55,308 nt of DNA, taken from a virus. A program made the translations under genes and the position numbers. Of this stretch, positions 1-55,308 are shown in pieces. A model generated the notes under the pieces. That model was given only the letters and a program-made list of their open reading frames with translations, had not been told where the DNA came from and ran no database searches. Every line of letters starts with the position of its first letter. Positions within the stretch are counted from its first letter, which is position 1. The stretch covers positions 1 through 55,308 of IMG/VR virus record IMGVR_UViG_3300045988_083838. The stretch is one strand, 5' to 3'.

Positions 1-55
1 TGGAACAGACACAGAAAAGTTATCCAAGCTTGAAACAGAACTTGGCACACTTCAA
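1..55. repeat. 55-bp exact terminal overlap (1-55 = 55254-55308), marking circular closure of the contig
   Basis: The first 55 nt (tggaacagacacagaaaag...ggcacacttcaa) recur verbatim as the last 55 nt. The repeat lies inside one uninterrupted reading frame. Confidence 0.95.
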
Positions 56-409
56 GAAACTTATAAGACAGCCAAAGCTGATTATGAGAAAAAGTTGGCA
101 GATCAGGCTTATGAGTTCGCTATTAAAGAAAAGGTTGCAGGGCTCAGGTTTACCAGTAACTCAGCAAAGAAAGCTTTTCTTGCGGATATAACCGCTGACC
201 CACTTAAAATGAAAGATGGGGAGCTTATAGGCTTTGATGATTATGTAAACAAGTACAAGGAACAGGACGCAGGGGCATTTGTTAATGAAAAGACCGATCC
301 AGATAATAAACCTTCATTTTCTTCAAAAGTTGATAATAAACCAATGTCGGGTTCTGGAACTGAACCAAAGGCAGACACAGAAAAGAAGCCACACCCTATA
401 GTGTGGTAA
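2..409 (+). CDS. Scaffolding protein (GP20-like), C-terminal part; continues from 55018-55308 across the circular junction
   Basis: The frame is open from window position 2 and in phase with the ORF that runs off the 3' end. The protein is K/E/D-rich and coiled-coil-like, and sits directly upstream of the capsid gene. Confidence 0.8.
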   Translation, partial: GTDTEKLSKLETELGTLQETYKTAKADYEKKLADQAYEFAIKEKVAGLRFTSNSAKKAFLADITADPLKMKDGELIGFDDYVNKYKEQDAGAFVNEKTDPDNKPSFSSKVDNKPMSGSGTEPKADTEKKPHPIVW

Positions 410-426
410 ATTGAAAGGAGTAAAAA

Positions 427-1296
427 ATGTCAGAAACAACAAGAATTGAGTCATTGAATGTCTTATTAGATGGCAGTGAGTCTGGTAAGATGTTACTGAA
501 AGAAGCATATGATGGTGTGCTTGAAAACGTACAGAAACAGGCTGTATCTGTACAGTTAAAGAATACTGATCTTTCAGGAGATCCAACAGCCGGTACAGTT
601 GAAGCTAAACGATTTGTAAACTCAGCTTCACAGGATTATGGAACTGCAAGAACATCTGGAAAAGGTAATGCTGTAAAAGGTAAGACCGTTACTATTCCAA
701 TCGACACAGACAAGGAATTTGTAGAAGAGATCGAAGATAAGGATATCAAGCTCCTTGGTGTAGATGGTATCGTTGCAAAAAGATCATCTAATCACGCAAT
801 GAGAATGGCGGCTGAACTGGATGAGAAATTCTTTGCAGTTGGAAAAACATCCGGTACACAGTTTAAGCCAGCCAAGGCAGTAACATCAATTCAGAACATC
901 GTAGAAGATGCTATCCTTTTATTGGAAAACCTTAAAAACGATTATATCGATGGTCTTCCTAGGGATATGCTTAGAATCGTATTTGATGCTGAGACATACT
1001 CACAGATGAGAATGTATCTTGATACTGTAGTCAATACAAATGTTGATACCACTACAGAATCTTTTGTAATGTATCATGGCGTAAGATGCTATAGCTCAAA
1101 TAGACTTCCGGCAGGAGTTAAGTTTGTGATTATGATGAATGAGTCCATCGCTCAGCCAGTTATGTCCCAGTCTTATTCAGCAGAAAAAATTCCTCTTTCA
1201 AACGCAGTTGCCATTGAGCTGTATTTTAACTATGGAACAAAGGCAGTTACACCAGATACTATCTACTGGTATGATGGAACTCATGCTGAATCATAA
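427..1296 (+). CDS. Major capsid protein (candidate)
   Basis: 289-aa ORF with RBS gaaaggag 8 nt upstream. It immediately follows the scaffold gene, and size and position are typical. There is no motif-level proof. Confidence 0.75.
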   Translation: MSETTRIESLNVLLDGSESGKMLLKEAYDGVLENVQKQAVSVQLKNTDLSGDPTAGTVEAKRFVNSASQDYGTARTSGKGNAVKGKTVTIPIDTDKEFVEEIEDKDIKLLGVDGIVAKRSSNHAMRMAAELDEKFFAVGKTSGTQFKPAKAVTSIQNIVEDAILLLENLKNDYIDGLPRDMLRIVFDAETYSQMRMYLDTVVNTNVDTTTESFVMYHGVRCYSSNRLPAGVKFVIMMNESIAQPVMSQSYSAEKIPLSNAVAIELYFNYGTKAVTPDTIYWYDGTHAES

Positions 1297-1307
1297 GAGG
1301 TGATCGA

Positions 1308-1460
1308 ATGATTATAAAGATGCCAAATGGTAGCGAATTAGTAACAGAAAACCCGGATGTTATCAACTCCCTACTGAAAAGTGGTGGAGTTGAAGCAAAA
1401 CCGAAAAAGACAAATAAAAAGTCAGCTACAGATGTAGCCTCCGCACCTAAGGCTGAGTAG
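1308..1460 (+). CDS. Small hypothetical protein (50 aa, not in ORF track)
   Basis: ATG preceded by aagaggtga. It fills the gap between the capsid and connector genes. Translation: MIIKMPNGSELVTENPDVINSLLKSGGVEAKPKKTNKK... Confidence 0.5.
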   Translation: MIIKMPNGSELVTENPDVINSLLKSGGVEAKPKKTNKKSATDVASAPKAE

Positions 1461-1469
1461 AGAAAGGGG

Positions 1470-1892
1470 ATGTATCTTTTGAGTTATTTAACTTTTGAAC
1501 AGTATCAACAGTTAGGTGGGAAGTGTTCAGAGGATGCATTCCCTTCTTTACAATTTGACACTGAATCTAAAATGGACTATGTAACAGATGGTAGACTTTC
1601 AGAGTTTATAAAAGCGTTGAAAGAAGTTCCAGAAGTGATTCAGAGGTTGGAGGTCAAACTGATTGATATAACAATGAATGCCAATACATCAAAAGAAGGT
1701 ACTGGAAACATAACCTCGTATAGTAATGGTATAGAATCGTTTGGATTTGCAACGGATAAAGATTCTGAGCAGTATATATTGACTAAATTCAAGAATATAA
1801 TGCTTGAATATCTTTATCCTAAATATCCGAATCTTTTTTACAGAGGAAGGTGGGTGTATAAACGTGGATGGAACGATAACACTACTGAATAA
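1470..1892 (+). CDS. Head-tail connector/adaptor protein (candidate)
   Basis: 140-aa ORF with RBS agaaagggg, located in the head-completion gene block. Confidence 0.55.
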   Translation: MYLLSYLTFEQYQQLGGKCSEDAFPSLQFDTESKMDYVTDGRLSEFIKALKEVPEVIQRLEVKLIDITMNANTSKEGTGNITSYSNGIESFGFATDKDSEQYILTKFKNIMLEYLYPKYPNLFYRGRWVYKRGWNDNTTE

Positions 1893-2271
1893 GTTAAAAA
1901 GAAAAGATTCTACTACTAACCTTGATGTATGGTATAAGACCATTATCAAAAATTGCGTATATGCTCAAGATAGAATATCAAATGTAAATGGAAGCGTTGT
2001 TTCAATGGGGCAGACATTTACTATTTTAATTCCATTCACAGGTAAATATTTACCCTACAGAGAATGGAAAAAGCTGGAAGATAAAACAGGTTACTACACA
2101 TTATCTGAACAAGATGTTATAATCCTTGATGAAGTGACAGAGGATGTAACCGCTCAAAATATAACTCAAATCAAAAATGACTATGAACCTAATACTTGTG
2201 ATATCAGAAGTATTGAACAAGTACAAAGGAGATTAGCAGTAAATTTTGAATTTAGAGTTAGTGGGGTATAA
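1864..2271 (+). CDS. Head closure / head-tail joining protein (candidate)
   Basis: The ORF-track start at 1804 overlaps the upstream gene by 89 nt. An in-frame GTG at 1864 follows gaggaaggtgg, so I prefer that start. Confidence 0.5.
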   Translation: MDGTITLLNKLKRKDSTTNLDVWYKTIIKNCVYAQDRISNVNGSVVSMGQTFTILIPFTGKYLPYREWKKLEDKTGYYTLSEQDVIILDEVTEDVTAQNITQIKNDYEPNTCDIRSIEQVQRRLAVNFEFRVSGV

Positions 2272-2275
2272 ATGT

Positions 2276-2626
2276 ATGTCTGTTAAAGTTGTCGTTGAAA
2301 TACCTTTAAAAATCGTTGATAGTATTACAAATAATGATCAACTAGGGCTGTTCTTAGCGGCTACATGGAAAAGGTATATGGATAAGTACGTTCCAGTTGA
2401 TCAAGGAATGCTTTATCAAACAGCAGACGCCACAAAACCTTTTGAAGTGTCCTATATACAGAATTACTCACATTACCAATGGGAGGGGTTGAGTAAATCC
2501 GGTAAGAAGTTAAGGTACTCAAAAGAACAGCACCCTTTAGCTCAAAGTCATTGGGAAAAAGCGGCGTATAAGGATAATGTGGATAATGTAGCAAAAGAAG
2601 TAACAGAATATTTAAGGAGGATGTAA
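2276..2626 (+). CDS. HK97 gp10-like head-tail connector protein (candidate)
   Basis: In-frame ATG at 2276. The PVDQGML motif resembles the P-x-D-T-G-x-L motif of the gp10 family. Position is consistent. Confidence 0.5.
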   Translation: MSVKVVVEIPLKIVDSITNNDQLGLFLAATWKRYMDKYVPVDQGMLYQTADATKPFEVSYIQNYSHYQWEGLSKSGKKLRYSKEQHPLAQSHWEKAAYKDNVDNVAKEVTEYLRRM

Positions 2627-2627
2627 C

Positions 2628-3062
2628 ATGAATATATATGAAAAAATATCCATTTGGCTGAATGAATGCCCGGAAATGGGAGGATATGTATATTTTAATG
2701 TAATTCCTTTAGATTCTGATACTTCTTCTGTAACTTCCAGTGGGGCTAGCTTAACTTTGAATACATTTTTAAATGGTTCAAAAGAAGTTAGATTGATATT
2801 TAATATTGAGCTTGTAAAACAATATGATGATGGTGGTACAAGTGATATAAATTTAGATGCTATAAAAGCATTTGATGAAATTATATCATTTGTAGAAAGA
2901 AAAAATAATTTAAAAGAATACCCAGAACTTGGTGATGGGTATATTGTGAATGAAATAGGGGCAACCTATAAAGCTCCTGAAATATATGTAACCAATGATA
3001 ACCCAAATATCGCAAGATATGAAGGGCAATTTTATATAGAATATTTAGAAGAAAGGAAATAA
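2628..3062 (+). CDS. Tail completion/terminator protein (candidate)
   Basis: 144-aa ORF with RBS aaggagg, lying directly upstream of the major tail gene. Confidence 0.5.
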   Translation: MNIYEKISIWLNECPEMGGYVYFNVIPLDSDTSSVTSSGASLTLNTFLNGSKEVRLIFNIELVKQYDDGGTSDINLDAIKAFDEIISFVERKNNLKEYPELGDGYIVNEIGATYKAPEIYVTNDNPNIARYEGQFYIEYLEERK

Positions 3063-3067
3063 AGATC

Positions 3068-3556
3068 ATGGCAGACGCAATGAAAAAGCTCACAAGAGAT
3101 CAGTTCATTCCATTTTTAGACACCGCCAAAGATTCAACTTTTGCTGCAAACACATGGAAGAGAATTGATTACTCAACCATATTTGAATTAACCGTCGGTG
3201 AACAAGAAGAAGATATGGACTATATCTGTTATGCAAATGCTGTAACAGAGATCAATTCTAACAAGCCAGAACTTCCACAGGAGATTGCTTGTTACGAAGG
3301 AAATCCTATTTATGACTTCATGTTTAGTCAGTTGTATAACCTTCCTGTAGGGTCTGATGTAAAGGTTCCATTCCTTATGTGCTTTGGCGGAAAAGACAAA
3401 AAGGCTTGGAGATGTATGGCAACACTCACATCTAAGGTGCTCAACACAGTTGATGGAAAGATTACATTTTCTATTAAAATGGGTGGGGACATTGAGAAGG
3501 GAACATATACGATCACAGAAGGAGCACCTACGTTTACAGTAACTCCCAGTGAATAG
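3068..3556 (+). CDS. Major tail protein (siphovirus type, candidate)
   Basis: 162-aa ORF just before the chaperone/tape-measure block. No sheath gene is present. Confidence 0.65.
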   Translation: MADAMKKLTRDQFIPFLDTAKDSTFAANTWKRIDYSTIFELTVGEQEEDMDYICYANAVTEINSNKPELPQEIACYEGNPIYDFMFSQLYNLPVGSDVKVPFLMCFGGKDKKAWRCMATLTSKVLNTVDGKITFSIKMGGDIEKGTYTITEGAPTFTVTPSE

Positions 3557-3581
3557 GAGTAATTTACCAAGAAAAAAGACC

Positions 3582-3625
3582 AGTAAATCATCAAAATATG
3601 TAAATTATACATCCGATGATTTACT
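3582..3625 (+). other. 11-bp stem hairpin after the major tail gene (agtaaatcatc / gatgatttact, 22-nt loop)
   Basis: Perfect inverted repeat read in the sequence, with no U-tract following. It could be an mRNA-stabilising or attenuating structure. Confidence 0.4.
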
Positions 3626-3673
3626 ATATGTTAATGACTACGAATAGTATATTATTTTAAGGAGGCAAATAAT

Positions 3674-4069
3674 ATGATGAATTATAGTATTGAATTTGAT
3701 GGAGCTAACTACGATTTAGTACCTTACTCTTTTGGTATATCTGATAAGTTGGAAAAAGTGGATACATTTAATGAAGGAAACGCTACAGTGCGTGAAAAGT
3801 GTAAAAAAATGTATGAACTTGAGTCAGAGATTATTGGAAAAGATACATTTGAAGCTGACTTTGGAAAATTTGAGGATGTAGACCCAAATGTATTAAACAT
3901 CTTGTGGCTCAAGATAATTGACGCATACGAAAAACCGCTTACTGATTTTCAGACAGAAAGAAGATCTCAAACATTAGACGATGTAGAAGCGGATAAGGTC
4001 TTGAAAGTGTTAGAAACATTAGGAAATGTTGATTACTCCATTTTCACTGGAAAAGGAAATAAACGATAA
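3674..4069 (+). CDS. Tail assembly chaperone (gpG-like, candidate)
   Basis: 131-aa acidic ORF between the major tail protein and the tape measure, with RBS aaggagg. Confidence 0.6.
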   Translation: MMNYSIEFDGANYDLVPYSFGISDKLEKVDTFNEGNATVREKCKKMYELESEIIGKDTFEADFGKFEDVDPNVLNILWLKIIDAYEKPLTDFQTERRSQTLDDVEADKVLKVLETLGNVDYSIFTGKGNKR

Positions 4070-4615
4070 ATGATAGACCTTCGTTGTAAGGACTTGCCAC
4101 AAGCCATTGAGGTGAATGGCAAGTCTTTTTTAATAAACACAGACTTTAGATATTGGATAAAATTTGGGGAACTTGTAAAGCAGGATGAAACACTTGATAA
4201 GTTTTTATACTTGTTTAAAAATAAAACTCCCCAAGATCCTGAATTTTTTAATGCACTAATGGAGTTTTACAACAACCCAAATGTAACACCAAGATATTCT
4301 GGTTCACAGAATGTTGAATTGATAGACTATGTATTAGATGGTGAATATATATTTGGTTCATTTATGCAAGCATATCATATTGATCTTATAGATATAGAAT
4401 ATATGCACTGGCACAAATTTAAGGCATTACTATTGTGTTTGCCATCTTCATCTAAAATGATGGAAATAATGTCATTAAGAGGATGGGAAAAAGATAATAC
4501 AAGCTACGAACGACAATGCCAAAAGAACAGAGATGCTTGGGCTTTACCTCGTCGAATAACAGAAAAAGAAGATGAAACAATGAAAGAAATAAATGATCTT
4601 TTCTATAATTGCTAG
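4070..4615 (+). CDS. Gp15-like protein upstream of the tape measure (second chaperone candidate)
   Basis: The N-terminus (LPQAIEVNGKSFLINTDFRYWIKF) resembles the phage Gp15 family. It is in the same frame as 3674-4069, separated only by TAA. Confidence 0.55.
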   Translation: MIDLRCKDLPQAIEVNGKSFLINTDFRYWIKFGELVKQDETLDKFLYLFKNKTPQDPEFFNALMEFYNNPNVTPRYSGSQNVELIDYVLDGEYIFGSFMQAYHIDLIDIEYMHWHKFKALLLCLPSSSKMMEIMSLRGWEKDNTSYERQCQKNRDAWALPRRITEKEDETMKEINDLFYNC

Positions 4616-4626
4616 GAGGTGACTAT

Positions 4627-7600
4627 ATGCCAGAAGGAAAGATTACAATAAAGACAGACTTAGACGCTTCTGGAGCAAAAAAGAACCTAAACGAATTAAA
4701 TAAAGAAGTAAATAAGGTAGATAAAAGTGTAACTAAGCTCGGTAATGATTCCGAAAAATCTGGAAACAAGATTGAAAAATTCGGTAACATTGCATCCACA
4801 ACCTTAAAAGGCAGTGTGGCAGTTATTAAGGGAGTTGGGGCTGGGATTGGTGTAGCTTCAACTGCTGTTGGTGTGCTTGTTAAAAAATCAGTTGATGCAT
4901 ATTCGAGTTATGAGCAGTTAGTTGGTGGTGTTAATACTCTTTTTGGTGCAGGGGATAAGTCACTCGAAGAATATGCTAAATCAGTTGGAAAAACAACGGA
5001 CGAAGTCAAAGACAAATATAATTCTTTAATGTCTGCACAAAGTACAGTGATGGAAAATGCGGCAAAAGCATATAATACAGCTGGATTATCTGCTAATGCC
5101 TACATGGAGCAGATCACAGGTTTTAGTGCTTCACTTGTACAGTCATTAGGAGGGGATACCGAGAAAGCCGCAGAAGTTGGTAATCGTGCCATTATAGATA
5201 TGTCTGATAATGCTAACAAGATGGGTACGAGCATGGAAATGATCCAGAACGCATATCAGGGTTTTGCCAAGCAAAATTATACGATGCTTGATAACCTAAA
5301 GCTTGGCTATGGTGGTACAAAAAAAGAGATGAAGCGTCTTATTTCTGATGCTTCTGAAATGACAGATATCCAGGAAAAGTTGAATGTATCTGTGGAAGAT
5401 GGGTCATTAGATTTTGGAAATATAATCAATGCCATATCTGTAATGCAGGCAAGCCTTGGAATTGCCGGCACAACACATGAGGAAGCGGCACGCACAATAG
5501 AAGGTTCTACAAATGCTATGAAAGCATCTTGGGATAACCTTTTGGTTGGAATAGCTGACGACCAAGCAGATTTTGATGAATTGGTAAATCAATTTGTAAT
5601 GTCCGTTGACACATGGTCAAAGAATATAATGCCAAGAATTGAGATAGCTTTACAAGGTGCATCGAATCTCATAGCTAGTTTACTCCCAATGATTGCTGGA
5701 AAAATACCTGAATTGCTTAACGAAGTTGCCCCTCAGCTTATACAAGCTGGTACAGATATAATAACTGAGTTAATCTCTGGATTTATACAGGGCTTACCTG
5801 ATATTATACAAACTATAAAAGATTTAATACCACAAATCTTAGAAGCCTTTTATGATATACTGCCCAAGATGAATGAATTATTCCAAACGATTCTACCACA
5901 AATACTAGACTTATTAGTTTCCTGGATACCTCAAATAACTGAGTTTGAGGCAGAATTAATTCAAGCAATCGTGCAAGGATTAATTGACGCTTTTCCGGAA
6001 GTGATAAATTCTATAGTTACGTTGATTAATCAATTAACCGAATATATAAATTCTGATGGACTGACACAATTAATTGATTTGTTATTACAAATAATAAATC
6101 AAATTATCACCGTACTAACAGAACAAACTCCAGTTTTGTTAGATGCCGCTACAAATTTATTAATGGCTATAGTCGAAGCATTGCCAGAAGTAATTCAAAA
6201 GCTATTGCTGGCACTGCCAAAATTAGTCACATCCATTACTAAATTTTTCAGTTCTAACTCGATAAAAATCTATAAGACTTTCCTAAAAGTTATGCTTGAA
6301 CTTGTAAAGGCGATACCGGAGGTTATTGCGGCACTGATCATATCATTACCGGATATAATCAAAGCGATAATAGAAGGACTTATTTCTATTCCGGAAACTT
6401 TATGGACAGAAATTTTGAAGCCCGGTATTGAAAAGTTTATAGATTTTGCAGTGGAAGCCAAAGATAAAGCTAAAGATGCGGCAAAGGGATTTTTTACCAA
6501 TCTTATTGATGGAATAAAATCACTGCCTGGAAAGATTAAAGACAAAGCATTAGAAATTGTTAATAAACTTGCGGACTTTAAAAGAGATTTTCCGGAAAAA
6601 GCAAAAGAAGCCGCTACAGAGTTTTTTAATAATTTGTGGAATGGGCTTAAAGAATTGCCATCCAAGATATGGGATATTGGAAAAAATATCGTTGAAGGTA
6701 TTTGGAATGGTATCAATGATAAATTTGATTGGTTGACAGGAAAAATCAAAGAATTTACAAATGGCGTAAAAGATAAATTAAAGAACTTCTTTGGTATTCA
6801 TTCACCATCTACTGTGATGAGAGATGAAGTGGGTAAATACATTTCATTAGGAATCGCTGAAGGTATAAGCAAGAATGCAAAATCAGTTACGGATCAAGTA
6901 ACAAAGCTTGGTGAATCCGTTCTCACCACACTTAAAAAGGTAATGCCCGAAGATAAATTTAAAGCACAAGGCTCAAATCTAGTCAAAGAATTAACTTCAG
7001 GAATAAACTCAAAGATAACAAAGTTTAAAGAATCTATGAATACACTTACTGATTCTTATACTTCTGCATTAGATGAACTTAAATCAAGCCGTGAGGAGAT
7101 GGCTAGCTCTTTACTAGACTGGGGGGATTTATACAAAAAAGATGAAAAAGAAAATATAATAATAAGTGCAAAAGATTTGCAGAAACAAACAAAGGATATC
7201 AATAAATATGAAAAAAATCTTGTTAAATTAAAATCAAGTATAAGTGAGGACTTGATTAATGAGATAACAAGTATGGGAGTTGATGAAGGATATGCATTTA
7301 CACAAGCACTTCTCAAGTTGGATAACAAGCAACTGGAAGAATATGATAAGTCATTTCTTAAAAAGAAAAAAGCAAGTGAAAGAGTTGCAAATGCTTGGTA
7401 CAAAAAAGATATTGACGATCTAAAATCCAACTATACAACAAAAGTATCTGGATTAATGTCTAACCTTGTTTCTGACATTACAAAATCCGGACAAGATGCT
7501 ATAAATGGTTTTATGAAATCATTCAAAGGTACAGCAGTTGAGGATGCAATAAAAAAATTCTGTAATAATGTAACATCAACATTAAAAAAGAATTTTAAAA

Positions 7601-7944
7601 TTGATGAAAGTATCAACATAGCTTCAAACCTTAAAAAGGCACAAGAAAAAGCCGAAAAAACACAACAAAAGAAAAATACAAAGAAAGAACTATCACAAGT
7701 AAAGGTATCACAAATAAATACATCTAATTCAGATCAGATGCACAGCGTTATACAAGATACTACAGGTTCACTTGCAAGAAGTTTAGCCGCTAGTTATTCA
7801 TCAAGTATTGACTACGATCAAATTGGAGATGCTACCGCAAGTGGAATTAAAAAAGCTGGAATATCCGTAAACATCGACAGCAGGAAGGCGGGAAGATTAC
7901 TTGGAACCGTAAATTCTTCCTCAATTATAGGAGGTTTTGCATAA
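4627..7944 (+). CDS. Tail tape measure protein
   Basis: About 1105 aa and the longest ORF. It is helical and repeat-rich with a glycine-rich hydrophobic N-terminal segment. The ATG at 4627 follows aggaggtga. Confidence 0.9.
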   Translation: MPEGKITIKTDLDASGAKKNLNELNKEVNKVDKSVTKLGNDSEKSGNKIEKFGNIASTTLKGSVAVIKGVGAGIGVASTAVGVLVKKSVDAYSSYEQLVGGVNTLFGAGDKSLEEYAKSVGKTTDEVKDKYNSLMSAQSTVMENAAKAYNTAGLSANAYMEQITGFSASLVQSLGGDTEKAAEVGNRAIIDMSDNANKMGTSMEMIQNAYQGFAKQNYTMLDNLKLGYGGTKKEMKRLISDASEMTDIQEKLNVSVEDGSLDFGNIINAISVMQASLGIAGTTHEEAARTIEGSTNAMKASWDNLLVGIADDQADFDELVNQFVMSVDTWSKNIMPRIEIALQGASNLIASLLPMIAGKIPELLNEVAPQLIQAGTDIITELISGFIQGLPDIIQTIKDLIPQILEAFYDILPKMNELFQTILPQILDLLVSWIPQITEFEAELIQAIVQGLIDAFPEVINSIVTLINQLTEYINSDGLTQLIDLLLQIINQIITVLTEQTPVLLDAATNLLMAIVEALPEVIQKLLLALPKLVTSITKFFSSNSIKIYKTFLKVMLELVKAIPEVIAALIISLPDIIKAIIEGLISIPETLWTEILKPGIEKFIDFAVEAKDKAKDAAKGFFTNLIDGIKSLPGKIKDKALEIVNKLADFKRDFPEKAKEAATEFFNNLWNGLKELPSKIWDIGKNIVEGIWNGINDKFDWLTGKIKEFTNGVKDKLKNFFGIHSPSTVMRDEVGKYISLGIAEGISKNAKSVTDQVTKLGESVLTTLKKVMPEDKFKAQGSNLVKELTSGINSKITKFKESMNTLTDSYTSALDELKSSREEMASSLLDWGDLYKKDEKENIIISAKDLQKQTKDINKYEKNLVKLKSSISEDLINEITSMGVDEGYAFTQALLKLDNKQLEEYDKSFLKKKKASERVANAWYKKDIDDLKSNYTTKVSGLMSNLVSDITKSGQDAINGFMKSFKGTAVEDAIKKFCNNVTSTLKKNFKIDESINIASNLKKAQEKAEKTQQKKNTKKELSQVKVSQINTSNSDQMHSVIQDTTGSLARSLAASYSSSIDYDQIGDATASGIKKAGISVNIDSRKAGRLLGTVNSSSIIGGFA

Positions 7945-8780
7945 TGAAAAAAGATATGCTGTACTATGAAAATTCAAATGGGGAGCGTGTGTATTTCACT
8001 CGCCCTCCTTATAGGATGCTTTCTGGAACTGATTTATTTGATTATAAATGGTCATATGGACAAGCAAACGTAGGGATAAAGAACGTATATAAAGAGGCGG
8101 CGGAAAAAACCATAACAATAGTTGTTACAGGAAAAAATTATAACAACTATAGATATAATTGTGATAAATTATTCTCCATTTTTGAAAAAGACTCAATCAG
8201 TGGAAAATCTGGAAATATTGTATACAATGGTTATAGATTACCTTGCATATTTGTTGCAAAGAAAAATCCAGAAAAATTTATAACTAACTATCCATCAAAG
8301 ATAGAATTTATTCTTGTCCCGGCATCAAATGGTACATGGCTAAAAGATATAAAAAAGGATTTTCAATCAAATGGAGCATCTAAGAGTGAATTTTTGGATT
8401 ACCCACATGGATATCCATATGACTATTTATCCTATACCGGATATTCAGACATCCTCGAGATTGATACATTTTTAAAAGTATATCCTGTTATCACAATATC
8501 TGGAAAAGCGTCTAATCCTTTTGTTAGAATTGCAGATAAAACATACGGTGTAAATACAAATTTAGCCGAATCTGATACACTTATATTAGATTCGTACAAT
8601 AAAAAATTTTATATAACATCCCCTTCTGGGAATACTATAAACGTGTTTGATAAAAGGATAAGCAATGAAATGTTAGATGGAATGATATTAACTGCCGGCA
8701 CATATCAAGTGTATTGGGAGGGTGAATTTAATTTCTCAGTTGATTTAATTTGTGAGAGGAGTGAACCTTCATGGAGTTAA
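7944..8780 (+). CDS. Distal tail protein (Dit-like, candidate)
   Basis: 278-aa ORF overlapping the tape-measure stop (ATAATG), in the canonical position. Confidence 0.6.
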   Translation: MKKDMLYYENSNGERVYFTRPPYRMLSGTDLFDYKWSYGQANVGIKNVYKEAAEKTITIVVTGKNYNNYRYNCDKLFSIFEKDSISGKSGNIVYNGYRLPCIFVAKKNPEKFITNYPSKIEFILVPASNGTWLKDIKKDFQSNGASKSEFLDYPHGYPYDYLSYTGYSDILEIDTFLKVYPVITISGKASNPFVRIADKTYGVNTNLAESDTLILDSYNKKFYITSPSGNTINVFDKRISNEMLDGMILTAGTYQVYWEGEFNFSVDLICERSEPSWS

Positions 8781-9742
8781 TATACACAGACAAAAACATG
8801 AAAGATATAGGATCCATTAATAAGTTTAACATGGATTTTGACACAACAAACACAATGGATTATACATTAGCTGTAGATTCTGGGAATCAATCTATACTTG
8901 ATGATGGGTTTGTGTATATACCGGGTACGGAATACGGTGGTATCATCGACAAAAAAACTCCATCTACAATAACTGGGAATACCGTATATTATGGAAGAAA
9001 TTATCGTGGAATACTTAATTCCAAAATAGTTTATCCAGCAACAGGACAAGACTATAAATATCTGAATGGAGATATTTATGAAATTCTAACAAATTTAATA
9101 TCAGAATTTAATCTTTCGTCTTATTTTATTTTAAACAAAGAATCTATTAGCGGTTATAAGGTGTCAAATTATAAAGTAGATAGATATTGCTCCTTATACT
9201 CGCTTATGGTTTCATTAGCAAAAAAATTTAATAAAAATTTATGGTTAAATTACGATATATCCTATAAAAAAATATTGATAACATTCAGATCGTCTATTGA
9301 TTACTCAAAAAAAGAACTATATTGCGATGCAAAGTTGGATATGGAGGTTACTAAATCTTCAAGATTAACTACTCATCTATTATGTTTGGGATCTGGGCAA
9401 TTAAAAGAGAGAATAGTAGCAGATATTTGGCTGAACGAGGATAAAAAGACATTTAACACAGATCATCAAGTGTTCTTCGGACTGGATGATTATACCCAAA
9501 TTTATGAGAATGTCAATAGTAATTCAAAAGAGGACTTACTATCAGCTGGAATTTCCAAATTTGAAGAATTAATAAATGTGGATACCATATCAGTAACACT
9601 AGACTCGGAAGATAACTTAAAGATCGGAGATATAATTGGCGGTTATGAACCAATTACAAAAACATCTGCAACCAGCACTATATCAAATATCATAGTAAAT
9701 ATTGAAGATGGAATATCATCAATCAGCTATGAAACAAATTAA
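8771..9742 (+). CDS. Siphovirus Gp37-like tail/baseplate protein (candidate)
   Basis: 323 aa, overlaps the upstream gene. The N-terminus (MELIYTDKNMKDIGSI) is typical of the Gp37-like family as I recall it. Confidence 0.5.
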   Translation: MELIYTDKNMKDIGSINKFNMDFDTTNTMDYTLAVDSGNQSILDDGFVYIPGTEYGGIIDKKTPSTITGNTVYYGRNYRGILNSKIVYPATGQDYKYLNGDIYEILTNLISEFNLSSYFILNKESISGYKVSNYKVDRYCSLYSLMVSLAKKFNKNLWLNYDISYKKILITFRSSIDYSKKELYCDAKLDMEVTKSSRLTTHLLCLGSGQLKERIVADIWLNEDKKTFNTDHQVFFGLDDYTQIYENVNSNSKEDLLSAGISKFEELINVDTISVTLDSEDNLKIGDIIGGYEPITKTSATSTISNIIVNIEDGISSISYETN

Positions 9743-9764
9743 TATTTATTATTTGATATTAGTG

Positions 9765-9773
9765 TGTTATAAT
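9765..9773 (+). promoter_or_regulatory. Extended -10 promoter candidate (TGtTATAAT)
   Basis: tgtTATAAT lies in the 53-nt gap before 9796. There is no good -35. Confidence 0.3.
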
Positions 9774-9795
9774 TAAAATAAAAAGGAGTTAAATT

Positions 9796-10689
9796 ATGGG
9801 AATTAAGATAGTAACCGGTATGACCGGAGAACCACATATCACATCAGACGATGATAGGGCATTAAATCTTGGAATATTTGGAAAAGATAGTTATGTACTG
9901 CCAGTAGGGGATATGCTAAAACTAGAAATGGTGGATGTGAATACCGCCAGAATTTCTTGCGGTGACATAGTTATGAAAGGATGTCATGCAAGAATACCTG
10001 CTGGGGATTATGAGGAACTACCTATAGACAATGGAACAAACGGTTACAATCGAATAGATTTAATTGTAGCTCAGTATGAAAGAAATGCCGGAGTAGAATC
10101 TGTCACATTACAAGTTATAAAGGGTACTCCTTCAACTGGAACGCCTGTTCAGCCAAATTACACAAGTGGATCAATCTACTGGGGTACAACAAAGGATTGT
10201 TTCCCATTGTATTCTATAACCTTGTCTGGGATAAATATAAGTGGCACAAATAAATTGTTCACTATCATAGACGCTCGACTATCAGATATCTATCCAAAGT
10301 CAGAAATTGATAAAATGAAAAATGCAACAGATGCTCATTTTAAATCATTAGAAACAGCCATTTCTACAGGTTATATGACTAAAACGAACACAAAAAAATA
10401 CATCAAGAAAAATGTAATTGATGTTTATAATATAAATTTTAGCAAAAATTACAAAAATGTGATTAGCCTGACCAAGAAAAATTTAGATGCAATAATTTCA
10501 GATCAAGATACACAAACAATAAACGAGATGAAGAATCTAATGGAATCTGCTACAACTGTAGATGAAGTAAAAGCCGCTGTAGTTAGTATATTAAATATAC
10601 TTGGTAATATCTCTGGAAATATAGACACCTCCAAGTATGATACTTATTCAACAAACTTCCCAGAAATGACAGAAATAGAGGTAGAATAA
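9796..10689 (+). CDS. Tail fibre / receptor-binding protein (candidate)
   Basis: 297-aa ORF and the last structural gene before the lysis cassette, with RBS aaaggag. Confidence 0.45.
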   Translation: MGIKIVTGMTGEPHITSDDDRALNLGIFGKDSYVLPVGDMLKLEMVDVNTARISCGDIVMKGCHARIPAGDYEELPIDNGTNGYNRIDLIVAQYERNAGVESVTLQVIKGTPSTGTPVQPNYTSGSIYWGTTKDCFPLYSITLSGINISGTNKLFTIIDARLSDIYPKSEIDKMKNATDAHFKSLETAISTGYMTKTNTKKYIKKNVIDVYNINFSKNYKNVISLTKKNLDAIISDQDTQTINEMKNLMESATTVDEVKAAVVSILNILGNISGNIDTSKYDTYSTNFPEMTEIEVE

Positions 10690-10691
10690 AT

Positions 10692-11567
10692 ATGAAAAAA
10701 GGAATTGATGTTTCAACATTTCAAAAAAATGTTGATTATGGAAAAGTAAAAAAAGATAATATATCATTTGTACTTATTAGATCATCATATGGAAAAGCAA
10801 ATGAAGATGAACAGTTAAAGACACATATTCAAGGGTTCAATTCTGTTAATATTCCAATATTGGGATTATATCATTTCAGTTATGCCTTAACAGAAAAAGA
10901 TGCAAGGAAAGAAGCTGACTTTGCTGTAAAATTAGCAAAGAAGTATAAGCTCCCAAAATCAACTTATATATTCTATGATTTTGAATACGACACTGTACGA
11001 TACGCTTGTAAAAAAGGAGTAATACTTAGATCCACACAATGTATTGCCTTTACAAAAGCATTTTGTGAACGTGTCAAGAAGCTAGGCTATAATACAGGTG
11101 TTTACGCAAATCTTGACTACTGTCGGAATATGTATAACGATGATATTCGCTCAAAATACCCTTTGTGGCTTGCACAGTATAACAGTGACATTCCTAAGTA
11201 CACCTGCATAGTTAAACAGTATTCATCAAAAGGAAAAGTAAAAGGAATATCTGGAAATGTAGATATGAATTTTGCTTATGGTAGTAACATCATCCTGGAA
11301 GCTGGAAAAAAGACAAATGAAGAAATTGCATTTGAAGTAACAGAAGGTAAATGGGGAAATGGAATAGACAGAAGGATAAAACTTACAGAATCAGGATACA
11401 GTTATACAGCCATACAAAAAGAGGTAAACTATATCATGGTTGCTAAGGATGTATGGAAAGGAAAATGGGGAAATGGGCTTACAAGAAAATCGAAATTAAA
11501 GAGAGCTGGATATGATTGGAGTAAAGTACAGTATTATGTTAGTAAGGTAAAGAAAAGAGGGATGTAA
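10692..11567 (+). CDS. Endolysin: GH25 muramidase with two C-terminal CW_7 (Cpl-7-like) repeats
   Basis: The N-terminus (GIDVSTFQKNVDYGKVKKDNISFVLIRSSYG) is the GH25 signature. There are two GKWGNGxxRxxKLxxxGY...Q..V repeats. Confidence 0.9.
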   Translation: MKKGIDVSTFQKNVDYGKVKKDNISFVLIRSSYGKANEDEQLKTHIQGFNSVNIPILGLYHFSYALTEKDARKEADFAVKLAKKYKLPKSTYIFYDFEYDTVRYACKKGVILRSTQCIAFTKAFCERVKKLGYNTGVYANLDYCRNMYNDDIRSKYPLWLAQYNSDIPKYTCIVKQYSSKGKVKGISGNVDMNFAYGSNIILEAGKKTNEEIAFEVTEGKWGNGIDRRIKLTESGYSYTAIQKEVNYIMVAKDVWKGKWGNGLTRKSKLKRAGYDWSKVQYYVSKVKKRGM

Positions 11568-11570
11568 GGC

Positions 11571-11864
11571 ATGGCGGAGTTTATTATAGCAGTAGTTACC
11601 TCGATAATTACATCGGTAATCACAGGTGGCTTGACTCTCATAGGAGTTATATACACAAACCGGAAACAGCATGATGTGACAGTGCAGGAAATCAAGACAG
11701 AGTTAGCCTTAATGCATCAGGAGATCGGACAGCTTGAACACAAGCAGGACATCCACAACCACGTTATAGAAAGAGTGTATCAGCTTGAAAAAGCTACAGA
11801 AGTATTAGACGAAAGGCAAAAGACAGCTAACAACAGAATAGATGATTTAGAGAAAGGAGTATGA
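11571..11864 (+). CDS. Membrane protein with one N-terminal TM helix and a coiled coil (lysis accessory, BhlA-like?)
   Basis: Hydrophobic N-terminus (FIIAVVTSIITSVITGGLTLIGVIY) followed by heptad-like sequence, located between the endolysin and the holin. Confidence 0.6.
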   Translation: MAEFIIAVVTSIITSVITGGLTLIGVIYTNRKQHDVTVQEIKTELALMHQEIGQLEHKQDIHNHVIERVYQLEKATEVLDERQKTANNRIDDLEKGV

Positions 11865-11868
11865 TATT

Positions 11869-12072
11869 ATGTTTACAAAGAAATGGTTCAAAGCGGCAGG
11901 TGTAAGAGCTATTAAGACGATGGCACAAACCGCAGTAGGTGTCATTGGATCAAGTGTTGTAATAAGTGATGTTAATTGGCTTGTGGTAGTATCCGCATCT
12001 GTTGTGGCGAGTGTAACCTCAATTTTAACAAGCATTGCAACTGGGCTTCCAGAAGTTGAAAAGGGGGAATAG
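11869..12072 (+). CDS. Holin, r1t-type
   Basis: RAIKTMAQTAVGVIG...VNWL...VTSILTSIATGLPE closely matches the lactococcal phage r1t holin pattern (RAIKTFAQA...VDWL...VVSILTSLASGIP). Confidence 0.85.
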   Translation: MFTKKWFKAAGVRAIKTMAQTAVGVIGSSVVISDVNWLVVVSASVVASVTSILTSIATGLPEVEKGE

Positions 12073-12074
12073 AA

Positions 12075-12308
12075 ATGGAAGAAGATAATCAAAGTCTTGC
12101 AACCGAATTATTACATGAAGTAAAAGCTACTTCAAAAAGATGGTTTATTCTGTTTATTATAACCTTACTGATGTTATTTGGCACTAACATGGTATGGCTA
12201 TATGCATGGAATTTACCAACAGAAGAAACAACTATTTCTAGTGATAACAACAGTAATGCTAATTATATCAACGGAGAAGGAGATATAACCAATGGCGGCG
12301 AAAATTAA
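12075..12308 (+). CDS. Small membrane protein (lysis cassette)
   Basis: One TM helix (WFILFIITLLMLFGTNMVWLYAW), tightly packed after the holin. Confidence 0.6.
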   Translation: MEEDNQSLATELLHEVKATSKRWFILFIITLLMLFGTNMVWLYAWNLPTEETTISSDNNSNANYINGEGDITNGGEN

Positions 12309-12387
12309 AGTTATTAAAAGGAGTTCTCGTAGTAGACCTAGAAGTGGAAGGAGACCACCTAGGAGAAGAGTTAGGGGAAGAAGATGA
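12292..12387 (+). CDS. 31-aa arginine-rich peptide (not in ORF track)
   Basis: The ATG follows gaaggaga. Translation: MAAKIKVIKRSSRSRPRSGRRPPRRRVRGRR. Its stop overlaps the next start (ATGA). Confidence 0.5.
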   Translation: MAAKIKVIKRSSRSRPRSGRRPPRRRVRGRR

Positions 12388-12584
12388 AAATATCAGACTT
12401 CACATTACCCGAAATTGAATATTTCAGAGCGAATTGCAATTTTGTAAATTTAGAAATTGAAATATTTGAAGGAAGGACAAAAGGAATACCACTAGAAGAA
12501 ATTGCTGAAAATTTGAATATATCTTATGATTATGCAAGACACATAAGCAGATGTGTAAACAAGAAAATTCTAAAAGTAATATAA
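12384..12584 (+). CDS. Small sigma-70 region-4-like HTH protein
   Basis: GIPLEEIAENLNISYDYARHISRCVNKKI resembles a region 4.2 HTH. 66 aa. Confidence 0.55.
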   Translation: MKISDFTLPEIEYFRANCNFVNLEIEIFEGRTKGIPLEEIAENLNISYDYARHISRCVNKKILKVI

Positions 12585-12591
12585 CACATTT

Positions 12592-12630
12592 AGAACACAT
12601 TCACTACATTGTTGAATGTGTTCTTTTTTA
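12592..12630 (+). terminator. Rho-independent terminator
   Basis: 12-bp stem (agaacacattca / tgaatgtgttct), 9-nt loop, then a T-run. Confidence 0.85.
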
Positions 12631-12664
12631 TTACAATTTATGTATAAAGAAAGAGGTGAACGAA

Positions 12665-12796
12665 ATGAATATAATAAATATCATAAGTAAACCAGAATTA
12701 GAAGATATACCAATCATGTATATTTTGCGTGTAATAAATGCTATCCAATCCGACTACATACATTCTATAGACACACCTAAAAGGAGGGATGACTGA
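12665..12796 (+). CDS. Small hypothetical protein (43 aa)
   Basis: The ATG follows aaagaggtga. The ORF-track version from 12551 would run through the terminator, so I shortened it. Confidence 0.45.
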   Translation: MNIINIISKPELEDIPIMYILRVINAIQSDYIHSIDTPKRRDD

Positions 12797-13194
12797 TGTT
12801 TCCATCACAATTTCAAAATCCATACACAGCCCTATTAGGACAAAATCAGTATTATAACCAACAAAATTACCAACAAGAACAAGCCCAAAATCTTATTAGA
12901 GTAAATGGTATAGATGGAGCAAAAACTTATCAAATGCCTGCAAATTCTACAGTTGCTTTGTTTGATTCTAATGAAGATATTATGTATATTAAGACAACTG
13001 ATGGAGCTGGATTTCCATCTATCCGAACTTTTAACTTTGTAGAAATAAAACAAAATGAAAAGTCAAGTACTAGTCAAGATTATATAAGTAGAAAAGAATT
13101 TGAAGAGTTTAAAAAGGAGTTGATGAACAATGGCAAGCAGTCTATTTCAAGATCAAAGTCAAATCTCACAACAGATAAATCCTCAAGTAATTAA
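12796..13194 (+). CDS. Hypothetical protein with a Q/N-rich N-terminus
   Basis: The N-terminus is FQNPYTALLGQNQYYNQQNYQQEQAQN, followed by a compact domain. The start overlaps the upstream stop (TGATG). Confidence 0.6.
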   Translation: MFPSQFQNPYTALLGQNQYYNQQNYQQEQAQNLIRVNGIDGAKTYQMPANSTVALFDSNEDIMYIKTTDGAGFPSIRTFNFVEIKQNEKSSTSQDYISRKEFEEFKKELMNNGKQSISRSKSNLTTDKSSSN

Positions 13195-13345
13195 TCAAGC
13201 TAAGTCAATGATGAAGAACATGAATCAGCTTAGAGGGGTAATGGGAATGTTAAGCGGTAAGGGAATGAACCCGGAACAGGCAGTTCGTTCTATATGTAAG
13301 GAAAGAGGTATAGATGTAAATGCGTTTATGTCTCAATTAAAATAG
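13130..13345 (+). CDS. Small hypothetical protein
   Basis: The ATG follows aaggag with 10-nt spacing. It overlaps the 3' end of 12796-13194 in another frame. An alternative start is the internal Met pair (MMKNMNQ, about 13208). Confidence 0.45.
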   Translation: MASSLFQDQSQISQQINPQVINQAKSMMKNMNQLRGVMGMLSGKGMNPEQAVRSICKERGIDVNAFMSQLK

Positions 13346-13392
13346 GAATTTGCAAATTCAAATAAATTAAAAAATGAAAGGAGAATACTACT

Positions 13393-14001
13393 ATGACAGA
13401 TGGAGTATCTTTAGCAGACATTGCCGCAGTTACCGACAACAAAGATGGTATGTTCGGTGGAGAAGGCGGTGGAATGTGGATTTTCGCCCTTTTAATCCTG
13501 TTACTTATCGGTGGCGGTGGATTCTTTGGCGGAAACAGAAATGTAAACGGAGAGCCAGTTACAGAAGCAGGTCTTTGTAATGCCATGAATTTCAACAATC
13601 TTGAGAATGCAGTTGGTAGACTGAATGACAACCTTCAGCACGACTATCAGGGACTACAGAATGGAATCTGTAACTTAGGTTATGAAACACTGAGAAACTT
13701 CAACACAGTCCAGCAACAGGTTGCAGATTGTTGCTGTACAACACAGAGAGCCATTGATGGTGTTAATTATAATGGTGCGATCAATACCGCTGCTATCAAT
13801 GCTAACACAACAGCTCAGACACAGAAGATCCTGGATGCTATGGCACAGAATAAGATCGATAGCTTGCAGGCTCAGGTCAATCAGCTTCAGCTTCAGTCGG
13901 CTATGTGCGGTGTAGTCAGATATCCAAATGCGACTACTTATACAAGCGGAATGAGTCCATTTTGGAATCAGTCTTGTTGCAACAACGGTTGTAACATTTA
14001 A
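13393..14001 (+). CDS. Membrane-anchored Cys-rich coiled-coil protein
   Basis: Glycine-zipper TM segment (GGGMWIFALLILLLIGGGGFFGG), then N/Q-rich helices, with CCC and CCNNGC clusters. RBS aaaggag. Locally raised GC. Confidence 0.7.
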   Translation: MTDGVSLADIAAVTDNKDGMFGGEGGGMWIFALLILLLIGGGGFFGGNRNVNGEPVTEAGLCNAMNFNNLENAVGRLNDNLQHDYQGLQNGICNLGYETLRNFNTVQQQVADCCCTTQRAIDGVNYNGAINTAAINANTTAQTQKILDAMAQNKIDSLQAQVNQLQLQSAMCGVVRYPNATTYTSGMSPFWNQSCCNNGCNI

Positions 14002-14027
14002 GTCATTTAGACAAGGTTTAAAATGTT

Positions 14028-14061
14028 AGAGGAATGCCTTGTCCGGTATTCCTCTTTTTTA
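14028..14061 (+). terminator. Rho-independent terminator
   Basis: 8-bp stem (agaggaat / attcctct), then tttttt. Confidence 0.8.
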
Positions 14062-14080
14062 TTAGAAAGGAGAATAAAAT

Positions 14081-14500
14081 ATGAGTTGTAAATCAGGAAT
14101 ATATGTGGTTAATACTACAACAGGAACATCAATAGGTATTGACGGTACTTATGTACCATCTACAATAATTAGAAGATATGGAAAGTATTGTCAGTTAGGT
14201 GGAAATGGTGTATCAATTGGAAATTGTCAAGGCGGTGCTGGTTATTATGATGTAGATGCTTCTGTATCTGTTGCCGCTACTGCCATAGGAAATGTGACTG
14301 CAACATTATACAAAGATGGAGCACCAGTTCAAGGTGCGTCAGCACTTGCAACAGCATCAGCAATAGGTGATATTGTAACACTCCCTATATCTGCACTTGT
14401 AAGATTGAATTGCGATTGTGACACAGCAAATCTCACAATAGTTATTGGAGGTCAGGCTGTAACTGCTCAAAATCTTGCATTTGTTGTTGAGAAAATTTAA
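14081..14500 (+). CDS. BclA C-terminal-domain / C1q-TNF-like jelly-roll protein (candidate)
   Basis: GYYDVDASVSVAA...VTATLYKDGAPVQGA...LTIVIGGQAVTAQNLAFVVEKI follows the BclA-C pattern (GFYKI...VNGVPVPG...SASIIIEKV). RBS aaaggag. Confidence 0.45.
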   Translation: MSCKSGIYVVNTTTGTSIGIDGTYVPSTIIRRYGKYCQLGGNGVSIGNCQGGAGYYDVDASVSVAATAIGNVTATLYKDGAPVQGASALATASAIGDIVTLPISALVRLNCDCDTANLTIVIGGQAVTAQNLAFVVEKI

Positions 14501-14513
14501 GGAGTTGATTATA

Positions 14514-14813
14514 ATGACAAAAATAAAGAAGTTAGCCGAGCACATTATGGAAGAAGTGGAAGGTGCTAAAGAATATGCCGAAAAGTATGTTGAATGCAAA
14601 TCAAAAGGAGATATGCAATGGGCGAATCGGTATAAAGAAATGGCAAATGATGAATTAAAACACGCTGGATATCTTCATGATAAAGCTGTGAAGGATATCG
14701 AGGAAATTTCCAAAGTATTTACCCCGACAGAAGAAATGGAAGAAAAGTGGGAAAAATGTCATAAGAAATATGTAGAACAGACCGCCTGGATAAAACAGAT
14801 GTTAGCAATGTAG
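14514..14813 (+). CDS. Small helical protein with two ExxH motifs (ferritin-like?)
   Basis: The ATG follows aaggag. It carries DELKH and WEKCH plus glutamate-rich helices. Function is uncertain. Confidence 0.5.
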   Translation: MTKIKKLAEHIMEEVEGAKEYAEKYVECKSKGDMQWANRYKEMANDELKHAGYLHDKAVKDIEEISKVFTPTEEMEEKWEKCHKKYVEQTAWIKQMLAM

Positions 14814-14823
14814 GAGTGATTAT

Positions 14824-15159
14824 ATGACATTTCAGGAAAGTATTCCAATAGCAAAGGGTCTGGCGGAAAATGAATTGAAAAAGCACTTTGATGTTGATGC
14901 CTTTTTAATCTTGGCACTTGTAGATAAGATGAATATTGACCTTGTCCCGGAAAGTAATGTGGACGAAACGATAACCGATATTCAAGGTTTGTTTGTTTCT
15001 TACATGAGAAATAGAACAAAAGAAAATCTTGAAATTCTACTTTCCACTATCCGAAAAATGCTGTCTGAATTATATATGACTTGTGATTTAGAAGAAAAGG
15101 AAATATTCAAAAAGCATCTTGAAACATTGCAAAATATAACACAACCAAATATCATTTAA
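14824..15159 (+). CDS. Hypothetical protein
   Basis: 111-aa ORF with RBS taggagtga, the last gene before a terminator. Confidence 0.6.
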   Translation: MTFQESIPIAKGLAENELKKHFDVDAFLILALVDKMNIDLVPESNVDETITDIQGLFVSYMRNRTKENLEILLSTIRKMLSELYMTCDLEEKEIFKKHLETLQNITQPNII

Positions 15160-15162
15160 TGG

Positions 15163-15193
15163 ATAAGGGAGATTTATTTCTCCCTTATTTTTT
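15163..15193 (+). terminator. Rho-independent terminator
   Basis: 10-bp stem (ataagggaga / tctcccttat), then a T-run. Confidence 0.85.
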
Positions 15194-15214
15194 ATGTAAA
15201 TTTTCAAAAAACAC

Positions 15215-15243
15215 TTGCATTTTTCAGTTTTATGTATTACAAT
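15215..15243 (+). promoter_or_regulatory. Sigma-A-type promoter (variant of the conserved cassette)
   Basis: TTGCAT, 17 nt, TACAAT, preceded by ttttcaaaaaacac. Confidence 0.7.
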
Positions 15244-15274
15244 ATAATTACATTAAAGGAAGGAGCCAAATAAA

Positions 15275-15586
15275 ATGATACATTCAGTGACATTACAACA
15301 GGAAATCGAAAAATGGTGGAGAAAATTAGATAAAGTTATGACAGTTGCAGAAAGTTTAGATGATATAAAAATAGGAGATTGTACATTCAGACCTTGGGGA
15401 GATAAACATCATTACAATATGAAAACTAAATGTACATCAACTTATTTAAGAACTTTTCAAAGTACGGAACCAGTTGAAAACACAAAAGGAGAAATAGTAT
15501 ATCCAATATTAGATGTATATATTGATATCTGTGAGGGAAGAAAATATACATCTTATAAAAAAGTTAGATGTCATTGTTCTTGTTAA
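15275..15586 (+). CDS. Hypothetical protein
   Basis: 103-aa ORF with RBS aaggaagga, the first gene after the promoter. Confidence 0.6.
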   Translation: MIHSVTLQQEIEKWWRKLDKVMTVAESLDDIKIGDCTFRPWGDKHHYNMKTKCTSTYLRTFQSTEPVENTKGEIVYPILDVYIDICEGRKYTSYKKVRCHCSC

Positions 15587-15603
15587 AAAGGAGGAAATAG
15601 ATA

Positions 15604-17319
15604 ATGATTAAAATACATATTGGAGAGCCAGACAAGCTCTCCAACAACATTTTAGTAAAAAAGAGTGCTTTTGTATCTTTTGATTATAACCCAGAAATTG
15701 TTTCCTTTATCAAGCAAATGGGAACAAGGGTTTATAACCCAAATACAAGAGCATGGGAAATTCCTATAAATAATATCATCTCTCTTTGCAACAAATTTGA
15801 GAGTGAAGAAATTCAAATATCTGGAATATATGAAGATTTGCATAAGCAAGAATTTGAAATTGATATTCCAAAGGATTTTGAATTTAAGACAAAACCGTTT
15901 GCACATCAGATTGACGGTGTAAGATTTGGATTAAATAAGAAAAAATTTCTCTTATGTGATGACCAAGGACTTGGAAAAACAAAACAGATTATAGACTTTG
16001 TTGGCTGTCTTGAAAAAACAGATAAGATCAATAAGGTACTTATTGTATGCGGGGTCAATTCACTAAAATATAATTGGCAATCAGAAATTAGTATCCATTC
16101 AGATGAAAAAGGATGGGTTCTTGGTACACGTTTTAGAAAGACAACAGGAAAAGCTTATGAGGGAAGTACAAAAGATAAACTTGAAGATTTAGATAATCTC
16201 CCAGATTGTCGCTATTTAATAACTAATATTGAGTCCTTAAGAGTAGGAGCTGAAAAGATTTCCAAAACAAAATATCATTTTCCTATAGCTGAGAAATTAC
16301 AGGAACTTTGCAACAATGGAACAATTTCCATGATTGCATTTGACGAATGTCACAAGTCAAAAGACCCTACCTCATTACAGAGTCGTGCTATGCTTAAAGT
16401 AACAGCTAAGTATATGGTAGCTATGAGCGGAACCCCTTTGATGAATAATCCTCTTGATTTATATTTCCCTATTCACTGGTTAGGATATGAGTCACACAGC
16501 TTCTACCAGTTTAAACAGCATTATTGCACTTTAGGAGGATGGGGTGGTTCAGATGTTGTAGGTTATAAGAATTTAGAAGAGATTAGAGCTATGATGGATA
16601 ACATTATGCTTAGAAGATTAAAGACAGAAGTTCTTGATTTACCGGAAAAGATTAGAAAGATTGAATATGTAGATATGACACCTAAACAGAATCAGATATA
16701 TAAGGAAGTATATGCAGGTGTTATGAGTGACTTACAAAAGATTAAATTCTCAAACAACCCACTTTCTATGATGATTAGATTAAGACAGGCGACAGGATGG
16801 ACAGGTATTATATCTAATACAGTTCAAGAATCTGCTAAAATGGAAAGAATGATTGAATTAGTGCAAGAGATTGTTGCAAGTGGACAGAAAGCTATCATTT
16901 TTAGCAACTGGGAAAGCATGACAGAAGTAGCAAGAGAGAAATTGAAAGCTTATAATCCAGCTTATATCACAGGTGCAACAAAAGCAGACGAAAGAATGAA
17001 AGAGGTTGAAAGATTTCAAACTAATGATAAATGCAAAGTAATTATAGGAACTATAGGAGCAATGGGAACAGGGCTTACATTAACCGCCGCACAGAATGTT
17101 ATCTTTTTAGATTCACCTTGGAATATGGCATTAAAAGCACAGGCAGAAGATAGAGCACATAGAATTGGAACAAAGGGAACGGTTAATATAATTACACTTG
17201 TTTGCAAAAATACCATTGATGAACGTATAGAAGAATTAGTAGAAAAGAAAGGACAGATTGCAGATGCCCTTGTAGATGGTAAGGTAAGCATAGAAGATAT
17301 TAACTATCTTCTTTCATAA
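15604..17319 (+). CDS. SNF2-family helicase/ATPase
   Basis: Motifs: DDQGLGKT (I), DECH (II), SGTPLMNNPLDLY (III), TGLTLTAAQNVIFLDSPWN (V), QAEDRAHRIG (VI). Confidence 0.9.
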   Translation: MIKIHIGEPDKLSNNILVKKSAFVSFDYNPEIVSFIKQMGTRVYNPNTRAWEIPINNIISLCNKFESEEIQISGIYEDLHKQEFEIDIPKDFEFKTKPFAHQIDGVRFGLNKKKFLLCDDQGLGKTKQIIDFVGCLEKTDKINKVLIVCGVNSLKYNWQSEISIHSDEKGWVLGTRFRKTTGKAYEGSTKDKLEDLDNLPDCRYLITNIESLRVGAEKISKTKYHFPIAEKLQELCNNGTISMIAFDECHKSKDPTSLQSRAMLKVTAKYMVAMSGTPLMNNPLDLYFPIHWLGYESHSFYQFKQHYCTLGGWGGSDVVGYKNLEEIRAMMDNIMLRRLKTEVLDLPEKIRKIEYVDMTPKQNQIYKEVYAGVMSDLQKIKFSNNPLSMMIRLRQATGWTGIISNTVQESAKMERMIELVQEIVASGQKAIIFSNWESMTEVAREKLKAYNPAYITGATKADERMKEVERFQTNDKCKVIIGTIGAMGTGLTLTAAQNVIFLDSPWNMALKAQAEDRAHRIGTKGTVNIITLVCKNTIDERIEELVEKKGQIADALVDGKVSIEDINYLLS

Positions 17320-17326
17320 TTCATAA

Positions 17327-17358
17327 TCCCACATCTTAATTGATGTGGGAATTTTTTT
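17327..17358 (+). terminator. Rho-independent terminator
   Basis: 9-bp stem (tcccacatc / gatgtggga), then ttttttt. Confidence 0.85.
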
Positions 17359-17379
17359 ACATAAAATACATAAAAACAC

Positions 17380-17408
17380 TTTACAAGTATGTTTTTATGT
17401 GTTACAAT
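17380..17408 (+). promoter_or_regulatory. Sigma-A-type promoter (cassette variant)
   Basis: TTTACA, 17 nt, TGtTACAAT. Confidence 0.75.
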
Positions 17409-17440
17409 ATAAACATAATAAAGAAAGGAGATAAATAAAA

Positions 17441-17743
17441 ATGGAAAAAGGTTTAGCATATGAGGTGAAAGATTGGTTTGCAGATAAAGTAGCACAGGAG
17501 GTTAGTCATAACATTCATGGATGTAGAGTTTTTTCAATCATGAAAGAAACTGAAAAAGCTGTATATGCCATGTTAGATTTAGGAATTGATCATAGAAAAT
17601 GTATGTGGGTTCCAAAGTCAGTTCTTGTAACATATGTTCCAGGAGAACAGGAAAATGGTATGTACAAAAGAGAGACAATCTTTGAAAGTGACTATGATAC
17701 TTGCGTTGAGAAATTAAAAACTCTTTGGAGTTATTTTAAATAA
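17441..17743 (+). CDS. Hypothetical protein
   Basis: 100-aa ORF with RBS aaaggag. Confidence 0.6.
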   Translation: MEKGLAYEVKDWFADKVAQEVSHNIHGCRVFSIMKETEKAVYAMLDLGIDHRKCMWVPKSVLVTYVPGEQENGMYKRETIFESDYDTCVEKLKTLWSYFK

Positions 17744-17775
17744 TTTTTTACATATGCAAAGGAGGTGATAATTAA

Positions 17776-18099
17776 TTGGAAAAGTTTACAACCGCAAGAG
17801 TGGCACAGATTTTAGATATATCCACAAACACATTAAAAAGATGGTATAAATGGTATAATTCAGAAGATTATGAAAAACCACAAGATCTTAAATTGCCACA
17901 ACCAGAGATAACATCAACCGGAACAATGCTTTTTACAATGTCACAGGTGCAGGCATTACATCAATTTCAGATTGATTTACGTTCAAAGTATCGAGGTATT
18001 ATGGCAGAATTTAACGCAACCTATCAATGGGGGCAACGCGGAACAAAGATTTTAAATGTTGGGAAGCAATATAAGAAAAAGGAGGAAAATAATGAGTAG
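17776..18099 (+). CDS. MerR/excisionase-type HTH DNA-binding protein (candidate)
   Basis: The N-terminus is FTTARVAQILDISTNTLKRWYKWY. TTG start after aaggaggtga. Confidence 0.55.
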   Translation: MEKFTTARVAQILDISTNTLKRWYKWYNSEDYEKPQDLKLPQPEITSTGTMLFTMSQVQALHQFQIDLRSKYRGIMAEFNATYQWGQRGTKILNVGKQYKKKEENNE

Positions 18100-18493
18100 A
18101 AGAAATGTATTTAATCTATCAACCGCTATTGATAAGTACAAAGAATCAAAAGATACCGAGAATGCGTTGAAAAAAGCAAATGATGAGCTTAATGCAACCA
18201 TTAAGAGTTATATGTATGAGCATGATATGGAATCCGCAAATTCAGAAAAATATGTGGCTACATTATCATGCACTAGAAAAGAAAGTCTTAATGAGGAGTT
18301 AGCTATTGAAATTATCAAAGAAAATCTCGAAGGTGCTTTGTTAGCATCTGTTATTAAACAAAAAGAATACATTGATGAAAATGCACTTGAAAAGCTTGTT
18401 TATAATGGTGATTTTGATATTAACAAATTGGCAAAAGCTAAAATCGTAAAACCGGTATATACACTGAGAGTAAATAAAAGGAAGGATGATTAA
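18092..18493 (+). CDS. Hypothetical coiled-coil protein (Gp157-like?)
   Basis: The ATG at 18092 follows aaggagg. The family assignment is only from recalled similarity. Confidence 0.5.
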   Translation: MSRRNVFNLSTAIDKYKESKDTENALKKANDELNATIKSYMYEHDMESANSEKYVATLSCTRKESLNEELAIEIIKENLEGALLASVIKQKEYIDENALEKLVYNGDFDINKLAKAKIVKPVYTLRVNKRKDD

Positions 18494-18494
18494 A

Positions 18495-18770
18495 ATGGAA
18501 TCATACAATGAAAATTGCATTGAATGGATTTCTGGTCAACATAGTATCACCTGTACATTCTCTCAGTTAAAATGGGTGAATAAAGTTAAACAGTTGCAGA
18601 AGAAACATCCTGACAAGGTTAAGATAGTAGCAGAAAATAAAGATGGAAGTATTGTTGCAAAAATGCCAATTAAGGCATTAAAGCTTTCTATAATTGAAAG
18701 AGAGTTAAGTGAGGAACAAAGACAAGAAATGTCACACAGACTTAAACAAAGAATATATAAGGAGGACTAA
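18495..18770 (+). CDS. Hypothetical protein
   Basis: I prefer the ATG at 18495 because of its spacing from ggaagg. Confidence 0.55.
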   Translation: MESYNENCIEWISGQHSITCTFSQLKWVNKVKQLQKKHPDKVKIVAENKDGSIVAKMPIKALKLSIIERELSEEQRQEMSHRLKQRIYKED

Positions 18771-18772
18771 CT

Positions 18773-19354
18773 ATGAAAAAATGTAAATGGGCTGGAGATG
18801 TAAATGATGAATATTGTAAGGGATGCGATGGAATCAACATGATAGTTGATGATAAGAGTGTACCTTGTACAGAATGTGCAGGCTATGAGGCTGGTGGGGA
18901 AGAAGTAGAGGAAATTACAAACAACAATTTTATGTCTGAACCGGAAGAGGAACTTCCATTTGAAGAAGAAAAGAAAACAGTTAAAGATAAAGCAAAAAAT
19001 ACGCAAAAATCAACGGAAACCAAAAAGAGTAACAACAATACTAAGAATAAAGAAAAAGCCGAAAATGGCGTAAAAAATGCTTCAACGTCTGTTAAAAAAG
19101 AAGTAACAAAAGTGAGTGAAGAAAAGAAATCTATTGAAACCACTAAAAATGTGGATGAAGGTATTAAGGTTACTTCACTTCGATACACTTCCGGAGCTAC
19201 AATCAAGAAAGGTGATAACTACTTCAAATTTATTGCAGAAGAGGAATGGGATGTATCCGGAATTGAAGATGTACAGGAAGCTAGAGAAAAGCTTTGGGCT
19301 AAACTAAATTCTGAAGTAGATTCTCAGATTGAAGAATTAAACAATATGAATTAA
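18773..19354 (+). CDS. Hypothetical protein with an N-terminal Cys-rich zinc-ribbon-like motif and a K/E-rich linker
   Basis: CKWAGD..YCKGCDG...VPCTECAG, followed by low-complexity KKE sequence. Confidence 0.6.
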   Translation: MKKCKWAGDVNDEYCKGCDGINMIVDDKSVPCTECAGYEAGGEEVEEITNNNFMSEPEEELPFEEEKKTVKDKAKNTQKSTETKKSNNNTKNKEKAENGVKNASTSVKKEVTKVSEEKKSIETTKNVDEGIKVTSLRYTSGATIKKGDNYFKFIAEEEWDVSGIEDVQEAREKLWAKLNSEVDSQIEELNNMN

Positions 19355-19363
19355 AAATATCTG

Positions 19364-19392
19364 TTGTAATTTTAATTAGGTTGTGTTATAAT
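19364..19392 (+). promoter_or_regulatory. Sigma-A-type promoter
   Basis: TTGTAA, 17 nt, TGtTATAAT. Confidence 0.7.
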
Positions 19393-19428
19393 ATTATTAC
19401 AGTTTGTAATGAACTGACAATATTATAT

Positions 19429-19538
19429 AGTTGATATTAGGTTGGCGGACTTAATATCTGCAAAACTTAATATCAACCATAAAATAATAAGTTATACATT
19501 TTGAACCGCCATTCAATTTGTATAACTTATTTTATTTT
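19429..19538 (+). repeat. Structured leader upstream of the initiator gene; origin or attenuator candidate
   Basis: A 10-bp inverted repeat (gttgatatta / taatatcaac). A direct repeat of acttaatatc, twice. A 12-bp stem hairpin (ataagttataca / tgtataacttat, 20-nt loop) followed by a T-rich tract. Confidence 0.5.
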
Positions 19539-19555
19539 AAAAAGGAGACTTGTAT

Positions 19556-20353
19556 ATGTCAGTTATAAGAGTGGAAAAAACAAAAAATTATACAGTTATG
19601 AGCAACTATCATTTTAAAGAAAAAGCTATGTCTTTAAAAGCTAAAGGATTATTATCCCTGATGTTATCATTGCCGGATAATTGGAATTATTCAGTTGCAG
19701 GATTAGTTGCAATATGCAAAGAAAATGAAACGGCTATAAAGTCAACATTAAAAGAGTTGCAAGAGTTTGGGTATGTTAGCATTGAAAAAATAATGCCAGA
19801 TAAAACAGAATCTGGTCGAATTGAATATATTTATAATATTTTTGAAAAACCAAAACAAGAGGGTAAAAAACAAGGTGTAGAAAATCTAACCCTAGAAATT
19901 CAACGTGTAGAAAATCAAGTACAATTAAATACTAATAAAATAAATACTAAAGAAAAGAAAAAAAATAATACAAAAAAAGATTTTTCAAACCTTGTTATAG
20001 AAATTTGTCTAAAGAATGATATAGAAGATGATAAGAGTATAGAACTTATAGAGAATTTTTTAAATGAAATGAAAATAAAAACAAAAGGAAGTATTGAGGC
20101 TAATATAGCAAAAATAGCAGGTAAATCAAGAGAAGTTATAGAGAAGTGTATCAAGACAAGTTATGAAAGAAACTATAAGTATATAACACCTCCGGAATGG
20201 CTACAGAACAAGAACACGTCATATAATGGAACTGGTAAATGTTCAAAAGAACTAGCTTGGAGAACACATGAAGAAATGGAAGAAGCAGAAAAAGAAAGAC
20301 AAGAATTTTTTGAAAAAGTAAGAAACAATGATCCATCAATACATCATTTTTAA
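19556..20353 (+). CDS. Replication initiator / replisome organiser (winged-helix, DnaD-like, candidate)
   Basis: The N-terminus (YTVMSNYHFKEKAMSLKAKGLLSLMLSLPDNWNYSVAGL) is typical of Firmicutes phage and plasmid initiator N-terminal domains. It lies upstream of the loader and helicase. Confidence 0.55.
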   Translation: MSVIRVEKTKNYTVMSNYHFKEKAMSLKAKGLLSLMLSLPDNWNYSVAGLVAICKENETAIKSTLKELQEFGYVSIEKIMPDKTESGRIEYIYNIFEKPKQEGKKQGVENLTLEIQRVENQVQLNTNKINTKEKKKNNTKKDFSNLVIEICLKNDIEDDKSIELIENFLNEMKIKTKGSIEANIAKIAGKSREVIEKCIKTSYERNYKYITPPEWLQNKNTSYNGTGKCSKELAWRTHEEMEEAEKERQEFFEKVRNNDPSIHHF

Positions 20354-20367
20354 AGGAGGTATATAAA

Positions 20368-20715
20368 ATGGCATATACGGCTGGATATAAAAAGAAAGAT
20401 GAACAGTATTTAAAAGATTTGGTTCTTTTATCTATACCGGATAGACCTTGTAATATATCATCTCGTAAAATAGCCCAGAATACAGGTATTAAAGATCGGG
20501 ATGTTCGCTACATAGTGCAGAAATTAAGAGACGATGGATATCCAATATGTGCAACTCCAGACAAGGGATATTGGTCGGCACAAGCCAGTTGGGAATTGAA
20601 CGAAACAATTAATAAATTAAAATCCCATATTGATAATTGTTCTGCAACTTATCATTCATTATTAGAGTGTAGGGAAAGAATGAAAGAAAAGGAGAATATC
20701 AGTGACGATAAATGA
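20368..20715 (+). CDS. Winged-helix DNA-binding protein (candidate)
   Basis: SSRKIAQNTGIKDRDVRYIVQKLRDDGYPIC, 115 aa. Confidence 0.5.
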   Translation: MAYTAGYKKKDEQYLKDLVLLSIPDRPCNISSRKIAQNTGIKDRDVRYIVQKLRDDGYPICATPDKGYWSAQASWELNETINKLKSHIDNCSATYHSLLECRERMKEKENISDDK

Positions 20716-21364
20716 TTGTTGGTACAAAAGAATTTGTACTGAAAAATGCACAGAAAACTGTATACGCTATAAACTGATGTATTCATTATTCAAGCAATCT
20801 AATCTCCCAGAAGCTTTGTGGAATTACAAATCTTTGACGTGTAAGGATAAAGACTATCAAGCTTTTAAAGAACTACAAGCAAAATCAGACTCAATTTTGA
20901 ATTTTATTGGAGCAGGTAATAACTTATACATCTATTCAGAAAACTGCGGAAATGGCAAGACAACATGGACTATTAGATTGATGTATTCATACTTTGATAA
21001 GATATGGCATAAGTCTTGTTTTGAATGCAAAGCATTGTTTGTAAGCGTTCCTAAATTTTTATATAATTGTAAGCGTTCAATTTCACAGGATGTAAAAGGC
21101 TTTGAAGAGTTGTGCAATCTTATAAGTGAGGTTGATCTTGTTATATGGGATGATATCGGAGAAATGAAAGCAAGTGACTATGAGCATCAGATATTATTCC
21201 AGTACATTGATGATAGAATCAATTCAAAGAAAAGCAATATCTACACAAGTAATAAGAACAAAGAACAGCTTGAAGATGTGCTGGGCGTAAGACTTGCAAG
21301 CAGGATTTATAATTGTTCTGAGTGTATAGAATTTGTAGAAGAAGATAAGCGAGGTAAATACTGA
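20702..21364 (+). CDS. DnaC/DnaI-like helicase loader (AAA+)
   Basis: Walker A (SENCGNGKTT) and Walker B (DLVIWDDIGE). GTG start after aaggag. Confidence 0.7.
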   Translation: MTINDCWYKRICTEKCTENCIRYKLMYSLFKQSNLPEALWNYKSLTCKDKDYQAFKELQAKSDSILNFIGAGNNLYIYSENCGNGKTTWTIRLMYSYFDKIWHKSCFECKALFVSVPKFLYNCKRSISQDVKGFEELCNLISEVDLVIWDDIGEMKASDYEHQILFQYIDDRINSKKSNIYTSNKNKEQLEDVLGVRLASRIYNCSECIEFVEEDKRGKY

Positions 21365-21507
21365 TGAGATTTATTCATAGATTTAAGACTTGGAATGTGT
21401 GGAGAAAAAATAGTGAAGATCATGTATTCACAAAAATTCTTGTATTATTCAATATAATACACGCCCCAACTTTTGAAATATTTGAAAGAGATTGTGGGGT
21501 GGATTGA
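21364..21507 (+). CDS. Small hypothetical protein (47 aa, not in ORF track)
   Basis: The start overlaps the upstream stop by one base (cTGATGaga), and its stop overlaps the dnaB-like start (TGATG). Confidence 0.45.
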   Translation: MRFIHRFKTWNVWRKNSEDHVFTKILVLFNIIHAPTFEIFERDCGVD

Positions 21508-22778
21508 TGGTAGAATTACAGATAATTAATAAAATTCTAAAGGACAAAAATACTTCTCTTTTAGATTTGAACGACATCACAAGAGACTATTTCAATCAGT
21601 ATCAAGAAGAATATGACTACATTATGGAACATAAGAACGAATATGGAAATGTACCGGATTTGGAAACATTTATAGCAAAGTTTCAAGACTTTGATGTAGT
21701 CAATGTATCTGAAAGCACAGAATATCTTGTAAATACATTTAGAGAAGAATATTTGTATTCTCAGTCGGTTCCAGTTCTTACAAAGATGGCAGAACTATTA
21801 CAGACGGATGCATATTCTGCAGTTGATTATCTTAAATCAAAATTGCCAGAATTAAAGATTGATGGAGCAGTAAAAGGAACGGATATTATTTCACAAGCAA
21901 AAGAAAGATTGGAAGAGTGGAAAGAAACAAAAGACAATCAAGATACACATTTCATAGCAAGTGGTTTTGAGGAGATAGATACAGACCTAGGTGGTTGGCA
22001 TAAAGGTGAGGAACTTGTAGTTTTATTCGCAAGAACCGGGCAAGGAAAATCTTGGGTGCTTATAAAGATGTTAGAACACGCATGGAAAGTATACCATGCA
22101 AGAGTAGGACTTTTAGAACCTGAAATGTCAGCAAGTAAAACAGGATATAGATTCGATACAGTACATCAACATATATCTTCACAAGCATTATATCGTGGGG
22201 AAGATGTGCAAGGTTATGAGAAATATATAAATAAGTTAGCTGATAATGGAACACCATTTTATGTTGCACATCCACGAGATTTTCAAAAGAAAGTAACAGT
22301 ATCAAAGCTAAAAAGCTGGTGCGAAAGCAACAAATTGGATATGCTCGCAATAGACGGTATCTCTTATTTGCATGATGAACGAGGAAAAAGAGGCGATAAT
22401 AAGACAACACAGTTGACGAACATCTCCGAAGATTTAATGCAATTGAGCATTGACTTAAAAATCCCAGTGCTAGTAGTTGTTCAGTCAAACAGAGAAGGAA
22501 CAATAAATGAAGATTTACAGCTTGAAAACATAAGGGATTCCGATGGAATTGCTTATAACGCTTCAATCGTTCTTTCAATTCAACAAAAAGAAGAAGGCTT
22601 GCAAATACAAGATGTAAAGGCAAGAAATTCAAAAGTAGGAATAAAATGGGTTTATGCGTGGGACACAGATAGAGGAACATTTGACTATATCCCACAACCT
22701 GCAAAAGGAAAGGATGATGAAGAAAAAAGCGAAGATTTAAGACGTAGATATCATGATAGAGAGGAAGATGAATATTAA
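21507..22778 (+). CDS. dnaB: Replicative DNA helicase (DnaB family)
   Basis: Walker A (ARTGQGKS), a RecA-like C-terminal domain (LAIDGISYL, VVQSNRE), and the ATG after ggggtgga. Confidence 0.85.
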   Translation: MVELQIINKILKDKNTSLLDLNDITRDYFNQYQEEYDYIMEHKNEYGNVPDLETFIAKFQDFDVVNVSESTEYLVNTFREEYLYSQSVPVLTKMAELLQTDAYSAVDYLKSKLPELKIDGAVKGTDIISQAKERLEEWKETKDNQDTHFIASGFEEIDTDLGGWHKGEELVVLFARTGQGKSWVLIKMLEHAWKVYHARVGLLEPEMSASKTGYRFDTVHQHISSQALYRGEDVQGYEKYINKLADNGTPFYVAHPRDFQKKVTVSKLKSWCESNKLDMLAIDGISYLHDERGKRGDNKTTQLTNISEDLMQLSIDLKIPVLVVVQSNREGTINEDLQLENIRDSDGIAYNASIVLSIQQKEEGLQIQDVKARNSKVGIKWVYAWDTDRGTFDYIPQPAKGKDDEEKSEDLRRRYHDREEDEY

Positions 22779-23069
22779 ATGATATTTGTAATTGATAATT
22801 TAAAATACGATACAGATAAAATGGAACTGATTTCTGAAAACTGCCAATACGTTTACACTTGGGTATTCACATTAACAAATACAAAAATGAGTAGCTATGG
22901 AAAAGATGTTAAACTGTGGAGAAGCAAAAAAGGAAATTGGTTATTAACATATCGTACAGATTATGGTTCAAAAGGAGTCAAACTACTTGAAAAGGATGTT
23001 AAAAAGCTGTTGTTAGATTATGATTTGTCAAAGTACGAAGAACTGTTTGGAGAGCTTGAGGAGGCATAA
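22779..23069 (+). CDS. Hypothetical protein
   Basis: 96-aa ORF that starts immediately after the helicase stop. Confidence 0.55.
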   Translation: MIFVIDNLKYDTDKMELISENCQYVYTWVFTLTNTKMSSYGKDVKLWRSKKGNWLLTYRTDYGSKGVKLLEKDVKKLLLDYDLSKYEELFGELEEA

Positions 23070-23072
23070 ACT

Positions 23073-24128
23073 TTGATAAAACTACAAGATACAATTATAC
23101 AAACTGATACTCAATCTGTCCTGGATATGCTTAAATTTGACCTAGCCCAACATGGAATAGACAGATTTCATATATTTAGAAATAATGGAGAAAATATCCA
23201 AACCAACTGTCCTTTCCACAAGAACGGACAAGAACGCAAGCCGTCCTTCGGAGTAAATGGTGAGATTGATAAATGTCATTGCTTTGCCTGCGGATGGAGT
23301 GGTACTATTGAAGAAATGGTATCAGAGTTATTTGGATATGTAGATGAAGGTAAGTTTGGAAAAAGATGGCTTATAAAAAGATTCAATACAGTTGAAATTG
23401 AAACAAGACCAAATATAATGGAGGGATTTAATGCAAGGAAAATCAATTTATCCAGAGGAATTTATAGAAGCACTAAAACAACATCAAAAGGAAAATCCGG
23501 AGAAATGGGAGAAGTTGCACAAGGAAATGGAGATGAAAAGAGCGGAGTCTTGGAAGAAAGAGATAAAACAGTCCTTACTGAAATTACAGAAGAAGAATTA
23601 GATAAATATAGATATATTCATCCTTATATGTATGAAAGAGGATTGACTGATGAAATTATAGAAAGGTTTGATATAGGATATGACAGAGAACGAAAAGAAA
23701 TTACTTTCCCAGTTAGAGACATTGAAGGAAGATGTGTATTTGTTGCAGGAAGAAGCGTCAAAAGCAAATTTTTCCGCTTGCCAAAAGGAATGGATAAACC
23801 AGTATATCAAGCATATAAATTTACAACTGGCAAATATAAAGAGTGCTATTTGGTAGAATCATTCTTGAATTGTTTAACTTGCTGGAAATATGGGAAGCCT
23901 GCTATGGCTATGATAGGCACCGGAAATAGAAAGCAATATGAAATATTGAATAAATTACCTGTCAGGGAATATATTCTTGCATTTGACCCAGACGAAGCAG
24001 GAAGAAAAGCAACAGAAAGATTTAGAAAGAACGTACATGGAAAGATTATAAAAGAACTTGTATATCCAGATAATCGTGATATAAATGATTTGCAAGAAGA
24101 ATTTTTAAATTGCAAAATTATTTTTTAA
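23073..24128 (+). CDS. dnaG: DNA primase (DnaG-like, CHC2 zinc finger plus TOPRIM)
   Basis: CPFHKNGQERKPSFGV...CHCFACGWSG, and TOPRIM motifs (VESFLNCLT, AFDPDEAG). TTG start. Confidence 0.85.
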   Translation: MIKLQDTIIQTDTQSVLDMLKFDLAQHGIDRFHIFRNNGENIQTNCPFHKNGQERKPSFGVNGEIDKCHCFACGWSGTIEEMVSELFGYVDEGKFGKRWLIKRFNTVEIETRPNIMEGFNARKINLSRGIYRSTKTTSKGKSGEMGEVAQGNGDEKSGVLEERDKTVLTEITEEELDKYRYIHPYMYERGLTDEIIERFDIGYDRERKEITFPVRDIEGRCVFVAGRSVKSKFFRLPKGMDKPVYQAYKFTTGKYKECYLVESFLNCLTCWKYGKPAMAMIGTGNRKQYEILNKLPVREYILAFDPDEAGRKATERFRKNVHGKIIKELVYPDNRDINDLQEEFLNCKIIF

Positions 24129-24131
24129 AAA

Positions 24132-24187
24132 TTTTCAAAAATCACTTGCATTTTACCTTTTTATGTGTTACAATATATACATAATAA
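24132..24187 (+). promoter_or_regulatory. Conserved 56-nt promoter cassette, copy A
   Basis: ttttcaaaaatcacTTGCAT, 17 nt, TGtTACAATatatacataataa (-35 at 24146-24151, -10 at 24169-24174). It is identical to 39761-39816 and 45735-45790. Confidence 0.85.
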
Positions 24188-24217
24188 AAAAAATAAGTAA
24201 TACATAGAAAGGTACAG

Positions 24218-24412
24218 GTGATTGATATGAGAGGTAATCCTGGACAGATTGGAAATAATTTTGTTGGAATGATTGTAAAGAAAGGAAATAAATTATATGA
24301 AGTTGTAAGTGAGAACGGACAACCGTATGAGACAGCTTTCACCCTTAGAAATATTGAAAACAATGAACTTATAAAATGTGGAAGGAATAAATTTACAATA
24401 CCAAGAAAATAA
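24218..24412 (+). CDS. Small hypothetical protein
   Basis: 64-aa ORF with RBS acaggtga. Confidence 0.5.
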   Translation: MIDMRGNPGQIGNNFVGMIVKKGNKLYEVVSENGQPYETAFTLRNIENNELIKCGRNKFTIPRK

Positions 24413-24454
24413 CAACTTGTGAAGCGATAACACATATAAACACTAAACTAATAT

Positions 24455-24582
24455 GGGATAGTATGCAAATTGGAAAGCGGGCCATATTATTGGACTGACA
24501 CTAATTCGAATGAGAAGTTGTTTAATTCTAGATAATAACAATTAGGCTCTAGTGTGTGAGGGTTCGAATCCCTTCTATCCCA
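24455..24582 (+). ncRNA. Non-canonical 128-nt tRNA-like element (no assignable anticodon)
   Basis: Perfect 7-bp acceptor stem (gggatag / ctatccc). U8, and a D-arm with GG at positions 18-19. T-arm is gaggg-TTCGAAT-ccctt. The anticodon arm is poor (GGCCA-tattat-TGGAC), and a roughly 58-nt hairpin sits in the variable-arm position. Confidence 0.45.
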
Positions 24583-24872
24583 AGCGAGGTATGACGGACT
24601 ACCTTATATCCAAGTAATTAGTAAGAACAGTAAATGAACCTAGGATAGTCTACTTAGTATGAAAATTATAGCTCCGATCGTAATCTATATTAGAGAAATT
24701 ATGAAATCAAAGCATTCGAGAAGAATGCAAACTCGACATTATGAAGAAATCTTAAACGTGATAAAAACGGCTTCTAAAGGTATACCAACAAACACCATCT
24801 ATAATGTGAAGGATGGCATAAATGTTGCTTTGATTGCAATTTCATAAAAGTACCTAATATAGATTATATCAT

Positions 24873-24944
24873 AGCCCTATCGTCAAAAGGTAAGGCACAG
24901 GAATTTGACTCCTGTATTTGTTGGTTCGAATCCAACTAGGGCTG
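24873..24944 (+). tRNA. tRNA-Gln (anticodon TTG)
   Basis: Hand-folded cloverleaf: acceptor agcccta / tagggct, anticodon stem cagga / tcctg, loop aTTTGac, T-arm gttgg-TTCGAAT-ccaac. 72 nt. Confidence 0.85.
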
Positions 24945-25012
24945 TTAATGGTGTGGATAGCACCTAAGGTTGATTCCGAATCCGTTATGCTATCATAACT
25001 CACGCCATTTAA

Positions 25013-25085
25013 GGACATATAGTTCAATGGTTAGAGCAACCGCCTCATAAGCGGTAAGTTGTAGGTTCAAGTCCTACTATGTCCA
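25013..25085 (+). tRNA. tRNA-Met (anticodon CAT; elongator type, or Ile2 if lysidinylated)
   Basis: Acceptor ggacata / tatgtcc, D-arm gttc-aatggtta-gagc, anticodon stem accgc / gcggt, loop ctCATaa, T-arm gtagg-TTCAAGT-cctac. Confidence 0.9.
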
Positions 25086-25176
25086 TAATCCTGGCAGACA
25101 AAAAGATAAAAGCAACACTACGGAAAAATGGGTTGATTGGGATATGACAGAAATAATGCTGGGAATACTGTCAAAT

Positions 25177-25248
25177 GGAAAAGTTAGTATAAATGGCAAG
25201 TGCATGTATCAGCTGGCAAGGCAGAGGTTCGATTCCTCTACTTTTCCA
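25177..25248 (+). ncRNA. tRNA-like acceptor/T-arm minihelix without a foldable anticodon arm (pseudo-tRNA?)
   Basis: Acceptor ggaaaag / cttttcc, extendable to 11 bp (aatggaaaagt / acttttccatt). Canonical T-arm agagg-TTCGATT-cctct. I could not fold the internal 38 nt into D and anticodon arms. Confidence 0.4.
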
Positions 25249-25252
25249 TTAA

Positions 25253-25326
25253 GGAAGATTAGTTCAGCGGGCGAGAATATCCGGCTAATAACCGGAAAGC
25301 CGTAGGTTTGAATCCTACATCTTCCA
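25253..25326 (+). tRNA. tRNA with anticodon AAT (nominally Ile; unusual A34)
   Basis: Clean cloverleaf: acceptor ggaagat / atcttcc, D-arm gttc-agcgggcga-gaat, anticodon stem tccgg / ccgga, loop ctAATaa, T-arm gtagg-TTTGAAT-cctac. 74 nt. Confidence 0.8.
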
Positions 25327-25548
25327 CTCGTAGAATATACCTTCTACTAAAAGTCAACTTGTTTATTCTTTTCTTAATGACTCAAAATTAAAGAAAAAGG
25401 ACGTTATGAATGCAAAGCCGGTTTTTCGATAAAATCCTTAGAAGTTGGAAGATAGATAGTATATGTTAATGGGTCTATCATGGTCGTTCTGTGGTTGTTC
25501 GATCAAAAACTAAAACAACTAACACCAATAAGAAAGGAAAAAGAAAGT

Positions 25549-26235
25549 ATGGGAAGAATCAACTATGACGATGTAGACAAGTACGGTAACAATTTAGACA
25601 CTGAGTTTTTAAAGCTTGAAAATGATGGAGATTGTGCAACAGTGCAGTTACTTGTACATGATATGGAAGATGTTGATATATTCAACTGCCATGAAGTGCA
25701 GGTGGGAACGTATGACAACGGAAATCCTAAACTCCGTCCGGTGTCATGTTTAAGAAATTACGATGACCCATTGGATGTATGCCCATTCTGTCAGGCAGGA
25801 CTTAAAACAAAAGTCATTATGATGTTATCAATGGTTGACCAACAGGATGGCAAGATTAAGATTTGGAATCGTGGAAAGACATTTATTCCAAAGATTAAGA
25901 ATTTTATAAATCGTTGGGGAGACATGACAGAGCGACCAGTAGACATTATCAGAAATGGTAAAAAAGGAGATAAGAAAACAACTTATGATATACAGTTATC
26001 ACCGGAAGAGCCAATTGATATTTCACAATACGAAAAGCCTGAGTTTTTAGGTGGGTATATCATGGACAAGACAGCTGATGAAATGCAGGAATATCTTGAT
26101 ACAGGTTCATTTCCTGATACAGATAATAATGATAGCAATCCGGAAGATAATACACAGGTAAGACGCAGGAACACTGAACCTCTTCCATCAAGGAGAGGAG
26201 CAAGTAGAGCAACAAGCAGAAGGGCAGGTATGTAA
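25549..26235 (+). CDS. ssDNA-binding protein, gp32-like (candidate)
   Basis: The ATG at 25549 follows aaggaaaaag. Zn-ligand-like spacing (CH...C...CPFC) recalls the T4 gp32 His/Cys3 site. It sits between the primase and the polymerase. Confidence 0.5.
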   Translation: MGRINYDDVDKYGNNLDTEFLKLENDGDCATVQLLVHDMEDVDIFNCHEVQVGTYDNGNPKLRPVSCLRNYDDPLDVCPFCQAGLKTKVIMMLSMVDQQDGKIKIWNRGKTFIPKIKNFINRWGDMTERPVDIIRNGKKGDKKTTYDIQLSPEEPIDISQYEKPEFLGGYIMDKTADEMQEYLDTGSFPDTDNNDSNPEDNTQVRRRNTEPLPSRRGASRATSRRAGM

Positions 26236-26236
26236 T

Positions 26237-26359
26237 ATGGCAACAAAGAATAAGCATAGAGAAAGAAGTCATAGAAGTTTCAAAAATAAAGACATTTATA
26301 AACAGTTTGTAAGAGGAGTTCATATATTACCTCCTACATTTCTTTCACTATTTAGATAG
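26237..26359 (+). CDS. Small basic ORF (40 aa, not in ORF track; doubtful)
   Basis: It fills the SSB-PolA gap but has only a weak RBS. Confidence 0.25.
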   Translation: MATKNKHRERSHRSFKNKDIYKQFVRGVHILPPTFLSLFR

Positions 26360-26368
26360 GAGGATTAT

Positions 26369-28726
26369 ATGGCATTATCATTTGCAAGACCAAAAACAAA
26401 TGATAAGAATATAATCAAAAAATCCAAAACAGTAACAAATAGAACAAGTATTAGGAGCGGCGGAAATAATCTTGCCGCTCAAATACAATCTATAGTCGCT
26501 ATTGCTAATCAGAAATTGGCAGTACATAAGGATGATTATATTCTTATTAGAACGGAACAGGAATTGATTGAGTATGAACAGTCAATTATAAAAAATGGTG
26601 TATGTGCATTAGACACAGAAACAACAGGATTAAATCCATTATTAGTTGATTTGGTAGGTATATGTTTATATACTCCGGGGCAAAAATCGGCATATATACC
26701 ATTAGGGCATAAGTCTTATATAACAGGAGCAAAGACTAAAGACCAGTTAGATAAAAATATTATCATTGATTTTTTTAGAAGATTATTAAAGAGAAAAATC
26801 AAGTGGATAATGCACAATGCGAAGTATGATATTCGTGTTATTCGGCATTGTTTAGGTTTAGATATTCCTTGCTACTGGGATACAATGCTAGCGGCATACT
26901 GTATGGATGAAGAAGAAAGTCACAGATTGAAAGATTTACATCTTAAATATTGCAATAGCAAAGATACAGAATCTTTAACATTTGACGCATTATTCAAGGG
27001 GATAACATTCGATTATATACCTATATTGACTGCTTATTTATATGCGGCAGGTGATGCGGTAAAAACATATGAATTATATGATTATCAAAAGACACTTTTG
27101 AACAGAAGAGTTCTTTCCGGTCCATACAATGTATTTTGGAATATTGAAATGCCACTCATTCCAGTTGTGGCAGATATGGAAGATAGAGGAGTTTGCTTGG
27201 ATTTTGATGTTTGTAAGAATCTGCATGAAAAATATCATAAAATAAGAGAAGAAAGACAGAAGCAGGCAGATGAAGCTTTGGCAATGTATAAGAATGAAAT
27301 TGATAATTATAGAATGAGTTCAACTTATTCTAATACTTACCCAGATGGTTCAACTGAATATTCAAATTCACAGACAAGTAAGGGTAAAAAATATGGTCAT
27401 ACAAAAGTATCTAGTAATGCTAGTAAACTATCTGATCCTATATCATTATCAAGCCCAACTCAGCTTGCAATATTGTTTTATGACATCTTAGGATTAGAAA
27501 GTCCAGACAAAAAAGCACCTAGAGGAACAGGTGAAGATATTCTAAAACACTTTGCACAAGGGAAAGAAAAGAATCTATGTGAAGCTATTTTAGGAATGAG
27601 AAATGTGGAAAAGTTGTTGGGAACTTACATTGATAAAATGCCGGAAATTGCATTAGAAGATGGAAGAGTTCATGCAAGCTATAATCAGTATGGAGCAAAG
27701 ACAGGACGATTCAGTTCACAGGATCCAAACCTTCAGAATATCCCTTCACACAACAAAGAAATACGTCATATGTTCAAAGCACAAGATGGGTATGTACTTA
27801 TAGGGTCGGATTTCAGTCAGCAGGAGCCAATGGTAACAGCTCATTTATCTAACGACAAAAAAATGCAGGAAGCATTTATAAATGGTAAGGATATTTATGC
27901 GACAATCGCCGCACTTGCATTTCATAAATCTTATGAAGAGTGTAAAGAGTTTAGAGAAGATGGAACAGTAAATCCGGCTGGAAAAGAAAGAAGAACACAA
28001 GCTAAGAGCATAGTTCTTGGAATTTTGTATGGAAGACAAATTCCTTCAATTGCAGAACAGCTAGGAGTTTCAACAAAGGAAGCACAAGCCATATATGATA
28101 AGGTTATAGCTTCATTCCCTGCACTCGGTCAATTCATCGAAGATTCCCAAGAAATGGCAAGAATTGAAGGATATGTAACCACCGCATGGGGTAGACGTAG
28201 ACATTTACATGATATGCAGTTAGAACGATATGAATTTTCTTATAGTGGAAAAGTAACTAATTTTGACCCGCTGGCATTTGGAAGTGAAGTATCAACAGAA
28301 GTTCCTAAGAAAGTAAAAGACACTTACATCAAACAACTTGATAAAGCGTTTGGCTGGAAGAAGAAAAATGATATAATTCAAAAAGCATTAGCTGAAGGAA
28401 TTAAGATCAAGGATAATGGTGGATTTATAGCACAGGCAGAAAGACAATGTGTTAATGCAAGAGTACAAGGTTCAGCCGCAGATATAACAAAGCTCGCTAT
28501 GATTGCAATAAACAATGATGAAAGAATGAAAGAACTTGATTTCCATTTGCTGATACAGGTACATGATGAGGTAATAGGCGAATGTCCTATTGAAAATGCA
28601 AAGGAAGCAGGAGAAAGACTTTCATATCTTATGAGAACTGCACCTAGTCATTTGATTAAACTTCCATTCAAGTGTGATGTAGATTTCACTAAGAATTGGT
28701 ACGGGGAAGAAGTTGAAATAAATTAA
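26369..28726 (+). CDS. polA: Family A DNA polymerase (Pol I-like) with a 3'-5' exonuclease domain
   Basis: Exo I (ALDTETTGL), motif A (LIGSDFSQQEP), motif B (RRTQAKSIVLGILYG), motif C (LIQVHDEV). Confidence 0.95.
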   Translation: MALSFARPKTNDKNIIKKSKTVTNRTSIRSGGNNLAAQIQSIVAIANQKLAVHKDDYILIRTEQELIEYEQSIIKNGVCALDTETTGLNPLLVDLVGICLYTPGQKSAYIPLGHKSYITGAKTKDQLDKNIIIDFFRRLLKRKIKWIMHNAKYDIRVIRHCLGLDIPCYWDTMLAAYCMDEEESHRLKDLHLKYCNSKDTESLTFDALFKGITFDYIPILTAYLYAAGDAVKTYELYDYQKTLLNRRVLSGPYNVFWNIEMPLIPVVADMEDRGVCLDFDVCKNLHEKYHKIREERQKQADEALAMYKNEIDNYRMSSTYSNTYPDGSTEYSNSQTSKGKKYGHTKVSSNASKLSDPISLSSPTQLAILFYDILGLESPDKKAPRGTGEDILKHFAQGKEKNLCEAILGMRNVEKLLGTYIDKMPEIALEDGRVHASYNQYGAKTGRFSSQDPNLQNIPSHNKEIRHMFKAQDGYVLIGSDFSQQEPMVTAHLSNDKKMQEAFINGKDIYATIAALAFHKSYEECKEFREDGTVNPAGKERRTQAKSIVLGILYGRQIPSIAEQLGVSTKEAQAIYDKVIASFPALGQFIEDSQEMARIEGYVTTAWGRRRHLHDMQLERYEFSYSGKVTNFDPLAFGSEVSTEVPKKVKDTYIKQLDKAFGWKKKNDIIQKALAEGIKIKDNGGFIAQAERQCVNARVQGSAADITKLAMIAINNDERMKELDFHLLIQVHDEVIGECPIENAKEAGERLSYLMRTAPSHLIKLPFKCDVDFTKNWYGEEVEIN

Positions 28727-28745
28727 GAAAATTTGAAATTTTCTA

Positions 28746-28774
28746 TTGAAATCTTCATTTTTATGTGTTACAAT
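28746..28774 (+). promoter_or_regulatory. Sigma-A-type promoter (cassette variant) of the DNA-modification operon
   Basis: TTGAAA, 17 nt, TGtTACAAT. Confidence 0.75.
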
Positions 28775-28822
28775 ATAATAGAAGTTAATAGATAAGCAAA
28801 AATATAAAGGAGGTAACGTAAT

Positions 28823-29170
28823 ATGTTCATGGTATCAAGTGTTTCTTATTTCGATTTTATACACAGATACAAAGATGCACCTAAGGAGGTGAATTATTTA
28901 GCTAATTTGCATCGTCATTTGCTCAATATTGAAACGACTGTAGAAGTATTTAATACAGACCGAGAAATAGAGTTTTATATGATGAAGGATAAAATTGACG
29001 ATGCGCTGAAGAAACATAAATTTGACGAAAATGCTAGTTGTGAAGATGTCTGTGTATTTGTTATGGATGTCGTAACCGAATCTTATGGTGTTCATAGATA
29101 CCGCAAGGTTAAGGTGCAAGAAGATAATAACGGATTTGCAACATTGATAAAGGAGGCTAACGAAGAATGA
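28823..29170 (+). CDS. Divergent T-fold / QueD (PTPS)-like paralogue lacking the catalytic Cys
   Basis: FIHRY..NLHRHLLNIETTVEV..REIEFYMMKDKI aligns with QueD at 31693 (GAHQL..KLHGHNWIITVYC..GMIVDFTKIKKEI). The three His are kept and the Cys is replaced. Confidence 0.55.
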   Translation: MFMVSSVSYFDFIHRYKDAPKEVNYLANLHRHLLNIETTVEVFNTDREIEFYMMKDKIDDALKKHKFDENASCEDVCVFVMDVVTESYGVHRYRKVKVQEDNNGFATLIKEANEE

Positions 29171-29637
29171 GAATATGGGTAGGAAAGGAACAGGAGGGAC
29201 GTTATAAAGGTATTTATACGATGTTCGTCGAAAGTAACAAGATAAATATGTGTACTTTAAGAATTATAATAGATACCCTCAAAGATTATCCTACAATTAG
29301 TGCACTATACTTCGGTGCCGGCAGAAAAAATGTGCGCACCATATCTAAAGATTGTATTGATATGTTAAAAGACTTAAGAAAGAAATATATATTATCAATA
29401 GAATTTGATAAATATGGCACTGATGCACCAAATTTATTTGAATTTGATAATAATATATTTAGAACGATGTGTGAGCCCTTAAATTACAATAATGTATCTA
29501 TAAAGATCGATACGAATAAAGACGTGTTTTCTCAATCTATTGAATGCATGTTCAAGACCAATTTAAAGGAGTTGGATGATTTCAGATTTGTTGGAACCGA
29601 TAAACTTGTATATAAAAGTATTAAGGAGGAAGATTGA
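29167..29637 (+). CDS. Hypothetical protein (orphan within the modification operon)
   Basis: 156-aa ORF. Its start overlaps the upstream stop (ATGA). I recognise no motif. Confidence 0.65.
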   Translation: MRIWVGKEQEGRYKGIYTMFVESNKINMCTLRIIIDTLKDYPTISALYFGAGRKNVRTISKDCIDMLKDLRKKYILSIEFDKYGTDAPNLFEFDNNIFRTMCEPLNYNNVSIKIDTNKDVFSQSIECMFKTNLKELDDFRFVGTDKLVYKSIKEED

Positions 29638-29638
29638 T

Positions 29639-30757
29639 ATGTTATACTATTTACCGTTGGAGCCATATATTGAAAGATATACTTATTTAATGTCTGCTAA
29701 AGACGGATGGGCAGAGGAAAATTTCAAAAGATATAATGTACCTTTCGTAAGAGTGGATGGAAAGAGCTTAGGAAATACAATCAAAACTGGTGTTGTATTA
29801 GATGCTTGTGGCAGAAGTTATTATGCGCTGTCTCAAATTCAGCAACTTATAAATTTAATAAATGATGGAAAGGTTAAAGATAATGATGTAATATATGTGG
29901 AAGATTTTTGGCACCCTGGCATTGAAAGTTTATTTTATATTAGACATCTTTGTGGAATCAATTTCAAAATAGGAACCTTTATTCATGCACAGTCAGTAGA
30001 TGACACAGATTTTTCTTATGCTATGAGATATTGGATGCGCCCTATTGAAACAGGTTTTGGAAGACAATATGATTTCATATTTACATGCTCTGATATTCTT
30101 AGAAATTTGTGTCTAGACTCTGGTATTACAACACCTGAAAGAATACACACAGTAGGACTTCCTTATAACTCTGCTGTACTTCTTAAACAGATAGAAGACA
30201 TGGGATTCGTTGGAATGAATTGTAAGAAAGAGGACTATGTATTGTTTTCCTCTAGATTTGATGATGAGAAGGACCCAATGTTTTTCTTAGATTTGGTAGA
30301 AGCTTGTCCAAATGTAGAATTTCGCCTTGTAAACCCAAGAAAGGACAGACCTATAACTTCTAATAAGAAAGTTATAGACAGGCTGAATAACACATTAAAG
30401 ACTTGTTCAAATTTTAAGATTATTGAGACTTATGATAAGATTTCTTATTATAATGCACTTGCAAAAGCAAAGATAGTATTTAATTGTGCTAATCAGGATT
30501 GGGTGAGCTGGACATTATTGGAGGCGGTTACGTTCAAGTGTTTACCTTTATATCCTGTATGGAAAGATTTTCCTTTAGAACTTAATTATGATAATAGATT
30601 TCTATATCAGAAAAGAAATCTTAATGATTGTATAGCTAAATTAACAAAATTGTTAAAAACTGATTTCAACGATGTATCTGTAGATTTAGATTGCATAATC
30701 AATAAACATGATGCTAGTTGGAAGAAATTTTTACAGATAATGGGGGAAATTAACTGA
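29639..30757 (+). CDS. GT-B fold glycosyltransferase-like protein
   Basis: The ATG at 29639 follows aaggagga. Two Rossmann-like halves. The C-terminal VSWTLLEAVTFKCLPLYP resembles the GT4/GT1 donor-binding motif (fG..llEAma.G.Pvi). Confidence 0.55.
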   Translation: MLYYLPLEPYIERYTYLMSAKDGWAEENFKRYNVPFVRVDGKSLGNTIKTGVVLDACGRSYYALSQIQQLINLINDGKVKDNDVIYVEDFWHPGIESLFYIRHLCGINFKIGTFIHAQSVDDTDFSYAMRYWMRPIETGFGRQYDFIFTCSDILRNLCLDSGITTPERIHTVGLPYNSAVLLKQIEDMGFVGMNCKKEDYVLFSSRFDDEKDPMFFLDLVEACPNVEFRLVNPRKDRPITSNKKVIDRLNNTLKTCSNFKIIETYDKISYYNALAKAKIVFNCANQDWVSWTLLEAVTFKCLPLYPVWKDFPLELNYDNRFLYQKRNLNDCIAKLTKLLKTDFNDVSVDLDCIINKHDASWKKFLQIMGEIN

Positions 30758-31671
30758 TGTCTTTTAACTTATATTTTGCAGGACAGCAAGCTAAAGAAGT
30801 TGACCAGTATATTATCAAGAAAAAATGTTGTAGATTATTTTCTCAATCTAATGAACGTAAAGGAATACTAGAGTATTGTTCTTTGTGTAGAAAGAGTAGA
30901 CCTAAACTGCTTGTAGATAGTGGAGCATTTTCAGTAGCACATTCAGGTAAATCTGTAGATATCGACCAATATATAGATTTTATAAATGAAAACGATGACG
31001 GGGTAACCGCTTGGGTTGAGTTGGATTCTATTCCGTTTCCTGTTTTAAATTCTACGACAGCGAAGAAGTGCTCTGAAGAGTCCTGGCAGTCTTATCTTTA
31101 TATGTTATCAAAAGTTAAAAGTCCGGAAAAACTTATTCCGATTTATCATTTTGGTGAACCTAAAGAAAATCTAAGAAGAATACTCAATACAGAACACGAA
31201 ATACTTGATTGGAAACCTGCTCCTTATATTGGAGTAGGTGGACGTCACGGCGTTTCTACTCAAGAACAACTACATTATTTCGACGATGTATTTAAGATTG
31301 TTAAAGCAAGTAAAAATCCAAATGTTAAGATTCATGCATTTGGAATGACTGTATTAACATTATTAGAACAGTTTCCTTTTTATAGCGCAGACTCGACAAC
31401 ATGGCTCCAACTAGGCATCAATGGAAATATAATAACAGAACATGGAATATTCGTCGTTAGTGATAGAAATAAAACATCAAATAATATTCTAAATCAACAT
31501 GATAAATGCAGAAAAATAGTTGAAAAAGATATAGGTAAATTTGGTTATACATTGGAAGAAGTAAGCACTGATTACAAGAAAAGACTTATGTGCAACATAG
31601 ATTTCTTTCAGGACTGGGCAGATAATTATAAATATAAGCCATTAAGCGTTCGTAGAAGACGCCTAATATAA
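30757..31671 (+). CDS. dpdA: DpdA-type DNA-guanine transglycosylase (TGT-like)
   Basis: LLVDSGAFS, IGVGGRHG, IHAFGMT and ADSTTW match the bacterial and phage DpdA blocks (ALDSGGF, IGVGSVC, LHGFG, ADSMAW). Confidence 0.8.
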   Translation: MSFNLYFAGQQAKEVDQYIIKKKCCRLFSQSNERKGILEYCSLCRKSRPKLLVDSGAFSVAHSGKSVDIDQYIDFINENDDGVTAWVELDSIPFPVLNSTTAKKCSEESWQSYLYMLSKVKSPEKLIPIYHFGEPKENLRRILNTEHEILDWKPAPYIGVGGRHGVSTQEQLHYFDDVFKIVKASKNPNVKIHAFGMTVLTLLEQFPFYSADSTTWLQLGINGNIITEHGIFVVSDRNKTSNNILNQHDKCRKIVEKDIGKFGYTLEEVSTDYKKRLMCNIDFFQDWADNYKYKPLSVRRRRLI

Positions 31672-31692
31672 TTAAAAGGAGGATTAAAAAAT

Positions 31693-32046
31693 ATGTATTA
31701 TGTATCAAAAAGAATGGAAATAGCAGGAGCCCATCAGTTAAAGTTACCTTATGATAGTAAGTGTGAGAAACTACATGGGCATAATTGGATAATTACTGTT
31801 TATTGTAAATCAGACAAGCTCACTGATTATGGGATGATTGTAGATTTTACAAAGATCAAGAAAGAGATACATGACAAGCTAGATCATTCTTGTATAAATG
31901 ATGTTGTGTACCCGCTCAATCCCACCGCCGAGAACATGGCAAGATGGATATGTAAAAGAGTTTCAGATATTTGTGAAGTTGGAGTGTGTTATAAGGTAGA
32001 AGTACAAGAAAGCGAAGGAAATATTGCTACCTATGTGGAGGATTAA
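31693..32046 (+). CDS. queD: 6-carboxy-5,6,7,8-tetrahydropterin synthase
   Basis: CEKLHGHNW, GMIVDF, 117 aa. Confidence 0.9.
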   Translation: MYYVSKRMEIAGAHQLKLPYDSKCEKLHGHNWIITVYCKSDKLTDYGMIVDFTKIKKEIHDKLDHSCINDVVYPLNPTAENMARWICKRVSDICEVGVCYKVEVQESEGNIATYVED

Positions 32047-32048
32047 AT

Positions 32049-32693
32049 ATGAAAGTAGTAGAAATATTTAAAAGTATTGACGGTGAGGGTAAGCGGGCAG
32101 GCTTACCTACCACATTCATAAGATTATTTGGGTGCAATTTGAATTGCTCTTATTGTGATACAAGATATGGTTGTGAAGGAGAAGGATATTCAATCATGAG
32201 TATTCTACAGATTGTCAGTGCAGTGGAAAGATGTGGTATTCATTCAGTGACAATAACTGGCGGAGAACCTCTTGTACACCCAGGCATTGATAAACTTGTT
32301 CATATATTATTAGAAAAAGGTTATTGGGTAAATATTGAGACTAATGGCTCGCAGTACATTGGAAAATTTCCATCAAGCCCTCTTTTATTCTTTACAATGG
32401 ACTATAAATGCCCGTCGAGTGGCATGGAAAATCATATGGATTGTCGTAACTTTGAATTACTATTCAAAAATGATGTGCTTAAATTTGTTGTAGGTAGTCA
32501 GGAAGATTTGAATAAAGCGTTACAGGTTATTGAGAAATATAATCCGCAGGCACAGATATATTTTAGCCCAGTATTTGGTGAAATTGAACCTTCCGAAATT
32601 GTTGATTTCATTTTAGATAAGAAATTGGATAATTGTAAGGTACAGTTGCAAATGCATAAGATAATTTGGGAACCAAATAAGAGAGGAGTATAA
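32049..32693 (+). CDS. queE: 7-carboxy-7-deazaguanine synthase (radical SAM)
   Basis: [31 protein letters not shown]. Confidence 0.9.
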
Positions 32694-32694
32694 A

Positions 32695-33267
32695 ATGATA
32701 GATAAGAAAAGAATTGAAAATGCAGTAAAAGAAATCTTAATTGCTTTAGGAGATAATCCAGATAGACCAGGACTTGTAGATACACCTCATAGAGTAGCTA
32801 AGATGTATGAAGAAGTATTTGAAGGAATGAATTACACGAACGAGGAGATTGCAGAAAAATTCTGTAAATGTTTTGATACAAATAATAATGATCTTGTTGT
32901 TGTAAAGGATATTCCAATCTTCAGTTATTGTGAACATCATTTAGCTTTGATGTATAATATGAGTGTGTCTATTGCGTATATCCCAAATGGAAAGGTATTA
33001 GGACTGAGTAAGTTCGCTCGAATTGCGGATATGGTTGGAAAGCGTTTACAGCTTCAGGAAAGAATAGGTTCCGATATAGCGGATATTATCCAGCTGGCTA
33101 CAGATTCTCAGGATGTGCTTGTTCTTGTTGAGGGGGAGCATAGTTGTATGACAGCAAGAGGTATTAAGAGTCGAGGAGCTAAAACAAGAACCGCGACAAT
33201 TCGTGGATTATTTGAGTCTAATGTAGAGCTTCGTAAAGAAGCATACTCTTTAATGAGTTTGAAATAA
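32695..33267 (+). CDS. folE: GTP cyclohydrolase I
   Basis: [50 protein letters not shown]. Confidence 0.95.
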
Positions 33268-33281
33268 AGGAGGATTAAAAA

Positions 33282-34376
33282 ATGAAAGTAGTAACAAGCA
33301 GAATGAAAGAAGCAGTAAATAAGGCAATTAAGGGAGCCGGATTTAATAATCTTATTCCTATTACATCAATGATAGGTATTAAATTATCAGATGGAAAATT
33401 GAGATTGCTTACAACAGATATGACTAATACATTATGTATTATCATTGACAAAGTAGCTGGGGATGATATGGACATCACAGTAGATGCCGATAAGTTTGGA
33501 AAGCTGATTGCAAAGACAACTTCGGAAGATATTGACTTGTCTGTAAAGGATGATGTTCTTTTTGTAAAAGCAAACGGAACTTATAAGATACCATTGATTT
33601 CAGACGAGGAAGGACTTATCTCATTCCCAGATATTAAGCCAATGGACGATAAAAATGTACAGTGTTCAACCAAACTTTCAAGTGTTATGCAGGCTTATAA
33701 TATCAATAAGTCAGCTCTTGCAAAAACATTAGAAAATCCTGCATTGACCGGTTACTATTGTGGAGATACTGTTATCACAACTGATGCAAATGTAATCACA
33801 TTCAATGGCTTTAAGATGTTTGATAATGACGAACCTATTCTTATTTCTGCCCAGCAGATGCAGTTATTGACACTGAATACAAAGGAAGATATTGAAGTAT
33901 ATATCGGAAAAACAGGTATTCAGTTCGTAACAGAAGATGTGGTTATTGATGGGGCATTGATGGAAGGAATTGAAGATTTCCCTGCAAATGAAGTAAACGC
34001 ATATCTTGATGAAGCATTTACGTCTTCTTGTAAAGTACCAAAGGACTTACTTCTTTCCGTGCTTGATCGTCTTGCATTATTCATTGAACCATATGACAAG
34101 AATGGAGCATATTTCACATTTGGAAGAAAGGGAATCAATATTCACAGTAAAAAGGACGCATCTACAGAAACCATCAACTATGTGGAAAGTAAGGACTTTG
34201 CTCCGTTTGTATGTTGTGTAGATATTCCAATGTTAAAGGAGCAGTTGCAGGCTAATCCGGATGATACAGTGAAGATCTGTTACGGAAATGAAAATGCATT
34301 GAAGATTGAGAGTGGAAAAGTAACACAGGTTATAGCTCTACTTGAAGATGAAGAACTTGACAATATGACAGAATAA
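33282..34376 (+). CDS. dnaN: DNA polymerase sliding clamp (DnaN/beta-like)
   Basis: 364 aa. The N-terminus has beta-clamp-like architecture (LRLLTTDMTNTL..., three repeated domains by length). It co-occurs with clamp-loader genes. Confidence 0.7.
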   Translation: MKVVTSRMKEAVNKAIKGAGFNNLIPITSMIGIKLSDGKLRLLTTDMTNTLCIIIDKVAGDDMDITVDADKFGKLIAKTTSEDIDLSVKDDVLFVKANGTYKIPLISDEEGLISFPDIKPMDDKNVQCSTKLSSVMQAYNINKSALAKTLENPALTGYYCGDTVITTDANVITFNGFKMFDNDEPILISAQQMQLLTLNTKEDIEVYIGKTGIQFVTEDVVIDGALMEGIEDFPANEVNAYLDEAFTSSCKVPKDLLLSVLDRLALFIEPYDKNGAYFTFGRKGINIHSKKDASTETINYVESKDFAPFVCCVDIPMLKEQLQANPDDTVKICYGNENALKIESGKVTQVIALLEDEELDNMTE

Positions 34377-34428
34377 TTATATAATATAAAAGTGTTGATT
34401 CCATTGGCATTGGACGATTAATATTATT

Positions 34429-34460
34429 AGATGGTTAGTTTTTAACTAACCATCTTTTTT
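34429..34460 (+). terminator. Rho-independent terminator
   Basis: 12-bp stem (agatggttagtt / aactaaccatct), then tttttt. Confidence 0.85.
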
Positions 34461-34480
34461 AGTTTATTTTAAAAAATCAC

Positions 34481-34509
34481 TTGCATTTTATTTTTTTATG
34501 TGTTACAAT
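34481..34509 (+). promoter_or_regulatory. Sigma-A-type promoter (cassette variant)
   Basis: aaaaaatcacTTGCAT, 17 nt, TGtTACAAT. Confidence 0.8.
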
Positions 34510-34550
34510 ATATACAAGTTAAGAGATAAACAAAAAGGAGGATACATAGT

Positions 34551-34742
34551 ATGAAAAGAGCAAATACAGTGCAGGAAAGAAGACAGGAATGGAAAGATAA
34601 ATATTTTAATAAATATTCAAATGATGTTACTAGATTAATTGTTTTACAAAAACAGAGCGAACAACTCAGGGAAGAGTTAGAGGTATTAAAAAAGAAAAAC
34701 GAAGAACTTCGTAAGAAGTTAGATTTATTAAGAAATAATTAA
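34551..34742 (+). CDS. Small coiled-coil protein
   Basis: 63 aa, RBS aaaggagga, charged heptads. Confidence 0.55.
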   Translation: MKRANTVQERRQEWKDKYFNKYSNDVTRLIVLQKQSEQLREELEVLKKKNEELRKKLDLLRNN

Positions 34743-34757
34743 AAGGAGTTAAAATAT

Positions 34758-35153
34758 ATGGATTACAAAAAGTTAATTGAAATAATTAGAAATAGTGATT
34801 GTATAGACTTTGGAATTAGACATTTATGCAAGGATGAAAAGTACAATGTAGGGGATGAGGCAAGAAATTCATATGATTGGGATTATGTGTGTGATTGTAG
34901 TACATATGATACGGATGATCCTGTTGAGCTTATGGGAGTATGTGCTTATGACACTTGTATTGATAGTATATCAGATACAGATGAACAGATTATTAAAAAG
35001 TTAGAAGATGCACTGAATAACTCAAAATGTTATGATGGAAATAATGTAGTTTTGTTAGGTTGTGGTTGGGTTACTTATGGTACAGACTCCAAAGAAATTA
35101 TAATGCCAGAGGCTACAGTGTTATATAAATTTGAGGAGTGTAATAATGAGTAG
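34758..35153 (+). CDS. Acidic Cys-rich hypothetical protein
   Basis: 131 aa, RBS aaaggag. Confidence 0.6.
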   Translation: MDYKKLIEIIRNSDCIDFGIRHLCKDEKYNVGDEARNSYDWDYVCDCSTYDTDDPVELMGVCAYDTCIDSISDTDEQIIKKLEDALNNSKCYDGNNVVLLGCGWVTYGTDSKEIIMPEATVLYKFEECNNE

Positions 35154-35943
35154 AAGATTATTAAATCTAATAAATAAAAGCCAGCCGGAGCTTCCGGCTA
35201 ATAAGAAATTTTTATCTGATGTAATGAGTTGTATAGAGCGAATGGAAAAAGATGGTAGAAGGGCTGGAAGTAACTACTATAAACCATCTTCACTGCATTG
35301 TATGAGAAATATGTACTTTACAAGAATGAAAGCCCCACAGGACCCGGAAACAGTAGAATACAACTCCACCGGGATGGCAGACACAGGAACAGCTCGGCAC
35401 GAAGCATTACAGAATGCTTTACTAAATTTGCAAAAACTTGGGTATGATTGGAAATATCTGGATGTTGCTGAATACGTTGAACAGAAGCAAAAATTTGGAA
35501 AGTGTATGTCTTTAGAAGTAAAGGAAAAGCAAGGAGCGGAAACACATCTTATAGATAAAGCATTGAATTTATCTTTTCGATGTGATGGCATTATAAGAAG
35601 GATATCTACAAACGAAGATTATCTGTGGGAGTTTAAGAATGTAGTATCATTCAAATATAATCAGTTGGAAGATCATTGTTTGGAACAGCATCATAATCAA
35701 GTAATTTGTTACTGCACTGTTTTAGATTTGGATAAGGCTTTTGTTATGTACGAAAATAGGGACATTTGCACACTTGAAGTTCCAGAAATATTTGAAGTTA
35801 CACAGGATATGAAGAATTGGTTATGCAATTATATTTCAGAATGTGAAGGGTATGTGGAAAGAATGATTGCACCGCCTAAGACAGAAGATACGAAAAACTG
35901 TAAATGGTGTAAATATAAAACAATATGCAGAAAGGTGGGATAA
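35146..35943 (+). CDS. PD-(D/E)XK exonuclease, Cas4/RecB-like with a 4-Cys cluster
   Basis: An N-terminal Cys (SLHCM) plus C-terminal CKWCKYKTIC. The nuclease core is FRCDGI...WEFKNV. The ATG at 35146 follows gaggag. Confidence 0.7.
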   Translation: MSRRLLNLINKSQPELPANKKFLSDVMSCIERMEKDGRRAGSNYYKPSSLHCMRNMYFTRMKAPQDPETVEYNSTGMADTGTARHEALQNALLNLQKLGYDWKYLDVAEYVEQKQKFGKCMSLEVKEKQGAETHLIDKALNLSFRCDGIIRRISTNEDYLWEFKNVVSFKYNQLEDHCLEQHHNQVICYCTVLDLDKAFVMYENRDICTLEVPEIFEVTQDMKNWLCNYISECEGYVERMIAPPKTEDTKNCKWCKYKTICRKVG

Positions 35944-35946
35944 GTT

Positions 35947-36213
35947 ATGTTTGATTTTAATTTACAAGAGGTCTCAAGTAAATTGGATTTGGATTATGAA
36001 CTAAATAGAGCTGTAGAATATGAAGCACAGCACGGATCAGAATGTTCATATCTTATTATGAGTAAAGAAACTTATAAACTATTTAAGCTGTTTTCCAACT
36101 ATGACAAGGAAACTAATTCATGGGGGTATACAGGTGGTCAACTCTTTGTGCCAGAACGATATTCAGTAGCTATTGACAAATCTATATACTTAGGAGGAAT
36201 TTTGATAGTATGA
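35947..36213 (+). CDS. Hypothetical protein
   Basis: 88-aa ORF, tightly packed. Confidence 0.55.
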   Translation: MFDFNLQEVSSKLDLDYELNRAVEYEAQHGSECSYLIMSKETYKLFKLFSNYDKETNSWGYTGGQLFVPERYSVAIDKSIYLGGILIV

Positions 36214-36674
36214 TTTATGTAGGAATTGACCCAGGAAAAAATGGTGGAATAGCTTATATAAAAGAATCTGGTATATGCCGATGCTTGTTAAAAAATACAT
36301 TTGCATTTGATGAGGAGGGTCTTGTATCTTTATTGAAAAAATTTAATCCGGATGTGTGTGTGTGCTATGTTGAGCAGGTCCATGCAATGCCAAAACAAGG
36401 TGTATCAAGTACATTTAATTTTGGTATGAATTTTGGATTTATTCAAGGTGTGTTGAAAGCGTATGGAATACCTTATGAGCTTGTTACTCCACAGAAGTGG
36501 AAGAAAGAGTTCTCTTGCACTTCGGATAAAAATACATCTATCGAAGTATGCAAGAGATTATTTCCCTATGTAAATCTAAAAGCAACAGATAGATGCAAGA
36601 AAGACCATGATGGAATGGCAGAAGCATTATTGATAGCAGAATATGGAAGGAGACATTATAATGGCAAGTCGTAG
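36210..36674 (+). CDS. RuvC-like Holliday junction resolvase
   Basis: The N-terminus (IYVGIDPGKNGGIAYI) carries the catalytic Asp motif. Later acidic residues occur at HDGMAEAL. Confidence 0.7.
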   Translation: MIYVGIDPGKNGGIAYIKESGICRCLLKNTFAFDEEGLVSLLKKFNPDVCVCYVEQVHAMPKQGVSSTFNFGMNFGFIQGVLKAYGIPYELVTPQKWKKEFSCTSDKNTSIEVCKRLFPYVNLKATDRCKKDHDGMAEALLIAEYGRRHYNGKS

Positions 36675-37191
36675 AGAAGGAAAAACTACAAAATCCATCA
36701 TGAAAAAAGTGGAAAACAATAGCAAGATAATACAGGATATATCAGGTAGTCTAGTAGAAAGCTACTGTAAACCGCTTGACGTTGAGATGGACGTTATAAG
36801 ATTGGAGTTAAAAGATAACAGTGCATTATCTGATGATACGCTGGAAAAGCATATACTGGAGTTGGCGAATATCTTATACTTTACAGGATCAGCACAGGAG
36901 GATCTTGGTATAAAAGAGGATATTTGTAAATCCATAAGACAAGAAGTGTATTCTTTTTATAGGAACGAGGCTAATGGAACAGTTGCAGACAAGACAGCAC
37001 TTGCAGAATTAGCTTGTCAACAAGAGACAATAACTCTTGCTATATACTCAAGAGCTTACAAGAAAGTGAAATTGAGAATGGATGCCGGATATGAGATGCT
37101 TAACAGTTTAAAAAAGATAATGAATAAGCGAATAGCAGAAATGGAGTTATCTAATAGCAGATATATAAATCATAGTGAAAGTGGGATGTAA
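36661..37191 (+). CDS. Hypothetical protein
   Basis: The ATG at 36661 follows aaggaga. Confidence 0.55.
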   Translation: MASRREGKTTKSIMKKVENNSKIIQDISGSLVESYCKPLDVEMDVIRLELKDNSALSDDTLEKHILELANILYFTGSAQEDLGIKEDICKSIRQEVYSFYRNEANGTVADKTALAELACQQETITLAIYSRAYKKVKLRMDAGYEMLNSLKKIMNKRIAEMELSNSRYINHSESGM

Positions 37192-37193
37192 CA

Positions 37194-37325
37194 ATGTTAA
37201 GACATCTTAAATTTTGTTATGTAACTGGTGGAAAATATAATTTTGATTGTCACCTTTATTTAAGTGATATTTCCATTGAAGAATATAAAAATATAGGATG
37301 TACGGTCAAAGTTTTGCACGATTAA
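37194..37325 (+). CDS. Small ORF (43 aa, not in ORF track; doubtful)
   Basis: It fills the 37192-37338 gap but has a weak RBS. Confidence 0.3.
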   Translation: MLRHLKFCYVTGGKYNFDCHLYLSDISIEEYKNIGCTVKVLHD

Positions 37326-37338
37326 GAAAGGAGTAAGA

Positions 37339-37749
37339 ATGGAGAGATTAACAGAAAGCAATCCATCATGGATAGATGATGAATTATGGGAAAGTGCTTG
37401 TGAGCCAGACTGTGAAGAAATAGACGCAGTATATCGAAAGCTAAAAGATTATGAAGACTTAGAGGAACATGGCAGACTTATTAAGTTGCCTTGCAAGGTG
37501 GGAGATACAGTATGGAATAATGACGATGGCAGACCTTGTGCATATACAATAACAGCCTTTTCATTTGGTGAATGTGAAGAATACATTTGTGAACCTGTTA
37601 CAACAAAAGAAGTCGTATTCTATTATGCAAAATCGAGTGGAAGTATCACAGGAAGTTTTGCAGAAAGTGCAATCGGTGAGTCGGTATTCTTGAACAAATC
37701 CGAAGCAGAAGCAAAATTGAAAGAATTGAGAGGTGGAGAAGATGACTAA
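37339..37749 (+). CDS. Hypothetical protein
   Basis: 136 aa, RBS aaaggag. Confidence 0.6.
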   Translation: MERLTESNPSWIDDELWESACEPDCEEIDAVYRKLKDYEDLEEHGRLIKLPCKVGDTVWNNDDGRPCAYTITAFSFGECEEYICEPVTTKEVVFYYAKSSGSITGSFAESAIGESVFLNKSEAEAKLKELRGGEDD

Positions 37750-38008
37750 GATATTAAATAAATGTCCTATATGCGGCGGAAGATTAGAATACTCTATGTT
37801 AATGCAATTTACTAGAGATTATCAAATCAAATTAAATGGTAGATTATCCAAAAACTCAAAAAATAGCGATGTAGCACCTATGGAATGTGGGTTCATAAGC
37901 TGTACAGATTGCGATTTCCATACTAATTGCGATTTGGAATGTGAGGAAAATCATAATATAAAAATATATCAAGAGGATGGAGTGTATATGTACGATGATA
38001 AAAGATAG
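37742..38008 (+). CDS. Zinc-ribbon protein
   Basis: CPICGG...CTDCDF. I prefer the ATG at 37742, which follows gaggtgga. Confidence 0.55.
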   Translation: MTKILNKCPICGGRLEYSMLMQFTRDYQIKLNGRLSKNSKNSDVAPMECGFISCTDCDFHTNCDLECEENHNIKIYQEDGVYMYDDKR

Positions 38009-38402
38009 GTATTTATTCAAGGCAAAAACTTATAGAGGAGATTGGGTTCGAGGGCTTTTGGCAAGTAGTAAGGGTAAGTGCTATATCTGTAACAGAGATG
38101 GTAGACCTTTTGCTTTTGAAATTCAACCGGACACAATCTGCCAATGCACCGGCTTAAAAGACAAGAACGGCAAGCTGATTTGGGAGAATGATGTTGTAAA
38201 ATTTGATGTATATTATTATGAGAACTTAGCAAGTAGTATAATATCACAAATTATGTGGTGCAACGATTTATGTGCGTTAAGTCTTGTAGTAAATGACAGA
38301 GGAACTAGAGGCACATTAGGTCATCTAATGGATTTAAACAAAGAAATCGAAGTAATCGGTAACAAATTTGACAATCCAGAGTTATTAGAAAGTGAGGAAT
38401 AA
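37977..38402 (+). CDS. YopX-like protein
   Basis: YLFKAKTYRGDWVRG...CQCTGLKDKNGKLIWENDVV is the YopX family pattern. An alternative start is at 37995. Confidence 0.65.
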   Translation: MECICTMIKDRYLFKAKTYRGDWVRGLLASSKGKCYICNRDGRPFAFEIQPDTICQCTGLKDKNGKLIWENDVVKFDVYYYENLASSIISQIMWCNDLCALSLVVNDRGTRGTLGHLMDLNKEIEVIGNKFDNPELLESEE

Positions 38403-38403
38403 T

Positions 38404-38700
38404 ATGACAGAGCGTGAGGCTATAGAAAAGCTGAAAAATATGAGATTGTTTATGCAGATTATGGACAAGGATAGCGAACATAAATTTGTAGAAGATGATT
38501 ATAAAGCAAACGAAATGGCAATACATGCACTTGGAAAGCAGATACAATTAAAAGTGTTACATTCATACGATGATTCCATTGATGACGATTGGTGTTCTTG
38601 CCCGATTTGCTGTTCCGGATTAGGCTGGTATCATGGAAAACATTATAAATATTGTATGAATTGTGGTCAAAAGTTAGATTGGGAGGATGATTATGAGTAA
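38404..38700 (+). CDS. Zinc-ribbon protein
   Basis: CPICCSG...CMNCGQ. The ATG at 38404 follows gtgagga. Confidence 0.55.
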   Translation: MTEREAIEKLKNMRLFMQIMDKDSEHKFVEDDYKANEMAIHALGKQIQLKVLHSYDDSIDDDWCSCPICCSGLGWYHGKHYKYCMNCGQKLDWEDDYE

Positions 38701-39712
38701 TCTTGATTTAATTATAAAAGATTTGAACAAAAAAATGAAAGTAGGAAATATTCAGCTAGGTGTGGATTTCCAAGAAGTGCAGAAGATTCCTTTTTCCTCA
38801 TGTAGATTAAACTATATGACATACGGAGGTATTCCAGTTGGAAGAATAGCAGAATTTTATGGGGCAGATGGAAGTGGAAAGACCACTACTGCTATTGATG
38901 TAGCAGGAAATGCCCAAAGAATGTTTCCAGATAAGAACGTGCTATTTGTAGATATTGAGCATACCTTTGATTCATGCTGGGCAACTAAGCTGGGGTTGAA
39001 TTGTGACGATATAATCTACCTTGACCCGGATAGTATGGGGGCAGAAGGAGTATTTAATCTAATGATAGAATTGATTGATACAGGAGAAATAAGCCTTTGT
39101 ATTTTAGATTCTATAGGTGCTATGGTATCAATGCAGGCAAACGAAAAGCAGATAGGGGAAAGAACCTATGGTGGAGTAAGTATGGCACTAACTGAATTTA
39201 GCAAGAAAATAACTCCAGTTCTTGCAAGAACACAAACTGCCTTTATAGGAATAAATCAAGTCCGAGATGATATGAATAGTATGTATGGCGGAACAACAAC
39301 GACAGGGGGAAGAGCATGGCGGCATAGCTGTAGTACAAGACTTGAATTTAGAAAAGGTAACTATATTGATGAAAAAGGTAATAATCTTTCAAGAGCTTGT
39401 GAGAACCCAGCAGGAAATATAGTCAATGTAGCATTAGTGAAATCTAAAGTATGTCGACCGGATAGAAAAGTAGGTTTCTACACTTTGAAATATCTTGAAG
39501 GGATTGACTATGTATCAGATGCGGTAGACGTTGCTATCAAGATGGGATTGGTTATACAAGGCGGAGCATGGTTCTCTTTAGTTGATACAGAAACAGGTGA
39601 AATATTAAGCAAGTATCAAGGTAAATCAAAGTTAGTTGAATATCTAAAGGAAAATGATAACTATACAGATTTCTATTCAAAACTGGAGAAATTATTAAAT
39701 GAAGAATCTTAG
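38693..39712 (+). CDS. recA: RecA-family recombinase
   Basis: YGGIPVGRIAEFYGADGSGKTTTAID (Walker A), LCILDSIGAM (Walker B), INQVRD. Confidence 0.85.
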   Translation: MSNLDLIIKDLNKKMKVGNIQLGVDFQEVQKIPFSSCRLNYMTYGGIPVGRIAEFYGADGSGKTTTAIDVAGNAQRMFPDKNVLFVDIEHTFDSCWATKLGLNCDDIIYLDPDSMGAEGVFNLMIELIDTGEISLCILDSIGAMVSMQANEKQIGERTYGGVSMALTEFSKKITPVLARTQTAFIGINQVRDDMNSMYGGTTTTGGRAWRHSCSTRLEFRKGNYIDEKGNNLSRACENPAGNIVNVALVKSKVCRPDRKVGFYTLKYLEGIDYVSDAVDVAIKMGLVIQGGAWFSLVDTETGEILSKYQGKSKLVEYLKENDNYTDFYSKLEKLLNEES

Positions 39713-39754
39713 TTATCAACAAGTTATCCACATTAAATTGTGGATAACTTTTTT
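39713..39754 (+). terminator. Terminator hairpin built from DnaA boxes
   Basis: TTATCAACA (39713-39721), TTATCCACA (39724-39732) and TGTGGATAA (39739-39747). The last two form a 12-bp stem (aagttatccaca / tgtggataactt) followed by a T-run. Confidence 0.8.
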
Positions 39755-39760
39755 ATTTAT

Positions 39761-39816
39761 TTTTCAAAAATCACTTGCATTTTACCTTTTTATGTGTTAC
39801 AATATATACATAATAA
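39761..39816 (+). promoter_or_regulatory. Conserved 56-nt promoter cassette, copy B
   Basis: Identical to 24132-24187, with -35 TTGCAT at 39775-39780 and -10 TACAAT at 39798-39803. Confidence 0.85.
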
Positions 39817-39843
39817 GAAATACGTAAAAGGAGGATACATATT

Positions 39844-40236
39844 ATGACAAAAAGCAGATATAGATATTATCAACCAAATAAAAAAGATTTAAAAGACGAA
39901 TATGGTGATTGCGTTATTCGTGCATTGACAAAAGTTGTTGGAAAGGAATGGCTGGAGGTGTTTGAAGAGTTATTACCTTATGCCCGAGAATTACAATGTA
40001 TGCCTAATGGAAAGGCTTGTTATGAAAAGTATTTAATCTCAAATAATTTTGTGTATCATGGAATAAGTAATAAAAAAGGCTCAAAGCGACCAACTGTAGA
40101 TAGTTTTACAAAGGAACATAAAGAAGGAACGTATCTATTAAGAGTAGCACAGCATTGTGTAGCTGTTGTGGATGGAATTTACTATGATACTTGGGATTCT
40201 GGTGATTGTTGCCTTTATGGTTATTGGGAAAAATAA
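39844..40236 (+). CDS. Papain-fold / C39-like cysteine peptidase (candidate)
   Basis: A possible Cys-His-Asp arrangement: YGDCVIRAL...AQHCVAVVDGIYYDTWDS. Confidence 0.4.
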   Translation: MTKSRYRYYQPNKKDLKDEYGDCVIRALTKVVGKEWLEVFEELLPYARELQCMPNGKACYEKYLISNNFVYHGISNKKGSKRPTVDSFTKEHKEGTYLLRVAQHCVAVVDGIYYDTWDSGDCCLYGYWEK

Positions 40237-40246
40237 GGAGTAAGCA

Positions 40247-40780
40247 ATGAAAGAAATATTTAAACAAATACATAGATACAACGAACAAGATTTTGAAGAA
40301 GGTAAGCCGTTTGAGTTTACCCTGGACGGAAAAAGAAAAGAAGATAATACCGATTGGTTATGTCCACCAGTTAAGAAAATGGAAGTAGGAAAGTCATATA
40401 AAATCACTGTTAAGAAATATATGACAGAACCTGCTACAGCCAATTTTGATTTTCAAGATAAATGGAATAATGGAAAGCCTATGCCACTTTGCATAATGCA
40501 AGGTGAAGTTATAAAAGAAACAAGAGGAATGTATTATATGAATTTACAGGGTAAAGCAGAACCTATAGCAAGATGTCTTGTATGTGGAAAACCATTAACT
40601 AATCCAGTATCTAAATTATACGGTATAGGTCCAGAATGTTCTGAAAAAGTTGGTATTATAAGAATAGAAAGTGAGGATGAAGCTAGAGAAAAGCGGAATG
40701 AACTTGTTCAGCAGATTGGAAATATCAAATGGGAAGGCTGGGTAATCAAATCAGCAATAAAAGAATGGGAGGAAATATAA
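40247..40780 (+). CDS. Hypothetical protein with a DUF6011-like zinc ribbon
   Basis: CLVCGKPLTNPVSKLYGIGPEC. Confidence 0.6.
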   Translation: MKEIFKQIHRYNEQDFEEGKPFEFTLDGKRKEDNTDWLCPPVKKMEVGKSYKITVKKYMTEPATANFDFQDKWNNGKPMPLCIMQGEVIKETRGMYYMNLQGKAEPIARCLVCGKPLTNPVSKLYGIGPECSEKVGIIRIESEDEAREKRNELVQQIGNIKWEGWVIKSAIKEWEEI

Positions 40781-40781
40781 C

Positions 40782-40988
40782 ATGAAAACAGTAAAAGGTA
40801 AAAAGTATAAGGTAAAGATTGATCCTTGTAAATTTTTTAAACCCGGGGATATAGTGATTGCACTGGAGGAGGATCGTGTTCCGTTTTGTGTGTTGGAGAA
40901 AGATTATGAACCGCCTTTTAAAAATGTTGGTCACTATTTACCATCACAGTGGAATGCAATAAAAGCTATTTATTTAGAGGAGGTTTAG
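40782..40988 (+). CDS. Hypothetical protein
   Basis: 68-aa ORF, tightly packed. Confidence 0.5.
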   Translation: MKTVKGKKYKVKIDPCKFFKPGDIVIALEEDRVPFCVLEKDYEPPFKNVGHYLPSQWNAIKAIYLEEV

Positions 40989-40991
40989 ATT

Positions 40992-41213
40992 ATGAAAAGA
41001 GAAGAATGTGAAGCTAAAATTTTAGAAAAGTTAAAAGAAATAAGAGAAATAGTAAAAGAGTACGATGATAGTAATGAAGGTCATTTGAGCATGATGATTA
41101 GTAACCATGAAGATTATATTTCGGCGTGGAATGGTTCTTCTATATCTGGAAAGTTGAAGACCGCAATAAACTTTACGGTGATAGATGGAGAGGTTGAACA
41201 TTATGGCAACTAG
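40992..41213 (+). CDS. Hypothetical protein
   Basis: 73 aa, RBS gaggagg. Confidence 0.55.
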   Translation: MKREECEAKILEKLKEIREIVKEYDDSNEGHLSMMISNHEDYISAWNGSSISGKLKTAINFTVIDGEVEHYGN

Positions 41214-41532
41214 ATATTTTTCTGATAAACAGGAAAAGCATATTGCAAAAGTAACAGGAGGAAAAGTACAAAGCAATTCCGGGGGAACAAAATTTGGGGG
41301 AGGGGATGTTCATACAAAAAAATTCTTTATAGAAGCAAAAACACCAACTATGTGCAGGGAAACTTTTACAATTAAAAAGGATTGGATGTACAAGATGAAG
41401 GAGCAGATGTTTGAACAAGGAAAAGAATGCTGTGCATTGGCTTTTACCTTTGACCCGGATAAGCAGGAAAATTTTTATGTTATTCCAGAAAAGGAGTTTT
41501 TAGAGTATTTAAGATTTAAGGAGGATGTATAA
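41203..41532 (+). CDS. PD-(D/E)XK nuclease, Holliday-junction-resolvase-like (candidate)
   Basis: GGDVHTKKFFIEAKT has the D...E-x-K arrangement, and an upstream Glu lies in KQEKHIAK. Confidence 0.5.
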   Translation: MATRYFSDKQEKHIAKVTGGKVQSNSGGTKFGGGDVHTKKFFIEAKTPTMCRETFTIKKDWMYKMKEQMFEQGKECCALAFTFDPDKQENFYVIPEKEFLEYLRFKEDV

Positions 41533-41936
41533 TGAATAATGCTGAAAAATTTTGGGATACTTTTTTGAAAAAACGATTATGTGAGGAAGGTGGATTTGGT
41601 GTATGTGAGTATAAAAATGCTCCTATGCCTTGTGATGAGTTGTACTGTAACCGTTGTATATTCGGACGTGCTACAGAGGAATGCCAGGTGGGTAGATCTA
41701 GATGGTTAGACTCAGAATTTAAGGAATATGTTAATTGGGAGACTGTATTACGAGACACAAAAGTTCTTTTTAAAGATTTGGAAAATGATACATGGGAGAA
41801 AGGATATTTTGATGAATACAATAAATATAAAGATACTATTTTTATCTTTGCAGATGGCAGAACATCCTACACAGCTAAAAATAGTATAGCTTATGATCCG
41901 AAGTATGTAAAATTATATAAAGAGGAGGATGAATAA
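41532..41936 (+). CDS. Hypothetical Cys-containing protein
   Basis: 134-aa ORF whose start overlaps the upstream stop. Confidence 0.55.
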   Translation: MNNAEKFWDTFLKKRLCEEGGFGVCEYKNAPMPCDELYCNRCIFGRATEECQVGRSRWLDSEFKEYVNWETVLRDTKVLFKDLENDTWEKGYFDEYNKYKDTIFIFADGRTSYTAKNSIAYDPKYVKLYKEEDE

Positions 41937-42991
41937 TGGCAAAGGAATCGTTGGCAGTAAAATATCGACCAAAATCATTTGATGATATGACAGAACAGAC
42001 AGCAATCAAAGAAATTTTAGAAAATCAGATTAGAACAAAGACATTTCAGCACGGATATCTTTTTACTGGACCTGCCGGAACAGGAAAGACAACATCAGCT
42101 AGAATCTTTGCAAATATGATAAATGATGGAAAAGGAAATCCTATTGAAGTAGATGCCGCAAGTAATAGCGGTGTAGATAATATCAGACAAATTATAGAAG
42201 ATGCTAAAAGAAAACCACTTGATGCAGAATACAAGATATTCATAGTGGACGAGTGTCATTCATTATCAAATGGGGCATGGCAAGCATTATTAAAGACACT
42301 TGAAGAGCCGCCAAAATTTACAATTTTTATTTTCTGTACAACGGATCCGCAGAAAATTCCGGCAACTATACTTTCTAGAGTGCAAAGATACAATTTTCAG
42401 AAAATAAGTAATGAAGGTATCGTGGAAAGATTAGAGCATATTTGCTTAACTGAAAATTCTCAAGATGTGAATGATCCAAATTTAATGGATATTGGAGATA
42501 TAATAAGATATCCGGAAGCATTAGAATATATAGCGAAAGTTTGTAATGGGGGTATGAGAGATGCTATTACCTTATTAGATAAATGCCTTTCATTATCCCA
42601 CGATTTAACATTAGAAAATGTTCTAAAAACGATTGGTACAGAAGATTACAGCACATTTATAACATTTTTATCTGCATTAGAAGAAAAGGAAAAAGAGCTT
42701 TCAATTAAAGTAGTTGAAGATGTATATAATGCTGGCAAAGATGTAAAGCAGTTTATGAAAGATTTTGCAAAGTTCATTCTTGAAGTGGAAAAGTATGCTT
42801 TATATAAGAATTTTGATTATATTAGCTTACCTAATACACTTGAGAATGAATTGGAACAGCTTATTGATGATAGTTTATTTGATGTCATGGACTTTGTAGT
42901 TTCTTTGAATAATCAGATTAAATGGGATAACGACCCAAAGACATTGATTGAATTATCTATCTTGATTTATTGTGGAAAGAATGAGGATTAA
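41936..42991 (+). CDS. dnaX: Clamp loader large subunit (DnaX gamma/tau-like AAA+)
   Basis: KYRPKSFDDMTEQ, LFTGPAGTGKTT, IFIVDECHSLS, SRVQRY. Confidence 0.85.
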   Translation: MAKESLAVKYRPKSFDDMTEQTAIKEILENQIRTKTFQHGYLFTGPAGTGKTTSARIFANMINDGKGNPIEVDAASNSGVDNIRQIIEDAKRKPLDAEYKIFIVDECHSLSNGAWQALLKTLEEPPKFTIFIFCTTDPQKIPATILSRVQRYNFQKISNEGIVERLEHICLTENSQDVNDPNLMDIGDIIRYPEALEYIAKVCNGGMRDAITLLDKCLSLSHDLTLENVLKTIGTEDYSTFITFLSALEEKEKELSIKVVEDVYNAGKDVKQFMKDFAKFILEVEKYALYKNFDYISLPNTLENELEQLIDDSLFDVMDFVVSLNNQIKWDNDPKTLIELSILIYCGKNED

Positions 42992-42995
42992 ATAT

Positions 42996-43217
42996 ATGAA
43001 TAATATAAAAGTAACACAGCTATCTATAGAAGAAGTTAAGAAAAAAATTTTTGATAAGGATATTGAGGGTGTGTATATATTGGCAGATGAAGACGATGGC
43101 TTAAATTTGCGTGTAATAAAGTATAGCAGGCTGGATAATATCATAAGACGAACATCAGATGGTTCAGCTTTTTTAAAGATTGAGGTGATTAAAAATGATG
43201 ATAGGACAGAAGAATAA
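42996..43217 (+). CDS. Hypothetical protein
   Basis: I prefer the ATG at 42996 after tgagga. Confidence 0.5.
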   Translation: MNNIKVTQLSIEEVKKKIFDKDIEGVYILADEDDGLNLRVIKYSRLDNIIRRTSDGSAFLKIEVIKNDDRTEE

Positions 43218-43986
43218 TATAAATACTATTATTAAATGGCGATGTAATAAGTCTGTTCCAAGATTTATCATTCTTTCCGGTAGTGAAGGATCTGGAAGAT
43301 TGACCTTTGCAAAGATAATTATAAAAATGATAAATGCACACGGAGTAATTATTGGGAATAGTATAGATGATGTACGAAAAACTATAGAAAATGCTTACAT
43401 GATTACTGAGCATACTTGTTATATTTTTAGAAATGCTGATGATATGTCAACAGCGGCTAAGAACGCACTTCTTAAAGTGGTAGAAGAACCTCCAAACAAC
43501 GCTTATTTTATAATGACCGTTCAAAATGTGGATAATATGCTGGGGACGATTAAGAGCAGGGGGACAGTTATTAAAATGGAACCTTATTCTAAACAGGAGT
43601 TAGAAAGTGTTTGTGAAGATGAATTTATATTGAAATTTGCAAGTACGATAGCAGAGGCACAAAGAGATAGAAAAGAATTAGAAAGAACTGAGCAATGTGC
43701 CCTTGATGTTATAGATGGAATGAAAGCTAAAAGTGGCACAAAGGTTTTAAAAGCAACAACACAGCTAAAATCAAAAGCTAATGAAACAGATAAGATCGAC
43801 TGTATATTGTTTATGCTAATGTTCAAAGCAGAGCTTTTACATCATCCAGAATTGTATACACAGAATAGCTTGAAATATTTAGTAAAATGCACACGAGAGA
43901 TACAAAGGTCAAGCCTAAATAAAAAAGCAAGTATTGAATGTATGCTGATATCATTATTAGACGAGGTGAAAAATGAAGATAATTGA
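43195..43986 (+). CDS. Clamp loader delta-prime-like subunit (candidate)
   Basis: FIILSGSEGSGRLTFA, LLKVVEEPP, IKSRG. Confidence 0.65.
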   Translation: MMIGQKNNINTIIKWRCNKSVPRFIILSGSEGSGRLTFAKIIIKMINAHGVIIGNSIDDVRKTIENAYMITEHTCYIFRNADDMSTAAKNALLKVVEEPPNNAYFIMTVQNVDNMLGTIKSRGTVIKMEPYSKQELESVCEDEFILKFASTIAEAQRDRKELERTEQCALDVIDGMKAKSGTKVLKATTQLKSKANETDKIDCILFMLMFKAELLHHPELYTQNSLKYLVKCTREIQRSSLNKKASIECMLISLLDEVKNEDN

Positions 43987-44188
43987 TGAAATCATTGGGC
44001 AATTAGAAGAAAGCATGAAAAATCCATTAAGCTGTGACAATGGAAGATTTGATAGATGTCCTTATATTGGTCAAGGCAATATGACTTGCTATATGTGTGT
44101 GATTGAATCGAACATTGATATGGTAAAAAAGATAGGTGAAAAATATGCAGATATTTCCAAGACGATGGAAGCTAAAGACAAAAATTGA
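43973..44188 (+). CDS. Small Cys-containing protein
   Basis: 71-aa ORF carrying CDNGRFDRCP...CYMC. Confidence 0.5.
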   Translation: MKIIDEIIGQLEESMKNPLSCDNGRFDRCPYIGQGNMTCYMCVIESNIDMVKKIGEKYADISKTMEAKDKN

Positions 44189-44483
44189 GTATCTACAGCG
44201 TAAAATCATACTAAATAGTATAGCTTACTATGAGTTGAATACCAATAAACTCACTGATAAGCAGTATGACGAGCTTAGTAGACAACTAGCTGCTATGCAG
44301 GTAGAATATCCGAATATAATGGATACTCAATATGGTTATGTATTTTATGATTTTGATGGGTCAACTGGGTTTGATCTATATCACAGGCTTAATGAACATG
44401 ACAAGAAGTATCTGCATAATATAGCTTGTCATGTTTGTGGAAATAAGAATATAAAAAAGAAAAAGAAAGGTGGTTTATTTTAA
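44145..44483 (+). CDS. Stand-alone NAD-dependent DNA ligase domain-Ia-like protein
   Basis: IAYYELNTNKLTDKQYDELSRQLAAMQVEYPNI matches the LigA N-terminal pattern (h..YY..d.p.isD.eYD.L...L..lE..fP). No adenylation domain follows. Confidence 0.5.
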   Translation: MQIFPRRWKLKTKIEYLQRKIILNSIAYYELNTNKLTDKQYDELSRQLAAMQVEYPNIMDTQYGYVFYDFDGSTGFDLYHRLNEHDKKYLHNIACHVCGNKNIKKKKKGGLF

Positions 44484-44662
44484 TGAGAGCTATGTCTGAC
44501 GAAGTAAAGGCACAAAAAAGATTCCGTAAAGAATGGGATGAGGTGTGTACAATGATACGACTAAACAGTACAAAAGAATGGAGAGAAAAAGTGTATCTTG
44601 TTCCAAAATCAGTTGAATACACTGGAATTGACTATGAAAAAAGATACAGTAAGAGGAGTTGA
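44483..44662 (+). CDS. Small hypothetical protein (59 aa, not in ORF track)
   Basis: The ATG overlaps the upstream stop (TAATG). It ends 4 nt before the next start and contains that gene's RBS. Confidence 0.5.
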   Translation: MRAMSDEVKAQKRFRKEWDEVCTMIRLNSTKEWREKVYLVPKSVEYTGIDYEKRYSKRS

Positions 44663-44666
44663 TTAA

Positions 44667-45641
44667 ATGACATTGCAGGAACTGATGGTGAGCATAGCAA
44701 ATAACAGAGCCCCGCATTATCTTATCTTATACGGAAAAGAACAAAAGATACTTGAATTGTATATAAATCAAATTGCAAAAAATTATAAATCTGTCATTTA
44801 TAATGATTCAGTGTCCGATGTGGTTAATCTGCACAGAAGGAAAAGTCTGGATAAATCAACAAAGCTATACATAGTAGATGAGGACGTATCTTTTTTAAAG
44901 GCAGAAAATGCATGGTCAACAATTAATTCTGAATTTGCAAAAAGTAAAGATGGATTGATAGTTAGGTATCATAAATTAGATAAAGGTAGTAAATTTTTCC
45001 ACAACAATAAGCAAAATATTGTTGAATTTCCGTATTTATCTGATGATGTACTATTACAGTACATTAACAGAGATTTGCCGAATTTAAGTGAAAAAAATGC
45101 TTTATCTTTAATAAAGTATTGTAATAACGACTATGGTAGAATTTTATTGGAAATTGATAAAATAATACAATACGATTCTCACAATATGTCTATAACAAAT
45201 ACCGGGAATGTACAATCAAAAAGCATTGACACCTGCTTTTCCGAGTTAGATAAACAAGGGTTATTCTATAAAGAAATAGGTGATATAACTTTTGAATTGA
45301 CTAATGCAGTCTTGGGTGGCTATACAGAAACAGCTATACAGAAACTCAATGAAGCAAAAAGAAAAGGTGAACCTGCAATGATGATAGCTTCTATTCTTTA
45401 TAATGGATTTAGAAATTTACTTGCATATCAAGGGCTTGGAAAGAATAAGCAAGAAGCAATGGAAAGAACAGGAATGACAAAAGGAGAGTTGTGGGGGTGT
45501 ACAAAAAATGTCGGTGGTTACAGTTTGGAGGAAGTTAGAAGGAATATGTTAGCTTGTCAAAGTGTGGAATCAGGGATAAAAATGGGAGCGATTGATGAAG
45601 ATATAGCACTTGAATATCTAGTGTTGTATTGTTTAAAATAA
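44667..45641 (+). CDS. Clamp loader delta-like subunit (HolA-like, candidate)
   Basis: The N-terminus (PHYLILYGKEQKIL) and the 324-aa size fit. It sits in context with dnaX-like and delta-prime-like genes. Confidence 0.55.
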   Translation: MTLQELMVSIANNRAPHYLILYGKEQKILELYINQIAKNYKSVIYNDSVSDVVNLHRRKSLDKSTKLYIVDEDVSFLKAENAWSTINSEFAKSKDGLIVRYHKLDKGSKFFHNNKQNIVEFPYLSDDVLLQYINRDLPNLSEKNALSLIKYCNNDYGRILLEIDKIIQYDSHNMSITNTGNVQSKSIDTCFSELDKQGLFYKEIGDITFELTNAVLGGYTETAIQKLNEAKRKGEPAMMIASILYNGFRNLLAYQGLGKNKQEAMERTGMTKGELWGCTKNVGGYSLEEVRRNMLACQSVESGIKMGAIDEDIALEYLVLYCLK

Positions 45642-45698
45642 TGTGTTATAATAAAAATGTTCTGTAATACAGTTTTCTCTTTCTGCTTTCCATTTTGC

Positions 45699-45738
45699 CA
45701 GCCTATTCTTTTCAGATATAAGAATAGGCTGTTTTTTT
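45699..45738 (+). terminator. Rho-independent terminator
   Basis: 11-bp stem (cagcctattct / agaataggctg), then ttttttt. Confidence 0.85.
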
Positions 45739-45790
45739 CAAAAATCACTTGCATTTTACCTTTTTATGTGTTACAATATATACATAATAA
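45735..45790 (+). promoter_or_regulatory. Conserved 56-nt promoter cassette, copy C
   Basis: Identical to copies A and B, with -35 at 45749-45754 and -10 at 45772-45777. Confidence 0.85.
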
Positions 45791-45807
45791 AGAAAGGGGT
45801 TGTTTAG

Positions 45808-46320
45808 ATGATACTTACAAAAGAACAGCAAGAGCTGGTGGAAAAAAATCATAACTTGATTTATTATGCACTTAATAAATTTAGCGTGCAGGCGGAGGAG
45901 TATTATGGAATTTGTGCAATAGGGTTATGTAAGGCGGCGTGTACATATAACTCACAAGCTTCTAGATTTAGTACATATGCGTTAAGTGTAATTCTTAATG
46001 AGATAAGAATGGGTAAAAGACAGGAGCGTAAACAGGCAAAATTGAACCAGATAAGTATGGATGAAGAATGGACAAACACTAAAGAGGACAGTGTAACATT
46101 ACATGAAATATTAAGCACAAAAATGGATGTAGTGGATGAAATAATATCGTTCAAATTGCCCGATATATTAACACCTGATGAAATGAGGGTAGTAAAGTAT
46201 TTATATATGGATTATAAACAAAAAGAGATAGCGGAAATAATAGGGGTTTGTCAACCAGTTGTTTCCCGAAAAATAAAATCTATTAAAGATAAATTGAGAA
46301 AGCATGGGGTAGAAGTATGA
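45808..46320 (+). CDS. Phage sigma-70-family (ECF-like, regions 2 and 4) RNA polymerase sigma factor
   Basis: Region 2 is NHNLIYYALNKF...CAIGLCKAACTYN...FSTYALSVILNEI. Region 4 HTH is KQKEIAEIIGVCQPVVSRKIKSI. Confidence 0.8.
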   Translation: MILTKEQQELVEKNHNLIYYALNKFSVQAEEYYGICAIGLCKAACTYNSQASRFSTYALSVILNEIRMGKRQERKQAKLNQISMDEEWTNTKEDSVTLHEILSTKMDVVDEIISFKLPDILTPDEMRVVKYLYMDYKQKEIAEIIGVCQPVVSRKIKSIKDKLRKHGVEV

Positions 46321-46496
46321 ATAAGAATAAAATAAAAGATGTCGTATTACTTACAGTTTCGGTATACTTTTTTCTGTGTGCTATCGTGTGTATGTTTATA
46401 TATGCATTAACAGGGTACACAAACCATACATTAATGATAAAGATGTTCGTTAATATGTTTTTATCACTTGGCACTATATTACCAAGTGATTTTTAG
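46317..46496 (+). CDS. Small membrane protein (59 aa, not in ORF track)
   Basis: ATGA overlap with the sigma stop. Hydrophobic segments are VVLLTVSVYFFLCAIVCMFIYAL and MFVNMFLSLGTIL. Confidence 0.5.
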   Translation: MNKNKIKDVVLLTVSVYFFLCAIVCMFIYALTGYTNHTLMIKMFVNMFLSLGTILPSDF

Positions 46497-46509
46497 AAAG
46501 GAGGAAATA

Positions 46510-46893
46510 ATGATATTAAGAGGAGATGTTTATTGGGTTGATTTAGATAAAGTGTTCCCTAGATTGTACGATGGACAAAAAGATCATTATATGCGTGGAA
46601 TACGTCCTTGTGTTGTAATTTCAAATAATTTTAATAACAGACATAATTCAATAGTGAATATAATGCCTCTCACAACATCTTGTGACAATTTACCACAGCA
46701 TCGTTATTTACCAATCAATGGAATAACGAATTACACCGTACCGGAGTGCATTACATCTATAGACAAGTCTTTATTAAGTGGTAAGTATAGCGTGATAAAT
46801 GATAAATACTACAATCAAATTGAAAAGGCTATTGATATCCAGTTAGGATTATATGGAAATAGACATAACTGTAGAGGAGGTAAGATACGATGA
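46510..46893 (+). CDS. MazF/PemK-family endoribonuclease toxin homologue
   Basis: LRGDVYWVDL...GIRPCVVISNNFNNRHNSIVNIMPLTT...LPQH...SIDKSLL...IEKAIDIQLGL aligns along its full length to EndoA/MazF. The ATG follows ggagga. Confidence 0.85.
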   Translation: MILRGDVYWVDLDKVFPRLYDGQKDHYMRGIRPCVVISNNFNNRHNSIVNIMPLTTSCDNLPQHRYLPINGITNYTVPECITSIDKSLLSGKYSVINDKYYNQIEKAIDIQLGLYGNRHNCRGGKIR

Positions 46894-46958
46894 CAGTAGT
46901 ATACATCATAGTTATAGTCGTAGGTATAGGATTTCTATATCATATATTCAAAAAGTAA
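46890..46958 (+). CDS. 22-aa hydrophobic peptide (not in ORF track)
   Basis: ATGA overlap with the MazF-like stop. RBS gaggagg 9 nt upstream. Translation: MTVVYIIVIVVGIGFLYHIFKK. Confidence 0.45.
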   Translation: MTVVYIIVIVVGIGFLYHIFKK

Positions 46959-46967
46959 GGAGAGGAT

Positions 46968-47129
46968 ATGAACGATTTAAAACAAACAACCTGTAAAAGA
47001 TGTGGGAGAAAATTAAAAAATCCAAAAGCTATTGAAATAGGAATGGGGGAAACGTGCTGGAGAAAATATCAAAAAGAAAATAATCATAAAAAGTTATGGG
47101 ATGAAGAACAAGATGGAAGAAGTAAATAG
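46968..47129 (+). CDS. DUF6011-like zinc-ribbon protein (53 aa, not in ORF track)
   Basis: RBS aaggagagga. Carries CKRCGRKLKNPKAIEIGMGETC. Confidence 0.55.
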   Translation: MNDLKQTTCKRCGRKLKNPKAIEIGMGETCWRKYQKENNHKKLWDEEQDGRSK

Positions 47130-47298
47130 TATATTAATCACACAAATAAGGCAAACACTTAGATTAGAAAGGGAGCTAGAAAAAATGTCTAAAAATCTAA
47201 ATATCTTTAGATCAAAGCTTTTGAACTGTAAAACTGTGGAAGATATAGAGCAAGCAGATGAATGGTTTGAGGAGCAAATAGAAAACTTGAAATATTAG
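47113..47298 (+). CDS. Small coiled-coil protein
   Basis: I prefer the in-frame ATG at 47113 over 47101. It overlaps the upstream ORF end. Confidence 0.45.
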   Translation: MEEVNSILITQIRQTLRLERELEKMSKNLNIFRSKLLNCKTVEDIEQADEWFEEQIENLKY

Positions 47299-47321
47299 AT
47301 ACAAAGTAAAGGAGATAAAAT

Positions 47322-47513
47322 ATGATAACTGGACCTTGTCTTAACTGCCCAGAAAGGACATTAGGATGTCATGCTACTTGCTTGGCATATAATACATATA
47401 AAAAAGAACACTTAGAGGAGACAAAAAAGATATATGACCAAAAAGTAGCTGGCAATATGTTATGTAGCTATTATAAACAGAAAAGAAAAAGATTAGAACG
47501 GCGGTATAAATAG
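47322..47513 (+). CDS. Small Cys-rich protein
   Basis: CLNCPERTLGCHATC. RBS aaaggaga. Confidence 0.55.
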   Translation: MITGPCLNCPERTLGCHATCLAYNTYKKEHLEETKKIYDQKVAGNMLCSYYKQKRKRLERRYK

Positions 47514-47519
47514 AATCAT

Positions 47520-47552
47520 AAGAGCTTATCAATATAAGGTAAGCTCTTTTTT
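47520..47552 (+). terminator. Rho-independent terminator
   Basis: 9-bp stem (aagagctta / taagctctt), then a T-run. Confidence 0.8.
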
Positions 47553-47557
47553 ATATG

Positions 47558-47586
47558 TTTACAAAAATAACAAATTTATATATAAT
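47558..47586 (+). promoter_or_regulatory. Consensus-like sigma-A promoter ahead of the packaging genes
   Basis: TTTACA, 17 nt, TATAAT. Confidence 0.7.
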
Positions 47587-47670
47587 ATATTAATAGAATA
47601 CTAATATAAATATTATAGAAAAATCAAAAAATAACTAAAAATTTTCGGGAAAGGCGGGATATTGAAATAA

Positions 47671-47889
47671 TTGGATACAGGTAAATTAATATATAAATTA
47701 CAGTCAGCTTTAAAACAAAAAAAAGTATATGTAACTATAAATACATATCAATTCTACAGTGAAGAAAAAGATAGGTATATAAAGATGTATATAGCAAAAA
47801 GAGGGAAAAATAAAATAATAGAAACACCCTCTCAAATACAAGTAATTAAAGCATTAAATGACATTTGGCAGGAGGTAAAAGATGAATAA
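47671..47889 (+). CDS. Hypothetical protein
   Basis: 72-aa ORF with a TTG start. The upstream RBS is poor (gggatattgaaataa). Confidence 0.45.
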   Translation: MDTGKLIYKLQSALKQKKVYVTINTYQFYSEEKDRYIKMYIAKRGKNKIIETPSQIQVIKALNDIWQEVKDE

Positions 47890-48322
47890 AGAAACCGAAA
47901 GAGAGAAAGAAGCTAAAAAGCATTTAAACAATAGACAAATTAACTTTGCATTAGCTTATAAAGAGTCTAATAATATAACTCAATCCGCTATTAAAGCAGG
48001 TTATAGTCCAAAGACAGCTTGTGTGCAGGGCTGTAATTTGTTAAAAAACCATAGAGTAGCTGAGTATATAGAAGCTATTAATGAACGGTTAGAATCTGAG
48101 AAGATAGCAGACATTCAAGAGGTTATGGAATATCTTACCTCAGTAATGCGAGGTGAAGCAAAGGATCAATTTGATATGGATGTATCCATACAGGATAGAA
48201 CAAGAGCCGCAGGTGAATTAGCAAGAAGACTAGATGTTAAGTCTAGAAATCTTAATGTGGAATGTGCGGTGAATATCATTGATAACATCCCAAATGAGGT
48301 AGATGAGAATGAAGAAAGTTAA
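47882..48322 (+). CDS. Terminase small subunit (Terminase_2-like)
   Basis: RQINFALAYKESNNITQSAIKAGYSPKTACVQGCNLLKNHRVAEYI is the classic TerS HTH pattern. Confidence 0.85.
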   Translation: MNKETEREKEAKKHLNNRQINFALAYKESNNITQSAIKAGYSPKTACVQGCNLLKNHRVAEYIEAINERLESEKIADIQEVMEYLTSVMRGEAKDQFDMDVSIQDRTRAAGELARRLDVKSRNLNVECAVNIIDNIPNEVDENEES

Positions 48323-49571
48323 AGGTACTGTATTAACTGACTGCATAGGACCAGCCTTTTATACTGTTCATAACGATATAAAGAATCATAGGCACACCTA
48401 TTATGATTTAACTGGTGGTAGAGGTTCTCTCAAGTCATCTTTTATATCTATTGAGATTGTGCAAGGGCTTATGAAAAAAGAAAATGCGAATAAACACGCT
48501 GTAGTCTATAGGAGAGTTGGAGATACCTTGGAAACATCTGTATTCTCACAGATTGAATGGGCTATTGATAAACTAGGAGTAAGTCACTTATGGAAGTTGA
48601 CTAAATCACCAATGAGAGCTATATATCTACCCACTGACCAACGTATCATATTTAAAGGGTTAGATCATGCTAAAAAGTCAAAATCTATAAAAGTGCCTTT
48701 TGGATATATCGGGTATTTGTGGTTTGAGGAGTTTGATGAATTTGCTGGTGAAGAAGAAATAAGAAAAGTTCAGCAGTCCGTTATAAGAGGTGGAGATGAA
48801 TTTATAGTATTCAAATCCATGAATCCACCTAAGTCAAGACAGAACTGGGCGAATGATTATATAGAAAAAGAAAAGATAAGAAGTGATACATTAGTATCCC
48901 AGACGACTTATCTAACATCACCTAAAGCATGGTTGGGGCAACAGTTTATAGATGATGCTGAATGGTTGAAAGAAGTAAATCCAAAAGCATATGAACATGA
49001 ATATATGGGTATCCCGGTTGGCACAGGTACAGAAGTATTTGACAATCTGGAAATTAGAGAAATAACAGATGAAGAAATAGCTAGATGGGATAACCTATAT
49101 AGGGGAGTTGACTGGGGCTGGTATCCGGATCCTTTCCATTATGGGTGTATGTACTATGATAGTAGAAGATTGATACTATATATATTTGAGGAGTTCCGCA
49201 CAAATAAAATGAAAAATGCAGATACTGCACAGGTATTGAAAGATGAATTTAATCTAGGTAGATACGATATAGTAACGTGTGATAGAGCGGAAGAGAAATC
49301 CATAGCTGACTATAGATCATATGGAATTAATGCAAGACCAGCAGAAAAAGGACCGGGGTCTATCCGATATGGAATGAAATGGTTGCAATCACTTGTAAAG
49401 ATAGTGATAGATCCTAAGAGGTGCCCAGAAACGGCAGAAGAATTTAAAAAGTATGAATATGAATTAGACAAAGAAGGAAATCCTACATCTAATTATCCAG
49501 ACAAAAAGAATCATAGTATAGATATGACAAGATATGCTATGGAAACAGTATGGAAGAGAAAAGGAAAGTAA
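48303..49571 (+). CDS. Terminase large subunit (PBSX/Terminase_3-like)
   Basis: Walker A-like LTGGRGSLKSS. A nuclease half with GVDWGW...D. 422 aa. Confidence 0.85.
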   Translation: MRMKKVKGTVLTDCIGPAFYTVHNDIKNHRHTYYDLTGGRGSLKSSFISIEIVQGLMKKENANKHAVVYRRVGDTLETSVFSQIEWAIDKLGVSHLWKLTKSPMRAIYLPTDQRIIFKGLDHAKKSKSIKVPFGYIGYLWFEEFDEFAGEEEIRKVQQSVIRGGDEFIVFKSMNPPKSRQNWANDYIEKEKIRSDTLVSQTTYLTSPKAWLGQQFIDDAEWLKEVNPKAYEHEYMGIPVGTGTEVFDNLEIREITDEEIARWDNLYRGVDWGWYPDPFHYGCMYYDSRRLILYIFEEFRTNKMKNADTAQVLKDEFNLGRYDIVTCDRAEEKSIADYRSYGINARPAEKGPGSIRYGMKWLQSLVKIVIDPKRCPETAEEFKKYEYELDKEGNPTSNYPDKKNHSIDMTRYAMETVWKRKGK

Positions 49572-49637
49572 CATAAATTTTATACTTGTAAATTTGACTT
49601 AAATAACTTACTATATTAAAAGAAAGGAGATATAAAT

Positions 49638-50324
49638 ATGCCAAAATATAAAGGTAAACTATCAAATGGAAGAGCCATCATTTTAGAATCAGACAATTTG
49701 GTTCGTTTGGTTCAAAATGATAAGGAAACGACTATTATAGATTTTGAATTTAAAGCAGATAATATATTCCAAGGCATTGACTTAACTAACTTAAATGCAC
49801 AAATATCTTATATAAATGTAGACGCAAATACAGAGGAAAAAGTAACAGACATTTATATAGTAGATGATTTGACTGCATCAGCATCCCCAGACACCGGAAT
49901 AGAATCTATTAAATTCTCATGGACAATCGGTAACAATGCTACGACATATGCAGGCAGTTGTTTATTCCAAGTTATTCTTACCGTAACAGATGATAATGAT
50001 GTTATTTTAAAACAGTGGGAAACTGTTATCAATTTAATACCGGTTTATAAGAGCTTGGAAAATGTAAATATAACACAATCGAAAGATTTTGTGGATTTGG
50101 TTTCACAATTAAAAAAATATATCAGTGATATCAAGAAATGGTTTGCACAGGTTATCACTGAAATGGGAGTGCAAACAGCCCCAGATGATAGCTTTGAAAA
50201 AATGATACAGAATATATTAAAAATATCATCTGGTGGATATGGTGTAAGTGGTTATGCAGATACTACCATATACACAAATGGAATACTTTTTTCTTTATAT
50301 GGAATACCAAAGGAGGTCAAATAA
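49638..50324 (+). CDS. Hypothetical protein
   Basis: 228 aa, RBS aaaggaga, between TerL and the portal. Confidence 0.65.
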   Translation: MPKYKGKLSNGRAIILESDNLVRLVQNDKETTIIDFEFKADNIFQGIDLTNLNAQISYINVDANTEEKVTDIYIVDDLTASASPDTGIESIKFSWTIGNNATTYAGSCLFQVILTVTDDNDVILKQWETVINLIPVYKSLENVNITQSKDFVDLVSQLKKYISDIKKWFAQVITEMGVQTAPDDSFEKMIQNILKISSGGYGVSGYADTTIYTNGILFSLYGIPKEVK

Positions 50325-51059
50325 ATGTTAGGATATAAGGTCATAAATTTATATAAAGTAAAACCCGCACTTGGCTCAAGTGCAGAAGAATATGAGGCAG
50401 ATATAACAGACGAGAAGATGCAGGAGATCGCTACAGCTTTGGGTTGTAATTTACAGATTATGACAAGCGGTAGCAAATGGTTGTTGTACAAAGGAACAAA
50501 TACAGATAATGGTTGGCTATGTCAGATAGTGTCAAATAATTTCGAGGTAAGAAGATACCTGAACGGTCAGGCAATATCAACGAATGTAACTGGTACTAAT
50601 ATGCAGTGTCGTGTTTTACTAACAAATTCATCGCTCTTAAAGAATCTGTCATTACGATATTCAAAAGGAAAGAACGGAGCGTCACTTTTTAAATTCGGAA
50701 CAGAGGAAAATGCAATCTTACAATATTGTATATGTGAGGCATCCGTTGTTGGCACAGAGGAAAAAATAGCTGTATATGGATATATTTCAGGTGGAAGCTA
50801 TATGTTTTCATTGTCCGACAGCACATCAATAACTTATAACTTGGACAACTATTATGGATACGCTGATAACTTTGTGCTTATGAGTGCTATTCCATTAAAA
50901 GATAAGAATGCAATCGTTGACGGAATTTATAGATGCGACATCAATAAATACACAGAGGAGCATTATGTGTTTGATTTAAGTGGAAAAAAGTATATTACAA
51001 GTGATGGTGGAATACTTATGAAATGGGCTATTGAGCTTGATGACTCAATGTTAAATTAA
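50325..51059 (+). CDS. Hypothetical protein
   Basis: 244-aa ORF that starts directly after the upstream stop. Confidence 0.65.
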   Translation: MLGYKVINLYKVKPALGSSAEEYEADITDEKMQEIATALGCNLQIMTSGSKWLLYKGTNTDNGWLCQIVSNNFEVRRYLNGQAISTNVTGTNMQCRVLLTNSSLLKNLSLRYSKGKNGASLFKFGTEENAILQYCICEASVVGTEEKIAVYGYISGGSYMFSLSDSTSITYNLDNYYGYADNFVLMSAIPLKDKNAIVDGIYRCDINKYTEEHYVFDLSGKKYITSDGGILMKWAIELDDSMLN

Positions 51060-51078
51060 TAAAAAGGAGAAAAATAAT

Positions 51079-52116
51079 ATGGCACAAGTTGTTATTCCAG
51101 GTTTTAGAAAGATAGAAACCTGTAAAGAGGGAACAGGTGATTATAATAGTCTTTCAAATATTCCTTTTATAAATAATGTTCCTGTGCAAGGAAATTTAAA
51201 GACAGAAGATTTGAAATTAACAGATTCCACATTAACTAAAGAAGGAGTTCCAGCAGATGCAAAAGCAGTCGGGGAGAAACTTATAGATAGTACAGTATAT
51301 CAGGGAGTTGATCTTACTGTAAAATTTGCAGATGAGATCAAGAACTATTCAGATGAATGGGCATGGATTAAAGCAAGAATAACAGCGGGTAATTATGTGG
51401 GACTTCATGTGTGTGACTATATCCCTATTACTTGCAATAATGGATATAAGCTCAATGCTCAGATTGCAGGTATTAACACATACACTGGATACGGCAATCA
51501 GGAAGTTGGGAACCATATAGACTTTATCTGTAAGGAGTTGTGGTATGACCCTCATGTAATAAATAAGGTTGATTACAATAATGGCAATGAAAATAGTCCT
51601 AACCCGTTCCTTGCATCAGATTTGAACTATTGGCTCAATTCTATGTCAGGTACAGTACCAAACAGCAAAACGGATCCAGCGGTTACTGTTGAAGTCGACT
51701 ATACAGCAGATGGTATCCTCTATTATTTGCCAGACAAGCTTAAAAACCAGATTATTACAAAAATAGTTATGATGCCAAGCAGATATACAGAAGGCAGTGT
51801 TCTAACACAGGATAATTCATGGGGTTGGCAGTCTATTGGTAAACTCTGGATTCCATCTGAGGTTGAAGTGTATGGTATGACTTGCTGGGGCAATAGCGGA
51901 TATGGTGCTGGTGGATTTGTACAGTATCCTATTTTTATCGGAAACATGAACAGAGTGAAAAAGCGTTGTTCTAGCAACTCCCGCTACATCTGGTGGTTGC
52001 TTTCCACAGTTGCCAACAATTCTACTAATTTCACAGTTGTCAGCTTCTATGGGAATTGCAGTTACACTCCGACTACCGCTGTACAAGTTGCCGCCCCAGT
52101 CTGCTTCCGAATATAA
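51079..52116 (+). CDS. Hypothetical protein with a DUF6273-like C-terminus
   Basis: The C-terminal YIWWLLSTVANNSTNFTVVSFYGNC...VAAPVCFRI resembles the yWWLRS...v...G......gvrPa..i pattern. Confidence 0.6.
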   Translation: MAQVVIPGFRKIETCKEGTGDYNSLSNIPFINNVPVQGNLKTEDLKLTDSTLTKEGVPADAKAVGEKLIDSTVYQGVDLTVKFADEIKNYSDEWAWIKARITAGNYVGLHVCDYIPITCNNGYKLNAQIAGINTYTGYGNQEVGNHIDFICKELWYDPHVINKVDYNNGNENSPNPFLASDLNYWLNSMSGTVPNSKTDPAVTVEVDYTADGILYYLPDKLKNQIITKIVMMPSRYTEGSVLTQDNSWGWQSIGKLWIPSEVEVYGMTCWGNSGYGAGGFVQYPIFIGNMNRVKKRCSSNSRYIWWLLSTVANNSTNFTVVSFYGNCSYTPTTAVQVAAPVCFRI

Positions 52117-52134
52117 TAGATATAGGAGAAAAAG

Positions 52135-53724
52135 ATGATGATAAAGAAATTATTGAATTTATTATATGAAGCACTTGAAAAGATGCTTGGATACAAAGAA
52201 TCATCAGATATAACAGAATGTGCTATATCTGATGAAATGTCCGATGCAATGGATCTTTGGAAAAAGGTGTATAAAGACGAGAGTCCTTGGTTAGATGATG
52301 TAGATGGCATTTATTCTTTAGGTCTTGGAAAAATGATTTGCCAATCTGTTCAGCAACAGGTGCTTTCGGAAATGGAAACAAGCATAACCGAACCCGGAAA
52401 AGAGGATGAGGTGGACAATGACAAGATAGAGGAAGAAGATACAACTAGAGCCACATACCTCAATAACATTTATAAGAAAAGGCTTATTAAAAAGCTTCCA
52501 CAAGCATTAGAAAAAGCCCTCGCAATGGGTGGTATGCTTATAAAGCCATATGTGAATAATGATAGTGTTTATCTTGATTTCAACTATCAGGGTGACTTCT
52601 ATCCAATCACGTTTGATGATGATGGAAACATCACTGATATAGCTTTTTATGATTCTTTTGTATCTGGAGATTTTATTTATACAAAAATAGAAAGGCAGAC
52701 ATTTAATCAGTTAAAGAAAGAAATCACTGTGCAGAACAAAGCATTTAAAGCAAGGTATATTAACTCAAATGATGATACAGAACAAGAGCTTGGAACAGAA
52801 GTACCATTATCAAGCATTGAAAAATGGGCTAATATATCACAAGAACCTGTTGTGCTGAAAAATATGGAAAAGCCATTATTCGGTTGCTTTAAGGTTCCGT
52901 TCGCAAATAATGTTGATATGAGTAGCCCTTTAGGTATATCCATTTTTAGCCCTGCAATCAAAATGATAGAATTAGCAGATAAACAGTTTAGTCGACTTGA
53001 CTGGGAATATAATGGAGGACAGCTTGCCATTGATGTAGATCCAACTGCCGTAACATACAGTGATGGGTATTTTGGTAAGGTTACAAATTTGGATGCTTGT
53101 CAGAATCGTCTATACAGAAACATTGATTTAGGTACGGATGAGACATATAAAGAATGGGCTCCAGCTTTAAGAGATACTAACTATATGAATGGATTGAACG
53201 TGTATCTTAATAAGATAGAAGATTTAATTGGACTTGCAAGGGGTACGCTAGCTCAAGTTGAGAGTGAAGCAAGAACTGCTACTGAGATTAAGCTATTAAA
53301 ACAAAGAACATACATCACTATATCTGCTATACAAGATGAGCTTGAAAAATGCTTGATGGACACAGTGTATGCTATATCTGTATACTGTGATTTATACAAT
53401 CTTATACCATCAGGCGACTATAACACGAATATAGAATGGAAAGATAGCATATTAACGGACACAGATACTGAACTGGAACAGAAGCTAAACCTCCAAAATG
53501 CCGGAATTTTAAGCAAAGCAGAAGTAAGAGCTTGGTATACTGGTGAATCTGTAGAATCCGCACAGCTTGAAATTGATAAGATAGATGAAGCTAAACAAAG
53601 TAGTATGCTTAACGATTTATTTTCCACAAACCCAGAACCTACATTAGATTCTGAAGAGGAACCTAGAAAGGCAGAAGGAACTATTGACAAAGGAACACAG
53701 AATAAAGGGGCTGAAAATGAGTGA
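52135..53724 (+). CDS. Portal protein (SPP1 gp6-like)
   Basis: 529 aa with an acidic C-terminal tail, lying upstream of the gp7-like gene. Confidence 0.8.
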   Translation: MMIKKLLNLLYEALEKMLGYKESSDITECAISDEMSDAMDLWKKVYKDESPWLDDVDGIYSLGLGKMICQSVQQQVLSEMETSITEPGKEDEVDNDKIEEEDTTRATYLNNIYKKRLIKKLPQALEKALAMGGMLIKPYVNNDSVYLDFNYQGDFYPITFDDDGNITDIAFYDSFVSGDFIYTKIERQTFNQLKKEITVQNKAFKARYINSNDDTEQELGTEVPLSSIEKWANISQEPVVLKNMEKPLFGCFKVPFANNVDMSSPLGISIFSPAIKMIELADKQFSRLDWEYNGGQLAIDVDPTAVTYSDGYFGKVTNLDACQNRLYRNIDLGTDETYKEWAPALRDTNYMNGLNVYLNKIEDLIGLARGTLAQVESEARTATEIKLLKQRTYITISAIQDELEKCLMDTVYAISVYCDLYNLIPSGDYNTNIEWKDSILTDTDTELEQKLNLQNAGILSKAEVRAWYTGESVESAQLEIDKIDEAKQSSMLNDLFSTNPEPTLDSEEEPRKAEGTIDKGTQNKGAENE

Positions 53725-54833
53725 TAACACTAGATGAAATTACCTCTATCTCATATGTGATAGCACAAAGATTTGAAAAAGTGAATACTTATTATCTCGA
53801 TTTATTAGCCAAGCAGTTAAAGGAGATAGGAACACTATCTCCTGAAGACTTGAATATGATAGAACAAATGACAAAGACTGGCGGAAATATAGATGAAATA
53901 AATAAATATCTTATGATGCAGACAGGTTTAGCCTTAAACGATATAAATGCTTTATACTTGAAAGTAGCTAAAGATATCTATAAGGATGTATCTTATCTAT
54001 ATAAAGCCGGAAATGTTGAACAACCAAAATTTAAAGATAATAACAGGTTACAAACATATATAGCTAGTGTTCAAAAGCTCACTCAAAATACATTTATAAA
54101 CATGGCAAATACAACAGTTATAAGCAAGACCTACAGAGATACAATAGATTTTGCAGTTGATGCAGTATCAAGAGGAGTTGGGGATTATGACAAAGCTATA
54201 AAAAGGTATGTGCTTGATAAATCTGTAAATGGTGCAAGAGTACAGTATTCAAGTGGTCTTACAAGAAGATTAGATAGTGCCGCAAGAATGAATATAATGG
54301 ATGGTGTCCGTCAAATATCTAATGGTGTTAGAAAAGAATGTGGAGACCAATACGGAGCTGACGGAGTAGAGATTGATGCACATGGACTTTGTGCAGAAGA
54401 TCATATAAAAGTACAGGGTAAACAGTACACTTTGAAAGAATTCGAAAAAGTAAATGAAAACCTAAAAAGAAAGATTGGCACTTGCAACTGTAGACACCAG
54501 ATAAGTTATATCATATTAGGTGTGTCCAAACCTGCATATAGCCCAGAAGAATTACAAGAATTAAAAGAATATTCCACAGAGAAGATACAAATAAAAGATA
54601 AAGAAATTACAAGGTATCAAGCTAGTCAGCTTATGCGAAAGACAGAAACAAGTATGCGGTATAAGCAAGATGAAATTGTTACACTGAAAAAAACTGGAGT
54701 TGATATAAGTAAACAAGAAGAATCTTTGCGAAATCTAAAAAAGACTTACTACTATATAAGCAAAAGAGCTGGTTTAAGGACAAGATACGATAGAGCGTAT
54801 GTACCGGGGTTTGATATTAAAAAGTTCAGATAA
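53721..54833 (+). CDS. Head morphogenesis / minor capsid protein (SPP1 gp7 / Mu F-like)
   Basis: 370 aa immediately after the portal, with the GADGVEIDAHGLCAEDH...GTCNCRH motif region. Confidence 0.75.
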   Translation: MITLDEITSISYVIAQRFEKVNTYYLDLLAKQLKEIGTLSPEDLNMIEQMTKTGGNIDEINKYLMMQTGLALNDINALYLKVAKDIYKDVSYLYKAGNVEQPKFKDNNRLQTYIASVQKLTQNTFINMANTTVISKTYRDTIDFAVDAVSRGVGDYDKAIKRYVLDKSVNGARVQYSSGLTRRLDSAARMNIMDGVRQISNGVRKECGDQYGADGVEIDAHGLCAEDHIKVQGKQYTLKEFEKVNENLKRKIGTCNCRHQISYIILGVSKPAYSPEELQELKEYSTEKIQIKDKEITRYQASQLMRKTETSMRYKQDEIVTLKKTGVDISKQEESLRNLKKTYYYISKRAGLRTRYDRAYVPGFDIKKFR

Positions 54834-54836
54834 CAG

Positions 54837-54932
54837 TTATCAACAAGTTATCCACAGCTTAATGTGGATAACTTTTTTACTGTTTATAACCTGTTGATAA
54901 CTTGTTAATTCATACTTTACAAATGTGGATAA
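54837..54932. promoter_or_regulatory. Cluster of five DnaA-box 9-mers
   Basis: TTATCAACA (54837), TTATCCACA (54848), TGTGGATAA (54863), TGTTGATAA (54892), TGTGGATAA (54924). Confidence 0.8.
54845..54878 (+). terminator. Rho-independent terminator (same DnaA-box hairpin as at 39721)
   Basis: 12-bp stem (aagttatccaca / tgtggataactt), then tttttt. Confidence 0.8.
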
Positions 54933-54944
54933 CTTTTGTATAAT
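54916..54944 (+). promoter_or_regulatory. Consensus-like sigma-A promoter ahead of the scaffold and capsid genes, with a DnaA box in the spacer
   Basis: TTTACA, 17 nt, TATAAT. The spacer contains TGTGGATAA (54924-54932). Confidence 0.7.
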
Positions 54945-55017
54945 ACAAAATGTAAATATTCCATATCCCGGAAAGCGGGATTTATAAATCATTTTAGAAT
55001 GTAGGAGGAAAAATGAA

Positions 55018-55308
55018 GTGAAAAATATCTATGATATTTTAAAAGGTATCGGAATCGAAGTTCCGGAAGACAAAAAAGGTGATTTTGACAAGGCACTAAA
55101 CGAAAATTATAAGACGGTGAGCGAAGTCAATAATATTCAGAGCAAGCTGGAAAAGGCAGAGGGTGAACGTGATACTTATAAGACAAAGTATGACGAAGAT
55201 ATTAAGCAAAGGGATACAGATATCAAAGACCTTCAAAAGAAGCTCAAAGATGCTGGAACAGACACAGAAAAGTTATCCAAGCTTGAAACAGAACTTGGCA
55301 CACTTCAA
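55018..55308 (+). CDS. Scaffolding protein (GP20-like), N-terminal part; continues at window position 2
   Basis: GTG start 10 nt after AGGAGG. The adjacent ATG at 55013 gives only M-K-stop. Carries ILKGIGIEVPEDKKGDFDKALNENYK. Confidence 0.75.
   Translation, partial: MKNIYDILKGIGIEVPEDKKGDFDKALNENYKTVSEVNNIQSKLEKAEGERDTYKTKYDEDIKQRDTDIKDLQKKLKDAGTDTEKLSKLETELGTLQ
55254..55308. repeat. Second copy of the 55-bp terminal overlap
   Basis: Identical to 1-55. Confidence 0.95.

Follow-up and report, generated by a model that had tools for sequence, protein, structure and literature searches.

A gut phage contig (IMG/VR virus record IMGVR_UViG_3300045988_083838; its full 55,308 nucleotides are the window analysed here) contains one co-directional block on the + strand, positions 28823-33267, that encodes seven proteins. 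We interpret this block as a QueC-less, DpdL-type operon for the hypermodification of DNA guanine that has been extended by a glycosyltransferase module, and we give about even chances to the reading that it makes a sugar-bearing 7-deazaguanine. A preceding sequence-only reading of the window had put the operon forward as its best candidate for a new system; a QueC-less DpdL/DpdA cluster is of an already known kind, the DpdL type of phage phiST. What looks new is the extension, a GT4 glycosyltransferase and a small protein, p2, beside DpdA.

Organization of the Operon

All seven ORFs lie on the + strand, in the order and at the positions that the sequence-only reading had given them. The features are as follows:

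28746-28774, + strand: promoter-like site TTGAAA-17-TACAAT with TG extension (consensus scan)
28823-29170, + strand: p1, DpdL-family protein (115 amino acid ORF)
29167-29637, + strand: p2 (156 amino acid ORF)
29639-30757, + strand: p3, predicted GT4 glycosyltransferase (372 amino acid ORF)
30757-31671, + strand: DpdA (ORF and phrog_887 match)
31693-32046, + strand: QueD (ORF and Pfam PTPS)
32049-32693, + strand: QueE (ORF, TIGR03963 and Pfam Radical_SAM)
32695-33267, + strand: FolE (ORF, Pfam and NF006826)
33282-34376, + strand: DnaN-like sliding clamp (Pfam DNA_pol3_beta, 1e-4)
34429-34455, + strand: hairpin resembling an intrinsic terminator, with a T run after its 12-bp stem (consensus match)

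The p1 and p2 genes overlap by 4 nt (ATGA), p2 and p3 are separated by 1 nt, and the stop of p3 overlaps the start of DpdA by 1 nt (TGATG). The start assigned to p3 agrees with homologues of 364-375 amino acids at 100% coverage, and that of p2 with a conserved N-terminus, MRIW.GKE.EGRY. The block had also been described as a promoter-to-terminator unit. The promoter-like site is present, inside a gap of 96 nt that follows PolA, as is the terminator-like hairpin that closes the unit; both are pattern or consensus matches only, and promoter-like sites are not enriched in the region (39 found against 33 expected from shuffles). The DnaN-like clamp, the final gene before the hairpin, occupies the same position in phages Dp-1 and Flasso, and it is a neighbour of the modification pathway and lies outside it.

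Core Deazaguanine Genes

The four genes at the 3' end of the block have readily recognized relatives. DpdA matches phrog_887 (2e-44), Dp-1 DpdA (7e-58) and phage 9g DpdA (8e-21), with tblastn identities of 41% (Bacillus phage Flasso), 38% (Dp-1) and 30% (9g); there is no Pfam TGT match at E ≤ 1. Dp-1 has been grouped with phages having homologues of 9g DpdA or of nt-1 DpdA2 (Hutinet 2019, PMC6884629). Because the window protein matches 9g DpdA directly, we assign this predicted DNA guanine transglycosylase to the DpdA1-like 9g/Dp-1 type. QueD, the CPH4 synthase, matches Pfam PTPS (4.7e-29) and TIGR03367 (5.9e-25; 87.5 bits, just under the 89.25 cut-off), and its C24xxxH28GH30 motif is intact (C24-EKL-H28-G-H30). 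QueE scores 273 bits against TIGR03963 (cut-off 260), also matches Pfam Radical_SAM and has the cluster motif C29xxxC33xxC36, which together identify a predicted radical-SAM 7-carboxy-7-deazaguanine (CDG) synthase of the clostridial type. FolE, the GTP cyclohydrolase I, matches its Pfam family at 4.5e-64 and passes the NCBIfam cut-off of NF006826 with 245 bits.

The reported lack of QueC and QueF is borne out by several searches. Neither was found when 59 more ORFs of the + strand were scanned against Pfam, among the families listed (25 of 29 in one scan); six-frame HMM searches and tblastn of the 55 kb contig with Dp-1 and Flasso queries gave nothing better than E 4; and the SGGxDS motif is absent from every frame of the contig.

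A DpdL-Family Paralogue of QueD

The product of p1 is, as had been proposed, a T-fold paralogue of QueD without the catalytic Cys. Its motif reads L26-A-N-L-H30-R31-H32-L33-L34, with Leu at the position of the Cys, and together with H14 all three His ligands are kept. We place it by sequence in the published DpdL family, a proposed CDG decarboxylase with the signature LxxxHRHxF (PMC10516641), from which only the last position deviates (L, not F). It matches phiST DpdL (CGPG_00067) by BLASTP at E 2e-8, ACP17 by tblastn at 2e-5 and phrog_17812 at 3e-11, while its match to a QueD-like PHROG is weak. It is also accompanied by DpdA, FolE, QueD and QueE, and QueC was not found.

This assignment bears on where the pathway ends. 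The sequence-only reading had it stop at CDG, with DpdA inserting CDG or a derivative made by the three extra proteins; taken literally, insertion of CDG itself would give dCDG, and DpdL and p2 would be inactive paralogues. With DpdL present this is no longer the default reading, since the known precedent, phiST, ends in 2'-deoxy-7-deazaguanine (dDG): dDG was the non-canonical nucleoside found in its DNA, and neither a dG signal nor CDG was detected (PMC10516641). In addition, 49 of 81 loci that have a GT4 homologue also retain a DpdL whose metal ligands are intact. We therefore think an endpoint at CDG quite unlikely, for all that dCDG occurs naturally in Sulfolobus virus STSV-2, that the decarboxylase role of DpdL is a candidate one, unproven even for the founding members (PMC10516641), and that a glycosyl ester is possible on the CDG carboxylate.

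p2, a Family of Phage Proteins

The second gene had been called an orphan ORF. Its product instead belongs to a family of uncharacterised phage proteins, each about 150 amino acids long, with at least 239 clusters (50% identity) matching at E ≤ 1e-3. Residues G6, E10, F20, Y48, G50, E79, K113 and D145 are invariant in the family alignment. The gene usually immediately precedes that for GT4, and some phages have it fused to DpdL (an HMM built without the fusion proteins matches their C-terminal halves, with E between 1e-5 and 1e-4).

Searches of Pfam, PDB and PHROG gave no match for p2, and Foldseek returned no match for its AF2 model (pLDDT 62). Foldseek matches of p2 to Bacillus subtilis QueE are weak, with a probability of 0.3-0.6. 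By hhalign, p2 aligns with QueE at 81% probability (E 1.2e-5; controls ≤ 1.2%), but with other alignments at only 7.6% (E 0.0046) in an unchanged register, so the relation is weak and alignment-dependent. In this register E10, G50/G52 and E79 of p2 fall on the invariant E13, G71/G72 and E97 of QueE. Tentatively, p2 may be a QueE-derived domain without the Fe-S cluster. We rejected p2 as a genuine QueE, since it has no CxxxCxxC motif and is about 150 amino acids long, compared with about 210-250 for the full-length barrel.

p3, a Predicted GT4 Glycosyltransferase

The description of p3 as GT-B-like is upheld by structure prediction. Its AF2 model (pLDDT 95.4, pTM 0.91) has two Rossmann-like domains, and Foldseek pairs it with PglA, MshA, BshA and PimA (probability 1.00, E-values between 1e-12 and 1e-10); a BFVD match to the ACP17 glycosyltransferase has a TM of about 0.8. 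GT4 enzymes are characterized by a C-terminal EX7E motif and by a diphosphate-binding R/K pair, GRxxxxK. In a profile alignment R206-x4-K211 and D287-x7-E295 of p3 fall on their equivalents in PglH and WlaC. Across all 60 homologues compared, with identities as low as 22%, R206, E210, K211, P213 and E295 never vary, and the position of D287 always has D or E.

From the model and these motifs we confidently predict that p3 is a retaining-type glycosyltransferase with the GT-B, GT4-family fold, and it is apparently an active enzyme that would transfer sugar from a nucleotide sugar. Its scores lie under the Pfam thresholds (Glyco_transf_4, 11.8 versus 28.5 bits; Epimerase_2, 13.2 versus 30.6), which counts against a role in glycosylation, and there is no NCBIfam match; a few of its homologues have precomputed matches to PF13524, PF00534 or PF13579. 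The family is acidic, with an acceptor domain rich in conserved Asp and Glu; as an argument for a small-molecule acceptor, the acidic pI is soft.

Linkage of GT4 to DpdA across Genomes

Is the GT4 enzyme a partner of DpdA, or do the two merely share an early replication operon? Unrelated early genes are common in phage replication modules, and the structural neighbours of p3, among them TarM, GtfA and PglA, are generic GT4 enzymes. The target could then be a polymer of the cell wall, a protein of the phage or its host, or some other DNA base. We judge this improbable in view of the distribution of the family. DpdA is found in 78 of the 81 loci with a GT4 homologue and lies within 200 nt of it in 66; the linkage spans three DpdA subtypes and recurs in unrelated cultured phages (ACP17, PA5oct, BUCT-ZZ01, BUDD, BCSR5 and Phosso). 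Cellular genomes hardly ever encode this GT4 family: 185,579 species genomes yielded 7 loci, all of them on MAG contigs and 6 with a like cluster. Moreover, no hydroxymethylase or thymidylate-synthase-like family, and hence no hmC or hmU acceptor, was found among the Pfam families listed for the 59 ORFs (25 of 29 in one scan). The suggestion that the extra genes belong with DpdA is borne out.

None of the 81 loci has QueC. Some clusters include genes of sugar-nucleotide type (a GalE-like epimerase, a cytidylyltransferase-like and a PIG-L-like protein), and in three loci (L003, L021 and L023) the GT4 gene adjoins a second gene that is GT2-type by motif only and has no Pfam match. Some relatives combine DpdL, p2, GT4 and DpdA with a YhhQ-type precursor transporter, and FolE, QueD and QueE are not nearby; such clusters fit poorly with a DpdL specific for CDG. 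The DNA of PA5oct is modified and resists restriction enzymes with G-containing sites, which is in keeping with the glycosylation reading. In the searchable literature, no glycosyltransferase has been tied to DpdA or DpdL.

Comparison with Known Systems

Among the closest known systems is that of phiST (Cui et al. 2023, PMC10516641). Both clusters encode FolE, QueD, QueE, DpdL (LxxxHRH) and DpdA without QueC, and both adjoin a DNA polymerase gene. In contrast to the window, phiST has no GT4 or p2; it encodes MazG and a P-loop kinase-like protein in their stead, the latter between DpdL and DpdA, and its transglycosylase is the distant DpdA3, not the 9g/Dp-1 type. The phiST paper does not describe a DpdL-p2-GT4-DpdA module, and the word "glycosyltransferase" occurs in it zero times (PMC10516641).

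Could the window simply encode a dDG system like that of phiST? DpdL would decarboxylate, DpdA would insert, and the base would carry no sugar; GT4 and p2 would be accessory, as a scaffold or loader for DpdA, as a partner for DpdL activity, or as makers of a transient intermediate. We regard this as possible but doubtful. dDG is the sole product demonstrated for any DpdL phage, and DpdL and DpdA of ACP17, expressed by themselves in E. coli, gave no dDG, for which the authors suggested a possible need for further enzymes (PMC10516641); in ACP17 the GT4 gene is located between these two genes, and the failed expression fits the glycosylation reading as well. The near-obligate adjacency and the translational coupling of GT4 and DpdA would suit a protein complex as well. 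However, invariance of the nucleotide-sugar motifs down to 22% identity favours catalysis over scaffolding, and the sugar-nucleotide enzymes and the GT2-type gene in some clusters argue in the same direction. That phiST yields dDG without GT4 or p2 cuts both ways, speaking against their need as dDG accessories and also counting against the glycosylation reading.

Among cultured phages, the DpdA proteins most similar to that of the window (38-41% identity) come from Dp-1, a Streptococcus phage, and the Bacillus phage Flasso. These phages share a replication backbone with the window (clamp, Cas4-like nuclease and RecA) and have FolE, QueD and QueE in the same place, but they have QueC and QueF where the window has DpdL, p2 and GT4; the modification of Dp-1 DNA is dPreQ1.

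For the glycosyltransferase, a precedent is HuiG of the huimycin pathway in Kutzneria albida, which has a GT4-type Pfam domain (PF13439), is encoded beside FolE/QueD/QueE-type genes and transfers GlcNAc from UDP-GlcNAc onto a free 7-deazapurine base; we liken it to p3 by description, not by sequence. Unlike the window, HuiG belongs to secondary metabolism, acts on an O-methylated preQ0 aglycone that depends on QueC, has no DpdA, and its product lies outside DNA. MshA and BshA (mycothiol and bacillithiol), among the best structural matches of p3 (TM 0.63-0.72), also act on small molecules, but their identity to p3 is about 11-14% and the window has no thiol-pathway context. In BCSR5 a PIG-L-like gene, the second one ahead of GT4, recalls the pairs MshA/MshB and BshA/BshB; its match is sub-threshold, and it has no counterpart in the window. 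The T4 alpha- and beta-glucosyltransferases and similar enzymes for 5-hmC or 5-hmU are phage GT-B enzymes that put sugars on DNA bases against restriction, but they need a hydroxymethyl pyrimidine and belong to other GT families, and the window shows no hydroxymethylase among the families listed.

Proposed Pathway

We return to the reading of a glycosylated base. FolE, QueD and QueE together convert GTP to CDG, and because QueC is absent no preQ0 can be made. DpdL, probably with p2, would act on CDG and, by analogy with phiST, decarboxylate it to 7-deazaguanine. The GT4 enzyme, translationally coupled to DpdA, would glycosylate the deazaguanine from a nucleotide sugar. The free base is a likelier substrate, before insertion, than the base in DNA, given the acidic GT4, the conserved Asp and Glu of its acceptor domain and the precedent of HuiG. 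As expected from established pathway knowledge, a DpdA of the 9g/Dp-1 type would then put the finished free base into the phage DNA in place of guanine. Virion DNA would thus carry a sugar-bearing 7-deazaguanine that may block restriction.

The observations of the sequence-only reading are confirmed and its interpretation is partly supported. For the sugar-decorated deazaguanine that it had raised, there is comparative support in the adjacency of GT4 and DpdA, the invariant motifs, the sugar-nucleotide genes and HuiG. A sugar acceptor is not obvious: decarboxylated 7-deazaguanine lacks the hydroxyl or carboxyl group on which conventional O-glycosylation would act, which counts against the glycosylation reading and favours a sugar-free dDG. 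It is nevertheless plausible, from sequence and by analogy, that phages with this module have glycosylated 7-deazaguanine in their DNA. No glycosylation of a purine or deazapurine in DNA is described in the searchable literature, and if our reading is true, the sugar-bearing deazaguanine would be a base so far undescribed in DNA.

Operon Organization and Core Enzymes

All gene-like ORFs of at least 60 amino acids in our survey of the window, which is the entire JGI contig (55,308 bp; P0124), lie on the + strand. The seven ORFs of the operon, among them p1 (a 115 amino acid QueD paralogue), p2 (156 amino acids) and p3 (a 372 amino acid glycosyltransferase, here GT4), were called in exactly the order and at the coordinates of the sequence-only reading.

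Features of the operon and its flanks
28746-28774, + strand: promoter-like site (consensus match only)
28823-29170, + strand: p1 (ORF call)
29167-29637, + strand: p2 (ORF call)
29639-30757, + strand: p3 (ORF call)
30757-31671, + strand: DpdA, DNA guanine transglycosylase (phrog_887 match)
31693-32046, + strand: QueD (Pfam)
32049-32693, + strand: QueE (Pfam and NCBIfam)
32695-33267, + strand: FolE (Pfam and NCBIfam)
from 33282, + strand: DnaN-like clamp, 3' neighbor of FolE (ORF)
34429-34455, + strand: strong hairpin with T-run, terminator-like (consensus match only)

Genes 1 to 4 overlap or abut, with the junctions ATGA (p1/p2), a 1-nt gap (p2/p3) and TGATG (p3/DpdA). The view of the operon as one promoter-to-terminator unit holds in that both signals bracket it, but these are consensus matches only. 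In window 34357-34455, a perfect match to the sigma-70 consensus (TTGACA-17-TATAAT) runs over the clamp stop codon, approximately 40 nt upstream of the terminator at 34429-34455; the pair could give a small RNA of 60-70 nt or be a mere overlap of signals. A second promoter-like site (TTGCAT ... TGTGTTACAAT) lies upstream of the next gene at 34551. Pfam matches in the ORFs 3' of the operon (window 33282-54833) include a toxin domain of the PemK/MazF kind (7e-14) and sigma-70 region 2.

The window has three tRNA genes (24872-25327: Gln-TTG, Met-CAT, Ile-AAT), none of the queuosine family (Asp, Asn, His, Tyr), so the phage tRNAs are not the DpdA target. An Rfam scan of the window found no riboswitch or further Rfam family. 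The replication module resembles those of phages Dp-1 and Flasso, and the lysin is GH25 plus CW_7. Near-identical operons are found in human-gut metagenomes, and no match to the operon came up when 50,697 phage records were searched with megablast.

Profile searches bear out the core enzymes. QueD, QueE and FolE pass the Pfam thresholds; QueE (clostridial type; TIGR03963, 273 bits) and FolE also pass the NCBIfam cut-offs, while QueD, with its motif intact (C24xxxH28GH30), falls just below (87.5 vs 89.25 bits). DpdA matches phrog_887 (2e-44), and we assign it to the 9g type because its closest relatives are those of Bacillus phage Flasso (41% identity), Streptococcus phage Dp-1 (38%) and phage 9g (30%). 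QueC had been reported absent from the 55 kb, and it was again not found: neither QueC nor QueF is among the Pfam families listed for 59 further window ORFs or matched in six-frame HMM and tblastn searches of the window, and the SGGxDS motif is absent from every frame. One of the Pfam scans listed 25 of its 29 families.

A Known QueC-less Layout with DpdL

As first described from sequence, p1 is a QueD paralogue that keeps the histidine ligands (H14, H30, H32) and lacks the cysteine, Leu26 standing in its place. This is the pattern of DpdL, a QueD paralogue with LxxxHRHxF instead of CxxxHGH (Cui et al. 2023; PMC10516641). The p1 motif is LANLHRHLL, and p1 matches the DpdL of phages phiST (E-value 2e-8) and ACP17 (2e-5). 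On its sequence, p1 is a member of the published DpdL family and a candidate decarboxylase. In DpdL phages, DpdA, FolE, QueD and QueE are present and QueC is absent; DpdL was proposed to decarboxylate 7-carboxy-7-deazaguanine (CDG), giving 2'-deoxy-7-deazaguanosine (dDG), and in DNA of the Cellulophaga phage phiST the dG signal was undetected and the non-canonical nucleoside was dDG (PMC10516641). The match of p1 to DpdL therefore makes the QueC-less layout an already known one, with a precedent ending in dDG and not, as had been supposed, in CDG.

DpdL occurs with a YhhQ-type precursor transporter and no FolE, QueD or QueE nearby in nine of the phage loci compared with the window (L012, L017, L018, L021-L024, L028, L034); Faecalibacterium phage Roos (L012 8890-10854) has only DpdL, DpdA and YhhQ. 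Such salvage-only clusters are hard to square with DpdL acting only on CDG made de novo; the decarboxylase model does not account for them, and they count against it. In Vibrio phage Bakedbeans, gp176 (L014 8212-9363) is a 383 amino acid ORF with a C-terminal DpdL domain preceded by some 260 further amino acids, another DpdL fusion.

Linkage of GT4 to DpdA across Phages

In cultured phages, tblastn places p3 homologues inside deazaguanine clusters, as judged from the annotated neighborhood. Examples include BUCT-ZZ01 (DpdA, DpdL, GT4), BUDD (p2-like, GT4, DpdA, DpdL, QueE), BCSR5, PA5oct (DpdA, GT4, DpdL) and Phosso (DpdL, GT4). ACP17, the second DpdL phage of PMC10516641, has DpdA, GT4, DpdL and QueE, and its glycosyltransferase is the second-best BFVD structural match to p3.

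We scanned IMG/VR with the p3 family alignment (72 loci fetched) and annotated the IMG/VR and GenBank loci with local HMMs, which gave 81 GT4 loci for counting. The extra genes do co-occur with dpdA: DpdA is present in 78 of the 81 loci (within 200 nt of GT4 in 66), p2 lies directly upstream in 44 and DpdL is found in 49, all lower bounds because many contigs are truncated. Three DpdA subtypes are represented, and QueC was annotated in none of the 81. The base supply differs among these loci, being FolE/QueD/QueE, YhhQ-type queuosine-precursor transporters (TIGR00697), or both. Carriers range over human-gut siphoviruses, marine and freshwater phages, the cyanophage BUCT-ZZ01, large phages of Xanthomonas and Burkholderia, and PA5oct, a jumbo phage of therapeutic interest. 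With one genome per species for 185,579 species, only seven GT4 loci were found, all on MAG contigs and six with a cluster of the same kind.

Some GT4 clusters also hold a GalE-like epimerase/dehydratase (1.5e-49), a cytidylyltransferase-like gene, a PIG-L-like deacetylase (below cut-off) or PAPS-reductase-type (PP-loop) proteins. In L003, L021 and L023 a second gene adjoins GT4; it has no Pfam match and looks GT2-type from a DDD motif alone. Clustering of 701 neighboring ORFs for further conserved partners turned up replication genes and, beyond these, just an HPRT-like phosphoribosyltransferase that recurs (13 loci: L001, L010, L044, L051, L053, L065, L067, L068, L074, L075, L078, L082, L086), PA5oct and BUCT-ZZ01 being among its carriers. 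This enzyme might salvage the guanine that DpdA sets free or else, as in the tubercidin pathway, produce a deazaguanine nucleotide.

In Burkholderia phage BCSR5 (L009 4233-6510) and Xanthomonas phage BUDD (L002 5374-6523), extra genes lie directly 5' of p2, GT4 and DpdA: AAA_28 kinase-like, PP-loop/PAPS-reductase-like (HSGGKDS) and PIG-L/LmbE-like (APHVDDE; PIG-L score below cut-off). They recall MshA/MshB and BshA/BshB, in which GlcNAc transfer is followed by deacetylation. Another relative, L003 (5903-10725; ENA XIEF21 scaffold_154), has a GT4 65% identical and two YhhQ-type transporters, without FolE, QueD, QueE or DpdL. Its DpdA, p2, GT4, GT2-like and YhhQ genes contain 1 to 8 in-frame TAG codons each and terminate at TAA or TGA, the codon usage marking L003 as a TAG-recoded phage.

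A GT-B Enzyme and a Possible QueE Derivative

The GT-B-like character first noticed in p3 is upheld by its predicted structure. We found 373 metagenomic homologues; an AlphaFold2 model built from 36 of them reached pLDDT 95.4, and Foldseek placed it among the GT4-family GT-B enzymes PglA, MshA, BshA and PimA (E-values 1e-12 to 1e-10). When the family profile is aligned to PglH/WlaC, R206-x4-K211 corresponds to GRLxxxK and D287-x7-E295 to EX7E. Across 60 homologues whose identity falls as low as 22%, residues R206, E210, K211, P213 and E295 are invariant, and position 287 is acidic throughout (D in 55 sequences, E in 5). In the N-terminal (acceptor) domain, E8, R13, D89, D124 and E137, several of them acidic, are conserved wherever a residue is present. 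Such conservation is, judged by sequence, typical of an active nucleotide-sugar enzyme. The family is acidic (median pI 5.6), and its features give a soft hint that the acceptor is a small molecule and not DNA.

T4-like glucosylation of hmC or hmU was rejected, since no hydroxymethylase is among the Pfam families listed for the contig. The Foldseek matches of p3 include BGluT (5ze7), but a pterin-glycoside pathway is unlikely because GT4 accompanies DpdA even in loci without FolE, QueD and QueE.

The p2 ORF, at first taken for an orphan, belongs to a sizeable family. A word search found only nine close homologues, and an exhaustive profile search 239 clusters at 50% identity, nearly all standalone proteins of 140-180 amino acids. 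In an alignment of 83 sequences, G6, E10, F20, Y48, G50, E79, K113 and D145 are invariant. We found no relatives in Pfam, PHROG or NCBIfam; a Pfam scan of the 83 members gave isolated single chance matches, and the profile matched PDB sequences at chance level only. The AlphaFold2 model is mediocre (pLDDT 62), with nothing from Foldseek at E < 0.25. A fusion-free p2 HMM matches the C-terminal half of DpdL ORFs in L032, L005 and L038 (1e-5 to 1e-4), which indicates DpdL-p2 fusions in some phages.

In profile-profile comparison, the N-terminal half of p2 aligns to that of QueE with the CxxxCxxC segment deleted (motif pairs, p2/QueE: W.G.E.EG..G..T.FV/F.SIQGEG..G.P.FIR; YFGAG/ITGGEP; IE.S/IETNG). 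One run gave 81% probability (E-value 1.2e-5; five unrelated controls at most 1.2%); a second, with other alignments, gave the same register at only 7.6% (0.0046). Because the runs differ in strength, we hold the homology as tentative: p2 may be a QueE derivative without the cluster. We rejected p2 as the equivalent of phiST CGPG_00066, the P-loop kinase-like gene between DpdL and DpdA3; phiST has neither GT4 nor p2.

Proposed Product and Significance

FolE, QueD and QueE convert GTP to CDG, and DpdA exchanges the base into DNA; the window pathway makes no preQ0. DpdL with p2 would process CDG, by decarboxylation if phiST is a guide, and GT4 would glycosylate the deazaguanine, either as the free base or once it is in DNA. 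Glycosylation is supported by the conserved GT4 motifs, the near-obligate GT4-DpdA linkage, the sugar-nucleotide genes in some clusters, the failed reconstitution of ACP17 without GT4, and the precedent of HuiG, a PF13439-type glycosyltransferase of huimycin biosynthesis whose acceptor for GlcNAc is a free 7-deazapurine. Against it counts that 7-deazaguanine has no conventional acceptor group. It is tempting to propose, tentatively and at a little below even confidence, that guanine is replaced by a glycosylated 7-deazaguanine, a phage-restricted GT4 working with DpdA while degenerate QueD (DpdL) and possibly QueE (p2) paralogues act as a CDG-processing pair. That the module makes a categorically new DNA base we regard with much the same reserve.

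The DpdL-type QueC-less cluster is already known. The conserved p2-GT4-DpdA extension, the DpdL-p2 fusions and the combination of a DpdL-type cluster with a 9g/Dp-1-type DpdA are undescribed in the literature searched, which also contains nothing that connects a glycosyltransferase with DpdA or DpdL, nor any account of glycosylated deazaguanine in DNA. To our knowledge, eight 7-deazaguanine DNA bases are known, none bearing a sugar, and DNA glycosylation as known to date always falls on hydroxymethyl pyrimidines. If the proposal is true, natural DNA would have its first purine analogue with a sugar attached, and with it a new class of DNA hypermodification, bearing on restriction, CRISPR and glycosylase-based defences, sequencing artefacts and enzymatic DNA labelling. 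The same chemistry would account for the G modification of PA5oct, known only as resistance to G-site restriction enzymes, and would explain why reconstitution with just DpdL and DpdA of ACP17 failed. The module offers a concrete answer to the question of the 2023 DpdL paper on further required enzymes and, with several carriers in culture, the reading is directly testable.

Follow-up and report, generated by a model that had tools for sequence, protein, structure and literature searches.

Five sequences matching the DnaA box lie close together at the boundary of two late phage operons, in a genome that encodes its own replication proteins. Which protein reads them, and to what effect?

The window, that is the whole stretch of 55,308 nucleotides analyzed here, is a circular genome of 55,253 bp with a 55-nt terminal overlap. 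It comes from a Dp-1/phiCTP1-like gut siphophage, which is probably virulent. Megablast searches with the region and with two unrelated box-bearing contigs gave no match among cultured phages, and cultured relatives (phiCTP1/FA88 and Dp-1) were found at the protein level only. From these closest cultured phages alone we infer a host among the Clostridia, and a Gram-positive host is most likely. The phage encodes a replication set of its own, comprising an initiator with a DnaD-like part (phrog_186), a helicase loader, a helicase, a clamp and a clamp loader, and also a small sigma factor. Many of its ORFs are without any annotation. Scanning with Rfam at gathering scores returned three tRNAs and no other known RNA family.

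The region at 54837-54944 separates the terminase/portal/minor capsid operon from the scaffold/putative capsid/tail operon (Table 1). A preliminary description of the locus had called the upstream gene gp7-like; its product belongs instead to Phage_min_cap2 (PF06152), a functional analogue of SPP1 gp7 that falls outside that family. The downstream genes had been named as scaffold and capsid. The scaffold assignment is borne out by the match to phrog_194, whereas the capsid label of the next ORF (427-1296) comes from its position only, Pfam, PHROGs and tblastn giving no family or phage-database match for it.

Table 1. Features of the two box-bearing intergenic regions and their flanking genes (window coordinates).
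Feature	Position	Strand	Basis or remark
Weak box TTATCAACA, directly after the recA stop codon TAG (39710-39712)	39713-39721	+	TAG-TTATCAACA kept in relatives
Intrinsic terminator with consensus-box arms 39724-39732 (+) and 39739-39747 (-), then T6	39721-39756	+	folding, conservation
Copy of an early-type repeated promoter, TTGCAT-17-TACAAT, TGTG upstream	39775-39803	+	27 nt after the last box
Minor capsid protein 2 gene, last in the upstream operon	53721-54833	+	PF06152, E = 3.6e-42
Weak box TTATCAACA, one mismatch, in tandem with the next box (2-bp gap)	54837-54845	+	sequence match; doublet kept in relatives
Intrinsic terminator of the terminase/portal/minor capsid operon, AAGTTATCCACA/TGTGGATAACTT 12-bp stem, 6-nt loop, T6	54845-54880	+	folding, covariation
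Consensus box TTATCCACA, left arm of the terminator stem	54848-54856	+	sequence match
Consensus box, TGTGGATAA on the + strand, right arm of the terminator stem	54863-54871	-	sequence match
Weak box, TGTTGATAA on the + strand, upstream of the -35 hexamer	54892-54900	-	sequence match
Sigma-A-type promoter TTTACA-17-TATAAT of the scaffold/putative capsid/tail operon	54916-54944	+	11 of 12 consensus positions; kept in 18 relatives
Consensus box in the promoter spacer (TGTGGATAA on the + strand), putative operator	54924-54932	-	2 nt after -35, 6 nt before -10
Hairpin in the 5' leader of the scaffold mRNA, 6-bp stem, GAAAG loop	54965-54981	+	covariation
Scaffold gene, start GTG at 55018, crossing the circular junction to window position 409	55018-55308	+	phrog_194, head scaffolding protein

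Two clusters of predicted DnaA boxes

The five boxes first reported between 54837 and 54932, three perfect and two with one mismatch, are all present. By comparing the window with shuffled controls, as had been proposed, we counted 7 perfect 9-mers where 0.80 ± 0.88 were expected, a number reached in none of 100 shuffles. The chance expectation had been put at well under one per genome; it is in fact about 0.8-1. Clustering is as far from random, with five boxes (at most one mismatch) in 110 bp against a maximum of no more than three in 300 first-order Markov simulations. All perfect boxes with an AAG flank are confined to two intergenic sites, and a longer motif, AGTTATCMACA, is common to all eight sites of the window. 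In addition, TGTTAATTC at 54903-54911 is a decayed partner of the adjacent box at 54892-54900, and is an intact TGTTGATAA in two relatives (L002 and L003).

The second of these two sites had been overlooked. It lies at 39713-39747, directly downstream of recA, and holds two exact boxes and one with a single mismatch; it carries the same module as the structural-gene cluster, 89% identical over 45 nt. Its box terminator, which closes the recA operon, is kept 3' of recA in at least eight relatives, while the gene that follows is not conserved along with the cluster. The promoter found there belongs to an early-type family with 7-8 near-identical copies in the genome. At both sites, and in the relatives, boxes stand in tandem pairs with gaps of 2-3 bp, weak beside strong. 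These gaps match the oriC logic by which weak sites are filled from a strong neighbor (PMC6727663).

Two of the perfect boxes had been described as the arms of a terminator hairpin, and folding agrees with this: the RNA of 54845-54874 forms a 12-bp stem with a 6-nt loop (-17.6 kcal/mol, z = -5.5) followed by T6. Both box hairpins of the genome have such 12-bp stems (-16.5 and -17.6 kcal/mol) and T6 runs, one immediately following the recA stop codon and the other that of the minor capsid gene. In L002 and L003, both arms have changed jointly to TTATCAACA/TGTTGATAA (C to A and G to T) with pairing kept, which counts as one independent event only. Box arms occur in only 2 of about 9 strong terminators of this genome. 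Since the other seven or so each have an unrelated stem of their own, termination, judged from sequence alone, does not require a box. In some relatives, the hairpin on the minor capsid side has the same loop (ttaaat) as that on the recA side, and this common loop suggests exchange between the two.

A box in the promoter spacer and its conservation

The preliminary description had also placed a perfect box inside the 17-nt spacer of a TTTACA/TATAAT promoter, and this is where it lies, at 54924-54932 within 54916-54944. We then compared the same intergenic region in 18 related contigs, in which the upstream protein is 45-96% identical and which carry 4-11 boxes each. First, the register of the spacer box is identical in 18/18, with at most one mismatch in 17 of them and two in L020. 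Second, the -35 hexamer varies among these relatives (TTTACA, TTGTAA, TTGTAT) while the spacer box stays put, so that the layout is one of hexamers 17 nt apart with a conserved site between them. Third, the rest of the intergenic region cannot be aligned between groups of relatives, yet the boxes persist; within groups, box columns vary by 12% versus 20% elsewhere (Fisher p = 0.008). The number and arrangement of boxes shift between lineages and the motif remains. Conservation extends to single boxes of either orientation that lie apart from the hairpin. What is conserved in this region is thus a set of predicted boxes and not the sequence as such.

Downstream of the promoter, the leader hairpin is paired in all cells of the alignment, with compensatory changes in 5 of its 6 pairs (8 distinct sequences). 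Since it covaries, this hairpin acts as an RNA, in keeping with a transcript made from the 54916 promoter. The phage's own sigma factor, instead of sigma A, might read this promoter. At 47558-47586, a sister promoter without a box shares both hexamers and the spacer length. Mimicry of a host promoter was considered and rejected, as the layout "-35, 2 nt, box, 6 nt, -10" was absent from all 120 bacterial loci fetched.

Box clusters are not a trait of the whole phage family: neither phiCTP1 (whole genome) nor Dp-1 (first 50 kb of 56.5 kb) has a perfect box or a cluster. Conversely, a promoter-spacer box accompanied by others nearby also occurs in L263/L276 and in L267, two phage lineages to which the window is unrelated, and we take their spacer box to have arisen convergently. 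More widely, more than 120 bacterial genomes, spread over many phyla and unrelated to the phage, contain the same flanked box palindrome; among viruses it occurs in 94 distinct contexts, of which 73 lie beyond this phage family. In low-GC chromosomes, TTATCAACA is a top companion variant beside such palindromes, with a 9.5-fold enrichment. The occurrence of the box hairpin in many phyla, together with the same weak/strong doublet in T5-like phages, points to host DnaA as the binder; the protein reading the boxes is probably a universal one. The identification of the sites as DnaA boxes and their non-randomness, both put forward in the preliminary description, are supported by the statistics, by conservation in the 18 relatives and by the identical elements of bacteria and T5-like phages.

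A possible DnaA-gated boundary and competing explanations

Three readings had been offered for the cluster: recruitment of DnaA to a replication origin or co-origin, gating of structural-gene transcription by DnaA, and titration of DnaA by the phage. Gating is the best supported of the three: the -35 hexamer drifts, yet the spacer box holds its register. We give a probability of roughly 45% to a DnaA-operated boundary that would gate scaffold/capsid transcription and would possibly be released by DnaA titration during replication. In such a model, host DnaA would bind the boxes, the strong ones serving as anchors and their neighbors 2-3 bp away being filled cooperatively. Bound between -35 and -10, DnaA would block RNA polymerase and keep the scaffold/capsid promoter low early in infection, and DnaA on the hairpin boxes might also strengthen termination of the upstream operon. 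With every genome replicated, eight boxes would be added, free DnaA would be titrated and the promoter would open, whereby the output of structural proteins would track genome copy number. As a side effect, DnaA would be withheld from the host origin. Repression, as opposed to activation, is suggested by the position of the box only. Dp-1 (first 50 kb) and phiCTP1, which do without boxes, and the possible use of this promoter by the phage's sigma factor weigh against the model. In Bacillus subtilis, DnaA-box clusters outside oriC are known to regulate neighboring genes and to titrate DnaA (PMC3245932). A broader version, in which this clade of gut siphophages, and at least two other lineages by convergence, would count their own genomes through titration of host DnaA and shut down host initiation as well, is speculative and in our opinion rather unlikely to hold in full.

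The boxes could instead be operators for another protein, either a phage regulator or a host regulator other than DnaA that recognizes AGTTATCMACA, the likeness to DnaA boxes being partial mimicry or coincidence and the regulatory logic staying the same. Such a regulator would account for the presence of the longer motif in all eight sites. Also, the Escherichia coli consensus TTWTNCACA does not cover TTATCAACA, whose affinity for DnaA is stated to be unknown (bioRxiv 10.1101/866236). This variant is as frequent as the consensus or more so in several relatives; in some it is the commonest, with arrays of 8-10 copies at a 20-bp period in L258 and L261, and a protein preferring AGTTATCAACA is therefore conceivable. 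Candidates would be available among the many unannotated ORFs and two small HTH proteins without a known role (17776-18099 and 20368-20715; two weak HTH matches in Pfam). However, the sites that are strongest and best conserved match the DnaA consensus exactly, TTATCAACA also stands beside consensus boxes in low-GC chromosomes, and the gene 3' of the recA cluster is not conserved with it. Moreover, a single phage-specific regulator is unlikely to be common to the many phyla and enterobacterial T5-like phages in which the palindrome and the weak/strong doublet recur. Taken together, we consider another regulator unlikely. As for a phage-encoded DnaA-like binder, this candidate was rejected: Pfam scans of the replication, recombination, small non-structural and a few structural proteins found no DnaA domain IV. 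For these scans, small ORFs were joined by GS linkers, and spurious Serglycin matches derived from the linkers were disregarded. A further point against DnaA as the reader is that, since DpdA and preQ0-pathway genes are encoded, 7-deazaguanines may replace guanines in the phage DNA and alter the major-groove recognition of TGTGGATAA.

If host DnaA is the binder, the boxes might still act mainly as a sink, multicopy phage DNA with strong box clusters depriving both the host origin and the DnaA regulon of the protein, which would halt host replication rounds and free resources; the placement of the boxes would then be secondary. The genome has eight boxes, and a single intergenic region in the relatives can have as many as 11; in B. 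subtilis, box clusters outside oriC are known to titrate DnaA and to delay initiation (PMC3245932). With its own replication machinery, the phage itself needs no DnaA. A sink nevertheless leaves unexplained the invariant register of the promoter-spacer box and the constant location at the same two operon boundaries, and the boxes are few compared with dedicated sinks. As a main function, we find it improbable; titration as such is plausible and compatible with DnaA gating, the two not being exclusive.

The origin reading turned out to be the least supported of the three. Broadened to replication in general, it would make the cluster a DnaA-dependent origin or co-origin, or else a single-stranded signal of the ABC-primosome type, in which a hairpin on the displaced or lagging strand would bind DnaA on its stem and load helicase and primase. 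In its favor, both hairpins fold as DNA on either strand (-10.2 to -10.5 kcal/mol, about -10.4; z about -5). A box-bearing stem is also what makes the E. coli A-site, at which DnaB-DnaC is recruited (PMC6127211, citing Masai 1990): in both cases a full DnaA box lies in a stem that can fold on single-stranded DNA. The A-site, though, is a single-stranded priming signal, while the window hairpin has a T-run, stands at an operon 3' end and is accompanied by non-hairpin boxes. The phage initiator has its DnaD-like part, and cellular DnaD is recruited by DnaA in Firmicutes. To our knowledge, ABC priming is documented only for the E. coli proteins.

Several observations speak against replication. 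The phage encodes an initiator, a loader and a helicase, and among 19 loci encoding a relative of the initiator, none has a box cluster within 10 kb of that gene; the clusters belong instead to the structural and recombination modules, where they stand at the ends of operons. The box-free phages Dp-1 (first 50 kb) and phiCTP1 have homologous replication genes. Single boxes outside the hairpins, including the one in the promoter spacer, would remain without explanation. On reading the sequence beside the boxes, we saw no DnaA-trio run or discrete unwinding element, although one might be hidden in the intergenic region, which is AT-rich throughout. Neither linkage to replication genes nor a switch in strand composition marks the site as an oriC; GC skew is positive throughout the genome, and as it is monotonic, it is uninformative on the origin. 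Overall, a role in replication seems quite improbable. An inverted repeat upstream of the initiator gene (AAGTTATACA...TGTATAACTT, 19487-19530) was also considered as box-like and discarded: it is without the CACA half and is part of a conserved two-hairpin leader, unrelated sequence taking its place in one close relative.

Finally, it is very improbable that the boxes are read by no protein and represent a duplicated terminator cassette whose stem resembles a DnaA box by chance: the 89% identity of the two modules over 45 nt and the recA-side loop found in the other hairpin of some relatives would fit, but non-hairpin single boxes, including that of the promoter spacer, are conserved, the motif persists despite changes in box number and arrangement, the other seven or so terminators each have a unique stem, and box hairpins recur in unrelated phages and bacteria.

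Relation to known systems and significance

Phage DNA using host DnaA for transcription or replication has precedents in the stimulation of lambda pR and in the P1 plasmid origin. Lambda and P1 are temperate and enterobacterial, and their DnaA sites lie near replication genes or origins; we know of none that lies in a terminator stem or at the promoter of structural genes. On the bacterial side, the autoregulation of E. coli dnaA and the datA locus offer a comparable DnaA-repressed promoter and box cluster. The DnaA-box clusters of B. subtilis resemble the window cluster in that consensus and near-consensus 9-mers lie in intergenic DNA, beside or over promoters (PMC3245932). Unlike those clusters and datA, the window cluster is carried by a probably virulent phage, abuts or controls the scaffold/capsid operon, and has two boxes that double as the stem of an intrinsic terminator.

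The closest likeness among phages is to T5-like enterobacterial phages, whose injection-stop region contains paired TTATCCACA/TTATCAACA boxes first noted in 1987; binding of DnaA was hypothesized and an arrest of DNA injection proposed (bioRxiv 10.1101/866236). In both cases, consensus and TTATCAACA boxes form non-coding pairs with 2-3 bp gaps and inverted repeats on a virulent phage, and a 22-mer of Proteus phage PM135, AGTTATCAACAAGTTATCCACA, is identical to that of the window. The T5 boxes, however, are located in the long terminal repeat, whereas those of the window are at late-region operon boundaries, in a terminator and a promoter. The pairs are thus present, but no long terminal repeat is found in the window assembly, which closes with its 55-nt overlap.

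The timing of late genes without a known late activator is poorly understood for phages of Gram-positive hosts. In T4, late transcription is coupled to replication through the sliding clamp. Replication-coupled late transcription via the clamp also occurs in Mu (PMC12867686). As in the gating proposed here, late expression is tied to replication by a replication protein; the sensor in T4 and Mu is a DNA-loaded clamp that activates RNA polymerase, whereas here it would be the host initiator titrated on cis boxes.

Our full-text literature searches led to the T5 precedent; they retrieved no account that places DnaA boxes in a phage terminator or at the promoter of phage structural genes. If the gating model is correct, a DnaA-operated promoter would couple late expression to replication by simple titration, with no phage-encoded regulator, and DnaA would join the short list of host proteins that serve phages as sensors. 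The genome itself provides a natural test pair, the 54916 promoter with its box and the 47558 promoter without, which share their hexamers and spacer length. Predictors that count boxes would label the site at 54837-54944 an origin; given that such hairpins are common among viral contigs and across many bacterial phyla, others could be mistaken for origins in the same way.

DnaA boxes at two operon ends

The first 55 bases of the window are identical to its last 55 (1-55 = 55254-55308), so the assembly is circular, with a length of 55,253 bp, and the scaffold gene spans the junction. All genes lie on one strand (G+C 33.5%), and their content and order are shared with the closest cultured relatives, Clostridium phage phiCTP1 and Streptococcus phage Dp-1 (polymerase identity 46% and 41%, respectively). 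This match suggests that the phage is a virulent siphophage infecting a low-GC Gram-positive bacterium, probably one of the Clostridia. The ORF at the major capsid position (427-1296, 289 aa) had no match in Pfam, PHROGs or cultured phages. A MazF/PemK-like toxin gene (46468-46893), for which no antitoxin was recognised, directly follows the sigma factor gene and opens the late region.

Between the genes for minor capsid protein 2 and scaffold, we recovered all five DnaA boxes (9-mer candidate sites for the initiator DnaA) that the preliminary description had reported at 54837-54944. As it had also proposed, two of them are the arms of a terminator, a 12-bp stem (AAGTTATCCACA / TGTGGATAACTT) with a 6-nt loop followed by T6 (-17.6 kcal/mol upon RNA folding, z = -5.5), and another lies inside the 17-nt spacer of a TTTACA...TATAAT promoter (54916-54944) that matches 11 of 12 consensus positions. 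Perfect 9-mers occur seven times in the window against 0.80 expected, a number reached by none of 100 shuffles, and the five sites inside 110 bp at this main cluster exceed the simulated maximum of 3 (300 first-order Markov runs). The enrichment claimed earlier therefore holds, but a chance frequency of "well under once" was slightly too strong, the expectation being about once.

A second cluster, absent from the preliminary description, begins directly 3' of the recA stop codon (39713-39747) and consists of TTATCAACA, a 2-bp gap, TTATCCACA, a 6-nt loop, TGTGGATAA and a T-run. The two modules are 89% identical across 45 nt, with mismatches mostly in the loop, and within the window the longer motif AAGTTATCMACA is confined to these two intergenic clusters. 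The remaining two perfect 9-mers (2578 and 43527) are intragenic, lack the AAGTTATCMACA flank and correspond in number to chance expectation. Among about nine strong intrinsic terminators genome-wide, only two have box arms, the others having unrelated stems.

The second cluster is followed after 27 nt by one copy of a promoter repeated 7-8-fold in the early region, each copy of which comes right after a terminator T-run and heads early and replication operons. The late region has two TTTACA-17-TATAAT promoters, and the repeated family forms a separate class from these. The sister of the box-bearing promoter (47558-47586) lies behind a strong terminator (47520-47548), heads the terminase-to-minor-capsid genes and has identical hexamers and spacer length without a box. 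It is thus a natural internal control, and because its hexamers are the same, the box is, as judged by sequence, dispensable for promoter function. The terminase-to-minor-capsid unit stops at the box hairpin, and the box-bearing promoter and scaffold gene come next; the region therefore separates two late units.

Just downstream of the predicted start of the box-bearing promoter, the scaffold mRNA leader contains a hairpin (54965-54981; 6-bp stem, GAAAG/GAAAA loop) flanked by invariant TCCA and ATTTTAG motifs (the latter at 54993-54999). Since pairing is kept in 8/8 distinct sequences with compensatory changes at 5 of the 6 pairs, this hairpin acts as RNA; it might stabilise the mRNA or serve as a translational operator. 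The leader downstream of the sister promoter (47646-47662, tcgggaaaggcggga) loosely resembles that of the scaffold mRNA.

Coordinates of boxes, promoters and genes (window positions unless a contig is named)
Feature	Position	Sequence or remark
Box 1	54837	TTATCAACA
Box 2	54848	TTATCCACA, one arm of stem
Box 3	54863	TGTGGATAA, other arm of stem
Box 4	54892	TGTTGATAA
Box 5	54924	TGTGGATAA, inside 17-nt promoter spacer
Early promoter family, 7-8 near-identical copies	15188-15269, 17353-17434, 24119-24200, 28723-28779, 34454-34535, 39748-39829, 45722-45803	AAAAATCACTTGCAT...TATGTGTTACAAT
Box-in-spacer loci outside the family	L263 2100-2300; L276 (reverse); L267 2100-2300	adjoining boxes or box hairpin
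Replication initiator	19550-20353	HTH_36 + DnaD-like part
DnaC-like loader	20702-21364	
DnaB-type helicase	21492-22778	
Primase	23073-24128	
tRNA genes, three	24872-25327	Gln-TTG, Met-CAT, Ile-AAT
SSB	25480-26235	
Family A polymerase	26369-28726	
Sliding clamp	33282-34376	weak match (E = 1e-4, under Pfam cut-off); position as Dp-1 DnaN
RecA	38687-39712	
Clamp-loader subunits, three	41936-45641	
Small sigma factor	45808-46320	
Terminase small subunit	47882-48322	
Terminase large subunit	48303-49571	
Portal	52135-53724	
Minor capsid protein 2	53721-54833	
Scaffold	55018, across junction, to 409	

Conservation of the boxes in related contigs

We compared the main cluster with 18 related IMG/VR contigs that cover the same intergenic region and whose upstream protein is 96% down to about 45% identical to that of the window. 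The intergenic DNA cannot be aligned between groups of these relatives; each still contains 4-11 boxes (at most one mismatch), tandem boxes 2-3 bp apart and a hairpin of inverted boxes followed by a T-run. In all 18 promoters, the box starts 2 nt past the -35 hexamer, which itself varies (TTTACA, TTGTAA, TTGTAT), and ends 6 nt before TATAAT. This spacer box departs from TGTGGATAA by at most one mismatch in 17 relatives and by two in L020. In L002 and L003, both hairpin arms changed jointly to TTATCAACA and TGTTGATAA, which preserved both pairing and box likeness. Within three groups of close relatives, column variability was 12% in boxes vs 20% in the remaining columns (p = 0.008), a conservative test because the latter include promoter and leader. 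At least 8 relatives retain the recA-side hairpin, including the weak box touching the TAG stop, and L040 and L066 have an additional box hairpin ahead of another early-promoter copy.

In two contigs of about 46-49% identity, L258 (about 1020-1190) and L261 (reverse strand, upstream of 6966), the same box-bearing promoter is preceded by TGTTGATAACT in 8-10 copies, some of them in tandem at a 20-bp period; these arrays look like iterons. Neither a perfect box nor a cluster was found in phiCTP1 and the first 50 kb of Dp-1, so the boxes are a trait of a subclade.

Host DnaA as candidate binder

Several lines of evidence suggest that the host initiator DnaA binds these boxes. First, the flanked palindrome AGTTATCCACA-N2-8-TGTGGATAACT was found in 112 viral-contig stretches representing 94 distinct contexts (73 from other phages than this family), with G+C from about 25% to >65%. 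Second, among the matches listed, the longer AAGTTATCCACA-N2-8-TGTGGATAACTT occurs in at least 120 bacterial genomes of many phyla (L119-L238), where simple arithmetic on its 24 specified bases predicts far below one match by chance. Some bacterial copies lie in dense box clusters, probably oriC, and many are solitary. Third, TTATCAACA is a top one-mismatch variant beside palindromes in low-GC bacterial loci (15 cases, 9.5-fold enriched vs the rest of the loci); because of this enrichment, the commonest imperfect site of the phage is one that ordinarily accompanies consensus boxes in such chromosomes. Pairs of TTATCCACA and TTATCAACA 3 bp apart also occur in the injection-stop region of T5-like enterobacterial phages (bioRxiv 10.1101/866236), and the identical 22-mer AGTTATCAACAAGTTATCCACA is present in Proteus phage PM135. 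The obvious sequence-specific protein that all these hosts share is DnaA. At oriC, low-affinity sites are filled from a strong neighbour 2 bp away, the same spacing logic as in the window (PMC6727663). In Pfam scans of the phage replication, recombination and small non-structural ORFs, no DNA-binding domain of DnaA was detected, and HTH matches were limited to two weak ones.

Two viral lineages without relationship to the window, L263/L276 (contigs of about 124 kb) and L267 (28 kb), share the promoter-spacer register of a consensus box and have further boxes nearby, which looks like convergence. A conserved family of viral contigs with higher GC (L004, L011, L024, L026, L036, L071, L074, L108) carries TTGTCCACAGG...TTTGTCCACAGTTATCCACA-loop-TGTGGATAACT with a further box about 40 nt downstream; this element may be a phage-plasmid origin or flanking host sequence.

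A regulatory reading and its alternatives

A site between -35 and -10 is a classical repressor position. We propose that DnaA would hold the scaffold/capsid promoter low as infection starts, a direction suggested by box position, and may add a roadblock to the terminator when bound at the hairpin boxes. Multiplication of the phage genome, with eight boxes each, would then titrate DnaA and open the promoter. Both halves of this proposal have bacterial precedent, since box clusters outside oriC in B. subtilis regulate neighbouring genes and titrate DnaA (PMC3245932). The expansion of the cluster in some relatives (up to 11 boxes, and the L258/L261 arrays) is explained less well by a single operator than by cooperative occupancy or a sink. 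The TTTACA/TATAAT promoters might be recognised by the sigma factor of the phage.

A role purely as a sink for DnaA agrees with the clusters but leaves the fixed box register in the promoter unexplained. Less probably, a regulator other than DnaA that prefers AGTTATCAACA may read the sites, the main reason being that this variant is dominant in some relatives. A replication origin, also suggested in the preliminary description beside transcription gating and titration, is the least supported of these three: the phage encodes its own initiator, loader and helicase, the clusters sit at operon ends in structural and recombination modules, the initiator gene has no box cluster within 10 kb in any of 19 loci encoding an initiator relative, and neither an unwinding element nor a trio run was seen on reading. 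GC skew was uninformative as an origin indicator. As a variant of the replication reading, we considered a single-strand initiation site of ABC-primosome type, in which the stem of a hairpin contains a DnaA box (PMC6127211); the box hairpins do fold as DNA (about -10.4 kcal/mol), but the non-hairpin boxes are not accounted for. Finally, the single boxes, being conserved, contradict the idea of a duplicated terminator that resembles boxes by accident.

DnaA boxes on phage DNA as such are not new, being known in lambda and P1. They are also documented in the T5 injection-stop region, with DnaA as putative binder (10.1101/866236). In full-text literature searches, we found no description of such boxes forming a phage terminator stem or lying in the promoter of phage structural genes. 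The finding made here is directly testable.

Phage DNA may contain 7-deazaguanine derivatives, as a modification set (DpdA-like transglycosylase, QueD, QueE and the GTP cyclohydrolase I FolE, with no QueC recognised) is encoded at 30757-33267, and Dp-1 likewise carries such a set. These derivatives alter the major groove at G, and TGTGGATAA contains three G residues. Modification may or may not affect DnaA binding to the boxes, and such an effect might itself belong to the mechanism. The adjoining ORF (29576-30757, 393 aa) had no family match. The leader of the initiator gene (19431-19533) forms two hairpins with complementary GGCGG/CCGCC in loops or flanks, kept in L239, L240 and L242 and replaced by unrelated sequence in L241. 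The pair may function as an attenuator, as an autoregulatory leader or as the phage origin.
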